From contig OZ242008.1 in NCBI GenBank assembly GCA_965204735.1, forward strand, positions 1,760,001 to 1,824,000: 64,000 nucleotides of DNA, in the 5' to 3' direction. A program made the translations under genes and the position numbers. The notes beneath the pieces were generated by a model. The model was not told the DNA's origin and did not search any database. It saw only the letters and a list, made by a program, of their open reading frames with translations. Position 1 is the first letter of the stretch; each line of letters starts with the position of its first letter. The stretch is from Longimicrobiales bacterium (GTDB taxonomy: Bacteria; Gemmatimonadota; Gemmatimonadetes; Longimicrobiales; Gaopeijiaceae). Shown one piece after another: positions 1 through 64,000 of this stretch.

Positions 1-759
1 TAGATTGCGGCGGCTGATCGCGGCTTCGGGGTCGTTGATCGGCGTGTAGTGCTCCGGTCGGTTGGCGATGGCGGCAAGGAGCGCGCCCTCCGCCGGATTC
101 ATGTCGATGGCGTTCTTCCCGAAGTAGGCGGTGGACGCTTCCTGCAGTCCGTAAAGACCCCGGGCGTACCCGATCTGGTTCATGTACGCCTCCAGGATCT
201 CGTCCTTCGAGTACGCCTGCTCCAGACGGAAGGCGACCTTCCACTCCTTGATCTTCCGGAGGATCCGCTTCTCGAAGCCCAGCTCGTCGGTCCACATGTT
301 CCGAGCCAGCTGCTGGGTGATCGTGCTTCCCCCGCCCCCCGAAAGCGAGCGTGTGCGGAGCACGCCGCCGACCGCCCGGGCGATCCCCCGCAGGTCCACC
401 CCGTTGTGCCGGTAGAAGCGCTTGTCCTCGATGGCGATGAACGCCTGAGGGACGTGGGGCGGCAGGTCCGCGATCGCCACCGGCGTCCGCTGCTCGTCGC
501 CGATCTTGTCCGCGATGATGCGCCCGTTGCGGTCGTACATCTTGCTTGCCTGCTCGGCCTCGTAGGTGTGGACCTGAGCGATCGACGGGCACTCGGTGCT
601 GGAGGTGTCGCACAGGTTCCGCCCCCAGCCCAAGAGCGCTCCGGCCCCGGCGGCGCCCAGGAAGAGGAGGACGAGCGACGCCGCGCCGAGCGCTCCCAAG
701 CGCCGACGGTCGCTCCTCTTGGGGACGCTCTTGTCGAAAGCGCTGAACAAAGCGGCCAT
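1..759 (-). CDS. Class A penicillin-binding protein (PBP1A, transglycosylase domain), 5' part; runs off the window
   Basis: Manual translation from ATG 759 (not in the ORF track): N-terminal TM helix, then transglycosylase motifs AFIAIEDKRFYRHNGVD, GGSTITQQLARN, RKIKE and SKDEILEAYMN. Confidence 0.93.
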   Translation of the reverse strand, partial: MAALFSAFDKSVPKRSDRRRLGALGAASLVLLFLGAAGAGALLGWGRNLCDTSSTECPSIAQVHTYEAEQASKMYDRNGRIIADKIGDEQRTPVAIADLPPHVPQAFIAIEDKRFYRHNGVDLRGIARAVGGVLRTRSLSGGGGSTITQQLARNMWTDELGFEKRILRKIKEWKVAFRLEQAYSKDEILEAYMNQIGYARGLYGLQEASTAYFGKNAIDMNPAEGALLAAIANRPEHYTPINDPEAAISRRNL

Positions 760-1111
760 CTTAGGTGCCCGTCCTTTCCGTTGGCGTGCCTGGCGCTCCT
801 CTGCCCCGCCTGCAATCTACGACGCAAAGCCGCTCGGTGTTGCCGAACGCGACCGCGGCGCCGGGAGCGGAGGCGCACTCCGCGACCAGAGGGTTGACCC
901 GCGTCCAGTCCCCAACGAGCTTTCAAGCCATGCAAGAGATGATTGCAGCGTGCCCTGGTTCTTGCGACTTGCACGCTGCGCAAGCCTGCGTTCTCGCGGT
1001 CAAGCCCAGCTCGGCCTTGGACCTGCGTGGAACGGGCTGGGGACGGGCGGCCGGGGGAGCGGGTTCCTGATCGTTGTCGCGGAACCGTCGCGAAGGACGG
1101 CGACGACGGAA

Positions 1112-2209
1112 GTGAGGGTGCGTTCCGCTTCCGGCGGCTACGCCGTCCACGTGGGGGGAGGAGCGCGGGATGCCCTGCCCAAGCTCGTGGCGGAGGCGTC
1201 TCCGTCGGGCCGTTGCGCCCTGATCTCCGACGAGACCGTGGCGGAGGCCTGGGGACGCCGCGTCGCCGAATCCTTGCAGGATGCGGGTCTGGACCCGACG
1301 ATCGCCACCTTTCCGGCGGGGGAAGCCTTCAAGACGCGCCAGAGTTGGGCGGCGCTCACCGATGCGCTGCTGGCGGCCGGACTGGGGCGGGACTGTTGCG
1401 TGGCGACGCTGGGCGGGGGCGTGGTGGGGGACGTGGGAGGGTTCGTCGCGGCGACCTATCTGCGGGGCGTTCCCTTCGTCCAGGTTCCGACGACGACCCT
1501 GGCCATGATCGACGCCTCCGTCGGGGGCAAGACCGGCGTGGACCATCCGACGGGGAAGAACTTGATCGGCGCGTTCCACCCCCCGTCGGCCGTGGTGGCG
1601 GACCCGGTGTTCCTGGAGACTCTCGGGCTGCGCCGCCGGGCCGAGGGCTACGCCGAGGCCGTGAAGCACGGAGCGATCATGGACGCCTCCTACGCCGAGT
1701 GGCTGGCGGGCCGGGCCGAGGCGCTGCTGGCGGGCCGGGCCGGCGACGTGGAGCGGGCCGTGGTCCGCTCCGTGGAGATCAAGGCCGAAGTGGTGTCGGA
1801 GGACGAGTTCGAGACCGGGCGGCGTCAACTCCTCAACTTCGGCCACACGGTGGGACACGCGCTGGAGTCGGCTTCGGGCTGGGCGCTGCCCCACGGCCAC
1901 GCCGTCGCCGTGGGCATGGTGGCGGAAGCGTGGATCGGCGAGGCCCTGGGGGTCACCGCGCCCGGCACGGCCGCCCAGCTCCGGCGGATGGTCCGCGCCT
2001 TCGGCCTCCCCGTCGTCCACGACGCGCTGGGCGACCCCGAGGGCGTGGTCGCCGGGATGGCCCGGGACAAGAAGGTGCGGCGCGGAGTCGTCCACATGGC
2101 GCTCCTGGAAGAAGTGGGGCGGGCGAGCACGGCGCAGGGCTCGGCCCACCCGATCCCGTCGGCGGAGCTTGTCCGCGCCCTCGAGCGCCTGGGGTCGGAG
2201 GTTTCGTGA
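1112..2209 (+). CDS. aroB: 3-dehydroquinate synthase
   Basis: Motifs LGGGVVGDVGGF, VPTTTLAMIDASVGGKTG, KNLIGAFH, LNFGHTVGHALE and HGHAV. Start GTG 1112 is inferred within ORF 596-2209. Confidence 0.96.
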   Translation: MRVRSASGGYAVHVGGGARDALPKLVAEASPSGRCALISDETVAEAWGRRVAESLQDAGLDPTIATFPAGEAFKTRQSWAALTDALLAAGLGRDCCVATLGGGVVGDVGGFVAATYLRGVPFVQVPTTTLAMIDASVGGKTGVDHPTGKNLIGAFHPPSAVVADPVFLETLGLRRRAEGYAEAVKHGAIMDASYAEWLAGRAEALLAGRAGDVERAVVRSVEIKAEVVSEDEFETGRRQLLNFGHTVGHALESASGWALPHGHAVAVGMVAEAWIGEALGVTAPGTAAQLRRMVRAFGLPVVHDALGDPEGVVAGMARDKKVRRGVVHMALLEEVGRASTAQGSAHPIPSAELVRALERLGSEVS

Positions 2210-3855
2210 AGGCCAGGGAGCCGACGGCGCCGGAAGAGCGCCCGCCGAACCCCACGATCTCGTCGGCGCTGGAGCGTCGCGCCGGCAAGAACCCCGACGC
2301 CGCCTTCCTCCACTTCCGGGACGGCCCGATGACCTACGGAGAGGCGGCGGCCCAGGCGGAGGCGCTGGCGGCATCCCTGTCGAACCTGGGGATCGAAGCC
2401 GGCGACCGCGTCGCCCTGGCGCTGCCGGCTTGGCCCGAGTTCGCGGTGGCGGTGTTCGCGGCGTCCCGCCTGGGCGCGTCGGTGGTCCCCCTGAACCCGC
2501 GTCTGACGCCCCACGAGCTTCGCTACCGCCTTCGCCACTCGGGCGCGGTGTGCGCCGTCTCCGCCGAGGACGCCTACGGGATCGACTACCTGCAGATCTT
2601 TGAAGACCTGCTGGTCGATCTGCCGGATCTCCGCCACTTGGTCACCGTGGGCGACGAGGACCTGTGGTACGACGACAGAATCTTCCAATGGGAGGACCTG
2701 CTCTCGGCCGGACGGGGCCGGGGTTGCGCCGCCCGCCCCGGGAACGCGGACGAGCCCTTCGCCCTCCTCTACACCTCGGGCACCACCGGCAAGCCCAAGG
2801 GCGTGGAGCTCAGCCAGGCCAACCTTCTTCACGCAGCCGACGAGACCGCCGAAGCGGTGGAGCTGGGACCCGACGACGTGGTGGTCGGCGTGGCGGCCCT
2901 CTTCCACGCCTTCGGCCTCGGACCCGGCCTGCTGGGGACGCTGCTGCGGGGGGCCGGCCTGGTTCTGCTGGACGACCTGGACGCCCGAGCCGCCCTGGAG
3001 GCGGCGCGCCGACACCGTGCCACGATCCACTACGGGGTGCCGTCCCTCTTCGCCATGGAGATGCGGGAGATCGAAGGCGGGAACAGCCGTCCGCCGGGCG
3101 CCCTGCGGGCGTGCTTGACCTCCGGCGGCCCCATGAGCGACGGGCTGGCGCGTCGAGTGCAGGCGTGCTTCGGCGTTCCCGTGCTGGCCGCGTACACCCT
3201 GACCGAAGCCGCCTCCACGGTTGCCGCGGGAAGGGTCGCCGACCCGAGCGGCAAGCTGCGGTTCACCGTGGGCCGGCCCGTCAGGGCGACCTCGGTGCGC
3301 GTGACCGACGACGACGGCGCCGTGCTTCCTCCCGAGAGCGTCGGCGAGATCAGGGTGCGCGGCCCCGGGGTCATGTGCGGCTACTTCCGCCAGCCGTCCG
3401 CCACGTCCGCGGCCTTCGACGAAGAGGGCTACCTGCGGACCGGGGACCTGGGCATGCTCGACGAGGACGGGTACCTCCACTTGGTGGGCCGCCGCGTGGA
3501 CACGATCGCCCGAGGCGGCTTCGACGTGCACCCCAGGGAAGTGGAGGACCGCCTGGCCGCCCACCCCGCCGTGGACCGGGCCGTGGTGGTCGCCGTTCCC
3601 GACGGTGCGCTGGGCGAGGCCGTGTGCGCTTGCGTGGTGCGGGTGGAAGGCGGCGTGGTCACGGAGGAGGAGCTGCGCGAGTGGACGGCGCTGGCGCTGG
3701 CCAAGTACAAACTGCCGGACGTGATTAGCTTCATGGACGACCTGCCCTTGACGAGCACGGGCAAGGTGTGGCGCATGGAACTTGTGCGCCGCGTGTCGCG
3801 AGCACGCGAAGACATGAACGACGAAGACGCAAAACAAGACGGAACGACAACGTGA
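2206..3855 (+). CDS. AMP-dependent acyl-CoA synthetase/ligase
   Basis: YTSGTTGKPKG AMP-binding motif, GYLRTGDLG and LPLTSTGKV. The GTG start overlaps the aroB stop (GTGA). Confidence 0.93.
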   Translation: MKAREPTAPEERPPNPTISSALERRAGKNPDAAFLHFRDGPMTYGEAAAQAEALAASLSNLGIEAGDRVALALPAWPEFAVAVFAASRLGASVVPLNPRLTPHELRYRLRHSGAVCAVSAEDAYGIDYLQIFEDLLVDLPDLRHLVTVGDEDLWYDDRIFQWEDLLSAGRGRGCAARPGNADEPFALLYTSGTTGKPKGVELSQANLLHAADETAEAVELGPDDVVVGVAALFHAFGLGPGLLGTLLRGAGLVLLDDLDARAALEAARRHRATIHYGVPSLFAMEMREIEGGNSRPPGALRACLTSGGPMSDGLARRVQACFGVPVLAAYTLTEAASTVAAGRVADPSGKLRFTVGRPVRATSVRVTDDDGAVLPPESVGEIRVRGPGVMCGYFRQPSATSAAFDEEGYLRTGDLGMLDEDGYLHLVGRRVDTIARGGFDVHPREVEDRLAAHPAVDRAVVVAVPDGALGEAVCACVVRVEGGVVTEEELREWTALALAKYKLPDVISFMDDLPLTSTGKVWRMELVRRVSRAREDMNDEDAKQDGTTT

Positions 3856-5807
3856 AACCTTATTCGAGGGCCCCTCATGCGGGTCCTGACCAGCACCAAG
3901 CGGCCAACTACGCGGCCCTGCTCATCGACTTCGACAACGTCACGATGGGCATGAGGAGCGACTTGGCCAAAGAGTTCAAGAACCTCCTCGACTCCGACGT
4001 GATCAAGGGCAAGGTGACGGTGCAGCGGGCCTACGCCGACTGGCGCAGGTACCCCCAGTACATCGTCCCCCTGTCGGAGGCCTCCATCGACCTGATCTTC
4101 GCGCCGGCCTACGGGAGCTCGAAGAAGAACGCCACCGACATTCGGATGGCCATCGACGGCATGGAGCTCGTCTTCATACGGCCCGAGATCGGAACCTTCA
4201 TCCTCTTCACCGGCGACTCGGACTTCTCCAGCTTGGTCCTGAAGCTGAAGGAGTACGGGAAGTACGTGATCGGGATCGGCATTCAGGAATCCAGCTCCGA
4301 CATCCTCGTCCAGAACTGCCACGAGTACTACTCGTACACCTCGGTCGCCGGGCTCAGCAAGACGTCCGAGGGCGGACGTCGGCAGGACGGACTCGACCCT
4401 TGGCAGTGCGCCGGCGAGGCTGTGGCGCGCATGGCGTCGCGGGGGGACGCGATGCGCTCCGACCGGCTGAAGCAGGTCATGATGGAGCTCTCCCCCGGCT
4501 TCGACGAACGGGACTTGGGCTTCAGGAAGTTCTCCAAGTTCGTTGCCGAGGCCGCCAAGAAGGGGCTGCTGCGCATCGAGCGGCGCGAGAACGGACAGTA
4601 CGAGGTGGCCCCGCCGGCGGAGAGGGGAAGCGACGGCCGTCCGGCGGCTGCGCCCTCCACGGCCGGCGCCGGCAAGGGATCCGCGGCCGGCAAGGGAGCT
4701 GCGGCGGGAAGGAGCAGCGGCGCCGGCAAGGGTTCCGCAACGGCGAAGACGTCCGCGAGCGGCCCCCCCAACGGCCAACCGCCTCGCAGGAAGGACCGCA
4801 AGGGGAAGGCGCCGGAGCCGACTCCAGCCGCCGGCGAGAAGGACGCCGCCGCATCGGCCGACGCGGAGACGGAAGCAGGGAAGGGGCGCCGCGCGGCGCT
4901 GCGTCTGCTGGAGCGCGCGCTTCGGGAGTTCGGCGAGAAGGCGGAGCAGGGGGTTCGGGACTCGGACGTCAAGCGCAAGCTCATCGCGCTGGACGCCCAC
5001 TTCGACGAAGGCCGCCTGGGGTTCGGCAAGTTCAGCAAGTTCCTCCTCTTCGCCGAGACCCAGGGCGTGGTGGCCGTGACCCGCCTGGAAGGGGGGAGCT
5101 TCGAGGCGCGGGTCCCGTCCGCCGAGCTGGATGCCAAGCTCCTGGGCCTGCCCACCACCGTGGAGTCCATCAAGAGCTACCTGACCAACCGGTACAAGGG
5201 AATCGGGGTCAAGACCGCGGACAAGCTGATCGCGTCCTTCGGCACAGAGCTGTTCACCGTGTTGCGGGACGAGCCCGAAAAGGTGCGCGAGGTTCTCCCC
5301 AAGGCTCGGGCAGTGCGCGTGCTGGCCGCCTGGAACGAGGACCACCAGCGTCGGAGCAAGCCGCATGGGGGCCGGGGGAAGGCGTCGCCGCGCACTTCGG
5401 CCTCTCCCGGCGGTCCGGGCCGCCCCGACCCGGCGCTGACTTCCCGCGAATCCGCCCCGCCGACGGAGCGGACGCCCTTGCCGACGGAACGGGCGAACGC
5501 CCCCGGGGGCAAGCCGGGCGCCCTGACCGTCCACGAGCCCCGGGTGCGCCACTTCGGCCGGGGAAGGACGGGCGCCAAGGCCGGCCCGGGCGGCTCCGGA
5601 CCTGGAGTGGTCGGGTCCGACGCCCGCGCAGCCCCCTCCGCCGCCAAGGTGGCCGAAGCCGCCGTCGCCGCGGACGCCGCGGCCGGTGCAGCCACCGCGC
5701 TCTCCGCCGAAGCGGATGCTCCCGCGTCGCGCAAGCGGGCGGCTTCCGGGGTGCGGCGCTTCTTCGCGCGACGCGGCCGGGGACGCGTCGCAGACGATGG
5801 GAAGTGA
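3852..5807 (+). CDS. NYN-domain (PIN-like) RNase with two OST-HTH/LOTUS domains, a RecD2-like HhH domain and a low-complexity tail
   Basis: NYN motifs LLIDFDNV, KNATDIRMAID and TGDSDF. Two FDE..LGF.KFSKF LOTUS-type repeats. Segment PTTVESIKSYLTNRYKGIGVKTADKLIASFG resembles an HhH domain. Confidence 0.85.
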   Translation: MKPYSRAPHAGPDQHQAANYAALLIDFDNVTMGMRSDLAKEFKNLLDSDVIKGKVTVQRAYADWRRYPQYIVPLSEASIDLIFAPAYGSSKKNATDIRMAIDGMELVFIRPEIGTFILFTGDSDFSSLVLKLKEYGKYVIGIGIQESSSDILVQNCHEYYSYTSVAGLSKTSEGGRRQDGLDPWQCAGEAVARMASRGDAMRSDRLKQVMMELSPGFDERDLGFRKFSKFVAEAAKKGLLRIERRENGQYEVAPPAERGSDGRPAAAPSTAGAGKGSAAGKGAAAGRSSGAGKGSATAKTSASGPPNGQPPRRKDRKGKAPEPTPAAGEKDAAASADAETEAGKGRRAALRLLERALREFGEKAEQGVRDSDVKRKLIALDAHFDEGRLGFGKFSKFLLFAETQGVVAVTRLEGGSFEARVPSAELDAKLLGLPTTVESIKSYLTNRYKGIGVKTADKLIASFGTELFTVLRDEPEKVREVLPKARAVRVLAAWNEDHQRRSKPHGGRGKASPRTSASPGGPGRPDPALTSRESAPPTERTPLPTERANAPGGKPGALTVHEPRVRHFGRGRTGAKAGPGGSGPGVVGSDARAAPSAAKVAEAAVAADAAAGAATALSAEADAPASRKRAASGVRRFFARRGRGRVADDGK

Positions 5808-6393
5808 CGAGGATTCCTTTCCGGCCGACCTGCTGAGCGGAGACTGCGCCGAGGCGGCCCGGCGTCTGCTGGGAAGCGTTCTCGCGTCCACGGTCGCCGG
5901 ACGACCGGCCAGCGGCACGATCGTGGAGGCCGAGGCCTATCTGGGACCCCACGACCCGGCGAGCCACGCCCGCGCCTCCGTCGGCAAGACACGCCGCAAC
6001 GCGGCCATGTTCGGGGAGCGGGGCACCCTCTACGTCTACCTCTCCCACGGCGTGCACCACTGCGCCAACGTCGTCACGGGGGAGAGCGGCGACCCGGCCG
6101 CCGTGCTGATCCGCGCCCTGGAGCCCCTGGACGGCCTCGACGTCATGGCCGCTCGCCGCCGCCGCGACGCGGACCTCTGCAACGGCCCGGGGCGACTGGC
6201 CCAAGCGCTGGGCATCACCCTGCGCCACAACGGCCACTCGCTCTCCCGTCCGCCCCTTCGTCTCCTGGCGGGAAAGCCCTTCCACGACTCGGAGGTGGGC
6301 GCCTCGGGCAGGATCGGCGTGTCCCGGGCGACGGAGTGGCCGCTGCGCTTCTTCGTCAAGGGGCACCCTGCCGTGAAGCCGCCGCGGTGGTGA
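5797..6393 (+). CDS. mpg: DNA-3-methyladenine glycosylase (AAG/Mpg family)
   Basis: IVEAEAYLGPHDPASHA, LYVYLSHGVHHCANVV, AVLIRALEP, NGPGRLAQAL and RIGVSRA. Confidence 0.94.
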   Translation: MGSDEDSFPADLLSGDCAEAARRLLGSVLASTVAGRPASGTIVEAEAYLGPHDPASHARASVGKTRRNAAMFGERGTLYVYLSHGVHHCANVVTGESGDPAAVLIRALEPLDGLDVMAARRRRDADLCNGPGRLAQALGITLRHNGHSLSRPPLRLLAGKPFHDSEVGASGRIGVSRATEWPLRFFVKGHPAVKPPRW

Positions 6394-6395
6394 CG

Positions 6396-6424
6396 TTGTG
6401 TTACTTTGCGTCATAAAGTAGATT
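6396..6424 (+). promoter_or_regulatory. Putative sigma70 promoter (TTGTGT-17-TAGATT) overlapped by the palindrome TACTTT-N7-AAAGTA
   Basis: AT-rich patch in a GC-rich context. The inverted repeat is at 6402-6420, between the -35 and -10 boxes, upstream of the DUF4153 gene. Confidence 0.55.
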
Positions 6425-6477
6425 GCGGCGGCGTCGCGACGTCCGACCGCCTAGCCTCACGAAACGGAGAACAGCCC

Positions 6478-8310
6478 ATGAAGACGAAGCTTCCTCCCGT
6501 TCGCCGACTCCTCTCGGACGGCTGGGCCGCGGCCCAACGGTTCCCCGAGGCGGTTCTCTGCGGCCTCGTGGCCGGCACCGCCGGCGCCGCCGGCATCGAC
6601 GCGGCCGACGAGCGGTTCTGGTTCCGCATCTGCTTTGCCGCGACTCTCGGACTGCCGCTCTTCGTGACCCTGGTCCTGACCGGCGAACGCCGCGGCTGGA
6701 CGGACGCGTGGCGCTGGGCGGCTCGCGCAGGCGGAGCGGCCCTTCTGGTCGCTTGGTGGGCGGCGAGCGGAGGCTGGCAGATGAACATCATCCCCGTGCG
6801 CTTCGTCCACACGGCCCTGACGCTCCACTTGGCCGCGGCGTCGCTTCCGTACCTGGGCGCCCGAGAGCCCTGGGGCTTCTGGCAGTACAACCGCGCCCTC
6901 TTCTTCCGCTTCCTGGTGGCGGTGATCTACGCGGCCGCCGTCTTCGTGGGAGTCGCCCTGGCAGTGGCGGCGCTCGACAACCTCTTCGGCGTGGACGTGC
7001 CGGAGGAGACCTATGGACGGCTTTGGTTCGCGGCCGCCTTCGGCCTTCACCCGCTGGTGTTCCTCGCGGGGGTGCCGAAGGAGTTCGCGAGCCTGAACGA
7101 GAACCGCGACTACCCGAAAGGGCTCCGCATATTCTCGCAAAACGTCATGCTGCCCCTGGTGGGCCTCTACGTGGCGATCCTCACGACCTACCTGGTCAAG
7201 ATCCTGATCACCGGGACGTGGCCCAGCGGGTGGGTCAGCTACCTGGTGTCGGCTCTGGCCGTGATCGGGATATTCTCACTTCTCATGGTGCATCCGGAGC
7301 GGATGCGGACGGAGCGGAACTGGATCGACCGCTACGCCCTCGGCTTCTGGATCGCCATCCTGTACTCGGCGGTGATGGTCCTGGTGGCTCTCTGGCAGCG
7401 CATCGACCAGTACGGGATCACGGAGGCGCGGTACATCCTGGGCGTGCTCGCCGTATGGCTGGCCGCCACGGCGCTGCACCGGGTGATCACGCGCACCCGG
7501 GACATCAAGGCGATTCCCACGACCCTGGCCGTCGTCGGAGCGTTGACGCTGGCGGGACCCTGGTCGGCCTACTCCGTCGCGAAGAGAAGCCAGCTGGGAA
7601 GGATCGAGGAGATTCTGACCACCCACGGCGCGCTCTCGGGCAACGACCTGTCGTCCGAACCGAGGGAGATACCCTTCGAGGAGTGGCGTCAGGTGGAGGA
7701 CGTGGCGCTGTACTTGGTGGACAACCACGGCACCGGCGCCTTCGACCGCTGGACCGGAGGCGTCGGGAACGGCGACGAACGATGGGCGACGGAGCCGGCC
7801 CTCGACTGGAACGGCCTCAAGGAGCGGACCGACGGGGTGGTGGCGCGGCTGGGCGTCCGGCCGGGTCCCGTGGGACGACCCGTCGAGCTGCACGCGGCGA
7901 GTCCCCGCGAACCGCTCTCCACCGAGGGCTACGACCTCGTGGCGGCCCTCGGCGCCGCAGCCGAGGCGACGATCGACGGGAACACCGTGCGCTTCGCCCT
8001 CTCGGAGGACGGCTTGGCGGTTGTCGCGACGGTGGGCGGCAGAGAGTCGCGGACGTCCCTGGCGCCGTTGATGGAGCGGGCGCAAGCCGCCAAGGAAGCG
8101 CTCTCGGACGACGCCGGCCGCCCGGCGACGGACGGCACCGCGAGGGTGGAGGTCCCGGCCGGGGAGCTGGCCCTGGACGTTGCCGCGGACGGGCTGTCCA
8201 TGCGGTTGGCGCTGGCTTGGCTGCGCGTGGAGGACCTGGAGGGCGGGACGGTTGCCACCGACATGGGAGTGGACGCGGTCCTGCTCCGGCGAAGCACGCC
8301 GTCGGGGTAG
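6478..8310 (+). CDS. DUF4153-family multi-pass membrane protein
   Basis: About 11 hydrophobic segments; motifs FWQYN, YLVKILITGTWPSG, RIDQYGITEARY and GPWSAYSVAKRSQ. Confidence 0.8.
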   Translation: MKTKLPPVRRLLSDGWAAAQRFPEAVLCGLVAGTAGAAGIDAADERFWFRICFAATLGLPLFVTLVLTGERRGWTDAWRWAARAGGAALLVAWWAASGGWQMNIIPVRFVHTALTLHLAAASLPYLGAREPWGFWQYNRALFFRFLVAVIYAAAVFVGVALAVAALDNLFGVDVPEETYGRLWFAAAFGLHPLVFLAGVPKEFASLNENRDYPKGLRIFSQNVMLPLVGLYVAILTTYLVKILITGTWPSGWVSYLVSALAVIGIFSLLMVHPERMRTERNWIDRYALGFWIAILYSAVMVLVALWQRIDQYGITEARYILGVLAVWLAATALHRVITRTRDIKAIPTTLAVVGALTLAGPWSAYSVAKRSQLGRIEEILTTHGALSGNDLSSEPREIPFEEWRQVEDVALYLVDNHGTGAFDRWTGGVGNGDERWATEPALDWNGLKERTDGVVARLGVRPGPVGRPVELHAASPREPLSTEGYDLVAALGAAAEATIDGNTVRFALSEDGLAVVATVGGRESRTSLAPLMERAQAAKEALSDDAGRPATDGTARVEVPAGELALDVAADGLSMRLALAWLRVEDLEGGTVATDMGVDAVLLRRSTPSG

Positions 8311-8402
8311 GCAAGGCCGCGCAGGGGGCCGCAGGGGCCATCCTTGTTGCTTTCGCCCTTGCCCTGGGGGTCCATGTCGGGGTAGGCAAGGCCGCGCAGG
8401 GG
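8301..8402. repeat. 27-bp direct repeat, 2 copies (GTCGGGGTAGGCAAGGCCGCGCAGGGG)
   Basis: Copies at 8301-8327 (including the DUF4153 stop codon) and 8376-8402. Confidence 0.85.
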
Positions 8403-8434
8403 CTGCGGGCTGCAGGGGTGTTAGCTTGTCTCCC

Positions 8435-9862
8435 ATGAGCACCGTCGCCGATCCAACTTGGCTCTCCGTCCTCCCGCCGCTGCTGGCCATCGGGCTGGCC
8501 GTCGCCACCCGCCAGGTCTATCTCTCCCTTGCCGGCGGAATATGGCTCGGGTGGACGATTCTTCGCGGGTGGAACCCGGCCGCTGGACTCGGAGAGGCGG
8601 TCGAGTCCGCCGTCAGGGTCCTGGGCGACGCCGGGGACGCTCGGGTCGTCATGTTCACCTTGGTGATGGGCGCGCTGATCGCGACCCTCAGCGCCTCCGG
8701 CGGCGTGGCCGGCTTCGTGGGCTGGCTCGAGCGGAACCGCTGGGTCGACAACGGCCGCCGGTCCCAGCTGCTGGCGTGGGCGACGGGCGTGGCGATCTTT
8801 GTCGAGTCCAACATCACGGTGCTGGTGGCGGGCGCCGTCTGCCGCCCGCTCTTCGACCGCTACCGGACCTCCCGGGAGAAGCTCGCCTACCTGATCGACT
8901 CGACCAGCGCGCCGATCTGCATCCTGATCCCGCTGAACGCCTGGGGCGCCTACAACCTGGGCATCCTCGGCGGCGCCGAGGTGGGCGTGGAGAACCCGCT
9001 GGCCGTCTTTCTCCAGTCGATCCCCTTCAACTTCTACGCCTTCGCCGCAGTGGCCCTGGCTCTGGCGGTCGCCCTCTTCAAGCTGGACTGGGGTCCCATG
9101 AAGGACGCCGAGGCACGGGCGGCGCGGGGAGAAGTCCTTCGCCCGGGCGCCACTCCCATGATGGACGAAGACGTCCTCGGCGGCGGCGAGGAGCCCCCCG
9201 TTGCGCCCCGGGCGTCCAACATGATCGTCCCGATCGCGGCGCTCGTGGTTCTGATGCCCGTCGGCCTCTGGATCACGGGCGACGGCGACCTTCGCCAGGG
9301 CAGCGGCTCGACTTCGGTCCTTTGGGCTGCCTTGGGGGCCCTGGCGTCGGCGTGGTTCCTGCTGCTGGCCCAGCGCGCATACTCGGTCGACGCCCTGGTG
9401 CGGATCGCCCTGCGGGGGGCCGGCGGGCTGGTTCCCCTTGCGCTGATCCTGATCCTTGCCCTGGCGCTGGGAGACGTGGCCGGCCACCTGGGCACCGGCG
9501 CCTACGTGGCGCAAGCCACCGAGGGCGTGCTGCCGCCGGCCGTCTTCCTTCCGCTGGTGTTCGTCGTGTCGTCGGCGATCGCGTTCTCGATCGGGTCCAG
9601 CTGGGGCACTTTCGCGATCATGATCCCCATCGCGGTGCCCGCCGCCGTCCTCCTGGGACTCCCGCCCGCGCCGTTCCTGGCGGCGGCGCTCTCCGGGGGC
9701 ATCTTCGGCGACCACTGTTCCCCCGTGAGCGACACCACGATCATATCTTCCATGGCGGCCGCCACGGACCACGTGGACCATGTGCGGACCCAGCTGCCCT
9801 ACGCCCTTGCCGGCGGAGCGGTGGCGGCGGCGTGCTTCACGGTGGCGGGGGCGCTGCTGTAG
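8435..9862 (+). CDS. Na+/H+ antiporter NhaC-family transporter
   Basis: WLSVLPPLLAIGLA, SREKLAYLIDSTSAP, GSSWGTFAIMIPI, GGIFGDHCSPVSDTTIISS and DHVRTQLPYA. Confidence 0.9.
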   Translation: MSTVADPTWLSVLPPLLAIGLAVATRQVYLSLAGGIWLGWTILRGWNPAAGLGEAVESAVRVLGDAGDARVVMFTLVMGALIATLSASGGVAGFVGWLERNRWVDNGRRSQLLAWATGVAIFVESNITVLVAGAVCRPLFDRYRTSREKLAYLIDSTSAPICILIPLNAWGAYNLGILGGAEVGVENPLAVFLQSIPFNFYAFAAVALALAVALFKLDWGPMKDAEARAARGEVLRPGATPMMDEDVLGGGEEPPVAPRASNMIVPIAALVVLMPVGLWITGDGDLRQGSGSTSVLWAALGALASAWFLLLAQRAYSVDALVRIALRGAGGLVPLALILILALALGDVAGHLGTGAYVAQATEGVLPPAVFLPLVFVVSSAIAFSIGSSWGTFAIMIPIAVPAAVLLGLPPAPFLAAALSGGIFGDHCSPVSDTTIISSMAAATDHVDHVRTQLPYALAGGAVAAACFTVAGALL

Positions 9863-9932
9863 GGCTCGCGGGTCCGGACCCCAGGAGGGCCTTCCGCACC
9901 AACCCGCCTCCCGCACCAACCCCAGGAGTCGT

Positions 9933-10682
9933 GTGAAGATCACGGTTTGCGTCAAGCGCGTTCCCGACACCGAGACTCGGATTCGCATCGCGGACAGCGG
10001 CGCCGAGATCGACGGGGACGGGGTCAAGTACGTGCTGAGTCCCTACGACGAGTTTGCTCTCGAGGCCGCTCTTCAGCTCGTGGAGGAAGCGGGTGCCGGC
10101 ACGGTCGCCGTGCTGAGCTTCGGCGACGACGCCACCAAGGAGTCGCTGCGGTCGGCGCTGGCGCTGGGCGCCCACCAGGCGTTGCTGCTCAAGGGCGAGC
10201 CCACAATGGACGGATGGGCCACGGCCCAGACCCTGGCGGCGGAGCTTGGGTCGGCCGACTCCGATCTGGCGCTCTTCGGGGTGAAGGCCGTGGACGGCGA
10301 CCAGCAGCAGGTGGGACCGATGGTGGCCGAGCTCCTGAACCGACCGTGCGCCACGGCCGTCGCGTCGATGGAAGTTGGCGACGGCGTGGTGGTGTGCCGG
10401 CGCGCGGTGGAGGGTGGACAGGAGGTCGTGGAGCTGGACCTGCCCGCCGTGGCGACGATCACCAAGGGCAAGTACGAGCCCCGATACGCGTCGCTTCGGG
10501 GCATCATGGCGGCAAAGCGCAAGCCCCTGCAGGAGAAGGAAGCGGCTCTGGTCGAGCCGGGGTTCGCCGTGGAGGCGCTGGAGCTTCCCCCGTCGCGGCC
10601 GGAGGGACGGATCGTGGGCGAAGGCCCGGGCGCGGCGTCCGAGCTGGTCCGGCTCTTGCGGGAAGAGGCGAAGGCGCTGTGA
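9933..10682 (+). CDS. etfB: Electron transfer flavoprotein beta subunit
   Basis: KITVCVKRVPDTE, PYDEFALEAAL and PRYASLRGIMAAKRKP. RBS GGAG before the GTG start. Confidence 0.95.
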   Translation: MKITVCVKRVPDTETRIRIADSGAEIDGDGVKYVLSPYDEFALEAALQLVEEAGAGTVAVLSFGDDATKESLRSALALGAHQALLLKGEPTMDGWATAQTLAAELGSADSDLALFGVKAVDGDQQQVGPMVAELLNRPCATAVASMEVGDGVVVCRRAVEGGQEVVELDLPAVATITKGKYEPRYASLRGIMAAKRKPLQEKEAALVEPGFAVEALELPPSRPEGRIVGEGPGAASELVRLLREEAKAL

Positions 10683-11707
10683 CGACGCGCAACGTTCTTG
10701 TCGTGGCCGAAGCGGCCGACGGACGGCTTCGAGGGGTGTCGCGGGAGGTGGCGTCGGCGGCCCGGACGGTGGCCAACGCCCTGGGCGGCGAGGTTCACGC
10801 CTTCGCGGCCGGAGGGCCCGGGACGGCGGAAGCGGCTGCCGAGCTGGCCGGCTTCGGCGCCGAGAGGCTCGTGGTTGCAGAGTTGAAGGAGCCGGCGGCC
10901 GGCGGTCCAGGCGCCCACGCGGCGGTGCTGGCCGAGCATGTTCGCGCCGAGGGCTGCGCGGCCGTCTTCTTCGCTGCCACGACGTGGGGCAAGGACGTGG
11001 CCCCGCGGGCGGCGGCCAAGCTGGGCGTGTCCCTCCTCTCCGACGCGACGGCGCTCGCGGTCGACGGGGGCGACCTGCTGGTCGTTCGCCCGGTCTTCGC
11101 CGGCAAGGCGCTGGCGCGGGTCCGCCTCCCCTGCTCCCCGGCCGTGGTCTCTCTCCGACCCAACGTCTTCCCCGCCAGGGAAGTCCCCGGGCCCGCCACC
11201 CCGGCGGAGCTGCTCGCGGACCGGGCGGCCGCAGGGGCGCCGACGAGCTCGAGCAGCAGGGACGGAGGCGCTGGCGGCTACCGGGTGAAGGGCTTCGAAG
11301 CCGCCGGCGCCGCTGCGGTCGACGTGGCCGAAGCCGCCGTGGTGGTGTCGGGCGGGCGGGGAATGCAGGGTCCCGAGAATTGGCACGTGCTGGAGGATCT
11401 GCGCGACGCGCTGGGCGAGACGGCCGCTCTCGGCGCTTCCCGCGCCGTGGTGGATGCCGGATGGCGGCCCCACGCCGAGCAGGTGGGCCAAACGGGGAAG
11501 ACGGTCACGCCAACGCTCTACTTCGCGCTGGGCATATCCGGCGCCATCCAGCACTTGGCGGGCATGCGGACCTCCGGCGTGATCGTCGCCGTCAACCGCG
11601 ACCCGGACGCCCCGATCTTCGGGGTCGCCGACTACGGGATCGTGGGCGACGTCTTCGAGGTCGTCCCCGAGCTGGCAGCGGAGGTCCGCAAGTTGCGGGA
11701 AGAGTGA
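10679..11707 (+). CDS. etfA: Electron transfer flavoprotein alpha subunit
   Basis: [40 protein letters not shown] and [13 protein letters not shown] overlap with etfB. Confidence 0.95.
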
Positions 11708-11786
11708 CGCAACGGGTGGACGCGCGTGCCCGGCCGAGGACCGCGCGCTCTACAGGACGAAGCGCAGGACGACGCGCTCGAGGACC

Positions 11787-12410
11787 TCATCCGCTTCCGC
11801 GGTCCGACCACTCCGCCCGGAGAAGCGCCCAACCGGCGACCGCCGCGTAGCCGGCCCCGAACGCTGCGCCGCCCAGCCCTTGGCCGGAAGCCGCGTCGCC
11901 GAGGGCAAAGGCCAGCAGGACCGCGGCCGCGAAGGCTGCGAGAAGGCTGGCCAGGTTCGTCGCCGCCCACAGTGCGGGCCGGCGCGTCCGCCGCTGCGCG
12001 AAGATCCACAGCCCAACCGTGAAGGCGGCCAAGCCGGCCGCGGCGCCCGCCGCTGCCGCCGCCTCCGCGCTGGCCACGTCGCCCGTCGCCGACCAGACGC
12101 CCAGCCCCAGCGCGCCGCCGCCGGCGCCCGACAACGGCAGCCCGAAGAGGAGCGACCTCGCCCACGCCACGCGCCGCCGTCCGATCAGCCAAAGACCCGG
12201 CGCGACCCCGAGGGTCATCCCGCCCAACACCAGGGCGCCGATCGCCACCTCGGCGGCCACGTCGCCCAGCGCCTCCCCGACGGCCCAGCCCAACGGCTCG
12301 CTCAGGTGCCGGGCCGCGAACGCCGCCGCCCCGGCGCCGGCGGCGCTGGCGAGCACGCCCTGCAACCACGCTGTCCAATCCCGCGGACTCGACTCCGTCA
12401 TCTCGACCAT
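11787..12410 (-). CDS. Hypothetical membrane protein
   Basis: 207 aa, Ala/Gly-rich with about 6 hydrophobic helices; purine-rich RBS upstream; follows the gamma-CA gene on the same strand. Confidence 0.6.
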   Translation of the reverse strand: MVEMTESSPRDWTAWLQGVLASAAGAGAAAFAARHLSEPLGWAVGEALGDVAAEVAIGALVLGGMTLGVAPGLWLIGRRRVAWARSLLFGLPLSGAGGGALGLGVWSATGDVASAEAAAAAGAAAGLAAFTVGLWIFAQRRTRRPALWAATNLASLLAAFAAAVLLAFALGDAASGQGLGGAAFGAGYAAVAGWALLRAEWSDRGSG

Positions 12411-12452
12411 TCCTCTCTCCCTTCGCCGTTCCCTCGTCGCCCGCCCCGTCGC

Positions 12453-13064
12453 TTACGGGTCGCTGCAGTCCCGCTGGTACCCGCAGTTCAGGCACAGCGC
12501 CTTGCAGTGCCGCTCCAGCACCGGCCCGCCGCACAGCTCGCACCCCGACTCGGCCATGTACCGGCGGCTGAGCGCCACGTAGTGCGCCGCGCTTCGCTCC
12601 GTCCACTCCGCCGCCCCCGCGCTCAGGGGCCGGACCCGCCCCGGCACCCCCGCCACCAGCCGTCGGTCCGGCACGACCGACCCTTCCTTCACCACCGCCC
12701 CCGCCGCGATCACGCACCCCTCGCCCACCACGGCCCGCTGGAGCACGGCGGCGCCCATTCCCACGACCGTCCTCCGCCCAATCCGGCAGCTTTCCAGCAC
12801 CGCGCCGTGCCCCACCGTCACCTCGTCCCCCACGACAGTGGCGCCCTGGGCGCTGACGTGCACCACCGCGTTGTCCTGGACGTTTGCCCGCGCCCCGATC
12901 CGGATCCCGTGCGCCGGATCGTCGCCCCTGGCCACGGCGCCGAACCACACGCTGGCCTCCTCGCCGATCTCCACGTCGCCGATCACCACCGCTCCCGGCG
13001 CCACGAACGCGCTCTCGGCGATCCGGGGACGCCGCCCCGCAAAGGCCAGCGCCCGCGCCGTCAC
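12453..13064 (-). CDS. Gamma-carbonic-anhydrase-family (hexapeptide repeat) protein with a C-terminal Cys-rich zinc-finger extension
   Basis: AFVAPGAVVIGDV, SVWFGAVARGD, NVQDNAVVH, TVGHGAVL and GVPGR. C-terminus is CELCGGPVLERHCKALCLNCGYQRDCSDP. The GTG start overlaps the upstream stop. Confidence 0.88.
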   Translation of the reverse strand: MTARALAFAGRRPRIAESAFVAPGAVVIGDVEIGEEASVWFGAVARGDDPAHGIRIGARANVQDNAVVHVSAQGATVVGDEVTVGHGAVLESCRIGRRTVVGMGAAVLQRAVVGEGCVIAAGAVVKEGSVVPDRRLVAGVPGRVRPLSAGAAEWTERSAAHYVALSRRYMAESGCELCGGPVLERHCKALCLNCGYQRDCSDP

Positions 13065-14338
13065 CGCCCGCCCGCCCGCCCCGCGACCGTGTTCTCGTCC
13101 CCCGAGGCCGCCGGCCGCCGCAGCTTGGCCCGGAGCACCTGCGTGTCCGACGCCTCCACCACCTCGATCCGCACCCCGTCGGCCATGAACGACGCTCCCG
13201 GCTCGGGCACGTGCCCCAGCTCCTCCAGGATGAACCCGTTGAGGGAGCGGTTCTCGCCCGCCGGCAGGGCGAAGCCGAAGCGCTGGTTGATCTCCCGCAG
13301 CTCCGCGCTTCCCGCCGCCGCGATCTCGTCCTCCGACACTCGGGTCAGGGGCTCCTCGTCCACGTCGGTCTCGTCCACGATCTCGCCGACCAGCTCCTCC
13401 AGCACGTCCTCCAAGGTGATCAGCCCGTCGGTGCCGCCGAACTCGTCGGCCACGATCCCCATGTGGACCCGCTGGGCGCGGAAGAGGGCCAGCAGCTTCG
13501 CCAGCGACAGGGACCCCGGCACGAACATGGGCTCTCGGGCCAGCTCGGAGAGGGGCACGCCCCGCCGCCCCGCCACGTAGGCCTGGTACGCCTCCCGCGC
13601 GTGAAGTATGCCCGTCACGTCGTCCACGCTCTCGCCGTACACGGGAACCCGCGAGTGGGGCACGGACTCCAGCTCGGGCACGATCTCCTCCAGCAAGCGC
13701 GAGTCCTTCCACGCGAAGATGTCGACGCGGGGCGTCATCGCGTCCCAGGCGTCCAGCTCGTCCAGCTGGAACGCCCTTTCCACCAGCCGGTGCTCGTCGG
13801 GCTGGACCACTCCTTCGTCGGCCCCGATCTCCAGCGCCTCCCGAACCTGGAGCTCCTCCGCCGAAGCCCCCCCGCCCGTCGCCTTCCGCGGCAACAGCCT
13901 CTCCACGACCCGCAAGGGCAGCATGAGCCACCCGAAGAAGCCCGACCCGCGCTGGAGGAAGGGCGCCGCGGCAAGGGCCAAGCGCACCGGCCGTCTGCTC
14001 GCCAGCCCGCGGGGCACCAAGTCTCCCGCCAGCAGCATGACCAGCCACAGCGCCGGAGCCGCCCACAGTCCCGCCGTCCCCCAGCCCGACGCGGCCGCGC
14101 CCATGCCGGCGGCCATCGCGCCCAAGTAGCACACCGTGCGAAGCACCGCCAGGGGAGACGTGGCCAACTCGTCCACGCGCAGCGCCGACAGGGCCTCGGC
14201 GCCGGCGAAGCCTTCGTCGGCCAGCAGCCGAGCCCGGGACTCGCTGATCCGGAGGACGGCGGTGAGGGCTGCCGTGAGCGCGCCGGAGAGTCCCAGCAGC
14301 GCGGCGGACGCAACCACCAGTCCCGCCGTCAGCCACAT
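13061..14338 (-). CDS. CNNM/CorC (HlyC/TlyC) family: DUF21 + CBS pair + CorC domain
   Basis: TM region, then AMTPRVDI, HSRVPVY and HMGIVADEFGGTDGLITLEDVLEELVGEIVDETD. Confidence 0.92.
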   Translation of the reverse strand: MWLTAGLVVASAALLGLSGALTAALTAVLRISESRARLLADEGFAGAEALSALRVDELATSPLAVLRTVCYLGAMAAGMGAAASGWGTAGLWAAPALWLVMLLAGDLVPRGLASRRPVRLALAAAPFLQRGSGFFGWLMLPLRVVERLLPRKATGGGASAEELQVREALEIGADEGVVQPDEHRLVERAFQLDELDAWDAMTPRVDIFAWKDSRLLEEIVPELESVPHSRVPVYGESVDDVTGILHAREAYQAYVAGRRGVPLSELAREPMFVPGSLSLAKLLALFRAQRVHMGIVADEFGGTDGLITLEDVLEELVGEIVDETDVDEEPLTRVSEDEIAAAGSAELREINQRFGFALPAGENRSLNGFILEELGHVPEPGASFMADGVRIEVVEASDTQVLRAKLRRPAASGDENTVAGRAGGR

Positions 14339-14387
14339 GACGCGACCTCTTCTCGACTAGGAGGCTGGTCCTCCTGCGGACGAGCCT

Positions 14388-15428
14388 CTACGTCCACTTC
14401 CGGCTCTCGCTGATCAGCTCGGCGATCACGTCCCGCGTGCTCAGCCCCTCGGCCTCGCCGTCGAAGTTCACCACGATCCGATGCGCCAGGATCGCCGGCG
14501 CGATCTGATGGACGTCCTCCATCGTGGGCATGGGCGCGCCCCGAAACGCGGCCCGGGCCTTCGCGCCCAGCACCAAGTACTGGGAGGCCCGAGGACCCGC
14601 CCCCCAGCTGACGTAGCGCTTCGCCACCGCAGCCTGCTCGGCGCCGCCGGGGCGCGTGGAACGGGCCAGCCTGACCGCATAGCCGACGATCGACGGCGGC
14701 GCCGGGATCCGCCGGACCAGCCGCTGAAGCTCGATGATCTCGTCGCCATGGACCACGGGCTCGACCCGCACGTCCTGCACCTCCGTGGCGAGGGTGGCGA
14801 TCTTCTCCTCTTCCTCCCGGTCCGGGTACCCGATCCGCAGGTCGAACATGAAGCGGTCCAGCTGGGCTTCGGGGAGCGGGTAGGTTCCCTCCTGCTCGAT
14901 GGGGTTCTGGGTCGCCAGCACGAAGAACGGCGGGTCCAGGTGGTAGGTCTTGCCGGCAGCGGTCACGTCCCGTTCCTGCATCGCCTCCAGCAGGGCGGCC
15001 TGGGTCTTGGGAGGGGTCCGGTTGATCTCGTCGGCCAGCACGATGTTCGCGAAGATCGGTCCCGCCACGAACCGGAAGACCCGCTTGCCGGTGATCTTGT
15101 CCTCCTCGATCACGTCCGTCCCGGTGATGTCGGTGGGCATCAGGTCCGGCGTGAACTGAATGCGCGAGAACTTGAGGTGGAGTGCGTCGGCCAACGTGGA
15201 GATGATCAGCGTCTTGGCCAGTCCGGGCACGCCCACGAGCAGCACGTGCCCGTTGGCCATCATCGCCGTGAGGATGCCGTCCACGATGTGCTGCTGGCCG
15301 ACGATCCGACGCTCGACGGCCGTTCGCAGCTCGCCGGCGATCTCGCCCGCCCGCCGCAGGAGCCGGACGTCCCGGTCGGCGGCCAGGTCGCGGCCCGCCG
15401 GAGCGGGAGGGGAGGACACTGGATTCAT
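14388..15428 (-). CDS. moxR: MoxR-family AAA+ ATPase
   Basis: GVPGLAKT, RIQFTPDLMPTD, LADEINRTPPKTQAALLEAMQE and ATQNPIEQEGTYPLPEAQLDRF. Confidence 0.95.
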   Translation of the reverse strand: MNPVSSPPAPAGRDLAADRDVRLLRRAGEIAGELRTAVERRIVGQQHIVDGILTAMMANGHVLLVGVPGLAKTLIISTLADALHLKFSRIQFTPDLMPTDITGTDVIEEDKITGKRVFRFVAGPIFANIVLADEINRTPPKTQAALLEAMQERDVTAAGKTYHLDPPFFVLATQNPIEQEGTYPLPEAQLDRFMFDLRIGYPDREEEEKIATLATEVQDVRVEPVVHGDEIIELQRLVRRIPAPPSIVGYAVRLARSTRPGGAEQAAVAKRYVSWGAGPRASQYLVLGAKARAAFRGAPMPTMEDVHQIAPAILAHRIVVNFDGEAEGLSTRDVIAELISESRKWT

Positions 15429-15548
15429 GGGAAGCGAAGATAGGCCAGGGCCGTTTCTCGGGTCAACCCGATTCGGGCGCTTCCCGTGCCGGCCCGAAGG
15501 TCCGGGAACCCTCGCCCAAAGGTCCGGGAAGCCCGTCGGCTCGTCGGC

Positions 15549-15576
15549 TTGCGAATTTTTTCACAAGCACTAGCTT
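15549..15576 (+). promoter_or_regulatory. Putative atp operon promoter TTGCGA-16-TAGCTT
   Basis: Sigma70-like boxes with an AT-rich spacer, followed by RBS GGAGG and GTG 15600. Confidence 0.55.
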
Positions 15577-15599
15577 TCGACACGAAACGGAGGTCGATC

Positions 15600-15857
15600 G
15601 TGGAGGAAGGCCGGACGCGAGAGGCGGGGCCTCGCGGAGGCGCCGGGGGGCTCGAAAGGTACGCCGGCTACGGCATCGCTTGGGTCCTGGCGGCGCTCCT
15701 TGGGGGCTGGGCCGGCTTGGCGCTGGACAGGCGGCTCGGCACCGCTCCGCTGCTGACGCTGCTCGGAGCCTTCGCGGGAGCGGGGGCGGGACTGTACACT
15801 CTCTACGCGCGGCTCGTGCTGGAGCCCGCCGAGAAGGAGAAGGACCGAGAGGAATGA
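15600..15857 (+). CDS. AtpZ/AtpI-family small membrane protein
   Basis: GWAGLALDRRLGTAPLLTLLGAFAG pattern; first gene of the atp operon. Confidence 0.8.
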   Translation: MEEGRTREAGPRGGAGGLERYAGYGIAWVLAALLGGWAGLALDRRLGTAPLLTLLGAFAGAGAGLYTLYARLVLEPAEKEKDREE

Positions 15858-16230
15858 ACCGGCAACCGCCGTTCTACGCCGCCGCCTTCCTGCTGGTGCT
15901 GGCGGGGGGCGCCGCGGCGTGGCCCTTCCTCGAAGGAACGGGCCGGACCGCCGTGGCCTGGGCAGCGCTCCTGTGCTTGGCCGTCCAGCTTCCGCTCCAC
16001 GCCCTGACGAGGGGCTGGCGGCGCAGCGCCGAGAAGTTCGTGAAGGCCGTCGCCTTCTCGTTCGCGGTCAGGGCGGCGTCCGTCGTCGCGGCGGTCGTCC
16101 TCGTGGTGGTCCCGGAGCGCGCGGCCCCGGCGCCGTTCCTCTTGGCGCTGGCGGTCTTCCTCGTCTCGACTTCGCTGGTCGAGGCCGTCCTGGAGTCCCG
16201 GGCGCCGCCGGCCGGAAGGCCCGCCGAAGC

Positions 16231-16234
<4 letters not shown>
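15854..16234 (+). CDS. ATP synthase protein I-like membrane protein
   Basis: Four hydrophobic helices; lies between the atpZ-like gene and atpB with ATGA overlaps on both sides. Confidence 0.65.
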
Positions 16235-17409
<1,175 letters not shown>

Positions 17410-17410
<1 letters not shown>

Positions 17411-17976
17411 TGACGCCGGCTGGGGGCGTGCTCCTCGGGCCGTGGGCGGCCGCGGCCGAAGGGGGCTGGAGCAGCCTCTTCACGCCCGACTGGGGCCTCT
17501 CCGTCTGGACGTGGGCGACCTTCCTGGTCATGCTCGCCGTCCTCGGCCGCTTCGCTTGGAAGCCCCTTCTCGGCGCCCTCGAAGCGCGGGAGAAGGGCAT
17601 CCAGGACGAGATCGACGAGGCCAAGCGGCGCCGTGAAGAGGCCGACCGGGTTCTGGCCGAGCAACGGGCGCAGCTGGCCGAAGGCCGCCGCCAAGCCCAA
17701 GCCGTGGTCGCCGAGAGCAGGGCCGCCGCCGCCAAGCTGCAGAAGGAGCTGGAGGCCAGGGCCAGGGAAGAAGCACAGGCGATCCTCGACGCCGCCCGCC
17801 GGGACATCCGCCGGGAGCGCGACGCCGCAGTGGAGGTGGTCCGACGAGAAGCCGTGGAGCTGGCCCTGGCCGCGGCGGAGCGCCTTGTGGGCGAGCGGAT
17901 GGACGGCGAGCGGGATCGAAGGCTGGTCATGAGCTGCATCGACGACATCTCCGGGTCCGCCGGCTTCAGGGCGTGA
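17410..17976 (+). CDS. atpF: F0 subunit b
   Basis: TM helix, FAWKPLLGALEARE and a long coiled coil. Confidence 0.93.
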
Positions 17977-18560
17977 GAGAAGCCACCGTCGCCCGCAGCT
18001 ACGCCGAGACCCTCTTCGCACTGGCGGAGGGCCACGACGGCGTCGAGGCGTTCGGCCAAGCCGTCGACGCCGTGGCCCGCCTCTGCGAGGACGCTCGGGT
18101 GCGGGAGTTCCTGGCCACGCCGCGAATCCCGGCCGCCGCCAAGAAGGGAGCGCTGGAGAAGGCGCTGGGTCCCATGTCGCATCCCCTCTTCCTCGCCTTC
18201 CTCAAGGTGGTCGTGGACAAGGGACGGCAGCGGCTGATCCCCCGGATCGCCGAAGAGTACGGGCTGCTCCTGGACCGGCGCATGGGTCGCCGCTACGTGG
18301 AGGTCACGGTGGCGAGGCCTCTGGACGAAGCCGCGCTGGGCGAGCTGGCGCGACGGATGTCCAAGGCGACGGGACTCACGATCGTTCCCGCCGTGAAGGT
18401 GGTTCCCGGCATCCTGGGAGGAATCGTGATCCGCGACGGCGACACGGTCTACGACGGCTCCCTCAGGCGCAGGCTGGGAACGATGCGGCGACGCCTTCTG
18501 GGGGCGAAGCTTCCGGTCGGCGCGCAACCGCCAACGACAACGAACCACAGGAACGAATAG
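17973..18560 (+). CDS. atpH: F1 subunit delta
   Basis: [10 protein letters not shown] and [19 protein letters not shown]. Confidence 0.94.
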
Positions 18561-18564
18561 ACGA

Positions 18565-20115
18565 ATGGCAGACACCCAGCTTCGCGCGGGCGAGCTCAAG
18601 GGCGTGCTCCTGGCCGAGATCGAGCGCTACGACCAGGTCCTGGACGCCGAGGAAGTGGGCGAGGTCCTCGAGGTCAAGGACGGGGTGGCCCGCATCTACG
18701 GCCTCACCCGGGCCATGGCCAGCGAGATGCTCGAGATCACCTCGGGCGAGACCGGCGACACCGTCACCGCCTTGGCGCTGAACCTCGAGGAGGACAACAT
18801 CGGCGCCGTGGTGATGGGGGAGTGGGCCGGACTCCACGAGGGCGACGAGGTGCGCCGCACCGGCCGCGTTCTGGACGTGCCCGTGGGCGACGGCTACCTG
18901 GGCCGCGTCGTGGACGCCCTGGGAGCCCCGGTCGACGGCGGACCCGAGATCGAGACCGCAGGCCGGCGCCAGATCGACGTCGTGGCGCCCGGGATCGTCA
19001 AGCGCCAGCCGGTGAAGGAGCCGCTCCAGACGGGCATCAAGGCGATCGACGCCATGATCCCCATCGGCAGGGGTCAGCGCGAGCTCGTCATCGGCGACCG
19101 CCAGACCGGCAAGACGGCGATCGCCGTGGACGCCATCATCAACCAGCGCGACACGGACGTCGTGTGCATCTACTGCGCCGTGGGCCAGCGGGCGGGGCAG
19201 GTCGCCGGGGTGGTCGAGACCCTGCGCCACCACGGCGCCATGGAGTACACGATCGTGGTCGCGGCCAACGCCTCCGATCCGGCCCCGATGCAGTACATCG
19301 CCCCGTACTCGGCCACCGCCCTGGCGGAGGACTTCATGTGGCGGGGCAAGCACGTCCTCGTCGTCTACGACGATCTGTCGAAGCAGGCCCAGGCGTACCG
19401 GCAGCTCTCCCTCGTGCTCCGGCGCCCGCCGGGCCGCGAGGCGTATCCGGGAGACGTCTTCTACCTCCACTCCCGCCTCTTGGAGCGCGCCGCCAAGCTC
19501 TCGGACGAGCTGGGCGGAGGCTCGCTGACCGCCCTTCCCATCATCGAGACCCAGGCGGGCGACGTGTCGGCGTACATCCCGACGAACGTCATCTCCATCA
19601 CCGACGGCCAGATCTACCTGGAGCCCGACCTCTTCAACTCGGGGGTGCGGCCGGCGGTCAACGTGGGCATCTCCGTCTCCCGGGTGGGCGGCGCCGCCCA
19701 GGTCAAGGCCATGAAGACGGTGGCGGGCCGCCTGCGGCTGGACCTGGCCCAGTTCCGCGCGATGGAGACGTTCGCCCAGTTCGCCTCGGACCTGGACGCC
19801 GCCACCCAGCGGCAGCTGGCCCGGGGCCAGCGCACGGTCGAGATCCTCAAGCAGCCCCAGTACCGGCCCGTGCCGGTGGAGCGGCAGATCGTGGCGATCT
19901 ACGCCGTCACCAACGACTACCTGGACGACGTGGATCTGTCCAAGGTGCGCGAGTGGGAGCAGGGCTTCCTGGAGTTCGTCGAGAGCCGCTTCAACGACGT
20001 CTTCGCCGGCCTGAGGCAAGAGGGGAAGCTCACCGACGACATCGAAGGCCGCCTGAAGGAGGCGATCGGCGAGTACGCCGCGGCGTTCGAGGCCCAAGCC
20101 CAGGTCGGCGCCTGA
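18565..20115 (+). CDS. atpA: F1 subunit alpha
   Basis: GDRQTGKT and [24 protein letters not shown]. Confidence 0.98.
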
Positions 20116-20116
20116 C

Positions 20117-22442
<2,326 letters not shown>

Positions 22443-22446
22443 CGCG

Positions 22447-22707
22447 ATGGCCAAGGCGCTGAAGCTCCACGTGCTGACGCCCGCAGGCGCCGTCTTCAAG
22501 GGAAGCGCCCGCTCGCTGGTGGCGCCGGCGTGGGACGGTCGCGTGGGGGTCCTGCCGGGACACGCCCCGTTCCTGACTCTCTTGGGCGAAGGTCCTCTGG
22601 CGGTGCGCACCGATTCCGGCGACGCCCGCGAGTTCGGCGTCTCGGGCGGCGTCATGAAAGTCGAGTCCGACGACGTGACCGTATTGGCCGACCGAGTCCT
22701 CGAATGA
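22447..22707 (+). CDS. atpC: F1 subunit epsilon (short, beta-sandwich domain only)
   Basis: LHVLTP, GVLPGHAP, VSGG and VTVLAD; 86 aa. Confidence 0.92.
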   Translation: MAKALKLHVLTPAGAVFKGSARSLVAPAWDGRVGVLPGHAPFLTLLGEGPLAVRTDSGDAREFGVSGGVMKVESDDVTVLADRVLE

Positions 22708-23522
22708 AGCTCGACCTGCACGTCCACTCCACCGCTTCGGACGGCGTCTGCTCCCCGGACGAGGTCGTCGAGCGGGCGGCGGGCGGCGGCCTCGACGTGA
22801 TCGCGCTGGCCGACCACGACACGACCGCCGGCGTCGCCTCGGCGAAGCGCGCCGCCCGCGACCGTCCGGTCGAGGTGATCGCGGCGGTGGAGCTGAGCAG
22901 CACCTACCGCGGCGAAGACGTGCACGTCCTGGCGTACTTCCTGGACATCGAGTCGCCGGCGCTGGCGGCCCAGCGTCGCAGGGGCTTCGACCGCCGAGCG
23001 GCCCGCATGAGGGAGATGCGGGAGCGCCTCGCGGCTCAGGGAATCACCGTCACCAGCCGCCAAGTGGACGCCCAGCGCGCCTCGGGCGACGTCGCCGCGG
23101 CTCGGCCCCACTTGGCACGGGCGTTGGTGGCGGCGGGGCACGCGGTCTCGGTCCCCGACGCCTTCGCTCGGCTCATCGGCGACGGCTGTCCGGCCTATGT
23201 CCCGACGGAAGTCTCGACGCCGGAAGAGGTGATCGGCGTGGCGCTGGCTGCCGGAGGCATCCCCGTCTGGGCCCACCCGCCCGCGGCGCTGCTGGAGAAG
23301 CTGCTGCCGCCGATGCTGGATGCCGGGCTGAAGGGGCTGGAGGTCTACCGACCCCCGGGGAGGTCCGCCAGCCCGGCCAGGCTGCGGGAGATCGCCCAGG
23401 CGGAAGGGCTTCTGGTCACCGGAGGCTCGGATTGGCACGGTCCCGCCGGCGGTTCCGAGCTTGGCGACTTCTTCGTGACCGGCGATCAAGTCGCTAGCTT
23501 TCTGGAAGCGGGAGGGGCGTAG
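22704..23522 (+). CDS. PHP-domain metal-dependent phosphoesterase (TrpH/YciV-like)
   Basis: DLHVHSTASDG, LADHD, RPHLAR, WAHP and TGGSDWHG. ATGA overlap with atpC. Confidence 0.93.
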   Translation: MKLDLHVHSTASDGVCSPDEVVERAAGGGLDVIALADHDTTAGVASAKRAARDRPVEVIAAVELSSTYRGEDVHVLAYFLDIESPALAAQRRRGFDRRAARMREMRERLAAQGITVTSRQVDAQRASGDVAAARPHLARALVAAGHAVSVPDAFARLIGDGCPAYVPTEVSTPEEVIGVALAAGGIPVWAHPPAALLEKLLPPMLDAGLKGLEVYRPPGRSASPARLREIAQAEGLLVTGGSDWHGPAGGSELGDFFVTGDQVASFLEAGGA

Positions 23523-23638
23523 CCGGCCCGCACTTGCGGGAAGGGCGACCGCTCGGCCCGCGAAGGAAGTAGTTCGGCGGCTCCGGCCCAGGAGTGGTTC
23601 GGCGGCGTTGGTCCAGGAACCGCCTGGTCCGGTCGGTG

Positions 23639-23666
23639 TTGACTTTCTTCCAGGAAGGCTTACCTT
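23639..23666 (+). promoter_or_regulatory. rRNA promoter TTGACT-16-TACCTT
   Basis: Sigma70 boxes with the 16-bp spacer typical of rrn promoters, about 330 nt upstream of 23S; a boxA-like ATTCTTGACAG lies near 23786. Confidence 0.7.
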
Positions 23667-23993
23667 CCAAAGCTGTCCGCTTCACAACCGGCGGCCGGCC
23701 TTCCGCGGAGCCGTCTTGCGGCGGGTCGGCGGATCGGACGCGGCTCGCCTTCGGGCGGCGGCCGGACGACGGAGCGGACGTCAGGATTCTTGACAGCAAG
23801 GGTAGAAGGAAGGTAAAGAGCCTTAGGTCGCTCTGGCCGTCCACTCCACGGACGCCCGCTTGACGGGCGAAGCTGGACGGGCGCGCCAGGAGCGTACGTG
23901 TTGGAAAGGCGACGGTGGACTGGCCCAGTTGCGCAGCCGAACGAGGAACGGACGCAAGTCGCGGTTCGGCGTTCGGTTCGAGGAACAAGGGCT

Positions 23994-26955
<2,962 letters not shown>

Positions 26956-27037
26956 AGCACCTGTCTTTCCACCGCGTCTCTCCGACACGGAAACCGAAAG
27001 GCTCTTCCTTCCTTCTGCCCTTCTTTCTTTTTCGAAA

Positions 27038-27155
27038 GGCTGGTGGCCACAGCGCAGGTGACACACCCGATCCCATCCCGAACTCGGCAGTTAAGCCCTG
27101 CAGCGCGGATGGTACTGCTGGGGCAACCCGGTGGGAGAGTACGTCGCTGCCAGCC
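27038..27155 (+). rRNA. rrf: 5S rRNA
   Basis: GGCTGGTGGC...CCCGATCCCATCCCGAACTCGG...GATGGTACT...GGGAGAGTA...GCTGCCAGCC. Confidence 0.97.
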
Positions 27156-27165
27156 TGTCGTGCGA

Positions 27166-27205
27166 AGCGCTCCGTTCGGCCCTCGAGGCCGGGCGGAGCG
27201 TTTTT
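27166..27205 (+). terminator. Rho-independent terminator of the 23S-5S unit
   Basis: Stem CGCTCCGTTCGGCC / GGCCGGGCGGAGCG (with G-U pairs) followed by TTTTT. Confidence 0.85.
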
Positions 27206-27270
27206 GCGTCTTGGGGGCGTGCCCGAGCACCGGCTGGGGGCCGGGAGCGCGGCCGTGGTCCTGGACGGGC

Positions 27271-27891
27271 CTATTGCCGGAGTGCGATGCGTACGATGAT
27301 GGCAGGATTGGGGGCGGCCATGACGGCGTGGGCCATGGCGGCTCCGGCGGCTCCGGCTCGGAGGACCAGGGGGACTTGGGCGGGGACGACGCCTCCGATC
27401 CCGACGACGGGGATCGACACTGCGGAGGCGACGCGGGAGAGGCCCTCCAGGCCTATGGGCGCGTTCGTCTTGGCCTTCGTGGAGGTGGCGAAGACGGCGC
27501 CGCATCCGATGTAGCTTGCGCCGTCGGCCTCTGCGGCGCGGGCGGCGGAGGGGTCGGAGGCGGAGAAGCCGATCAGGAAGCCGGGGGGAGCCAGGGCGCG
27601 GGCAGCGGTGACGGGGAGGTCGTTGGGTCCCAAGTGGACGCCGTCGGCGCCGACGGCGAGGGCCAGGTCGAGACGGTCGTTCACGAAGAAGAGCGCGCCG
27701 TCGGCCCGGGTGTCCGCGCGGAGACTCCGGGCCAGGGGCAGGAGGTCGCGGGGCGGGAGGCGCTTGTCGCGGAGCTGGACGGCAGGGGCGCCGGCGGCGA
27801 GGGCGTCGCCCACGACTTCCAGGACGTCCCTGGGACGGGCGGAGGCCCGGTCGGTGACGACGACGAGGCGGAGCCGCCGGCTCAGGTCCAT
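27271..27891 (-). CDS. thiE: Thiamine-phosphate synthase
   Basis: VQLRDK, VNDRLDLALAVGADGVHLG, FATSTK and PVVGIGG. Confidence 0.95.
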   Translation of the reverse strand: MDLSRRLRLVVVTDRASARPRDVLEVVGDALAAGAPAVQLRDKRLPPRDLLPLARSLRADTRADGALFFVNDRLDLALAVGADGVHLGPNDLPVTAARALAPPGFLIGFSASDPSAARAAEADGASYIGCGAVFATSTKAKTNAPIGLEGLSRVASAVSIPVVGIGGVVPAQVPLVLRAGAAGAAMAHAVMAAPNPAIIVRIALRQ

Positions 27892-27898
27892 GGCGGGT

Positions 27899-28978
27899 TC
27901 AGCGGGAGCGGGAGGGGCCGGACTCCCGACGGATGCGCGCGCGGGCGGCGCCGTGTTCTTGGAGAGATCGACTGAATGCGTGGCTGCCGTCGGGCCTTGC
28001 GACGAAGTAGAGGTAATTAGTGTCGGCAGGCGCCAGGGTGGCGTCGAGCGCGGCGGCGCCGGGAGCGGCGATGGGGCCGGGAGGGAGGCCTGCCCGGGTG
28101 TACGTGTTGTAGGGGTGGTCGGCCACCGAGTCCATGGCGGAGTAGAGGAGGCGGGGCCGGTAGCCGCCGAGGGCGTAGAGGACGGTGGGGTCGGCCTGGA
28201 GCGGCATGCCGATGCGCAGCCGGTTGTGGTAGACGCTGGAGATCGTCGGCATCTCGTCCACCCTCCGCGCCTCTGCTTGAATGATCGACGCCAAGGTGAC
28301 GGCTTCCTGCTCGGTGAGGCCGGCCGCCGCGAGGAGGTCGCGACGCTCCGGCGTCCAGTAGCGGCGGTAGCGGGCGACCATGGCCTCCACCACGGCGTGC
28401 ACGCCCACGCCCTCGGCGAAGCGGTAGGTGTCCGGGAAGAGGTAGCCTTCGAGCCCTGGTCCGGGGACCGCCCACCGGGAGTGGAGATCGGGCGCCGAGA
28501 GCGAGCGCGCCACCTCGGCCGAATCGTCCCCCGCCGCTGCCGCGATGCGGCCCGCCATGGCGCGGATCGTCAGCCCCTCGGGGATCGTGACGGCATGGCT
28601 GACGACTCGTCCCTCCGCCAGCGCCTGCAGCAGCTGGGAGGAGCGCACGGCTGCGGGGACGCGGTAGGTGCCCGCCTTCACCGATCGGTCCTGGCCGGTG
28701 ATCCGGGCGCGGGCGCGGAAGAGGAGGGGCCGCGCAACGATCCGGCGCGCCACGAGGGTGTCCACCACGTCCTGAAAGGTGGCTCCGGCGGGGACGCGGA
28801 AGACGACGACGCCGTCGCCGGAGGAGGCGGGCGCCGTCGGGGCCAGCAGCGCGCGCACGAGCACCGCGGCGAGGAGGACGGCAAGGGCCAGCGGAGCGGC
28901 CAGGACGACGGCTCGGCCGTAGCCCCTTGGCGTGCCGGCGCTACCGCCGGTCGCTTGAGCGGTCGCCTTGCCGGGCAT
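27899..28978 (-). CDS. mltG: Endolytic transglycosylase MltG
   Basis: TIPEG, LEGYLFPDTY, TLASIIQAE, NRLRIGMPLQADPT and PYNTY...GLPPGPI. Start ATG 28978 is inferred. Confidence 0.94.
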   Translation of the reverse strand: MPGKATAQATGGSAGTPRGYGRAVVLAAPLALAVLLAAVLVRALLAPTAPASSGDGVVVFRVPAGATFQDVVDTLVARRIVARPLLFRARARITGQDRSVKAGTYRVPAAVRSSQLLQALAEGRVVSHAVTIPEGLTIRAMAGRIAAAAGDDSAEVARSLSAPDLHSRWAVPGPGLEGYLFPDTYRFAEGVGVHAVVEAMVARYRRYWTPERRDLLAAAGLTEQEAVTLASIIQAEARRVDEMPTISSVYHNRLRIGMPLQADPTVLYALGGYRPRLLYSAMDSVADHPYNTYTRAGLPPGPIAAPGAAALDATLAPADTNYLYFVARPDGSHAFSRSLQEHGAARARIRRESGPSRSR

Positions 28979-29477
28979 CGGGGTGTTCGGCCTCGGGCCG
29001 GCTGGCGTCGAGCCTGTCGGCTCTGGGCTGCCGGTTGGCGTCGAGCCAGTCCTGGAGGATGACGGCTGCTGCTGCGGCATCGATCCTGGCCTTGTCCTCC
29101 CGCTTGGCTTTGGGAAGCCCGATCGACCGGAGACGGGCCGAAGCCTCGACCGAAGAGTAGCGCTCGTCGTGGAACTCGACCGGGAGGCGGCCCCTCTCCC
29201 CCAGCCGCTTCCCGAAGGCGCGGACTTCCGCTGTCCAGTCATTTTCGCGCCCGTCGGTGTCCAAGGGAAGCCCGACGACGACGAGCCGCACCTTGTGCCG
29301 GTCGGCCAACTGCAGAAGCTGGGCCACGGGAGGGCGCTTCCCGGTCCGGCGCTGGAGGGTGGCGAGGGGGGTCGCCAGGGTCGCGCCGACGTCGCTCATG
29401 GCGACTCCGATGCGGCGGCGGCCGTAGTCCAGTCCCATGATCCGTCCGGGCGCGCAGGCGCGGGTTTCCCCCGTCAC
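28941..29477 (-). CDS. ruvX: YqgF/RuvX pre-16S rRNA nuclease
   Basis: GLDYGRRRIGVAMSD, VVGLP, DERYSS and IDAAAAAVILQDWLD. The GTG start overlaps the helicase stop; an alternative ATG is at 29438. Confidence 0.94.
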   Translation of the reverse strand: MTGETRACAPGRIMGLDYGRRRIGVAMSDVGATLATPLATLQRRTGKRPPVAQLLQLADRHKVRLVVVGLPLDTDGRENDWTAEVRAFGKRLGERGRLPVEFHDERYSSVEASARLRSIGLPKAKREDKARIDAAAAAVILQDWLDANRQPRADRLDASRPEAEHPDARQGDRSSDRR

Positions 29478-32400
29478 GACGGGTCCTCGGCGCGGGCCAG
29501 GAGATCGGCGAAGTCGTAGTTGACGCTGGTGACGCCGAAGTCCGGTTCCCGCCGGAAGGGGCGTCGCAGGTAGCGGACCCGGTGCTCGGCCTCGTCCAGG
29601 AACTCGACGATGGCCAGGATGTAGTCGCCGGGCTTGTTCAGCGAGCAGAGGATCTCGTTGCGCGTGACGGTGATCGTGCGCGCGCCCGCAACGCGCCCCT
29701 TGACCTCGATGAAGCGAAGCTTGCCCGTGCCGGGAACTCGGCTCTCGACGTCGTAGCCCAGCCGGTCGAACTCGCGGTCCACGGGCTCGAAGCCCAGCCG
29801 GCGCTCGACCTCCATGACGGCTTCGCGAGCGCGGGCGGCGGCGGCCTGGGTGTCGCGCGGCCCGAGGGGAGCAAGAGGGGCGTCGGTCTCTTCGGCGTCC
29901 GCCCGCCCGCCGATCTCCCGGAGCAAGCCCACCGGCACGACCAGCACGCCGCCCAGCACGACAGGCGCCCGCGAAGATATCTGGCGCTCCAGTTCCAGCG
30001 CCGCCAACCGCTTCCCGAGCCGCACCTGAAGGGCGTCGGCCCGCCTGGCGGCCTCGCCGGAGGCCAAGCGGGCGCCGGCCGTGAGCCCGTCGCCGGAGTC
30101 GAGCCCGCTGTCGCTGCCCGTCGCGGAATCCGCACCGGCCCCACCCGCCGCCTCCCGAGCCTTGAGTTCCTGCGCCCGGTGGTCCCAGTAGTTGATCTCG
30201 TTGGTGAGGCGGCCCTTGACGGCGGCCTGCGTCTTGTCGATCAGCGGATGTCGAAAGCTCCTCGCTTCCTCCAGGTGCCGGGGCGCGGCCTGCGCCACGG
30301 CCCACTCCACCATGCGCGCCTCCAGTCCGTCGCCGACCCAGCCGCACTCGGGGCGGTCCAGAATGGCGGCGGTCTCCGGTTCGGCGCTGGTCAGCGGGCG
30401 ATAGTCGAGGTAGGGTGCGCACTCCACCTGCCGGATGCGGCCCGATCCGTCCATCTCCAGGTGAAGCACCTTCTTGGACACGATCCGGCGTTCGCCGCCC
30501 TGCGTCGTGCCGCCCTCCTGCACGGCGTGTTCCAGGTAGAAGAGCACCCGAGGCTCGACGCCGCCGTCGCGTTCGTCCACGAGCACCGTCCCGCGCTTCA
30601 GCAGCTCGCGGTGGCGCTCCAGCGTCAAGTCCAGGACCGCGTCCAGCAGGGGATGACCCGGGCACACGAACGCCGCCGGGGGCTGGCCGACAGGAGGCTC
30701 CATCTCCTTGTCGAAAGCGATGCGCTCGTAGCGGGACAGCACCGGCTCCCGAGCGCCCGCTGACCGACCCCGAGCGCGCACGGCGGCAGGCACGTGGGTG
30801 ACCTGATAGCGGCGAGGCTCCCGTTTCCGCGCCTTGCCGCCCAGCCGCCGAAACGCCTCGACGAAGAACGACTCCACGTAGTGCGGTTGGAGCCGGCGGG
30901 CCTCGGCGCGCTCCATCTCTTCGCGCACCTTGTGCAGCTTCCGGGCGTCGATCGCGCCGTGGGCAAGGGCTTCGTCCTCCAGCAGGTCGCGAAGCCTGTC
31001 CCGGTCCAGGGCGTGCTCCACGACCCTGTCGAGACGGGCCTTCACCTCCGGCTGCTCGCCGTAGCGCACCGCCTCCGTCAGCAGGTCGCGCAACGGCCTG
31101 CCCTCGAAGTGGAGCTTCCCCAGCACGTCGAAGACCTTGCCGCCCAGGGCCTCCCGCGCCTGCTCCAGCTTCTCGAGAAGCCGGCGGTACACGTCGCCCT
31201 CGCGGGTTTCGGCGGCGACGAGGTTCCAGATGTGGCACACCTGGCGCTGGCCGATTCGGTGGATGCGCCCGAAGCGCTGCTCGATCCGGTTGGGGTTCCA
31301 GGGCAGGTCGTAGTTCACCATCAGGTGCGCGCGTTGCAGGTTGACCCCTTCCCCCGCCGCGTCGGTGGCCAAGAGCACTTGCGTCTCGGGGTCGTGGCGG
31401 AACGCCTCCTGGGCCTTCAACCGGTCTTCGCGCCTCATGCCCCCGTGGACGACGACCAAGCTGCCGGGCCGTCCCAGCAGCGTCGCGATGCGCGTCTGCA
31501 GGTAGTCCAGCGTGTCCCGGTGTTCCGTGAAGATCACCAGCTTCTGCGTGGCCGAAGGCTTGTGCGGCGGGATTTCGCCCGCGCCGTAGGGGAGCTCGGG
31601 GGACTCCATGACGCGCCCCCGCAGGCCCGACGACGTGAAGACCTGGCGAAAGACGTCGGCCAGCTCCTGCCACTTGGCGTCCGTGCCGCTCCGAAGCACG
31701 TCCGTGGCCAGGCGTTCCAGCCGTCGCAGGACGGCGATCTCCGCCTTCAGTTCGGGGATGGTGCGGGCGGCTGTCGCCCTGCTCAGCACTTCGGCCTCGG
31801 CGGACTGTCGCTCGATCTCGGGCGCGTCTTCCAGGTCGGCAAGGGCCTCGGCGTCGTCCAGGTCGAAGGCGGGCGTCGAGGGTGCGGACTCGGCTTCTCG
31901 GAGCCGGCCCTCCAACCGCTCCCGTCGCCTTCGCAGGGAGTGGTGAATCGCGGCGGGCGACGACGCCAAGCGCCGTTGCAGGATCGTAAGGGCGAAGCCG
32001 ACGTTGCCCGCCCGCCGATCGTTCTCGAGGGCCTCGGCGCGGTTGAACTCCTCGCGCACGTACTGCGTGACCTCGGCGTACAGGTGCGCCTCGGTGTCGG
32101 ACAGCCTGTACGGCACCGTGTGGGCCTTACGCTCGGGGAAGAGGGGCGTGCCGTCGAAGCGAAGCAGCCCTTCCTTGACGACGCGACGCATGATGTCGGA
32201 CACGTCGGTCACGTGCACGCCGTCCCGGAACCGGCCCTCGAAGCGGTCGCCGTCCAGCAGCGACATGAAGAGCTGGAAGTCCTGTTCCTTGCCGTTGTGG
32301 GGCGTGGCGGTCATGAGCAGGAAGTGGCGCGTCAGCCCGGAGAGCAGCTGTCCCAGCTTGTGGCGCTTGGTGTACTTGACTTCGCCGCCGAAGTACGTGG

Positions 32401-33112
32401 CCGACATCTTGTGGGCCTCGTCGCACACCACCAAGTCCCAGCGGCACTCCGGCGCCTTGAGCAGCTCCTGCACGTCCTCGTTCCGCGACAGCTTGTCCAA
32501 GCGCGCGATGATCAGGTCCGCCTCCACGAACCAGTTGCCCGTGAGCGCCGCCTCCAGCTTGTCGTTGGCGAGGATCTCGAACGGCAGGTCGAAGCGGTCG
32601 CGCAGCTCGTCCTGCCACTGCTCCGCCAGCGCCCCCGGACACACCACCAGGCAGCGCTCCAGGTCGCCCCGAGCGACAAGCTCCCGCATGAGCAGCCCCG
32701 CCATGATCGTCTTCCCGGCTCCCGGATCGTCCGCCAGCAGGAAGCGCAGCGGCTGCCGGGGCAGCATCGTCTCGTACACCGCCGTGATCTGGTGCGGCAG
32801 CGGCTCGACGTGCGAAGTGTGGACGGCCAGCATGGGGTCGAAGAGGTGCGCCAGCCGAATCCGCAGCGCCTCCGACACCAGCCGGAACAGCGCCCCGTCG
32901 CCGTCGAAGCTCCACGGCCGCTCCTGTGCGACGACCTCCAGGCGCGCCTCGTCGTCCCGGTAGAGCAGCCTGTCGGCGATCCGGCCGTCGGGTGCCTTGT
33001 AGACGAGTTCCAGCGCTTCGGACCCGAACCACTTGATGCCGACGACGGTGGCCAGGCCGTCCGGGAGCACCCCGCGTACGGTGGTGCCGGGGGTCAGGTC
33101 TTCAAGGCGCAC
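29474..33112 (-). CDS. SNF2-family helicase with a C-terminal DUF3883 (PD-(D/E)xK-like) nuclease
   Basis: LADDPGAGKT, CDEAHK, MTATPHNG, AAGEGVNLQ and EQRFGRIHRIGQ. C-terminal GYDVES...FIEVKGR...TRNE. Confidence 0.93.
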   Translation of the reverse strand: MRLEDLTPGTTVRGVLPDGLATVVGIKWFGSEALELVYKAPDGRIADRLLYRDDEARLEVVAQERPWSFDGDGALFRLVSEALRIRLAHLFDPMLAVHTSHVEPLPHQITAVYETMLPRQPLRFLLADDPGAGKTIMAGLLMRELVARGDLERCLVVCPGALAEQWQDELRDRFDLPFEILANDKLEAALTGNWFVEADLIIARLDKLSRNEDVQELLKAPECRWDLVVCDEAHKMSATYFGGEVKYTKRHKLGQLLSGLTRHFLLMTATPHNGKEQDFQLFMSLLDGDRFEGRFRDGVHVTDVSDIMRRVVKEGLLRFDGTPLFPERKAHTVPYRLSDTEAHLYAEVTQYVREEFNRAEALENDRRAGNVGFALTILQRRLASSPAAIHHSLRRRRERLEGRLREAESAPSTPAFDLDDAEALADLEDAPEIERQSAEAEVLSRATAARTIPELKAEIAVLRRLERLATDVLRSGTDAKWQELADVFRQVFTSSGLRGRVMESPELPYGAGEIPPHKPSATQKLVIFTEHRDTLDYLQTRIATLLGRPGSLVVVHGGMRREDRLKAQEAFRHDPETQVLLATDAAGEGVNLQRAHLMVNYDLPWNPNRIEQRFGRIHRIGQRQVCHIWNLVAAETREGDVYRRLLEKLEQAREALGGKVFDVLGKLHFEGRPLRDLLTEAVRYGEQPEVKARLDRVVEHALDRDRLRDLLEDEALAHGAIDARKLHKVREEMERAEARRLQPHYVESFFVEAFRRLGGKARKREPRRYQVTHVPAAVRARGRSAGAREPVLSRYERIAFDKEMEPPVGQPPAAFVCPGHPLLDAVLDLTLERHRELLKRGTVLVDERDGGVEPRVLFYLEHAVQEGGTTQGGERRIVSKKVLHLEMDGSGRIRQVECAPYLDYRPLTSAEPETAAILDRPECGWVGDGLEARMVEWAVAQAAPRHLEEARSFRHPLIDKTQAAVKGRLTNEINYWDHRAQELKAREAAGGAGADSATGSDSGLDSGDGLTAGARLASGEAARRADALQVRLGKRLAALELERQISSRAPVVLGGVLVVPVGLLREIGGRADAEETDAPLAPLGPRDTQAAAARAREAVMEVERRLGFEPVDREFDRLGYDVESRVPGTGKLRFIEVKGRVAGARTITVTRNEILCSLNKPGDYILAIVEFLDEAEHRVRYLRRPFRREPDFGVTSVNYDFADLLARAEDPS

Positions 33113-33299
33113 GGGCGAGGCCTTGGCTGGGGTTTGACGAGGGGGACAGGGGAAGATAGGGTGACCTTACGGCGTTGGACTACATTCCGGGCAAGACGGA
33201 GGAACTCATGGATGGCTGGCACGGGGAGGTGCGGCGGGTGCGCCCGCCTAGCCCGCGTCCTCGGCGATGTGACGGGAAGCGGTCATTGGAGGACCCGAC

Positions 33300-34364
33300 G
33301 TGACACAGGCAGAGCCTCGTACTGAGACTGACGGCCGTGCTCCCAGATATTGGATGCGGTCTCTGTCATTCTTGGCGCTACATCGGATGCTGGCTGAACT
33401 TGGCTCGTTTCCTAACGGCCTACGGGCGGGCGAACTAAATCGCGTGGTCATCGAAAACAAGATACTGCATCGGCAAGGACAAGCACCTAAGCCGACAACA
33501 CTGTATCACTACCGCACCATGTTACTTCGCCTAGGCATAGTGGAACGACGCGGCCTAAAGCTGATTGTTCGATCCGACGATCGCACTGTTGTCGCTCTTC
33601 TGAATTCCCCTCCCCCCCCTGAAGGAGTCGCATCCTTGAATTCTGCTGCGAAGCATCACTTTGCAACGCTGATTCTAAGAAACAAGGACTGCTTGGCAAT
33701 GTTCTTTGGTAGGTTCATCGTTTCGTCGGAGACCGTGTCGGTATCAGACTTCCGTAGCAAGGGTGTACCTGTCAAGTACACGATACGGTATTCTGCGGAT
33801 TGTGTAGAGATTAGGCTAGAGAACTCTGTAACCGGTGACGCACCCCCAATCACATCTCCCCGCACCAGGAAAGGTTCGCCACCTATGGTTCAGGCTATAC
33901 CATACGGGATGCGCTATTGGGCTCGGGATGAACTAGGTCTTATTGATGAATACTGCCGACACGACGACGGTGGAATTGTCATGTTTCCGATACTACAACT
34001 TGACGATAGACCTAAGGGGATTGCATTGGCTGCTCGTAGAACGGCAGGCCAGATTCTGTCGCTGCGTGGACCAGAGGAATGGACCGTATTTTCGGTCGGT
34101 GATCTAATCGTCCAGTGTTGCGAACAGCGTCGACAGCCCATCTCGCTACTGTTTCGGGCGATCGACATACTAATGGACGAGTGTCCGCATTTCATAGTAG
34201 CGATTCCAACACCTAGGCGTCTGGCAACCATTACCGCTGTGTCGCCGGGCCGGGAAGAAATGGAACTCAAACAATACTATCGGTATCGAAGAGCGCACGG
34301 GCCATACGTTGCCCATATCCGCATTCATCGCGATGCTGAGCTACTCGATTCGCATGGGAGCTGA
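33300..34364 (+). CDS. Hypothetical protein, probably winged-helix DNA-binding (low GC)
   Basis: 354-aa open frame in AT-richer DNA, with RBS GGAGG. The N-terminal GLRAGELN...PTTLYHYRTMLLRLGIVERRG looks like a wHTH. Confidence 0.7.
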   Translation: MTQAEPRTETDGRAPRYWMRSLSFLALHRMLAELGSFPNGLRAGELNRVVIENKILHRQGQAPKPTTLYHYRTMLLRLGIVERRGLKLIVRSDDRTVVALLNSPPPPEGVASLNSAAKHHFATLILRNKDCLAMFFGRFIVSSETVSVSDFRSKGVPVKYTIRYSADCVEIRLENSVTGDAPPITSPRTRKGSPPMVQAIPYGMRYWARDELGLIDEYCRHDDGGIVMFPILQLDDRPKGIALAARRTAGQILSLRGPEEWTVFSVGDLIVQCCEQRRQPISLLFRAIDILMDECPHFIVAIPTPRRLATITAVSPGREEMELKQYYRYRRAHGPYVAHIRIHRDAELLDSHGS

Positions 34365-34476
34365 TTCGGTCCTTGATATGCTGAAGAGGACCAGCACCTG
34401 CATGGTCTACGATCCGTGCGGGCGCCGTGTCGAACGACAACCGAGATGAGACGATAGTGACAACCAAGACTGGGGT

Positions 34477-35010
34477 TGTTATCGGCCACTGAAAATTGCA
34501 CACTTCTGCCTCTTGACGAAGCGGTGGCGCGAGCCCTTGGGCTGTTGTCCGCGTGGATCAAGTACGCTGCGTCTTCATCCCAAGCCGGAGGAAGACACGA
34601 TGTTCAAGAGGGAGAAGCGAGTGTTGTTGCGACGCTACCTCGAGCAGGGGGGTACCGAAGGCGGAGGTCGCCCGTCGCGTCGGAGTGAGCCGGATGACGG
34701 GTCTACCACTTGGATCGAAACCCGGGCAGCTCGATCATGAACTCGACGCCGAGCCCGTGCGGTAACGGGCTCCGGCGACGGACGCCGTCGAAGCTGGACC
34801 CCTTACAAAGGCGATCATCGCCGGGCGGTTGGCCACGTACCCGAAGCTCCCGGCGTCCCCGGCTGTACCCGGGAGGTGCGGGAGTCGGGTTACCGCTCGG
34901 TCGTCCCGGTCGCGGCTCGGCAGCCGGCACCACATCGTCAACATCCGAGGCAACAGCTGGCGGACGCGACGCCATGCGGCTGAGCTGGCCAAGGCACTGG
35001 AGGGCCAGCC
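34477..35010 (+). pseudogene. Degenerate IS21-family remnant: left end, frameshifted istA 5' part joined to the istB 3' end
   Basis: End TGTTATCGGCCACTGAAAATTGCACAC. From ATG 34600, across frameshifts: MFKREKRVLLRRYLEQG/PKAEVARRVGVSR/PSKLDP. Then HHIVNIRGNSWR, typical of the IstB C-terminus. Confidence 0.78.
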
Positions 35011-35347
35011 GTTGGACGACAGTTCTGGGCGGAGGGAAGGGAATCGTGACCAAGAGCTGGGGCCGGGCCTCGCCGGAGGCGGCGGGGCAACAGGTGGCCG
35101 GGGCCCTTGGGTGGCAGTTCGAGCCGTGTGGCGGTGCCGCTACTCAAGCGGAACCGGGAGTTGAGGGCGGTGGCGGTGTCTGCCGAGATGCGGAGGTTGG
35201 ACCCGGAGTTCCGGTTTGGATCCCGGCGGACACCCGAGCGGCGGGTGTCCGCGGGCGCGGGAGTGGTCCCGCTCTCGTCATCTCCCGCCGCACGATCCCG
35301 AGCGTCTCATCTTTGAGGCTCTTCGCCTGATGTGGTGGGGAGGGACA

Positions 35348-36423
35348 TGTCAAGCCAAAGTAGAAATGTCCCCCCTGGTGGTGTGGACGATGGGTTCTTC
35401 CTGAGGCCGAGGGCCAGGTGTTGGGCGCAGGACGCGCGGCTCCAGCAAGCCTGGGCTGTACGGCGCAGGGCGCCCTGGTCCGGGCGCTTCAAGGCCAGCG
35501 GCGGCCGGGCGAGTCGAGATCGTCGCCGTGGCCAAGCTCTGGCCGGGTGGACGCCAACGCGGACGGGTCCGGACACTGCTGCCCCGATGGCTCGCAGTTC
35601 GCACTGAGCCTGCCAGCTCGGACGGTCGTGGTGCGCCGAGCGACCTGCGCAGCGCCGGCAAGCCTCGGAGGCACGGATGCCGACACCGCGGTCACGCCCG
35701 ACCTTTGCGGGAAGGGGAGTGCGACCCGCCGTCCCCGCCTGCGGGCTCAGGACGAGGCCCTGCACTGCTCGGGACCGGTCCCGTTGGAGTGGCGGCGCGG
35801 TGTTCCCGCTTGGCCACGGCCTGAGCCACGCTGGCGCTGAAGTGCTTGCTCCACGGGTGATTCCTTCCCGGCTTCGGCGGCTTGGGCCTGGGCTTGGCCG
35901 TCGCGGGCGCGGACGCCGGCTTGGGCGTCGCGGACCGGACCGATCCCAAGGCCTTGGGCGTCAGGTAGCAACCGCGATGCCGGAAGCGCAGCTCGCCCGA
36001 GAGAACGCCGTTCGACGACGACGGGGGAGCTTCAGCTCGACGCGCTCCGCCAGCAGCGTGGCGCCGAAGGCGGCGTAGTCGGGGTCCTGGCCATGGCCAG
36101 CACCCGCCCCCGCGTCTCCGACGGCAGCGACCGGTTCGACCTCCGACCCCGGAGCCCGTGCACGACCACCTCGTCGCCCGCCGCCTCGAACCGGCGGCGC
36201 ACGCGCCGGAAGTGACGTTCGGTCACCCCGAAGCGCGCCGCGCCGTCGGCCGCCGCCAGCACGCCTTCGCTCACCTGCCTCAACACCGAGATCCGGTCCC
36301 GCTCCTTCAAGCTCAACTCCATTTCGCTCCTCTCCCGGGCACGAGTTCGACTCCCGCCGAACATCGCCCGAAAGAGGACATTTCTATCTTGGTAAGACCG
36401 GACATTTCTAAATTGGCACGACA
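35348..36423 (-). mobile_element. Internally deleted IS1202-family (formerly ISNCY) element, non-autonomous
   Basis: TGT...ACA ends with IRs TGTCAAGCCAAAGTAGAAATGTCC and TGTCGTGCCAATTTAGAAATGTCC. 17-bp TSD TGTSGTGGGGAGGGACA at 35331-35347 and 36424-36440. The transposase N-terminus (ATG 36322, MELSLKERDRISVL...HGLRGRRSNR) and a C-terminal piece (PKPGRNHPW) are present, but no catalytic core. Confidence 0.85.
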
Positions 36424-36466
36424 TGTCGTGGGGAGGGACATGGAACCGGGACGGGGGCACGGCGGG

Positions 36467-37702
36467 TCAGTGCTGGGCGGGGCGCGGACAGAGGTCGAGA
36501 CCGCCGAGGTGGAAGAGAATGGCCGCGGCGAAGCGGTCCTGGTTGCGGAAGCCGCGGCACCGGGCCTTGATCGCTTGGATGCGGCTGTTGACGCCCTCGG
36601 CCGGGCCGTTGGTGGCATCAAGCACGACGGCGTTGACGATGCCCCACAGGTGCGTCCGGACCATCGCCGCCGCCTTCTCGACCGGCTCGAGCCCGGAGGC
36701 CGACGCCCATTGCAGCCAGCGCAACCACGCCGAGTGCGCCCAGCCCCGGCTGCGATATCGCCACAGCTTCGACGCCGCTTCCTTGAGCGCCCAGGCCTGG
36801 GACGTGCGCTCGACGCTCTTGCGCAACTCGGCGAACGCCAGCTTCTCGGCGTGCGTCTTCTTGCCGGCGCCCCGGAGCCACTGGTACCGCGTGCCCGCCA
36901 GCACGGCATTGCCCCGCGCCTTCAGCTCCTCGTGCTCGGCGCGCCGCACCTTGTCCACCGCGTCGCCCAGATGCTTGGCCACGTGAAAGCGGTCGAACGC
37001 CGTCTTGCTGCGCGCGTCGGCAACCCACGCCTCCGTCGCCGCCACGTAGGGCCGCCACATGTCCATCGACACGCTCTCGACCGCCGCCAGCCGCCGCTCG
37101 CCCATCGTGCGGTAGAACGCCTCCAGCGCTTCGCGGCTACGGCCCGGCGCCACGTGCAGCACGTCCTTCGTCTCCGAGTCCGACACCACCGTCACGTACT
37201 TGTGGCCCCGCTTGAACGACGTCTCGTCCACGCTCAGCCGCCGCGGCGTCTGCATCTCGCGACGTGCCAAGCCCCGGCGCACCGCGCGCTCCATGATCCC
37301 GGCGACCGCCGTCCAGCTCAAGCGCAGCCGCCGCGACACCGCAAGCACGCTCGCATCGCGCAACCAGTCGATCACCAGCGACTCGAACGCCGCCGTGTAC
37401 CTCGACCGCTCCTCCGCCCACGGCACCCGCGTCGTCGCCACCCCGTGCTCCGGACACTCCACCCGCGGCACGTCGTAGACCACGAACGTCTTGTATCCCC
37501 ATGCGTCCAGCCCGCGCCACTCCCGGCGCCGCACGTCGTAGCCCGGACACGTCCGCCCGCACTCCGGGCACCGCAACGGCGAGCCCGCCCTGCGCGCCAG
37601 CGTCACCCGCGCCTCCTGGCGCTCCGAATCCTCGTCCACGCGCTCGATCCGCCACTCCGGCCCCAGCCCCATCAGCCGCTCCACCCACTCCCGCATCTCC
37701 AT
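36467..37702 (-). CDS. ISL3-family transposase (intact)
   Basis: Zn finger CPECG...CPEHG, SVDETS, SMDMWRPY, DRFHV and TNGPAEGVNSRIQ. Confidence 0.95.
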   Translation of the reverse strand: MEMREWVERLMGLGPEWRIERVDEDSERQEARVTLARRAGSPLRCPECGRTCPGYDVRRREWRGLDAWGYKTFVVYDVPRVECPEHGVATTRVPWAEERSRYTAAFESLVIDWLRDASVLAVSRRLRLSWTAVAGIMERAVRRGLARREMQTPRRLSVDETSFKRGHKYVTVVSDSETKDVLHVAPGRSREALEAFYRTMGERRLAAVESVSMDMWRPYVAATEAWVADARSKTAFDRFHVAKHLGDAVDKVRRAEHEELKARGNAVLAGTRYQWLRGAGKKTHAEKLAFAELRKSVERTSQAWALKEAASKLWRYRSRGWAHSAWLRWLQWASASGLEPVEKAAAMVRTHLWGIVNAVVLDATNGPAEGVNSRIQAIKARCRGFRNQDRFAAAILFHLGGLDLCPRPAQH

Positions 37703-37934
37703 TCGCTCTCCTCGCTCCAAAAGTCACGCCGTCCTCCCGTCCATCCTACGGCGCCCACCGAAACAGGGGAAGAGCCATCTTTGATTCACGCAGGGATCTC
37801 ATTCTGGTAGTGGCTAGGCCTGACGGCTGGCCGGGCCGGTGAGAGCCCTAGTCCTTGGTGGCCATACGGACCCGTCCTCGGTCTGATTCCGTACCCGTCC
37901 GGGAAGCACCGCAACCGGCAGCGGACGCCATCTG

Positions 37935-37963
37935 TTGACACGAAATCGCCGTTCTGGTACCTT
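37935..37963 (+). promoter_or_regulatory. Sigma70 promoter TTGACA-17-TACCTT (TGn extended -10) heading the defence operon
   Basis: Perfect -35 box, 17-bp spacer and TG extension, about 45 nt upstream of ATG 38010. Confidence 0.75.
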
Positions 37964-38009
37964 GCTATGATCCCACCACCCACCCGCCTTGAACCGGGGA
38001 CTGCACGGA

Positions 38010-39203
38010 ATGTCGGACGTACTGCGGGCCATGAAACTCGCCTTCAATCCATTTGAGCCAACAGCCACCGGAGCCCCGTTGAGGACCCCATTGACCCCGC
38101 CGTCTCGGTTGGAACGGGATGTCCGCACGTTGCTGGATACACTTCAGGGCGGTCTAGGGGTGAAGGTGTTTGTGGTCGTGGGTGAGTATGGCTCCGGCAA
38201 GACCTGTCTCTTGCAGTGGTTGCATCGAATGGTCTTCCGTAACCTGGGAATCAAGTCATTTCTCTTTCACGACCCCGGTGTGCATTTTTATAGACTGGCA
38301 GACACGCTGCTACGGACGGTTGGTCGCAAGAATTTCGCCAAGTTCATTTGGGAACTGGCGCACTCACATGTTACATCCCCGTATCAAGGCAACCTATTCA
38401 GGAAAGGTTTTGAGGAATTCAACCTGTCGATGGGCAAACAACGTGTGTCCAGAAAAGCCGTCGAAGACAATGTTGTCACCAACCTCCAGGATGCCATCTT
38501 GCGAACGGCCATTACATCTGAAGACGAAATCGCTAACTGCCTAGCGAGAATAGTTACGCAGACGGTAACAAAGCCGTATTTTCAGTATAGAGATTTCCTA
38601 CCGCGTTCAGCTAGTGCTGTCGTGGCGCAACATCAGGAACCCTCGTACTTCGGTGCTCTCTTGCGAACAATAGCCCATGGCGAAGGCGCAGATGCCGTCG
38701 CGTTTCTCATCGACGAATTTGAGGAAATAGGATTGCAAAAACGACTCACGCAAAGGGCTGCACATGAATACCTCGCCACCTTGCGTCGGCTTATCTCATT
38801 GGCGCAGGACGAACAAACCAATTTTTGGCTTGTTCTGTCGATGACACCCGACGCCCGCGACAAGACATTTAGTTTGGACGAAGGGCTTCGTGACCGACTA
38901 CACCACGTGATACAGATCAATCCTCTAGACACCGGCAGCGCTGAAGACTTGATGCTTCGGCGTTTGCGAGCCGCGAGGTCAACCTCCGCAGACCATGATT
39001 TGTTTCCGTTTCCTGCTGATCTACTGACAAGATCCAACGGTCCGTTTCCCCCTTCAATACATTCCAATCCAAGGCGGTTAGTTCGAATTTGTTCGGTCGC
39101 GATCGCTCAGGCTAGCTCCGACACGCCCCTTCCGTTCGGCGATAGCTACTTGAAGGATATCGCCGAGCGTCTAGGTAGCAGTCGACACGAGGAGCAGTCT
39201 TGA
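38010..39203 (+). CDS. AAA+ P-loop ATPase, BrxD/DUF2791-like (ORC/Cdc6-type)
   Basis: NPF at the N-terminus, Walker A VGEYGSGKT, Walker B FLIDEFEE, LRDRL arginine finger, FPF and NPRRLV. Confidence 0.8.
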   Translation: MSDVLRAMKLAFNPFEPTATGAPLRTPLTPPSRLERDVRTLLDTLQGGLGVKVFVVVGEYGSGKTCLLQWLHRMVFRNLGIKSFLFHDPGVHFYRLADTLLRTVGRKNFAKFIWELAHSHVTSPYQGNLFRKGFEEFNLSMGKQRVSRKAVEDNVVTNLQDAILRTAITSEDEIANCLARIVTQTVTKPYFQYRDFLPRSASAVVAQHQEPSYFGALLRTIAHGEGADAVAFLIDEFEEIGLQKRLTQRAAHEYLATLRRLISLAQDEQTNFWLVLSMTPDARDKTFSLDEGLRDRLHHVIQINPLDTGSAEDLMLRRLRAARSTSADHDLFPFPADLLTRSNGPFPPSIHSNPRRLVRICSVAIAQASSDTPLPFGDSYLKDIAERLGSSRHEEQS

Positions 39204-39204
39204 C

Positions 39205-39942
39205 ATGAGTGCTGACGTCGGCAGCCCTACTGTCTCAGTAATACTGCTAGACACGAATGTATTGCATTATCTGGATTTGTACACAAAGAACGCCAAGAAG
39301 CACCGTTGGTGTCCTTTTGGCAACAAGAAGGCTGACTTTGGTTCGGACAAGAAGCTTAGGGATGCATTCCGCGATGGCAAGACGGTGATGCGTTTCATCC
39401 AAGAGAGCGGTGCCCAGGTCCAGTACTCGCCTATCTCGGAATTGGAACTACTTGCGGGGCGTTTAAGAGGCGAGGCACTGTTGAAGGCAGCTCAACAAGG
39501 GATACCACACCGAATGTGGTCACTGCATAGCGAAAACGAAGTCAGCCGCCGTCTGAAACCAAATACGTTTCGAGACGTTCATCAAGGCATCGATAACTTG
39601 CTCGATATACTTGGCAACGAGCTTGGTGTTGACGCGGTAGTGAGCCATGGAGAAAGGATGATTGAAGTATGGGACATCGCCAGAGGACTATCCAAGATAG
39701 TCTTTTTGGACCCTGCAGATTGCGTTATCTACGCCAGTGCACTGGCGGTCGGAGCGACATACTTCGTAACCGCCGACGGCTACCTTTGGCAGATGGCCAA
39801 CAAGATCAACACATCACCAAAGAAAGGTAAGGGTGCCCAGGTTCGTGCACTCTTGGCCGATGTCGGTCCGGTTGACACGGCCCCGACCTTGCCGGAGGCA
39901 AAACGACCTACAGATCTGCGCAAGTGCGCGACCGTGAAATGA
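39205..39942 (+). CDS. PIN-domain protein (extended, 245 aa)
   Basis: ILLDTNVL, SELE, DPADCVIYASA and FVTAD: the four acidic PIN positions. Confidence 0.8.
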   Translation: MSADVGSPTVSVILLDTNVLHYLDLYTKNAKKHRWCPFGNKKADFGSDKKLRDAFRDGKTVMRFIQESGAQVQYSPISELELLAGRLRGEALLKAAQQGIPHRMWSLHSENEVSRRLKPNTFRDVHQGIDNLLDILGNELGVDAVVSHGERMIEVWDIARGLSKIVFLDPADCVIYASALAVGATYFVTADGYLWQMANKINTSPKKGKGAQVRALLADVGPVDTAPTLPEAKRPTDLRKCATVK

Positions 39943-41156
39943 CCCGGTTTACGGTCACATCATCTGACGGATGGCAACGGTGGGTCACACCAACGCCGAT
40001 CAAGCAAAGAGCCATTCATAGGTGGTATGTGTTTCCCCATAGTTTTACCGACGACCTTGTGCACGCTCTAGTTGATGAATGGAATCTCGACCAATCGGAT
40101 CACATTTTCGATCCGTTTGTCGGGGCGGGCACGACATTGGTTGCAGCGAGACATAGACGAATACCGGCCCATGGTTGCGATTTGTCTCCACTGGCAGTAT
40201 TTGCGTCAAACACAAAGGTGGCAAACTATTCCGTGTCGAAACTCGAAACGATTTGGAGGCAATTGAGATTCCACCTAGGTCAGGTGTCGAGAAACTGTTG
40301 TGTGGGGGGATACTCAAAGTTGGTGCGTGAGGCACTTCCCGATGGTCGCCTTGAGGCATTTCATAACCTGGCAGGCTATGTTCTTGACCTTGGATGTACT
40401 AGTGCGGAGCGTCGATTCTTTTTGCTTGCCCTGGTATCGGTGATGCCACGGTTCAGTTATGCCGTACCGAGTGGCGGATGGCTTCGCTGGGAGAGAAGTG
40501 GTCTTGGTGCCGATAAGATCACCGAGGTGTTCTCGGAGCAAGTTGAATTGATGCTGAATGACTCGGCACATGTGTGTCAGGAATCTCGGGGTAGTTGGCA
40601 GGCAGTCAGAGCCGATGCAAGACGAATTCCGGTGCACCGAGAGCGATTTTCTGCGGTAGTTACATCACCTCCATATCCAAATAGGCACGACTATACTAGA
40701 GTGTTCGGAGTGGAACTGATGTTTGCGTTCTTAGATTGGCGGCAGAATCGGGCATTGCGTTATCAAACATTTCATTCACATCCGGAAGCACGCCCGGATC
40801 GGCCGCAGATCGACGGCTACGTGGTACCCGGGAACCTTGATGATTCTCTTGAGGCTGTTGACGACAAGCGGATACGTCGCATGTTGAGGGGATACTTTCT
40901 GGATATGTACCTCTGCCTTCGGGAGGTTGCACGAGTGTGCCGGCCCAAGGCCAGAATCGCCTTTGTAGTTGGCAACGCACAATATGCTGGCCAGTCGATA
41001 ATGGTGGACGAATTTACGGCAGAGCTAGGGGAGACGGCTGGCTTGACCTGTACAGAAATCAGAGTCGTGCGGTGGCGCGGCAATAGCGCGCAGCAAATGG
41101 GGAGGTTTGGACGCAGGGCGTCGCGGGAGAGTATCGTGATGTTTAGGAAGAGATGA
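39939..41156 (+). CDS. Amino-DNA methyltransferase, alpha motif order, SPPY (probably N4-cytosine)
   Basis: IHRWYVF, motif I FDPFVGAGTT before motif IV TSPPY, then FVVGN and RESIV. ATGA overlap with the PIN gene. Confidence 0.9.
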   Translation: MTRFTVTSSDGWQRWVTPTPIKQRAIHRWYVFPHSFTDDLVHALVDEWNLDQSDHIFDPFVGAGTTLVAARHRRIPAHGCDLSPLAVFASNTKVANYSVSKLETIWRQLRFHLGQVSRNCCVGGYSKLVREALPDGRLEAFHNLAGYVLDLGCTSAERRFFLLALVSVMPRFSYAVPSGGWLRWERSGLGADKITEVFSEQVELMLNDSAHVCQESRGSWQAVRADARRIPVHRERFSAVVTSPPYPNRHDYTRVFGVELMFAFLDWRQNRALRYQTFHSHPEARPDRPQIDGYVVPGNLDDSLEAVDDKRIRRMLRGYFLDMYLCLREVARVCRPKARIAFVVGNAQYAGQSIMVDEFTAELGETAGLTCTEIRVVRWRGNSAQQMGRFGRRASRESIVMFRKR

Positions 41157-41219
41157 CTAGTCGGGGCAGAGTCTTGGGATTCCGGTGTTCCTATGGGGAG
41201 TAGCCGAGGAGTTCACGGA

Positions 41220-42917
41220 GTGCGGCAGATGAACCCGTACCCCCGAGCCACCGACTACCGCGAGCTGCTCGGGAACGGAAGAGTGTATCGGGTCCCGCTT
41301 TACCAGCGCGACTACTCATGGACTTCGGAGCAGTGGGACGACCTTTGGACGGACATCCTGGAAGTGCGAGCAGGAAGGGAAGGCAGGCACTACCTGGGCA
41401 CACTAGTTGTCGAGTCCACGAACGATCGCGAATTCGCGGTGATCGACGGCCAGCAGCGGCTGGCAACCCTGAGCGTGCTTGCCCTTGCGGTGATCGCCAA
41501 GCTGGAGGACTTGGCGAGAGACGGGATCGATTCCGAGGCGAATTGGGAAAGGAGCAAGGCGCTCCGCAATCGCTTTGTGGGGGAGAAGGACCCAGCATCG
41601 CTCGTGGAGCACAGTCGGTTGACGCTGAACCACACCAACGACGGCTTCTATCAGGACATCCTGGTACAGCTTCGGGAGCCTCACAACCTACACGGCTTGG
41701 CGGCGTCGAATCGACAGCTGTGGGAGGCGTTCGGATACTTTCGGACGCACCTGGACGAGATGGCCGACGTGACGAACGACGGCGAAGCCCTCGCCGGCAT
41801 TCTGTCGGAGAACGTAGGCCGTGGCCTGCTGTTCATCGTCATCACCGTGGACGACGAACTGACCGCGTACACCGTGTTCGAGACGTTGAACGCCCGGGGG
41901 CTTGAGCTTACCACTACGGACTTGCTCAAGAACTTCCTCTTTTCGACGGTGCAGGTCAAGAGCGGCCGCCATGTCCTTGATCAACGCTGGCAGTCTTTGG
42001 TCACGGCCCTGGAGCCGTCTTGTTTTCCGGATTTTCTTCGGTATCACCTTCTGTGCGCTCATTCCGAGGTTCGTGGCCGTCGCTTGTTCAAGATCGTGCG
42101 AAGCGAGATCAGGAGTGCTGACGACGTTTTCAGCTTGTTCGACGCCATAGAGCCACGCGGAGAACTGTTCGCCGCACTTCGCGAACCCGCGCACGAGTAC
42201 TGGACCGACATTCCGGGTGCGAAACGCAGTGTTTCGGAACTGATTCTCTTCGAAGCGCGGTGGGCGACGCCCCTGTTGTTCGCGACGTGGGACCATCTGC
42301 CTCCCAGGGAGTTCGCCAAGTCCTTGAGGGTGGTGAGCACGATCGCCTTCCGATACTCCGTAGTTGGGCGGCTCTGCGGCGCTCGGCTTGAATCGGTCGG
42401 CCATCAGGCAGCGAAGGCCGTGACGGCTGGGGGTGTCCGAAACGCTCGAGGGCTATTCGAGGAACTGGGGTCCGTCTATGTTGAGGATGCACAATTCCGG
42501 CGAAGCTTTGCGGAACTGGCAATCGCTGGTAGTCGAAGGAAGCTGATCAAGTACGTGCTCGCCCGCCTCGAAGGCGACGCTTCGGGACGAGAGTGTGATC
42601 ATGACAACGATCCAGGGGCGGTTGAGTATATTCTGCCGAGAAACCCGTCCGACGACTGGTGCCATGCCTTTCCGGGACGCCAACGGCCCTCGGCCGTGAA
42701 TCGCTTGGGCAATTTGACCCTGGTCGAGGGCGGCATCTACGCACGGATTGGAAACGCGGGCTATCGGGAGAAAGTTGTGGAGTACGGCAAGAGCGCGTAC
42801 GCTTTGACCCACGAGGTATCGGAACTCGCGCCGGAGGACTGGAACTGGTCATCGCTGGAGAAGCGCCAAGTGCTCATGGCTGAACGAGCAACCGACTTGT
42901 GGCGAGTGGAGGTATGA
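41220..42917 (+). CDS. DUF262-DUF1524 (GmrSD-like type IV restriction) protein with substituted HNH residues
   Basis: VPLYQRDYSW, IDGQQRL and FETLNARG. C-terminal VEYILP...LGNLTL. Start GTG 41220 follows GAGGAG; an alternative ATG is at 41193. Confidence 0.88.
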   Translation: MRQMNPYPRATDYRELLGNGRVYRVPLYQRDYSWTSEQWDDLWTDILEVRAGREGRHYLGTLVVESTNDREFAVIDGQQRLATLSVLALAVIAKLEDLARDGIDSEANWERSKALRNRFVGEKDPASLVEHSRLTLNHTNDGFYQDILVQLREPHNLHGLAASNRQLWEAFGYFRTHLDEMADVTNDGEALAGILSENVGRGLLFIVITVDDELTAYTVFETLNARGLELTTTDLLKNFLFSTVQVKSGRHVLDQRWQSLVTALEPSCFPDFLRYHLLCAHSEVRGRRLFKIVRSEIRSADDVFSLFDAIEPRGELFAALREPAHEYWTDIPGAKRSVSELILFEARWATPLLFATWDHLPPREFAKSLRVVSTIAFRYSVVGRLCGARLESVGHQAAKAVTAGGVRNARGLFEELGSVYVEDAQFRRSFAELAIAGSRRKLIKYVLARLEGDASGRECDHDNDPGAVEYILPRNPSDDWCHAFPGRQRPSAVNRLGNLTLVEGGIYARIGNAGYREKVVEYGKSAYALTHEVSELAPEDWNWSSLEKRQVLMAERATDLWRVEV

Positions 42918-45814
42918 CAGCCATGGAGCGCAAGAAGCTGATCGAGGTCGCGCTTCCGCTGGACGCGATCAACGCGGCGTCGGCGCGTGAGAAGTTGATC
43001 CGTCATGGGCATCCGAGTACGCTGCACCTTTGGTGGGCGCGACGACCGCTAGCGGCGGCCCGGGCCGTCATCTTCGCACAGATGGTGGACGATCCGTCGG
43101 AGTGGCCTGAGCTGTTTCCGACGGAGGCTGAACAGGATGCGGAACGTGAGCGGCTATTCAAGCTGATCGAAGAGCTGGTCAAGTGGGAGAACACCACGAA
43201 CGAGGATGTGCTGGGGCGGGCGCGTCGGAAGATACGGGATAGCTGGCGGCGGACCTGCGAGAGCCATGCAGATGCCCGGTCCGCGACGGAGCTGTTCGAC
43301 CCAACCCGCCTGCCGGCGTTCCATGATCCGTTCGCGGGCGGCGGAGCGTTGCCGTTGGAGGCGCAACGACTCGGTTTCGAGGCCCATGCGAGTGACCTGA
43401 ATCCGGTCGCCGTCCTGATCAACAAGGCGATGATCGAGATTCCGCCGAAGTTCGCGGGCCGTCCGCCCGTAAACCCGGAATGGCGCAACAAGCCGGACGA
43501 AGAGAAGGCTCTCTCGACATGGAGCGGTGCGCAGGGCTTGGCGGAGGACGTGCGCTACTACGGCAACTGGATGCGGGACGAGGCCCAGGAGCAGATCGGC
43601 GACCTGTATCCGACGGCGTGCATTTCCAAGGAGATGTGCCGCGGGCGCCCGGACCTAAAGAAGTACGAGGGTCGGGAACTGACGGTAATCGCGTGGCTGT
43701 GGGCGCGGACGGTTCGAAGCCCGAACCCGGCTTTCGCGAATATAGAGGTACCGCTGGTGTCGTCGTTCTGGCTGTCGAGGAAGAAGGGGAAGGAGGCGTG
43801 GTTACGGCCGGTGGTGGATGGTCGGAAGTGGCGGTTCGAGGTTCGGAAGGGGGTGTCGGGGGACCCGGAGGCGGTGGGGAGAGGGACGAAACTATCGAGG
43901 GGGTCCAACTTCCGGTGCTTGGTGTCCGGTACGCCGATTGGGCCGGAGTGGATCAGAGCGGAGGGACAGGCAGGCCGTATGGGCGCGCAACTAACGGCCG
44001 TAGTTGCCGAGGGAGATCGGGAGCGGGTGTATCTGAACCCGAAGTTGAGGCATGAGACAGCCGCGGCGACAGCCACCCCGGATTGGGGGCCGGAGGGCGA
44101 TGTCCCCAAACGACTCACCGGTGGTACCTGCTACGGTTATGGCCTCACCGAGTGGCGGGATCTCTTCACGTCTCGCCAGTTGGTGGCCCTGACGACATTC
44201 GCGGACTTGGTGGCGAAAGCGCGGAACCGGGCCGAGCGTGACGCAAAGGCGGCCGGGATGCGCGACGACGGCAAAGCACTGCGACACGGTGGAAGGGGAG
44301 CCATGGGCTACGGAGAGGCGGTGGCTCTGTACCTTGGCTTGACTGTCGGACGCCTAGCCAATCGGGGTTGCACGTTGTCGTTCTGGAACATTACGGGTCA
44401 AAAAATTGAACAAGTTTTTGCCCGTCAGGCTTTGCCAATGGTCTGGGATTTCTGCGAGTCCAATCCCTTCAGCAGTTCGAGCGGCAACTGGCTGGGCCAG
44501 CTCGTTTGGCCGGCCAAAGTCGTACAGCAGTTGCCGACTGCCAAGCCAGGCGTCGTGTGCCAGGAGGACGCGCAACAGCAGCGACTTTCGATCGGAAAGG
44601 TCGTATCCACCGACCCGCCGTACTACGACAATATTGGCTACGCCGACCTTTCAGATTTTTTCTACGTGTGGTTGCGCCGGTCGCTGGCAAGCCAGTTCCC
44701 TGATCTGTTCCTATCCATCACGGTGCCCAAGGCCGAGGAGTTGGTGGCAACGCCCTATCGTCACGGTGGCAAGACCGAAGCTGAACGGTTTTTCCTGGCT
44801 GGCATGGTTCAGGCGATGCGACGGTTGGCCCTCGATTCGCATCCTGCCTGTCCCGTCACTATCTACTACGCGTTCAAACAGTCCGAGAGCAGGGGAGCAG
44901 ACGGCCGTGCGAGCACCGGGTGGGAGACCTTCCTCCAGGCCGTGGCCGATGTGGGCTTCGCGATCACCGGCACATGGCCCGTCCGAACTGAGCTCACTGG
45001 CAGCCTCAAGAAGACAATCGCCGCCCTCGCTTCCTCGATCGTCCTCGTCTGCCGCAAACGCTCTACTGGTAGTGGAGCCAGGGAGATCACTCGTCGTGAG
45101 TTCCAGGACGCTCTCGCCAGTGAATTACCTGAGGCCCTGCGCAAGCTACGGACCACCAACATTGCCCCGGTTGACTTGGCCCAGGCGGCGATCGGGCCCG
45201 GAATGGCGATCTTCACACGCCACGCGGCCGTCCTCCTCCCAGACGGTAAGCCGGTCAAGGTTCGTGAGGCGCTCCGGCTGATCAACCAAGCCCTGGACGA
45301 GGCCCTCGAAGGCGATTTCGACGGCGACACGCGCTGGGCCGTTGCTTGGTTTGCGTCCCACGGATTCGAGGCCGGCGAATTCGGAGTCGCCGATGTGCTG
45401 GCCAGGGCGAAGAACATCAGCATCGACGGTTTGGTGGAAGCCGGTGTCCTGGAGTCGACGGGCGGGCAGGTTCGCCTGCTTCGGCCTTCGGAGCTGATGG
45501 AGGACTGGAAACCCGGCGAGAATGGACAGCCAACGACTTGGGAGAAGACGCATCATCTTCTGAAGGTGTATGCGGAATCCGGTGAGATCGGTGCCGCGAA
45601 GCTGCTGGACAGGCTTGGTCTAATCGACGATGCGGTCCGCGATCTGGCGTACAGCAACTACCTGATCTGTGAGCGCAAGAAGTGGAGCACCGCGGCATTC
45701 GGATACAACGCCCTGGTGCAGAGTTGGCCCGAGATCGCGCGACAAGCGAGGATGAAGCCCTGGTTAGTGGAATCGGCGCAGATCGAGATGGGGGAAGACT
45801 CCGATGCTGACTAG
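42914..45814 (+). CDS. DUF1156-domain adenine DNA methyltransferase
   Basis: KKLIEVALPL, LHLWWARRPLA, DPFAGGG and TDPPYYDNIGYADLSDFF. Confidence 0.93.
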   Translation: MTAMERKKLIEVALPLDAINAASAREKLIRHGHPSTLHLWWARRPLAAARAVIFAQMVDDPSEWPELFPTEAEQDAERERLFKLIEELVKWENTTNEDVLGRARRKIRDSWRRTCESHADARSATELFDPTRLPAFHDPFAGGGALPLEAQRLGFEAHASDLNPVAVLINKAMIEIPPKFAGRPPVNPEWRNKPDEEKALSTWSGAQGLAEDVRYYGNWMRDEAQEQIGDLYPTACISKEMCRGRPDLKKYEGRELTVIAWLWARTVRSPNPAFANIEVPLVSSFWLSRKKGKEAWLRPVVDGRKWRFEVRKGVSGDPEAVGRGTKLSRGSNFRCLVSGTPIGPEWIRAEGQAGRMGAQLTAVVAEGDRERVYLNPKLRHETAAATATPDWGPEGDVPKRLTGGTCYGYGLTEWRDLFTSRQLVALTTFADLVAKARNRAERDAKAAGMRDDGKALRHGGRGAMGYGEAVALYLGLTVGRLANRGCTLSFWNITGQKIEQVFARQALPMVWDFCESNPFSSSSGNWLGQLVWPAKVVQQLPTAKPGVVCQEDAQQQRLSIGKVVSTDPPYYDNIGYADLSDFFYVWLRRSLASQFPDLFLSITVPKAEELVATPYRHGGKTEAERFFLAGMVQAMRRLALDSHPACPVTIYYAFKQSESRGADGRASTGWETFLQAVADVGFAITGTWPVRTELTGSLKKTIAALASSIVLVCRKRSTGSGAREITRREFQDALASELPEALRKLRTTNIAPVDLAQAAIGPGMAIFTRHAAVLLPDGKPVKVREALRLINQALDEALEGDFDGDTRWAVAWFASHGFEAGEFGVADVLARAKNISIDGLVEAGVLESTGGQVRLLRPSELMEDWKPGENGQPTTWEKTHHLLKVYAESGEIGAAKLLDRLGLIDDAVRDLAYSNYLICERKKWSTAAFGYNALVQSWPEIARQARMKPWLVESAQIEMGEDSDAD

Positions 45815-47183
45815 AATTCGCCTGAAGAACTTCAAGTCGTGGGCCGACACCGGCGACGTGGCATTGCGTCCCATCACCGGCTTCTTTGGGGCCAACAGCT
45901 CGGGCAAGAGCAGCCTGCTCCACGCGATCCTGCTGCTGAAGCAGACGTCCGACTCGCAGGACCGGGGCCTGGTTTTTCACTTCGGCGACAAGTCGACTCC
46001 GGTTGACCTTGGCGACTTTGCGAGCGTACTTCATGGTCACGAGGCAGGCAGTGAGCTCCAGATGTTACTCGATTGGCAGCTCGGGTCACCGATGGTGATC
46101 AAGGACACTAAAAATGAGGATCGCATCGTAGCTAGCAGTAGCGCGTTGGGGTTCTCGGTCTCGACGGCCGCGGCAACAGCAAAAGGACCAGGGCGTCCAG
46201 TGGTACGAGAGATGACTTACAAAGTCGGCGATGCACGGTTTGGGATGGGCAGGAAGCTCTCAAGGACGACCGCATACGAGCTGCGTTCGACCACGCCCGA
46301 CCGCCCCGAGTTTGTATTTGTACGTAGCGTAGGACGGCCACGGACCCTGCCAGGGCCGGAAAAATGCTATGGCTTTCCCGACCTGGTTCGTGCCGATTAC
46401 CAGAATGCGGGGTTCTTGGCGGACTTGGCCCTTGCACTTGAGCAACGCCTGGATCGGGTGGCGCATCTTGGTCCCCTGCGCGCCCATCCCGAGCGTAGAT
46501 ACGCGTGGACCGGGGCGCAACCTGCGGACATGGGACGAGCGGGTGAAGCTGTGGTCGATGCGATTCTTGCGGCCAGGGAAAGGGATCACAAGATCTCGCC
46601 AGGGTACAGAAAGAGGCGACTCACCGTGGAGCAGTACGTCGCCAAGTGGTTGAAGGAACTACGACTCATTCACGACTTTTGCGTCGTATCCGTTGGAGAT
46701 AGCGGTCAACTGTATGAAGTGAGGGTCAGGCGTACGCGCAGGTCGGCGGATGTGCTCTTGACGGACGTTGGATTCGGCGTGTCCCAGATCTTGCCCGTTC
46801 TAGTCCTCTGTCTATTTGTTCCCGAGGGATCGACAGTGCTTCTCGAACAGCCCGAGATTCACTTGCATCCGTCGGTGCAGTCGGGTCTCGCGGACATCAT
46901 GATCGACGCATGGAAGAATCGGAAGGTGCAGGTGATCGTCGAGAGTCACAGCGAACACCTTCTCCGTCGCCTTCAGCGCAGGATTGCGGACGAGACGATA
47001 GCGACGGGCGATGTGGGGCTCTATTTTTGCGACTTGGGCCGCAGGCAGTCGGAGCTCAGAAGGCTTGACCTGGACGTATTCGGCAACGTCACGAACTGGC
47101 CGCCGGGCTTCTTCGGCGACGAATTCGGGGAAATCGCGGCGATGACCCGGGCGGCCGAACGACGAAAGGAGAAGGGAAGATGA
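45804..47183 (+). CDS. ABC-type (AAA_15/AAA_21) ATPase with a C-terminal DUF3696
   Basis: LKNFKS, GANSSGKS, DVGFGVSQILP, LLEQPEIHLHP, ESHSEH and WPPGFF. Confidence 0.88.
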   Translation: MLTRIRLKNFKSWADTGDVALRPITGFFGANSSGKSSLLHAILLLKQTSDSQDRGLVFHFGDKSTPVDLGDFASVLHGHEAGSELQMLLDWQLGSPMVIKDTKNEDRIVASSSALGFSVSTAAATAKGPGRPVVREMTYKVGDARFGMGRKLSRTTAYELRSTTPDRPEFVFVRSVGRPRTLPGPEKCYGFPDLVRADYQNAGFLADLALALEQRLDRVAHLGPLRAHPERRYAWTGAQPADMGRAGEAVVDAILAARERDHKISPGYRKRRLTVEQYVAKWLKELRLIHDFCVVSVGDSGQLYEVRVRRTRRSADVLLTDVGFGVSQILPVLVLCLFVPEGSTVLLEQPEIHLHPSVQSGLADIMIDAWKNRKVQVIVESHSEHLLRRLQRRIADETIATGDVGLYFCDLGRRQSELRRLDLDVFGNVTNWPPGFFGDEFGEIAAMTRAAERRKEKGR

Positions 47184-47665
47184 GGCGGCTCTCCGTGGTG
47201 CTGGACACGAACGTAGCGCATGTCGCCAACGGGCGGACGCCTCAGGCCAGCCCGAGTTGCGTGACAGCGTGCATTGACCGAATGGATCGGATCGTTCAGG
47301 GAAAGGAGCGGCTGGTTCTGGACGATCAAGACCGCATTCTCAAGGAATACCCGACGCCCACCGGGCAGCTGGGAGCCGGTCACGCCTTCGTCAAGTGGGT
47401 CTGGACCAACCGCTACAACTCGGCGCTCTGCGAACTCGTCGCGATCCATGCTCACGAGGCCCGCGGCTTTGTTGAGTTCCCTGAGGACGACAGCTTAGCC
47501 ACGTTCGACTCAGACGACCGCAAGTTCGTCGCCGTCGCCCTTGCCAGCGGGGGCTCGCCGCCGATCGTCAACGCCACAGACACAGGGTGGCGCGACCATC
47601 AGGAAGTGCTGGCCCGACACGGCGTCCACATCGACTTCATCTGCCCCGAACTCATGGAGAAGTAG
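47180..47665 (+). CDS. PIN-like domain protein
   Basis: VLDTNV, ILKEY, DSDDRKFVAVA and NATD. ATGA overlap with the ATPase. Confidence 0.78.
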   Translation: MRRLSVVLDTNVAHVANGRTPQASPSCVTACIDRMDRIVQGKERLVLDDQDRILKEYPTPTGQLGAGHAFVKWVWTNRYNSALCELVAIHAHEARGFVEFPEDDSLATFDSDDRKFVAVALASGGSPPIVNATDTGWRDHQEVLARHGVHIDFICPELMEK

Positions 47666-47668
47666 GTC

Positions 47669-50600
47669 ATGGCGCTGACGCATCACGAGCGGGTAGGAAA
47701 GGCGATGGAGCTCCTGCGCCAAGGACTGGGTCCGTTCGTGGAGCGCGAGGTTCGAGAGCGGGTGGCGAAGGGCATCGTGCAGATGCGCGAGATCCGTCGT
47801 CGCCTGAGCGATCCCAAGGCCGTCGAAAAGCCCGTCGCGGAGTGGGACGCGGCCGCGCAGCTCAAGGTGATGTGGGATTTCTGGCACGAGGTCTTCCGCT
47901 TCACGCTGGGCAGGTCCGAGCGCTCGCTGGTCCAGGAGCTTCGGGAGTGGCGCAACAAGTGGGCCCACCAGGAGCGGTTCTCCAGCGACGACGCCTATCG
48001 GGCGATCGATTCGGTCGAGCGCCTGCTGGCTGCGGTCTCGGCGCCCCAAACAGACCAGGTCCGGGAAATGAAGGCCGATCTGCTGCGGCAGACGCTGGAC
48101 CAGCAGATGCGCAACCGGGAGCGCAGGAGCGCGTCCTCGCCCGCCGCCGGCGCGTCCTCGTCGCTGACGGCTTGGCGGGAAGTGGTCAACCCCCACGACG
48201 ACGTGAGCAGCGGCAAGTACCAGCACGCCGAGTTCGCCGCCGACCTGTGGCAGGTCCACCGGGGAGGTGGGAGCCCGGAGTACCGCGACCCCGAGTCGTT
48301 CTTCCGGCGCACCTACCTGACCAGCAACCTGCGCAAGCTGCTGGTGGGGGCCGTCCAGCGCGCGTCCGGCAAGGGCGGCGATCCGGTCGTGCAGCTGCAG
48401 ACCAACTTCGGCGGCGGCAAGACCCACGCCATGCTCGCCCTGTACCACCTGCTGTCGGGCGAAGCGCCGCTGGAGCTGGACGAGGTGGGCGAGCTGCTGG
48501 AGGAAGCGGGCGTGGAGGCGCCGCCCCGGGCGAAGCGCGTGGTGCTGGTGGGGAACCGGATGTCGCCCGGCAACCCGGACACGAAGCCCGACGGCACCGA
48601 AGTGCGCACGCTCTGGGGCGAACTGGCGTGGCAGTTGGGGGGACGCGACGCCTTCGAGAAGGTGCGCCCGGACGACGAGAAGGCCACGAGCCCCGGCGAC
48701 CGGCTGCGCGCGCTCCTGGAAGAGCACGGGCCGGTGCTGATCCTGATCGACGAATGGGTCGCCTACGCCCGCCAGCTCCACGAGCAGAGCGACCTGCCGG
48801 GCGGCAGCTTCGAGACGCAGTTCACCTTCGCGCAGGCGCTCACGGAGTCGGCGAAGGTCGTGGACGACTGCCTGCTGGTGGTGTCGCTCCCGGCGTCGGC
48901 CTCCGGCGGCACGGACAGCGGCGGCTCCCAGGCCGACGACGCCGAAGTGGGCGGCGTCCGGGGGCGCGAGGCGCTGGACCGGCTGGGCAACGTGGTGGGC
49001 CGCGTCGCGACGGCTTGGCAGCCCGCGACATCCGAGGAAGGGTTCGAGATCGTGCGCCGGCGACTCTTCGAGCCCCTGGACGGCAAGGCCCGCGAGGCAA
49101 GGGACCTGACGGCCCGGCGGTTCGGCGCGGTCTACCGTCGCCACAAGGCCGACTTCCCTTCGGAGTGCCGCGACGCCGACTACGAGAAGCGCATCCGCGC
49201 CGCGTACCCCATCCACCCGGAGATATTCGACCGTCTCTACACCGACTGGTCGTCGCTGGCCAAGTTCCAGCGGACCCGGGGCGTCCTGCGCCTCATGGCG
49301 TCGGTCATCCACAGCCTTTGGGAGAGAGGCGACCGAAGCCCCTTGATCATGCCGTCCACGGTTCCGGTGGACGACGCCCGCGTGCTGCCCGAGCTGACGC
49401 GCTACCTGGCCGACAACTGGACGCCGATCATCGACGCCGACGTGGACGGCCGCACTTCGCTGCCGCACAAGCTGGACGCCGAGTTCTCCAACCTGGGCAA
49501 GCACTGGGCCGCCCGTCGCGTGGCGCGCACCGTCTACCTGGGGTCCGCGCCCTTGACCGCCGCGGCCAACCGGGGCGTCGACGACCGCAAGGTGAACCTG
49601 GGCTGCGTCATGCCCGGAGAGCCCGTCTCCGTCTTCGGCGACGCCCTTCGGCGCCTGGCTTCGCGGGCCACGTACCTGTACCAGGACCGCAGCCGCTACT
49701 GGTACGACACCCAGCCCACGGTAGCCAAGCTGGCGCAGCAGCGAGCGGCCGAACTGGTCGGCGATCCTCACCTGGCCGGCGAGGAGTTGGCGCGCCGTCT
49801 GCAAGAGGAGTTCGGCAAGGCCCCCGGCCGGTCGAAGCATCCGCGCGTGCACCTGCTTCCCCGCTCGGCGGCCGACGTGCCCGACCACAGGGACGCCCGG
49901 CTGGTCGTGCTGCCCCCCGACCGCCCCTACGCCAAGGAAGCGGGGAGCGAGGCACAGGCCGCCGCCGGCGCCCTCTTGGAAAGCCGGGGGAGCGGACCGC
50001 GCATCTACCGCAACACGCTGGTCTTCCTGGCCGCGGACCGGGTGCGGATGCAGGACATGGACCAGGCGGTGCGGGAGTACTTGGCTTGGCAGTCGATCTT
50101 GGATGAAAAGGAGTCGCTCAACCTCGACCCCCACCAAGCCCGGCAGGCCGAGAGCAGCCTGAAGTCCGCCGCCGATGGCGTGGAGGCGCGACTGCCGGAA
50201 GTGTACAAGTGGCTCCTGGTGCCCGAGCAGGAAGACGCGGCATCCGAAATTGCTTGGCGAGCCACCGAGATGAGGCACCGGGACGGCGTGGCCAGCCGGG
50301 CGTTCAGGCGAATCGCCGACGAGGACTACGTGATCCCGCGCCTGGGCGCCACCATCCTGCGGATGCACATGGACAAGGTGCCGCTCTGGCGCGGAGACCA
50401 CGTCCCGCTGCGCCAGCTGATCGACGACTTCGCCACCTACGTCTACCTGCCCCGGCTGGCGGGACCCGAAGTCGTCGCCGACGCGGTCGCGAAGGGCGTG
50501 GGCACGCTGCTTTGGCGCGACGAAAGCTTCGCCTACGCCGAGAGTTGGGACGAGAACGCCCGGCGCTACCTGGGCCTGACCGTCAGCCCGACGGAGGTGA

Positions 50601-51034
50601 CCGCCGAAGACCGGGGCCTAGTGGTGAAGCCGGAGGCCGCAGTTGCCCAGCTGGAGGCGGAGAAGCCCGAGCAGCCCACGGAAGCCGGGCAGCCCGGCGA
50701 AGGTCGGCGCCCAGACACCGACGACGGTACCGCCGCTCCCGACGAAGGCGCCCAAGACGACCCGCCGCGCCGTCCTCAGCCGCGCCGCTTTCACGGCTCC
50801 GTCGTGCTGAACGCAGACCGCGCAGGCCGGGACGCCGGCCGCGTGGCCGAGGAAGTGATCGCCCACCTCGCCGGGCTGATCGGCTCGGACGTGCGGGTCA
50901 CCTTGGAGATCGAGGCGAGCTTCACGGAACAGAGACCGGACGGCACCGGCGGGGTGCCGGATCACATAGTGCGGGCCGTCACCGAGAACTGCCGCGTGCT
51001 CAAGTTCGACAGCCACGGCTTCGAGACCGAGTAG
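47669..51034 (+). CDS. Swt1-like HEPN + DUF499 AAA+ ATPase
   Basis: HEPN RNKWAH, EFAADL, Walker A TNFGGGKTH, Walker B LIDEW, YPIHPE and FQRTRGVLR. Confidence 0.92.
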   Translation: MALTHHERVGKAMELLRQGLGPFVEREVRERVAKGIVQMREIRRRLSDPKAVEKPVAEWDAAAQLKVMWDFWHEVFRFTLGRSERSLVQELREWRNKWAHQERFSSDDAYRAIDSVERLLAAVSAPQTDQVREMKADLLRQTLDQQMRNRERRSASSPAAGASSSLTAWREVVNPHDDVSSGKYQHAEFAADLWQVHRGGGSPEYRDPESFFRRTYLTSNLRKLLVGAVQRASGKGGDPVVQLQTNFGGGKTHAMLALYHLLSGEAPLELDEVGELLEEAGVEAPPRAKRVVLVGNRMSPGNPDTKPDGTEVRTLWGELAWQLGGRDAFEKVRPDDEKATSPGDRLRALLEEHGPVLILIDEWVAYARQLHEQSDLPGGSFETQFTFAQALTESAKVVDDCLLVVSLPASASGGTDSGGSQADDAEVGGVRGREALDRLGNVVGRVATAWQPATSEEGFEIVRRRLFEPLDGKAREARDLTARRFGAVYRRHKADFPSECRDADYEKRIRAAYPIHPEIFDRLYTDWSSLAKFQRTRGVLRLMASVIHSLWERGDRSPLIMPSTVPVDDARVLPELTRYLADNWTPIIDADVDGRTSLPHKLDAEFSNLGKHWAARRVARTVYLGSAPLTAAANRGVDDRKVNLGCVMPGEPVSVFGDALRRLASRATYLYQDRSRYWYDTQPTVAKLAQQRAAELVGDPHLAGEELARRLQEEFGKAPGRSKHPRVHLLPRSAADVPDHRDARLVVLPPDRPYAKEAGSEAQAAAGALLESRGSGPRIYRNTLVFLAADRVRMQDMDQAVREYLAWQSILDEKESLNLDPHQARQAESSLKSAADGVEARLPEVYKWLLVPEQEDAASEIAWRATEMRHRDGVASRAFRRIADEDYVIPRLGATILRMHMDKVPLWRGDHVPLRQLIDDFATYVYLPRLAGPEVVADAVAKGVGTLLWRDESFAYAESWDENARRYLGLTVSPTEVTAEDRGLVVKPEAAVAQLEAEKPEQPTEAGQPGEGRRPDTDDGTAAPDEGAQDDPPRRPQPRRFHGSVVLNADRAGRDAGRVAEEVIAHLAGLIGSDVRVTLEIEASFTEQRPDGTGGVPDHIVRAVTENCRVLKFDSHGFETE

Positions 51035-51053
51035 ACCGACAGGGGAGAAGACG

Positions 51054-51695
51054 ATGAGCCATGGATGGTGGTGCCGCACCAAGACCTTTCCGATGACCTG
51101 CAAGCACTGCCAACAGCGAGTCTTCTTCTATTCGTGCGACTGCGGGTCGCGGGTCTTCTTCGAGACGCTGGGTCCACCGTGGCGAACGCATTCCTGCTAC
51201 CCGGAAGAGGACTTGTACGCCCCGAGGAGGCCGAGCACCTCGTTCGTGCCGCGCCGGGAGCGACTGGTGCGTGTGCCGAGCACGAAGGGGCCGTTCATCG
51301 CACGAGACTTGGTTCGCAGGGCAACTGCTTCTCCCGTCGACCACCCCATTCGCAGGATCGACCCGGAACGGTCCCGGCGAGCGACGATCGTGGGCGAGGT
51401 GCGGGAGGTGCTGGAAGAGTCCAACGTGTACAAGGCGCTCCGCTACTCGGACGCTCCCATGGGCCGAGCGATTCTGGGCAAGCTTGCGAGCGGACCGATG
51501 GGCAAGGTCACGGTGCACGCACCGCCCGAGACCCGTGGCGACCACATTCGCGAGAGCTACACCGCGTGGGTGCCCGCAGAGCGTGTTCGGGGATCCGAAG
51601 TTGTTCGGGGCGCGGCTGTCGAAGCCGAACTCGAAGCGGTTGTCGTGCCCGACCGCGCAGGCGTGTGGTTCTGCCGTCGGCTCGAGGTCCTGTGA
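51054..51695 (+). CDS. Hypothetical protein: N-terminal Cys/His zinc-binding motif and a beta-rich (OB-like) C-terminus
   Basis: CKHC...YSCDCGSRVFFETLGPPWRTHSC. RBS GGGGAG; 19 nt after the DUF499 stop. Confidence 0.7.
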   Translation: MSHGWWCRTKTFPMTCKHCQQRVFFYSCDCGSRVFFETLGPPWRTHSCYPEEDLYAPRRPSTSFVPRRERLVRVPSTKGPFIARDLVRRATASPVDHPIRRIDPERSRRATIVGEVREVLEESNVYKALRYSDAPMGRAILGKLASGPMGKVTVHAPPETRGDHIRESYTAWVPAERVRGSEVVRGAAVEAELEAVVVPDRAGVWFCRRLEVL

Positions 51696-51698
51696 GCC

Positions 51699-52294
51699 GT
51701 GCGCTACGGCAAGGAAGAGCTTCGGGAACTGCTGCGCGGCGGCGAATCGCACTTGGTCGAGTTCAAGCGGAGCCTGGGCGACCGGCGGAGCGTTCGCCGC
51801 AACATCTGCGCCTTCGCCAACGACGGACCGGGCACGGGCAGGGCAGGAGTCATCTTCGTCGGAATCGACGACGACGGGACTTGCGCAGAGACGCGCATCG
51901 ACGACGGCCTGCTCAAGACGCTTGCGCTGATGCGCGCCGACGGGAGCATCCAGCCGCTTCCGGCAATGCGAGTGGACGAAATGACGATCGACGGCTGTCG
52001 CGTGGCCGTGGTTCAAGTTGAACCGTCGCGAACTGGTTCGACAACCGAGTCGACATCGAGAGTCCGGGCGGCCTCTACGGCCGGGTCACGCGAGCGAACA
52101 TCGAGGAGGGCGTCACCGACTACCGCAACCCGTTGGTCGCGGAGATCATGTACCACCTCGGATTCGCCCAGCGATTCGGCGTGGGGATTCCAATCGCCAA
52201 GGAAGCGTTGCGCGACAACGGCAACCCGCCTCTGGAGCTTCGAGCATCCACTTCGAGCCTGACGGCGACTGTGCGGATGCCGCCCGACTTATGA
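51699..52294 (+). pseudogene. Schlafen/AlbA_2 + HATPase_c_4 protein with an internal deletion and frameshift
   Basis: ESHLVEFK...ICAFAND...IFVGIDD up to about 52030. The family C-terminus continues in another frame: WFDNRVDIESPGGL...YRNPLVAEIMYHLGFAQRFGVGI, with TGA at 52292-52294. Confidence 0.82.
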
Positions 52295-53298
52295 AGACCG
52301 TCGCCTTCTTCGGGAAACAAAATCGGAACTGGAACGAGCCTTCTCGTACACCACCTAGCCTGGATGTACGCGAAGCTGGAGTACGATGTGCTGGCGGCGG
52401 ATCTGGACCCCCAGGCGGGCCTCACCGAGCACTTCCTTGACGAGAAGCGGTTGGAGCAGCTGTGGGGCCACGGCGTCGGCGGGACTGTGCATGAGAACTA
52501 TCGTGGTCTGTTGCAGGCCGGGGCCGAAGCCGACGCGCCCCGCCCGTACCTTGAAGACATCGCCGACGGACTGGCGCTGTTGCCGGGCGACCTGTCCCTG
52601 GGCGGAGCGGAAGAGAACCTTGCCGACCACTGGCGAGGTTGCCGGGAAGGGTGCCCGGAGGCGTTTCGGGCGACGGCCGGCCTCTTTCGCGTCATTCACC
52701 GGGCGGCTCGTAAGGCGAACGCCAATCTGATCCTGGTTGACGCTGGTTCCAGCCTGGGCGCCGTTGCCCGCGCCGCGATGCTGGCTGCCGACGAAGTGGT
52801 CGTGACCGTGCAGCCCGGCCCTTCGTCGCTTCGGGGCTTGGCCAACGTGGGTTCGGCGCTCCGACGGTGGCGTGCGGAGTGGCAGGAACTGCTGTCCCGG
52901 GCCCCCGAGTCCACGGAGCCCGGCGACCTGCCGCCCGGGGGACCATGAGGGCGACGGGCTACGTTGTGTGGCAACGCTCGCTCCGCTTGGATCGGCCGCT
53001 AGCGCACAGCTTGCCGTGGCTGAGGCGCATTCCCGTCGACTACCGCCGCCATGTCCTTGGCCATGTCGCCGACCGAGACGTCTGGGTAGACGACGACCCC
53101 TACTGCCTCGGCAACCTCACCTACTATCTGGGCCTGATGCCCATCGCACACGACGCGCGAAAGCCCGTATTCGACCTTAAGCCCGGCGACGGGCTGATCG
53201 GCAACCACATGCCCGACGTCGTCGAACGGTACCGCGAGTACCGCGACATGGCCCAGCGGTTGGCCGAGCGGTGCGAGGCAGCTCCCCGGCAAGGATGA
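52291..53298 (+). pseudogene. ParA/MinD-family ATPase, twice frameshifted
   Basis: MKTVAFF, shift, NKIGTGTSLLVHHLAWMYA...DLDPQ...ILVDAGSSLG, shift, MRATGYVV...ARKPVFDLKPGDG. Shifts fall at G runs near 52312 and 52937. Confidence 0.8.
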
Positions 53299-53341
53299 CC
53301 CCAGCACGAACCTCTCGGACCGTCCACTGGACGTTCGCGTT

Positions 53342-53554
53342 TTACACGAGCTTGCGGAACTCCTCCACGTCAAGACCGACATCTGTCACGATCTTACCCA
53401 TCGTATGAGCGTTGATTGGATTATTGCGCGGAATGGGGACGATATTCACACCATCGGTCATTATGACGTGCTTGCTTTGTCGCTTGACGCGATAGCCCAG
53501 CTTCTCGAAGGCCCGAATCGCGTCCCGATGATTCACACCATGCAAGTTCGGCAT
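53342..53554 (-). CDS. hicA: HicA-family toxin
   Basis: AIRAFEKLGYRVKRQSKHVIM...IP...TMGKIV...EEFRKL; 70 aa; RBS GGAG. Confidence 0.88.
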   Translation of the reverse strand: MPNLHGVNHRDAIRAFEKLGYRVKRQSKHVIMTDGVNIVPIPRNNPINAHTMGKIVTDVGLDVEEFRKLV

Positions 53555-53625
53555 GACCTGCTCCCGTTCTGTTTGTGCTTGGTGCTACGACGGCTGATTA
53601 GCCGCTGTAGCCGCCTGGCTTCGTT

Positions 53626-53651
53626 CTAAAACTAAACTAAACTAAACTAAA
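53626..53651. repeat. Pentanucleotide microsatellite (CTAAA / TTTAG) x5
   Basis: ctaaaactaaactaaactaaactaaa, overlapping the hicB stop codon. Confidence 0.9.
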
Positions 53652-53898
53652 TCGCCACTTTGACCTCGCGGGCCTCGACGCCCGACTCGGCCATATTTTC
53701 GAACATGACTTCCAGATAGTCCCGGAGGGCGTCCGCGATGTTCTCCAGCGCCTCCGCTTCCGTATCGCCCTGCGACACGCATCCAGGAAGTCCTGGAATC
53801 CAGACGCAATAGCCTTCCTCGGAATGGTGAAGTGCAACCGGGTATGTGGTCGTCCGCCCAGCCGTGCTGACGGACGCCGCATGCTGTTTGGCAACCAT
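53647..53898 (-). CDS. hicB: HicB-family antitoxin (short, RNase H-like fold only)
   Basis: YPVALHHSEEGYCVWIPGLPGCVSQGDTEAEALENIADAL. Start uncertain. Confidence 0.88.
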   Translation of the reverse strand: MVAKQHAASVSTAGRTTTYPVALHHSEEGYCVWIPGLPGCVSQGDTEAEALENIADALRDYLEVMFENMAESGVEAREVKVAI

Positions 53899-53998
53899 GT
53901 GTCCCACGGAGTCCTCCCGTGACTTCAGTTTCGTTACCCGCCGGACCGCGGCGCTGCTCCTGGCTACGACTGAAGCATCGCACCCAAGTCCAATTAAG

Positions 53999-55324
53999 TC
54001 AAGCCGTGCCCCCCGACCTTCCCAGCAGCGCCTCCGACTTCGCCCGGAACGCGTCGCCGTCTTCCGTCAGCAGGCCCATCCGGACCAGGATGCGCAGGTC
54101 GCGGAGGAGCGTCCGGTCCGAGAAGCGGCCGTACTCGCGGGCCAAGTCGGGATCGAGGAGCGGCAGGTCGTCGGGGCGGAAGGGGCTGCGGAGCGGGACT
54201 GCGAGCATGAGCGCCCGGCGGCGGCGGAAGACCGACTTCTTGCGGTGCTCCATCTGCTCGAACCGCCGGAAGACGAAGCTGCGCCACGCCGCCTCCAGCT
54301 GGGATTGCCGAAGCGCGTGGACCAACGCCGCCAACCCGTCGGCGAAGCCCTCGGCGGCGTAGGCGATGAACGAAGTCAGCGACCGATCCTCCACGGCGCG
54401 GCGAAGCTGCCGCTCGTACTCTCGGGGCGTGCCGGCGTAGTGCTCGGGCAGCAGGTGGCAGGCAAGCCCCGGCACGCCGGCTCGGAGCAGGCCGCAGCTC
54501 TCGGCCAGCCGCGCCGTCCGTCCGTTTCCGTCGGCGAAGGGACGGATCCACGCCACGTACACGTGGGAAGCGACGGCGTGGACGAAGCCGTCGACGAAGG
54601 GCTGGCCGCTCTCCTCGGCCGAGCCGGCCCCGGAGGAAGCGACGGCGGCCGACGGCGCGCTGGCCCCGGACGCTCCCGTCACGGTCGCGACCGCCCCCGA
54701 TACAGCGGTCGAGACGCCCCCCCGGCACAAGGCGAGAGGACTCGGCGACGCCACGACCGTCCGCGCCGGGGCCGGAGGAAACTCCCGGGCCAACCACTCG
54801 CACAGCTCCTCGACCAGTCGCGGGACCTGGCTGGCGGCAGGGCAGGGAAGACCTTCGCCAGCCTGGTCGGTCGGCTCGCCGCCGGTCGGCTCGTGGTCGC
54901 TCCGGAACTCGCCGGGGACGCCCCGGAAGCGCCTTCCGACACCCCCGAAGCGCCGTCCCAAGTCCCTTCCGACGGTCCCGTGCAGCTCCCGCAACAGGCC
55001 GGGCGAAAGCTCGAGACCTTGCTGCTCCCCGCTCGTCAACGCTCCCCGTGCCGCCGCGTCGTTCCGCACCGCCGTCGCCATGCGCCGCCGACTGCGCGGC
55101 TGGCGTCGCCCGGCAAGCGCTTCGGCCACCTGCTGCACGGAGAGCGTGCTTCCGGCCAGGGCGCCGCTGGCCGCGGTTGCTCGCGTCACCGCTTCGTCCA
55201 GCAGCCTGCGGCGGACCTCGGGCGGAACTGGAGCCTCCCGAAGGGTCGAGACGTTGGCGTCGCACCAGCCCAGGAGGTAGCGAGTCCGGGCCGACACTCC
55301 CCAGTGACGCCGGAATCGGGGCAT
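53999..55324 (-). CDS. Fic-family protein with a non-canonical motif (possibly decaying)
   Basis: PGEFR and WIRPFADGNGRTARL; C-terminal HTH-like RTLLRDLRILVRMGLL. Start ATG 55324 is inferred. Confidence 0.75.
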   Translation of the reverse strand: MPRFRRHWGVSARTRYLLGWCDANVSTLREAPVPPEVRRRLLDEAVTRATAASGALAGSTLSVQQVAEALAGRRQPRSRRRMATAVRNDAAARGALTSGEQQGLELSPGLLRELHGTVGRDLGRRFGGVGRRFRGVPGEFRSDHEPTGGEPTDQAGEGLPCPAASQVPRLVEELCEWLAREFPPAPARTVVASPSPLALCRGGVSTAVSGAVATVTGASGASAPSAAVASSGAGSAEESGQPFVDGFVHAVASHVYVAWIRPFADGNGRTARLAESCGLLRAGVPGLACHLLPEHYAGTPREYERQLRRAVEDRSLTSFIAYAAEGFADGLAALVHALRQSQLEAAWRSFVFRRFEQMEHRKKSVFRRRRALMLAVPLRSPFRPDDLPLLDPDLAREYGRFSDRTLLRDLRILVRMGLLTEDGDAFRAKSEALLGRSGGTA

Positions 55325-55528
55325 CGGAACGCGGGCGCGGGACACGGATGTCGTGCCGGACAAATACGCGCCGGAATTTGACGAGTTGCTGCTTTCGCTC
55401 ACCTTCACGTCCCCAGAAGGCCACTCAAGGGCTCGTTCGATACAAGTACCGGACAAAATCATCCTACTATTTGACGGCGTTCGTGTCCAGGGCCGGAACG
55501 GTGGGAGATCGTCCAGGCCGCCCGGCAA

Positions 55529-55708
55529 GCGTGTCCACGCGTGCCGGGCCCGACGGGGGAAGCATCCCCAGCCCTTCCACCTACAGGATTCCCCACGAGC
55601 GGGAACCGGAGCGACCAACAGGCTGACCCCAGCCCTTCCGTCTACAGGGTTCCCCGTAACGGGGGTGCGTGTCCACACCAGCCGGGCCCGAAGGGGGGAG
55701 CGTCCCCT
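55529..55708. repeat. Mosaic of two imperfect repeat units (A-B-B-A)
   Basis: Unit A (GCGTGTCCAC...GCCGGGCCCGA.GGGGG.AGC.TCCCC) at 55529 and 55667. Unit B (CCCCAGCCCTTCC..CTACAGG.TTCCCC) at 55566 and 55627. Confidence 0.7.
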
Positions 55709-55937
55709 GGGCCGGCCCCGGGGCCCGGACGAGCTTGACGTCCAGTGTTCTATGGATGCGCCCTACGAGGTGGACCCGCCCCTGCGGCCCCTTTGGTGAC
55801 GCCACGGCGTTCTGCGGACGCGCCCCCAAGCGTGTCCAAAGCGAGCGGGCAGCCGGGGCGACCAAGCCGCCAAGTGCCCACCCAGCCCCAAGTCGCCCGC
55901 GCCTCTTCCAATCCAACCCTCCCAAGCTTCAATTGAG

Positions 55938-56031
55938 ACTGGCCTTCGTCGGCCGCACTGGCCCTCGTCGGTCTCACTGGCCCTCGTCGGTCGCACCGGC
56001 CTTCGCCGGCCGCACCGGCCCTCGCCGGCCC
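55938..56031. repeat. 19-bp tandem repeat x5 (ACYGGCCYTCGYCGGYCGC)
   Basis: Units start at 55938, 55957, 55976, 55995 and 56014. Confidence 0.9.
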
Positions 56032-56106
56032 CTCGCCGCCCCCAATCCCTCGGCCTCAATCGGCCGCCCCGCCTTCCATCGCTCCCGCCGACCCGGAGCC
56101 TGCGCC

Positions 56107-57343
<1,237 letters not shown>

Positions 57344-57345
<2 letters not shown>

Positions 57346-57465
57346 CCGTCGCCCGCGCAACCAACCGTCGCCCGCAACCAGCCGCCGCCGGCAACCAGCC
57401 GTCGCCCGCAACCAGCCGCCGCCGGCAACCAGCCGTCGCCCGCAACCAGCCCGTCGCCCGCAACC
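57344..57465. repeat. 17-bp tandem repeat x7 (AGCCGYCGCCSGCAACC)
   Basis: Units start at 57344, 57363, 57380, 57397, 57414, 57431 and 57448, filling the icd-pepA intergenic region. Confidence 0.92.
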
Positions 57466-57485
57466 AACAGAGGAGGACCGCAGCC

Positions 57486-59072
57486 GTGCGCATCGAGGTC
57501 GTTGGAGTGCCGAAGGGTCCGGCGGACGCGTCGCCCGCCGCCATGGAAACGCCGCTGATGGTGGCGCCGATCTACACGTTGCTCCCCGTGCGGTCGCGCG
57601 GTCTGCTGGGCCTCCCGGTGGTCGCGGCGCTGGACCGGCGCGCGGGCGGGGTCCTGGAGCGAGCCCTTGCCCAGGAGGAGATGGACCGCCGAGGCCTTGC
57701 CCGAGCCTTTGCCCGGGATGGGCTGGAGAGCAAGGACGGGGAGTGGGTCGAGGGGTCCGGTCGCGGCGGACCCGGACCCGAACGGATTCGCTTCGTCAGC
57801 ATGGGGCAGCAGTCCAACCGCATAGCGTACCGGAACTTGGCCGGCCGGGCCGTGCGGGCTGCCGAGGAGCACGGGGCTGCGTCGCTGGCGTTGTGCGTGA
57901 GCCACGCTCGGAACCCTGAGCCGGGGTACGTGGGCTCGGCCTTGGCCGAAGGGCTGGTGATGGCGGCTTGGCGCTTCGACGAGTTCAAGTCGGACCCGGT
58001 CCGTTACCGGGGAAGGCCGGCGCCGCCGGTGGAGTCGGCGGTGGTGCTGGTGCCCGAGGAAGACCTGCAGGAGTGGAGCGAGTCGGTCCGCCGGGGCGTG
58101 GTGCACGGGCAGGCGGCCAACCTGACCCGAACGCTGCAAGCCCGCCCCGGCAACGTGGCGACACCGACCCACTTGGCCGAAGAGGCAGAGAAGATCGCCC
58201 GCGAGGCCGGCCTGGAGTGCACGATCCTCGGGCCCGAGGAGCTGGAGCGGGAAAGGATGCGGGCTCTCCTCGCGGTCGCCCGGGGGTCCGACGAGGAGCC
58301 GCGGATGATCGTCCTGCGCCACTCCGGCGGCGACCCCGACGACCAGCCGCTGGCGCTGGTGGGCAAGGGCCTCACCTTCGACGCCGGGGGCATTTCGATC
58401 AAGCCCGCCAAGGGAATGGAGGACATGAAGTACGACATGTCCGGCGGGGCCGCCGTCCTGGGCGCGATGTGGGGCGTGGGCCGTCTGGGGCTTTCGTGCA
58501 ACGTGGTGGGGATCGTGCCCTGCGCCGAGAACCTCCTCGGCGGCTCCGCAACCAAGCCGGGCGACATCGTCGTCGCTCGGTCCGGGAAGTCCGTGGAAGT
58601 GATCAACACCGACGCCGAGGGCCGGCTGATCCTGGCCGACGCCCTGGACTACGCGACCGAGACGAACCCCAAGATCATCGTGGACTGCGCGACGCTGACG
58701 GGCGCCTCCGTCGTGGCGCTGGGCCACACCTTCTCGGCGGCGATGGGGAACGACCCGTGGATCGTCGACCAGCTGGAGAGCGCGGGGGACCTGGCGAACG
58801 AGCCTTGCTGGCACCTGCCGATGGCCGACGAGTACCGGAGTCGGCTCGACAGCGACTGCGCCGACCTCAAGAACGTGGGGGGACGGGCGGCGGGCGCGAT
58901 CACGGCCGCCTGCTTCCTCTCCGAGTTCGTGCAAGAGATCCCCTGGGTTCACCTGGACATCGCGGGGACGGCGTACGGCAAGACCAAGAAGCCCTACCTG
59001 CGCGACGGTCCCCTGGGCAATCCGTGCCGCCTCCTGCTCTCTTGGCTGGAATACAGATCGCGCTCGGCGTAA
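57486..59072 (+). CDS. pepA: Leucyl aminopeptidase (M17)
   Basis: VGKGLTFDAGG, MKYDMSGG, NTDAEGRLILAD and WVHLDIAG. RBS AGGAGG before the GTG start. Confidence 0.95.
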   Translation: MRIEVVGVPKGPADASPAAMETPLMVAPIYTLLPVRSRGLLGLPVVAALDRRAGGVLERALAQEEMDRRGLARAFARDGLESKDGEWVEGSGRGGPGPERIRFVSMGQQSNRIAYRNLAGRAVRAAEEHGAASLALCVSHARNPEPGYVGSALAEGLVMAAWRFDEFKSDPVRYRGRPAPPVESAVVLVPEEDLQEWSESVRRGVVHGQAANLTRTLQARPGNVATPTHLAEEAEKIAREAGLECTILGPEELERERMRALLAVARGSDEEPRMIVLRHSGGDPDDQPLALVGKGLTFDAGGISIKPAKGMEDMKYDMSGGAAVLGAMWGVGRLGLSCNVVGIVPCAENLLGGSATKPGDIVVARSGKSVEVINTDAEGRLILADALDYATETNPKIIVDCATLTGASVVALGHTFSAAMGNDPWIVDQLESAGDLANEPCWHLPMADEYRSRLDSDCADLKNVGGRAAGAITAACFLSEFVQEIPWVHLDIAGTAYGKTKKPYLRDGPLGNPCRLLLSWLEYRSRSA

Positions 59073-59113
59073 GGACGGCCGGGGTCGCCGCAGGAGGCGT
59101 CGCGGGCGGCGGC

Positions 59114-59202
59114 ATGGCTCCCGCGGCGGGCGGCGGGCGGGCAGGTCGTGGGGCTCTTCGGGGCCCCGTCCCGATGGCTCCCGCGGCGGGCGGCGGGCGG
59201 GC
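59114..59202. repeat. 29-bp direct repeat, 2 copies 60 bp apart
   Basis: ATGGCTCCCGCGGCGGGCGGCGGGCGGGC at 59114 and 59174. Confidence 0.85.
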
Positions 59203-61171
59203 CTGCCGTCGGCCTTGCGCTCGGCTTGCCGCCGTCGTTCTCGGCGGCATGGCCTTGGCAGGAGCCGCCGTCGCGTCGGGTCAGGAGCCGCCCGACACGA
59301 TGCAGGCGGCGGCCGACTCGCTGCGGCCGGACTCGGCGGGCGTCGATCCAGTGGCCGACTCCCTCGCCGGCGACTCCGCGGCCGCCGACTCCGTCGCCGT
59401 GGACACCCTGCCGCCGCCCCCGGTCTTCCCCTCGCTGGAAGACCCCTTGCCCCCGCAGGCGACCCCCGGCACGTGGGAGTGGGACCGGACCGCGCTGCTG
59501 GGCGCCCGGGGCCAGACGCTGCGGGAGCTCCTCTCGGGGCTGCCGGGTCTGCTGCACGTCCGCGCCGGCGACTTCGGCGCTCCGTCGGCGGTCTTTCCGG
59601 TGGGCTGGTCGGGGGGCGGGATGCGGCTCTACTACGACGGGGTGGAGCACCTGCCGATGGAGGGATCGGTCCCGGACCTGTCCCGGGTCGCCCTCTCCGG
59701 GCTGGAGCGGGTGCGCGTGGTCCGCAGGGCAGGAGGCGTGGACGTGCTCCTCTTCCGACGCGTCCACGGCGACAAGCGACCCCACTCCCTCGTCGAGGCC
59801 GGTACGGGAGACCAGGACACCAACGTGCTCCGAGCGACCTTCTCGCTGCCCCGAGCGCTGGGCGGAAAGGCGTCCCTGGCGCTGGACCGGCTGGACACCC
59901 AGGGAAGGGAGGACCCGGGCGCGACGACCGGCGCATGGTTGCGCTACAGCGTTCACCGGGGCGACCGGGGAGGCCTGCGCTTCGAGTACCGGCGGATCGG
60001 CTCCCAGCGCTCCGACACCGCGTACGTGCCGGCGTCGGCCGTGCGCTCCGACTGGACGGTGCAGGGCGTGTGGCGGCTTCGCGAAGGAGCGCTGGCGGAA
60101 GCGTGGACCACGGGAGCGTCGATGGCGTCGGGAGACACCTTGGCGGCTTTTCCGTTCGCGGCGGAGCGCCGCCGCCAGGTCGGCGTCCGTCTCTCGGGCG
60201 AGCGGGGCGGGCTGTGGGGAAGGGCCACGGCCCGCTTCAACGGCGGCGCGGGGGTCGCCGACCGGGAGCTGAGCGTCGAGGCGTCGGCGCTCTCGGCGCG
60301 GTGGGGCGGAGCCGGCGCGCGGCTCTGGCAGGAGGCGTGGGCTGGACGCTCCGGGTCCGGCTACGACGTGCGGGCGTGGGCGTCGCCCGTCTCCTTCGCC
60401 CACGTCTTCGTGGAGCACGGAGACGGCAGCCGTTCGGTGCCGGACCTCGCTCCCCTGCCGGTTGCGCCGCCCGACTCCGCCCCGGAGACGCCCGAGGCCG
60501 ACACCGCCGGCGTCGAACCCGAGCCGCCGGAGGCGCCCAGGAACCGCTTCAGCCGGCGAACGGAGACCCGCTTCGGCGCGCGGCTGGCCTGGCGGGGCGC
60601 CCAGGCGACGGGGGCCCGGACCTTCGTGGAGGCGGACTCGGTGTGGCCCACCGGGCTCCCCTTCGACAGGGGCGGCTTGGTTCTCCCCCAGGCCAGGCGC
60701 GCAGGATGGGAGGTGACGGGCCGGATTCCCCTCTGGCCCCGGGGCCTGGCGCTGCGAGGCGCGGTCCAGCTCTGGGACCCGTCCGACTCGGTCGCCCTTT
60801 ACTTCCCCGACCACGTCTACGACGCGAGCCTCTCGTTCCACCGCACGTTCCTGGCCAGCGGCAACTTCGAGTGGTGGATCGACGTGGGCGTGCAGGGACG
60901 GTCGCCGATGGCCACCCCCCATCCGCGCCCCGCTGCGGAAGAAGACGGGCCGGAGGCGTCCGCGGGCGTCGCCGAGGGCTCCGGGCTCGCGCCGTCGACG
61001 GCGCCCTTCTACCAGGACTGGTACTTCCGAATGCAGGCGAGGATCCTGACCCTGAACATCTTCGTCACCGTCGAGAACCTGACTCTGCGGCCCGAGAACC
61101 AGGACGTGCCCGGACGCCTGCTGCCCGGGACCCGCGGCCTCTACGGCGTGAGGTGGACCCTGTGGAACTGA
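59174..61171 (+). CDS. Putative TonB-dependent-receptor-like outer-membrane protein (plug domain)
   Basis: Signal peptide, acidic linker, plug-like TLRELLSGLPG...LYYDG...LERVRVVR, beta-strand patterns and aromatic C-terminus YGVRWTLWN. Start uncertain. Confidence 0.7.
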   Translation: MAPAAGGGRACRRPCARLAAVVLGGMALAGAAVASGQEPPDTMQAAADSLRPDSAGVDPVADSLAGDSAAADSVAVDTLPPPPVFPSLEDPLPPQATPGTWEWDRTALLGARGQTLRELLSGLPGLLHVRAGDFGAPSAVFPVGWSGGGMRLYYDGVEHLPMEGSVPDLSRVALSGLERVRVVRRAGGVDVLLFRRVHGDKRPHSLVEAGTGDQDTNVLRATFSLPRALGGKASLALDRLDTQGREDPGATTGAWLRYSVHRGDRGGLRFEYRRIGSQRSDTAYVPASAVRSDWTVQGVWRLREGALAEAWTTGASMASGDTLAAFPFAAERRRQVGVRLSGERGGLWGRATARFNGGAGVADRELSVEASALSARWGGAGARLWQEAWAGRSGSGYDVRAWASPVSFAHVFVEHGDGSRSVPDLAPLPVAPPDSAPETPEADTAGVEPEPPEAPRNRFSRRTETRFGARLAWRGAQATGARTFVEADSVWPTGLPFDRGGLVLPQARRAGWEVTGRIPLWPRGLALRGAVQLWDPSDSVALYFPDHVYDASLSFHRTFLASGNFEWWIDVGVQGRSPMATPHPRPAAEEDGPEASAGVAEGSGLAPSTAPFYQDWYFRMQARILTLNIFVTVENLTLRPENQDVPGRLLPGTRGLYGVRWTLWN

Positions 61172-61181
61172 CGCTTCGACG

Positions 61182-62072
61182 ATGATCCGCAGCATGACGG
61201 GCTACGGCGCCGCCGAAGCCGGGCTGCCGGACGGGCGCGTTCTGGTCGTGGAGGTCAGGACCGTCAACCACCGCCACCTCGGCTGCACCGTGCGCCTTCC
61301 CCAGGGCTGGGAGGAGCTCGAGCACAAGGTCGTCGAGCGGATTCGAGCGGCGCTCTCGCGCGGCCGGGTCTCCCTCTCGGCCAGCTGCAAGGACCCGGAG
61401 CGCTCCGCGGCGACGACTCTGGAGCTGGACATGGAACGGCTGCGCCGCTACGCGTCGCTGCTGGGGGAGGCGTCGCGAGAGGCTGGCGTGGAGGGGCGGC
61501 TGGACGTGAACACCCTTGCAGCGCTGCCCGGCGTCTTTCGGGTCGCCAAGCCCCCGACCGCGGCGCCCGACGGAGCCGAGTTCCGGGCGCTGGCGTGCGT
61601 CGGCGAGGCCCTCGATCGGGCAGTGGAGATGCGCGAGGCAGAGGGCCGGATGCTGGAGGGGGCGCTGCGGGAGAGCCTGAAGCGGATCGCGGCGGAGGTG
61701 GACGCCGTGGAGGCCCGGGCGCCCGAGCGGCTGCTGCGGGAGCGCGATCGTCTGCGGGAGCGGGTTCGGCTCCTCGCCGAGTCGGTGGACGTCGACGAGG
61801 ACCGGCTGGCCAGGGAAGTGGCCTACTTGGCGGAGAAGTGGGACGTGACGGAGGAGGTCGTTCGCCTGCGGTCCCACGTCGCCCTCTTCCTGGAGACCTT
61901 GGACGGCGCGGCGGCGCAGGCGGGCAAGCGGCTGGGATTCGTCGTGCAGGAGATGAACCGGGAAGCGAACACGATCGGCTCCAAGGCCAACGACGCGGCG
62001 ATCTCGGCGTCGGCCGTGGCGGTGAAGGAGGAGCTGGAGCGCATCCGCGAACAGCTGGAGAACGTGGAGTGA
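61182..62072 (+). CDS. yicC: YicC/YloC endoribonuclease
   Basis: MIRSMTGYG, EVRTVNHR, DVTEEVVRL, QEMNREANTIGSK and REQLENVE. Confidence 0.96.
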   Translation: MIRSMTGYGAAEAGLPDGRVLVVEVRTVNHRHLGCTVRLPQGWEELEHKVVERIRAALSRGRVSLSASCKDPERSAATTLELDMERLRRYASLLGEASREAGVEGRLDVNTLAALPGVFRVAKPPTAAPDGAEFRALACVGEALDRAVEMREAEGRMLEGALRESLKRIAAEVDAVEARAPERLLRERDRLRERVRLLAESVDVDEDRLAREVAYLAEKWDVTEEVVRLRSHVALFLETLDGAAAQAGKRLGFVVQEMNREANTIGSKANDAAISASAVAVKEELERIREQLENVE

Positions 62073-62842
62073 GGGGCGTGGGAACTCCGGATGGGGGCGC
62101 GGGCCGGGAGTCGGGCGGGGACCGGCGCCCGAACGCGGGCCGGGCGCTGGACGCGGGTGCCCCGCTGGTGCTGGTCGGGCCGTCGGGGGCGGGGAAGACG
62201 ACGATCGCCGAGCGGCTGGTGAGCACGTGCCGGGATCGGTTCGTGCTGTCGGTGTCGGTCACGACGCGCCCGCCCCGAGCGGGAGAGCGCGACGGACGGG
62301 AGTACCGGTTCGTCTCCCGTTCCGAGTTCGAGGCGATGATCGACGGCGGCAGGCTGGCCGAGTGGGCGCGGGTCCACGGCCGCTGCTACGGCACGCCGCT
62401 GGACAACTTGGCGACGGCCCGCCGTGGCGGCAGAAGGCCCGTGCTGGACATCGACCTGCAGGGCGCGCGGCAGGTGGCGGAGCGGGTGCCGGGCGCGATC
62501 CAGGTGTTCGTGGCGCCGCCGGGACCGAAGCAGTGGATTCGTCGCCTCGCGGGGCGCGGCACCGAGACGCCCGCCGAGGTCGTCCGTCGCCTGCGCACCG
62601 CCCTGACCGAGCTGGAGGCGGTCCCTTCGTTCGAGCGGGTGGTGGTCAACCGGGAAGTCGACCAGGCCGTGGCGGAGACCCTGGCCTTTGCCCGGCCGGC
62701 GGCGCGGGAAGGCGTCCCGGCTTCTGCGTCGTCCGAATCCGTGGCGGCCCTCTGCCGACGGCTTCGCGCCGGCGCCCAAGCGGAGATCGACCGTCTTCGG
62801 TCGGCGGCCGAGGCGGATTCGGTTCTCGGCGCCGGGGCGTGA
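62069..62842 (+). CDS. gmk: Guanylate kinase
   Basis: GPSGAGKTT, SVSVTTRPPRAGERDGREY, EWARVHG..YGT and DIDLQGA. Confidence 0.95.
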   Translation: MRGVGTPDGGAGRESGGDRRPNAGRALDAGAPLVLVGPSGAGKTTIAERLVSTCRDRFVLSVSVTTRPPRAGERDGREYRFVSRSEFEAMIDGGRLAEWARVHGRCYGTPLDNLATARRGGRRPVLDIDLQGARQVAERVPGAIQVFVAPPGPKQWIRRLAGRGTETPAEVVRRLRTALTELEAVPSFERVVVNREVDQAVAETLAFARPAAREGVPASASSESVAALCRRLRAGAQAEIDRLRSAAEADSVLGAGA

Positions 62843-62907
62843 CGCCGGCGCCGCCCGAAGACCCGTCCGCGGCGCTTCGGGACCGCTGGCGCCGGGCTTG
62901 ACCGTCC

Positions 62908-62916
62908 TGCTAACTT
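62908..62916 (+). promoter_or_regulatory. Extended -10 (TGCTAACTT) 7 nt before the rpoZ ATG: probable leaderless promoter
   Basis: TGnTAnnnT with no Shine-Dalgarno between it and the ATG. Confidence 0.5.
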
Positions 62917-62923
62917 GCCCGTC

Positions 62924-63142
62924 ATGAGAGTCTTCACGACGGACGAAGTCGCCAAGAACAACCAGAGCAAGTACCTGGGCGTTCTCGTGGCCGCGAAGTA
63001 CGCGCGGGAGCTCAACCTCCTCCCGAGCGACCCGATCCTCATGGGCGACCAGAAGAAGCTGTCGACGCGGGCCCTGGAAGCCATCACGTCGGGCCAAGTC
63101 GAGTACCGCTTGGTCGAACGGCGCCCGACGAACCCGGTCTAG
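62924..63142 (+). CDS. rpoZ: RNA polymerase omega subunit
   Basis: SKYLGVLVAAKYAREL...KLSTRALE; position between gmk and coaBC. Confidence 0.88.
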   Translation: MRVFTTDEVAKNNQSKYLGVLVAAKYARELNLLPSDPILMGDQKKLSTRALEAITSGQVEYRLVERRPTNPV

Positions 63143-63151
63143 GTCACTGGG

Positions 63152-64000
63152 GTGTCGCTCGGCGGCTGCTTCCCGCCCCGCGAGCCCGCATACCCCTGGA
63201 AGGGGCGGCGCGTCGTGCTCGGCGTGTGCGGCGGCGTCTCCGCGTACAAGGTCGTCCAGGTCGCCCGCGACCTGACGCTTCTGGGGGCCCGGGTCGACGT
63301 GGCGCTCACAGAAGCGGCTCGTCGCTTCGTGACTCCCCTGGCGTTCGAAGGAGTGACCGGACGGCGGCCCGTCGAGGATTGGTTCTCGGCCCGGGGAACG
63401 GCGCTCCACTTGGAGCTTGCCGGGAGGGCGCACTGCGTCTGCGTCGCGCCCGCCACGGCGGACTTCATGGCCCGGGCCGCATCGGGCGCGGCCTCGGACT
63501 TGCCCACGGCGATTCTGCTCGCTGCTCGGGCGCCGGTGCTCTTCGTCCCGGCCATGAACTGGCGGATGTTCGCCCACCCCCAGACCCAGGCGAACGCGTC
63601 GCGCATGGAAGAGGTCCTGGGCTACCGGCGCGTCGGCCCCCGCACGGGCGAGCTCGCGGTGGGCGAGATGCAGGGAACCGGCCGGATGGCCGAGCCGCGC
63701 GAGATCGTCGAGGAGGTGGGCCGAGCGCTGGGCGGCGGCTTCTTCCCCGGCAAGCGCGTGCTGGTCACGGCGGGTCCGACGCGCGAGGCGATCGACCCGG
63801 TTCGATACGTGGGCAACCGCTCCTCGGGCCGCATGGGGTACGCGCTGGCGGCGGCGGCGTGGTGCCGGGGGGCCGAAGTGACGCTGGTGACGGGTCCCAC
63901 CGAGCTGGAGCCGCCTCACGGCGCCGATGTGGTTCGGGTGGAGACGGCCGTCGAGATGCGCGACGCGACGCTGGCCCGGGCCGCCGAAGCCGACGTGGCG
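63152..64000 (+). CDS. coaBC: Bifunctional CoaBC, 5' part; runs off the window
   Basis: Manual translation: VLGVCGGVSAYK, VAPATAD, PAMN, GRMAEP and VTAGPTREAIDPVRYVGNRSSGRMG. Confidence 0.95.
   Translation, partial: MSLGGCFPPREPAYPWKGRRVVLGVCGGVSAYKVVQVARDLTLLGARVDVALTEAARRFVTPLAFEGVTGRRPVEDWFSARGTALHLELAGRAHCVCVAPATADFMARAASGAASDLPTAILLAARAPVLFVPAMNWRMFAHPQTQANASRMEEVLGYRRVGPRTGELAVGEMQGTGRMAEPREIVEEVGRALGGGFFPGKRVLVTAGPTREAIDPVRYVGNRSSGRMGYALAAAAWCRGAEVTLVTGPTELEPPHGADVVRVETAVEMRDATLARAAEADVA

Follow-up and report, generated by a model that had tools for sequence, protein, structure and literature searches.

A four-gene cassette of winged-helix protein, ORC/Cdc6-clade ATPase, PIN protein and predicted m4C methylase: a candidate methylation-gated defence system

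Background

Pairs of a triple winged-helix protein and an ORC/Cdc6 ATPase are known in other defence systems, according to the accessible parts of two reports (PMC10853773; PMC12839542), and Ssp and BREX are the natural references for the cassette examined here, whose genes we denote W (winged-helix protein), A (AAA+ ATPase), P (PIN protein) and M (methylase). The architecture of Ssp (SspABCD-E) fits that of the cassette, in which a triple winged-helix protein stands beside an ORC/Cdc6 ATPase; the match to SspB is weak. The cassette differs from Ssp in its mark, predicted to be m4C placed by one methylase without SspA or SspD, and in its effector, a PIN protein rather than SspE. No PAPS-reductase-like SspD was detected by PADLOC in the locus in the window or among 111 nearest neighbours. 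With BREX the cassette shares an ORC/Cdc6 ATPase (BrxC Z 12.6) and a DNA methylase; the fold of W may be BrxA-like (a background-level match), and BrxD, like A, is without extra DNA-binding domains in what PMC12839542 presents in its accessible part. In contrast to BREX and BREX-related (BR) systems including MANTIS (Gao_RL), the cassette, of about 4.2 kb in all, has no PglZ, BrxB, helicase or DUF499 protein, and M is of the SPPY/alpha type whereas BREX and BR systems use N6-adenine methylases. PglZ (PF08665) was absent from 4/4 other module-bearing genomes searched and from the 111 neighbours of cassette loci; the distance to the two copies in genome G000 exceeds 1.6 Mb. The Hma/MANTIS core (DUF499 ATPase, DUF1156 adenine methylase, SF2 helicase-nuclease) is represented here by separate neighbour genes and is missing from most related loci.

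Three further types of system invite comparison. Alpha-class m4C methylases of type II restriction-modification (AvaI/BsoBI type; M.DraR1) carry an N-terminal FxGxG and a later SPPY, as given in the accessible part of PMC10855626. M has the same order of motifs, but the cassette has three dedicated partners and no REase, and no PD-(D/E)xK, HNH, PLD or GIY-YIG endonuclease was found among its four genes. The McrBC-like LlaI/BsuMI systems, as far as the accessible descriptions reach, follow the same logic of a methylase, a separate DNA-binding subunit, an AAA+ motor and a nuclease; domain 1 of LlaI.R1 is ERCC4-like, whereas W is a winged-helix protein, and the cassette has an ORC/Cdc6 ATPase and a PIN protein instead of McrC, with no AAA_5 or McrC Pfam match. 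(A reading of LlaI.R1 as FokI-like proved wrong on account of that ERCC4-like domain.) HEC-03, an ABC ATPase with a PIN protein, resembles the cassette in combining an ATPase and a PIN effector inside Hma islands, and the accessible part of 10.1101/2024.01.29.577857 reports that its defence needs both genes; it differs in having an ABC rather than an AAA+ ATPase and neither methylase nor reader, and has no profile match to the cassette.

Results

Organization of the locus

The window is the whole 64,000-nt stretch of contig OZ242008.1 from a Longimicrobiales bacterium that was analysed. Its relevant features are as follows.

29474-33112, minus strand: hmaA, SNF2 helicase-nuclease of the host island (PADLOC HmaA, 1570.7 bits)
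33300-34364, plus strand: W, 354 aa
about 34477-35074, plus strand: IS21-family remnant (istA start, istB piece) in the W/A insert, pieces 82-95% identical to IS21-like copies elsewhere in the genome
35317-37776, minus strand: ISL3 element with inverted repeats; transposase at 36467-37720 (Pfam DDE_Tnp_ISL3)
35344-36427: second IS, internally deleted, nested in the ISL3 element
37935-37963, plus strand: possible promoter of an A-P-M operon, read by eye (TTGACA at 37935, N17, TACCTT, with TG before the -10)
38010-39203, plus strand: A, 397 aa from ATG
39205-39942, plus strand: P, 245 aa
39939-41156, plus strand: M, 405 aa from ATG
41193-42917, plus strand: HEC-06 GmrSD-like gene, separate cargo (PADLOC HEC-06, 603.9 bits)
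42899-51034, plus strand: hmaB, HEC-03 pair and hmaC of the host island (PADLOC HmaB 1420.5, HEC-03B 488.4, HEC-03A 103.5, HmaC 1059.3 bits)

All four cassette genes are intact. The A/P junction reads TGA C ATG, leaving a 1-nt gap, and P and M overlap in ATGA; an earlier note on this DNA had given these junctions and the ORF positions exactly. An in-frame TTG at 37989 would lengthen A to 404 aa. The GC content of the four genes is 0.522-0.527 versus 0.693 for the genome, equally low values being found in ~0.1% of 4138 genome windows of 3 kb, and the GC counts cited in the note (27/60 at 38521-38580, 50/60 at 1681-1740) were reproduced to the letter. Its description of W as parted from A-P-M almost entirely by insertion sequences also holds, the 3.6 kb of intervening IS DNA in this genome being made up of the IS21 remnant, the ISL3 element and the nested IS. 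The ISL3 element, 2460 bp long and with a 100% identical copy elsewhere in the genome, is flanked by the 8-bp target duplication ATCTTTGA. The empty site, a joint of W to the ATPase gene, was not among the joints listed from four sequencing runs. W is here a separate transcription unit, which would act in trans.

For A-P-M the note had claimed a near-consensus promoter. A promoter upstream of A is plausible from the sequence, but "near-consensus" overstates it: TACCTT agrees in 3/6 positions only, TATGAT, which looks better, is too distant from TTGACA at 25 nt, and a promoter scan of 33000-41400 listed no plus-strand sigma-70 site. In a related locus (L008), TTGACG-N17-CATCAT occupies a comparable position.

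The four-gene unit is cargo within an Hma island, inserted between hmaA and hmaB/hmaC, a position absent from the account in the note; a HEC-03 copy is found in the window at 45804-47665. The HEC-06 gene had no match beside any of 96 related loci.

The four proteins

The model of W (AF2 pLDDT 92.5) consists of three helix-helix-helix-wing units, which makes W a predicted triple winged-helix protein and putative DNA-recognition subunit. Its most conserved parts are the recognition helices of the first two winged helices (0.64 and 0.61, versus 0.25-0.53 elsewhere). The model aligns modestly with the FokI recognition domain (Z 9.5, rmsd 3.6, 172 aligned; background Z 7-8) and, at background level, with BrxA (Z 7.5, rmsd 4.7, 163 aligned), to which W has no sequence match. 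Foldseek with W gave nothing at E <= 0.001, SspB being a weak match (E 0.08-0.14, TM 0.27-0.29), and the SspB model in PADLOC was matched by none of 94 W homologues. W itself matched 0 families in PADLOC (2023), Pfam and PADLOC families were each matched by at most 1/94 homologues, and the W, ATPase and PIN profiles yielded nothing significant against PDB sequences. Atlas leads for W, namely DpdG (0.87) and FokI clusters (0.88), both stayed under 0.9. The longer W homologues are W-ATPase fusions in 6/6 cases, and P0340 is likewise.

A retains Walker A (G58-x-Y-G-x-G-K64), Walker B (D235-E-F-E238), R296 and R355 in 82/82 aligned rows. The top five fold matches of its model are ORC/Cdc6 (Z 13.6-15.2), the best folds including ORC2 (15.2), Cdc6 (15.0) and TnsC (13.6), with BrxC at 12.6 over 311 aligned residues; Foldseek gave Cdc6/Orc1 at E 5.7e-5. 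By its fold model, A is a compact ORC/Cdc6-clade AAA+ ATPase without a C-terminal winged helix. No homologues were found in 72,556 plasmids or in viral contigs.

P exceeds the Pfam PIN cut-off of 23.6 with 25.7 bits and reaches 0.92 with Atlas PIN clusters, and D16, E81, D172 and D191 are all present in 66/75 rows, E81 being replaced by Q or D in 6 Actinomycetota copies. Its sequence suggests an extended PIN-domain nuclease of the VapC-like group and a candidate effector. P matched 0 PADLOC (2023) families, each model being matched by at most 1/52 PIN homologues, and no VapB antitoxin gene precedes it, the ATPase stop lying 1 nt before the P start; the same is seen in homologues.

M carries DPFxGxGTT at 58-66 and SPPY at 243-246, invariant in 68/68 rows, and matches PADLOC MTase_II with 178.9 bits over 9-404; these features predict an alpha-order amino-methyltransferase producing N4-methylcytosine (m4C). 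A plasmid relative 25% identical to M adjoins an AvaI/BsoBI REase. No depleted recognition motif was seen in 62 modules (259 kb) relative to codon-shuffled controls, where only general TA avoidance appeared. A plasmid locus with related methylases and an AAA gene (L101) was set aside for having no W, A or P homologue.

Measured against these results, the earlier assignments of P as a PIN protein, M as an SPPY methyltransferase and W as a winged-helix protein with no recognisable type II REase hold, as does the absence of a linked PglZ. The BrxD-like label for A is refined: A scores 20.8 bits with NCBIfam BrxD (NF033438, cut-off 350), so that orthology was rejected in favour of the ORC/Cdc6 clade, and passes the PF10923 cut-off on 34 residues round Walker A only. 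That the combination belongs to no recognised named system agrees with PADLOC (2023), including its HEC and PDC candidates, with NCBIfam and with the open-access literature, in which the four-gene set is not described (the supplements of PMC10853773 and PMC12839542 could list it).

Distribution and co-inheritance

All four genes occur at >=70% profile cover in 60/78 ATPase-anchored GTDB loci and are complete in 56/68 loci with at least 2 kb on both sides, counts that are to be read with P and M profiles built from the same loci and with loci that are related to each other, many from sponge-type MAGs. This co-occurrence bears out the proposal in the note that the genes form one unit despite the split W. 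Four-gene loci carry 13 bacterial phylum labels and are found in archaea too, where the W profile gave 2 further loci with the order M-W-A-P in a 350-genome sample. Besides the centre genomes, phylum samples yielded W-profile loci in 0/300, 3/350, 0/350 and 0/400 genomes, one of the three (L121) repeating L047, and no real match was found in 60 relatives or in 300 genomes of the same phylum. Decayed copies are common (L015, L017, L034, L037, L050, L065, L068, L075 and L078), and a six-gene form with NurA-HerA exists. The four genes make up a rare and mobile unit, encountered repeatedly among many uncultured microbes.

The order W-A-P is nearly fixed, the end of W falling about -38 to +23 nt from the ATPase start in 76/76 adjacent pairs, and M may be downstream, upstream, inverted or 2.8 kb off. 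Pairwise identities among W, A and P are correlated with Spearman coefficients of 0.94-0.96 and those with M with 0.84-0.87 (62 modules, i.e., 66 complete modules less four metagenome loci duplicating GTDB ones). The conserved order and tighter correlation indicate that W-A-P behaves as one machine and M as a separate enzyme. P is at least partly present in 70 of the 78 ATPase-anchored loci, and W is almost never seen without A. Two loci, L031 in a one-contig genome and L036 in a draft, have W, A and P with all four acids and no close M, either at the locus or elsewhere in the genome (best E 1e-10 and 2e-15).

Hma, type I, type IIG and DISARM surroundings are seen for the cassette, which often adjoins genes of the first three kinds. 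The nearest neighbour matches PADLOC in 28/57 complete loci (31/111 ORFs, a figure with no background control) and lacks such a match in 29/57; neither a replication gene nor a transposase emerged as a conserved partner.

Discussion

The observed linkage, co-inheritance, W-A fusions, folds, intact catalytic motifs and defence-island setting lead us to read the cassette, by analogy and with a probability of roughly 0.6, as a minimal mobile methylation-gated defence system on the SspB-SspC/BrxA-BrxC plan. In the scheme we infer for the mark, its motif, the order of events, the PIN substrate and the anti-phage effect, M, probably self-sufficient in the manner of type II alpha-class enzymes, would place N4-methylcytosine on a short host motif as the self mark. 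W would read DNA through its two conserved recognition helices and nucleate A on sites without the mark, as TniQ/TnsD does for TnsC, and the ATP-bound W-A assembly would recruit and switch on P. As the target of P we slightly favour RNA, in which case the infected cell would stop growing, over the DNA of the invader.

The intact W-A-P genes of L031 and L036 complicate a simple model in which unmethylated DNA triggers P and count against the methylation-gated reading, since a classical restriction-modification effector should kill a host without M. Further points against this reading are the replacement of E81 in the Actinomycetota copies of P, the lack of any depleted recognition motif and the modest fold matches of W. 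MANTIS tolerates methylase loss, but its methylase is a targeting subunit according to the accessible part of 10.64898/2026.09.23.753747. Tentatively, W-A-P may be a portable restriction machine: after a free-standing FokI-like reader has loaded the ORC-like ATPase, a PIN protein of the VapC-type fold would cut DNA rather than RNA. Such a machine could be combined with various self-marks, and with NurA-HerA as a resection module that completes the work; PIN nucleases as restriction modules had not been demonstrated as of 2017 in the accessible part of PMC5499597. A doubtful but serious alternative places W and A on the modification side, where they would load or activate M as SspBC or MANTIS MtsA do, with P as a guard toxin freed by a phage protein such as a DNA mimic or anti-restriction factor, the methylation state not being the trigger. 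The accessible parts of the respective reports describe SspB and SspC as acting in phosphorothioate modification (PMC12707154), an ORC/Cdc6 ATPase as needed for MANTIS methylation (10.64898/2026.09.23.753747) and PIN RNases as reserve effectors in BREX-like systems (PMC12839542); loci without M are tolerated, and the type I, type IIG or Hma genes often found next door could be what is guarded. However, relatives of M work beside plain type II REases without an ATPase, M shows the loosest linkage of the four genes, in order as well as in identity correlation, and the presence of P in most ATPase loci shows that it is no optional add-on.

We consider it improbable that the cassette is a selfish addiction module, in which dilution of the mark after cassette loss would release the PIN toxin and anti-phage activity would be absent or incidental. 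Rarity, patchy distribution, foreign GC content, the nine decayed loci and a toxin-type PIN protein with no VapB gene would suit such a module, but loci without M keep W-A-P intact, defence neighbours are frequent and ATPase matches are absent from the plasmids and viral contigs searched. It seems quite improbable that W itself, in partnership with M, cuts DNA as a nickase resembling SspB or as a type II REase of unusual kind, with A and P as accessories: SspB, possibly related in structure, may have DNA-nicking activity (PMC12707154, accessible part), type II REases partner relatives of M, and H70, D130, D216, E217 and H339 of W are kept in at least 89% of 94 homologues, yet the homologues share no conserved lysine fit for a PD-(D/E)xK site. 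The model of W moreover matches only the recognition part of FokI (9-269), with no room left for a nuclease domain, the longer homologues are fused to the ATPase and never to a nuclease, and W hardly ever occurs without A. Least credible is a role outside defence, in which the cassette would serve mobile elements as a regulator that depends on methylation or as a module for DNA maintenance; replication and transposition also employ ORC/Cdc6 and winged-helix proteins, as the fold matches show, and about half of the complete loci have a nearest neighbour without a PADLOC match, but the defence settings, the lack of a conserved replication or transposase partner and the retention of an active-looking nuclease all speak against it.

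Conclusions

Judged from its sequences and structural models, the cassette is probably an immune system that resembles restriction-modification and has no name as yet. If the predicted function is true, it would be the first methylation-gated system found with a PIN protein as its only nuclease. In BREX- and Ssp-type systems, the six to eight subunits make it harder to learn how a winged-helix reader and an ORC/Cdc6 ATPase are coupled to marking and restriction. Having no more than four genes, all small and soluble, within some 4.2 kb, the cassette could be the simplest test bed for this coupling, and its W-ATPase fusions and methylase-less, split and six-gene NurA-HerA forms are natural variants for the study of the mechanism.

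Conservation of the four genes

As far as checked, the genes for a winged-helix protein (W), an AAA+ ATPase (A), a PIN protein (P) and a methyltransferase (M) form a real, conserved and unnamed cassette. The earlier note had treated them as one unit even though W is split from the others here, and their co-occurrence supports this. Among 78 loci from GTDB genomes scanned with the ATPase alignment, 60 have the full set at ≥70% profile cover, and in 63 every gene is at least partly present; for the 68 loci with at least 2 kb on both sides the numbers are 56 and 59. The profiles used for P and M derive from these loci, where single proteins of the window had already detected P and M. A metagenome scan with the W alignment yielded 18 loci, with the four genes in 9; of the 6 loci with sufficiently long flanks, 5 have them. 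Four metagenome loci duplicate GTDB ones, which reduces 66 complete modules to 62, covering 13 bacterial phylum labels. In an independent sample of 350 archaeal genomes the W profile gave three matches, one of them a known locus (L047) and two new, with the order M-W-A-P and far more distant ATPases. The cassette is rare: 60 relatives, three from the same genus, contain no real match to it, and three phylum samples gave cassette matches in 0/300, 0/350 and 0/400.

The cassette in the window

The genes and the main insertion between them are as follows.

33300-34364, + strand, W, 354 aa
35317-37776, ISL3 carrying a nested, internally deleted IS
38010-39203, + strand, A, 397 aa
39205-39942, + strand, P, 245 aa
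39939-41156, + strand, M, 405 aa

The ORFs, their junctions and their GC contrast to the host all match the earlier description. GC content is 0.52-0.53 in the four genes against 0.69 in the genome, and third-position GC is 0.50-0.57 against 0.91 in hmaA and hmaC, genes of the surrounding BREX-related Hma island. All reading frames and motifs are intact; difference-free contigs cover A-P-M in sequencing runs X2 and X5, and in X2 and X4 they cover W; one of these runs may be of the source sample. W and A are 3.6 kb apart. The DNA between them, previously read as an IS pile-up, is indeed mobile and is made up of an IS21 remnant, an ISL3 flanked by an 8-bp target duplication, and the nested IS. 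ISL3 and the nested IS are mobile as a single unit, with a 2460-bp, 100% identical copy elsewhere in the genome, which also holds a dozen longer copies of the nested IS family. A related strain in run X6 has W and A-P-M with ~1-3% differences; its contigs leave the window sequence at 34434 and 37993, and GAAC flanks the insert on both sides (34432-34435 and 37991-37994), so the space between W and A is apparently a hotspot for insertions. The promoter ahead of A-P-M, which had been called near-consensus, is better termed plausible: TTGACA-N17-TACCTT with TG can be read by eye at 37935-37963, and a scan gave no + strand site. At another locus (L008:9989-14349), a promoter-like TTGACG-N17-CATCAT precedes the ATPase gene.

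The cassette sits within the Hma island, with hmaA (29474-33112) to the left, divergent from W and on the strand opposite to hmaB and hmaC; then come HEC-06, hmaB, a HEC-03 pair and hmaC. In L032 the same cassette lies between hmaA and hmaB with all genes on one strand. Hma islands are a hotspot for embedded defences, according to the available text of 10.1101/2024.01.29.577857. The Hma genes are outside the cassette unit, since they are absent from most related loci, whose neighbours differ and include type I and IIG R-M, Hma, DISARM, Septu-like and other genes. PADLOC matches (E ≤ 1e-8) occur in 31/111 nearest-neighbour ORFs, spread over 28/57 complete GTDB loci; these are raw counts, uncorrected for background, and the ORFs were chosen by a rough criterion and truncated at 650 aa. 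The genome is rich in BREX-related systems, with several more Hma/DUF499-like loci, which hold further homologues of HmaA, HmaB and HmaC, and with two genes for PglZ-domain proteins. Beyond hmaC (51054-55678) are 213-aa and 187-aa ORFs without PADLOC match, an ORF that by eye looks ParA-like and is split over two frames (52364-53298), and a Fic-domain gene matching SoFic (53999-55678). Left of the island, 24001-27000 is a second low-GC stretch (0.58-0.60).

Gene order and linkage

In each of the 76 adjacent pairs for which it was measured, the spacing from the end of W to the start of A falls between about -38 and +23 nt. The two are fused in L004, L036, P0340 and all six longer W homologues found; the six are 81-90% identical among themselves and P0340 is only 31% identical to them, so at least two lineages far apart from each other have the fusion. 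P comes after A, and M may be downstream, upstream, inverted (L083, L085) or two other genes away. In pairwise comparisons, the identities of W, A and P track one another (correlations of 0.94-0.96) more closely than they track that of M (0.84-0.87), all values being inflated by relatedness. We infer that W, A and P work as a single machine, next to which M is an enzyme of its own. The one other locus with a detached W, inverted behind M, is L008, which groups with the window copy in the A tree (support 99) and the M tree (96); detachment of W may therefore be older than the IS pile-up, W having been retained both times. L020:3782-5131 is a second, weaker W-profile match (E 2e-27) 4 kb upstream of its cassette.

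Seven loci have a six-gene form with an added pair of NurA-like and HerA-like genes, between P and M (L067, L069, L070, L073) or upstream of W (L041, L043, L087); an eighth, L071, has a partial form with a cut-off NurA. The NurA-HerA loci carry a single M. In L031:8767-11950 and L036:8978-11941, W, A and P look intact, and neither the locus nor the genome has a close M; L052 and L071 likewise lack M, but their contigs stop next to P.

Properties of the proteins

W was correctly described as a wHTH protein: its predicted model (pLDDT 92.5) has three winged-helix units. It has no Pfam or PADLOC family, and its homologues comprise 217 representatives at 50% clustering (E ≤ 0.001). The fold closest to it is the recognition domain of FokI (Z 9.5, rmsd 3.6, 172 aligned), and the long matches also include N.BspD6I (Z 7.9), BrxA (7.5) and the 3bhw protein (7.5). 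In Foldseek, SspB appears as a weak row over the full length, and the Atlas cluster resource offers FokI D1-D3 and DpdG clusters, slightly below 0.9. These model-based scores are modest, yet in agreement. Conservation is highest in the recognition helices of the first and second unit, which suggests a target shared across the family.

A had been considered BrxD-like. By an NCBIfam BrxD search it is not a BrxD orthologue, and ORC/Cdc6 folds match best, followed by TnsC and BrxC. It terminates without a winged helix, and 82/82 rows retain both Walker motifs (A and B) along with two arginines. The PIN assignment of P holds: it is an extended PIN with D16, E81, D172 and D191 in 66/75 rows, the other nine being two cut short, one with E for D16 and six from Actinomycetota (L056, L058-L062) with Q or D in place of the catalytic E81. 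M has SPPY, as claimed, in the alpha order; m4C is predicted from this signature (PMC10855626, available text). Its plasmid relatives, 25-26% identical, lie next to type II REases, of which one belongs to the AvaI/BsoBI type. A plasmid operon (L101:4923-11157) with two related alpha-type methylases, a 389-aa gene, an AAA ATPase and a 415-aa gene, McrBC-like by eye, was rejected as a cassette relative, having no relation to W, A or P.

Predicted function and relation to known systems

We favor, with a probability of about 0.6, a predicted function in which M would mark self, W would bind unmarked sites and load A, and the W-A assembly would license P. TniQ/TnsD-TnsC is a model for such reader-driven loading, and SspBC action, as proposed in the available text of PMC10853773, offers a second analogy. 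The joining of the NurA-HerA pair to the cassette in seven loci, with a single M, speaks for DNA as a candidate substrate of P, alongside RNA; PINs of the VapC type are mostly RNases.

The intact-looking W-A-P of L031 and L036 argues against a simple self-mark model. W and A might instead serve or depend on M, with P as a guard toxin, an unlikely reading; MANTIS, a BREX-related system, tolerates methylase loss since its methylase does the targeting (10.64898/2026.09.23.753747, available text), which would fit. We consider it improbable that the cassette is an addiction module, slightly more so that W itself is the nuclease, and very improbable that the role lies outside defence.

Compared with self-marking by M and licensing of P, MANTIS and LlaI, in the portions of their descriptions available, have a common logic but different parts. 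Pairs of triple-wHTH and ORC/Cdc6 proteins occur with phosphorothioate genes, REase-ASCH, HerA capture modules, BREX and BRC (PMC10853773, PMC12839542); the main text of these two sources, as available, has no such pair with a PIN and an m4C methylase, and the available part of PMC5499597 reports PIN nucleases as not seen with type II-like R-M genes. Searches of the open-access literature yielded no description of the four-gene cassette, in keeping with the earlier view that the combination lies outside named systems. Judged from its genes, the cassette is of the Ssp/BREX-related, methylation-based type, though a member of none of those systems, with a predicted function of that kind.
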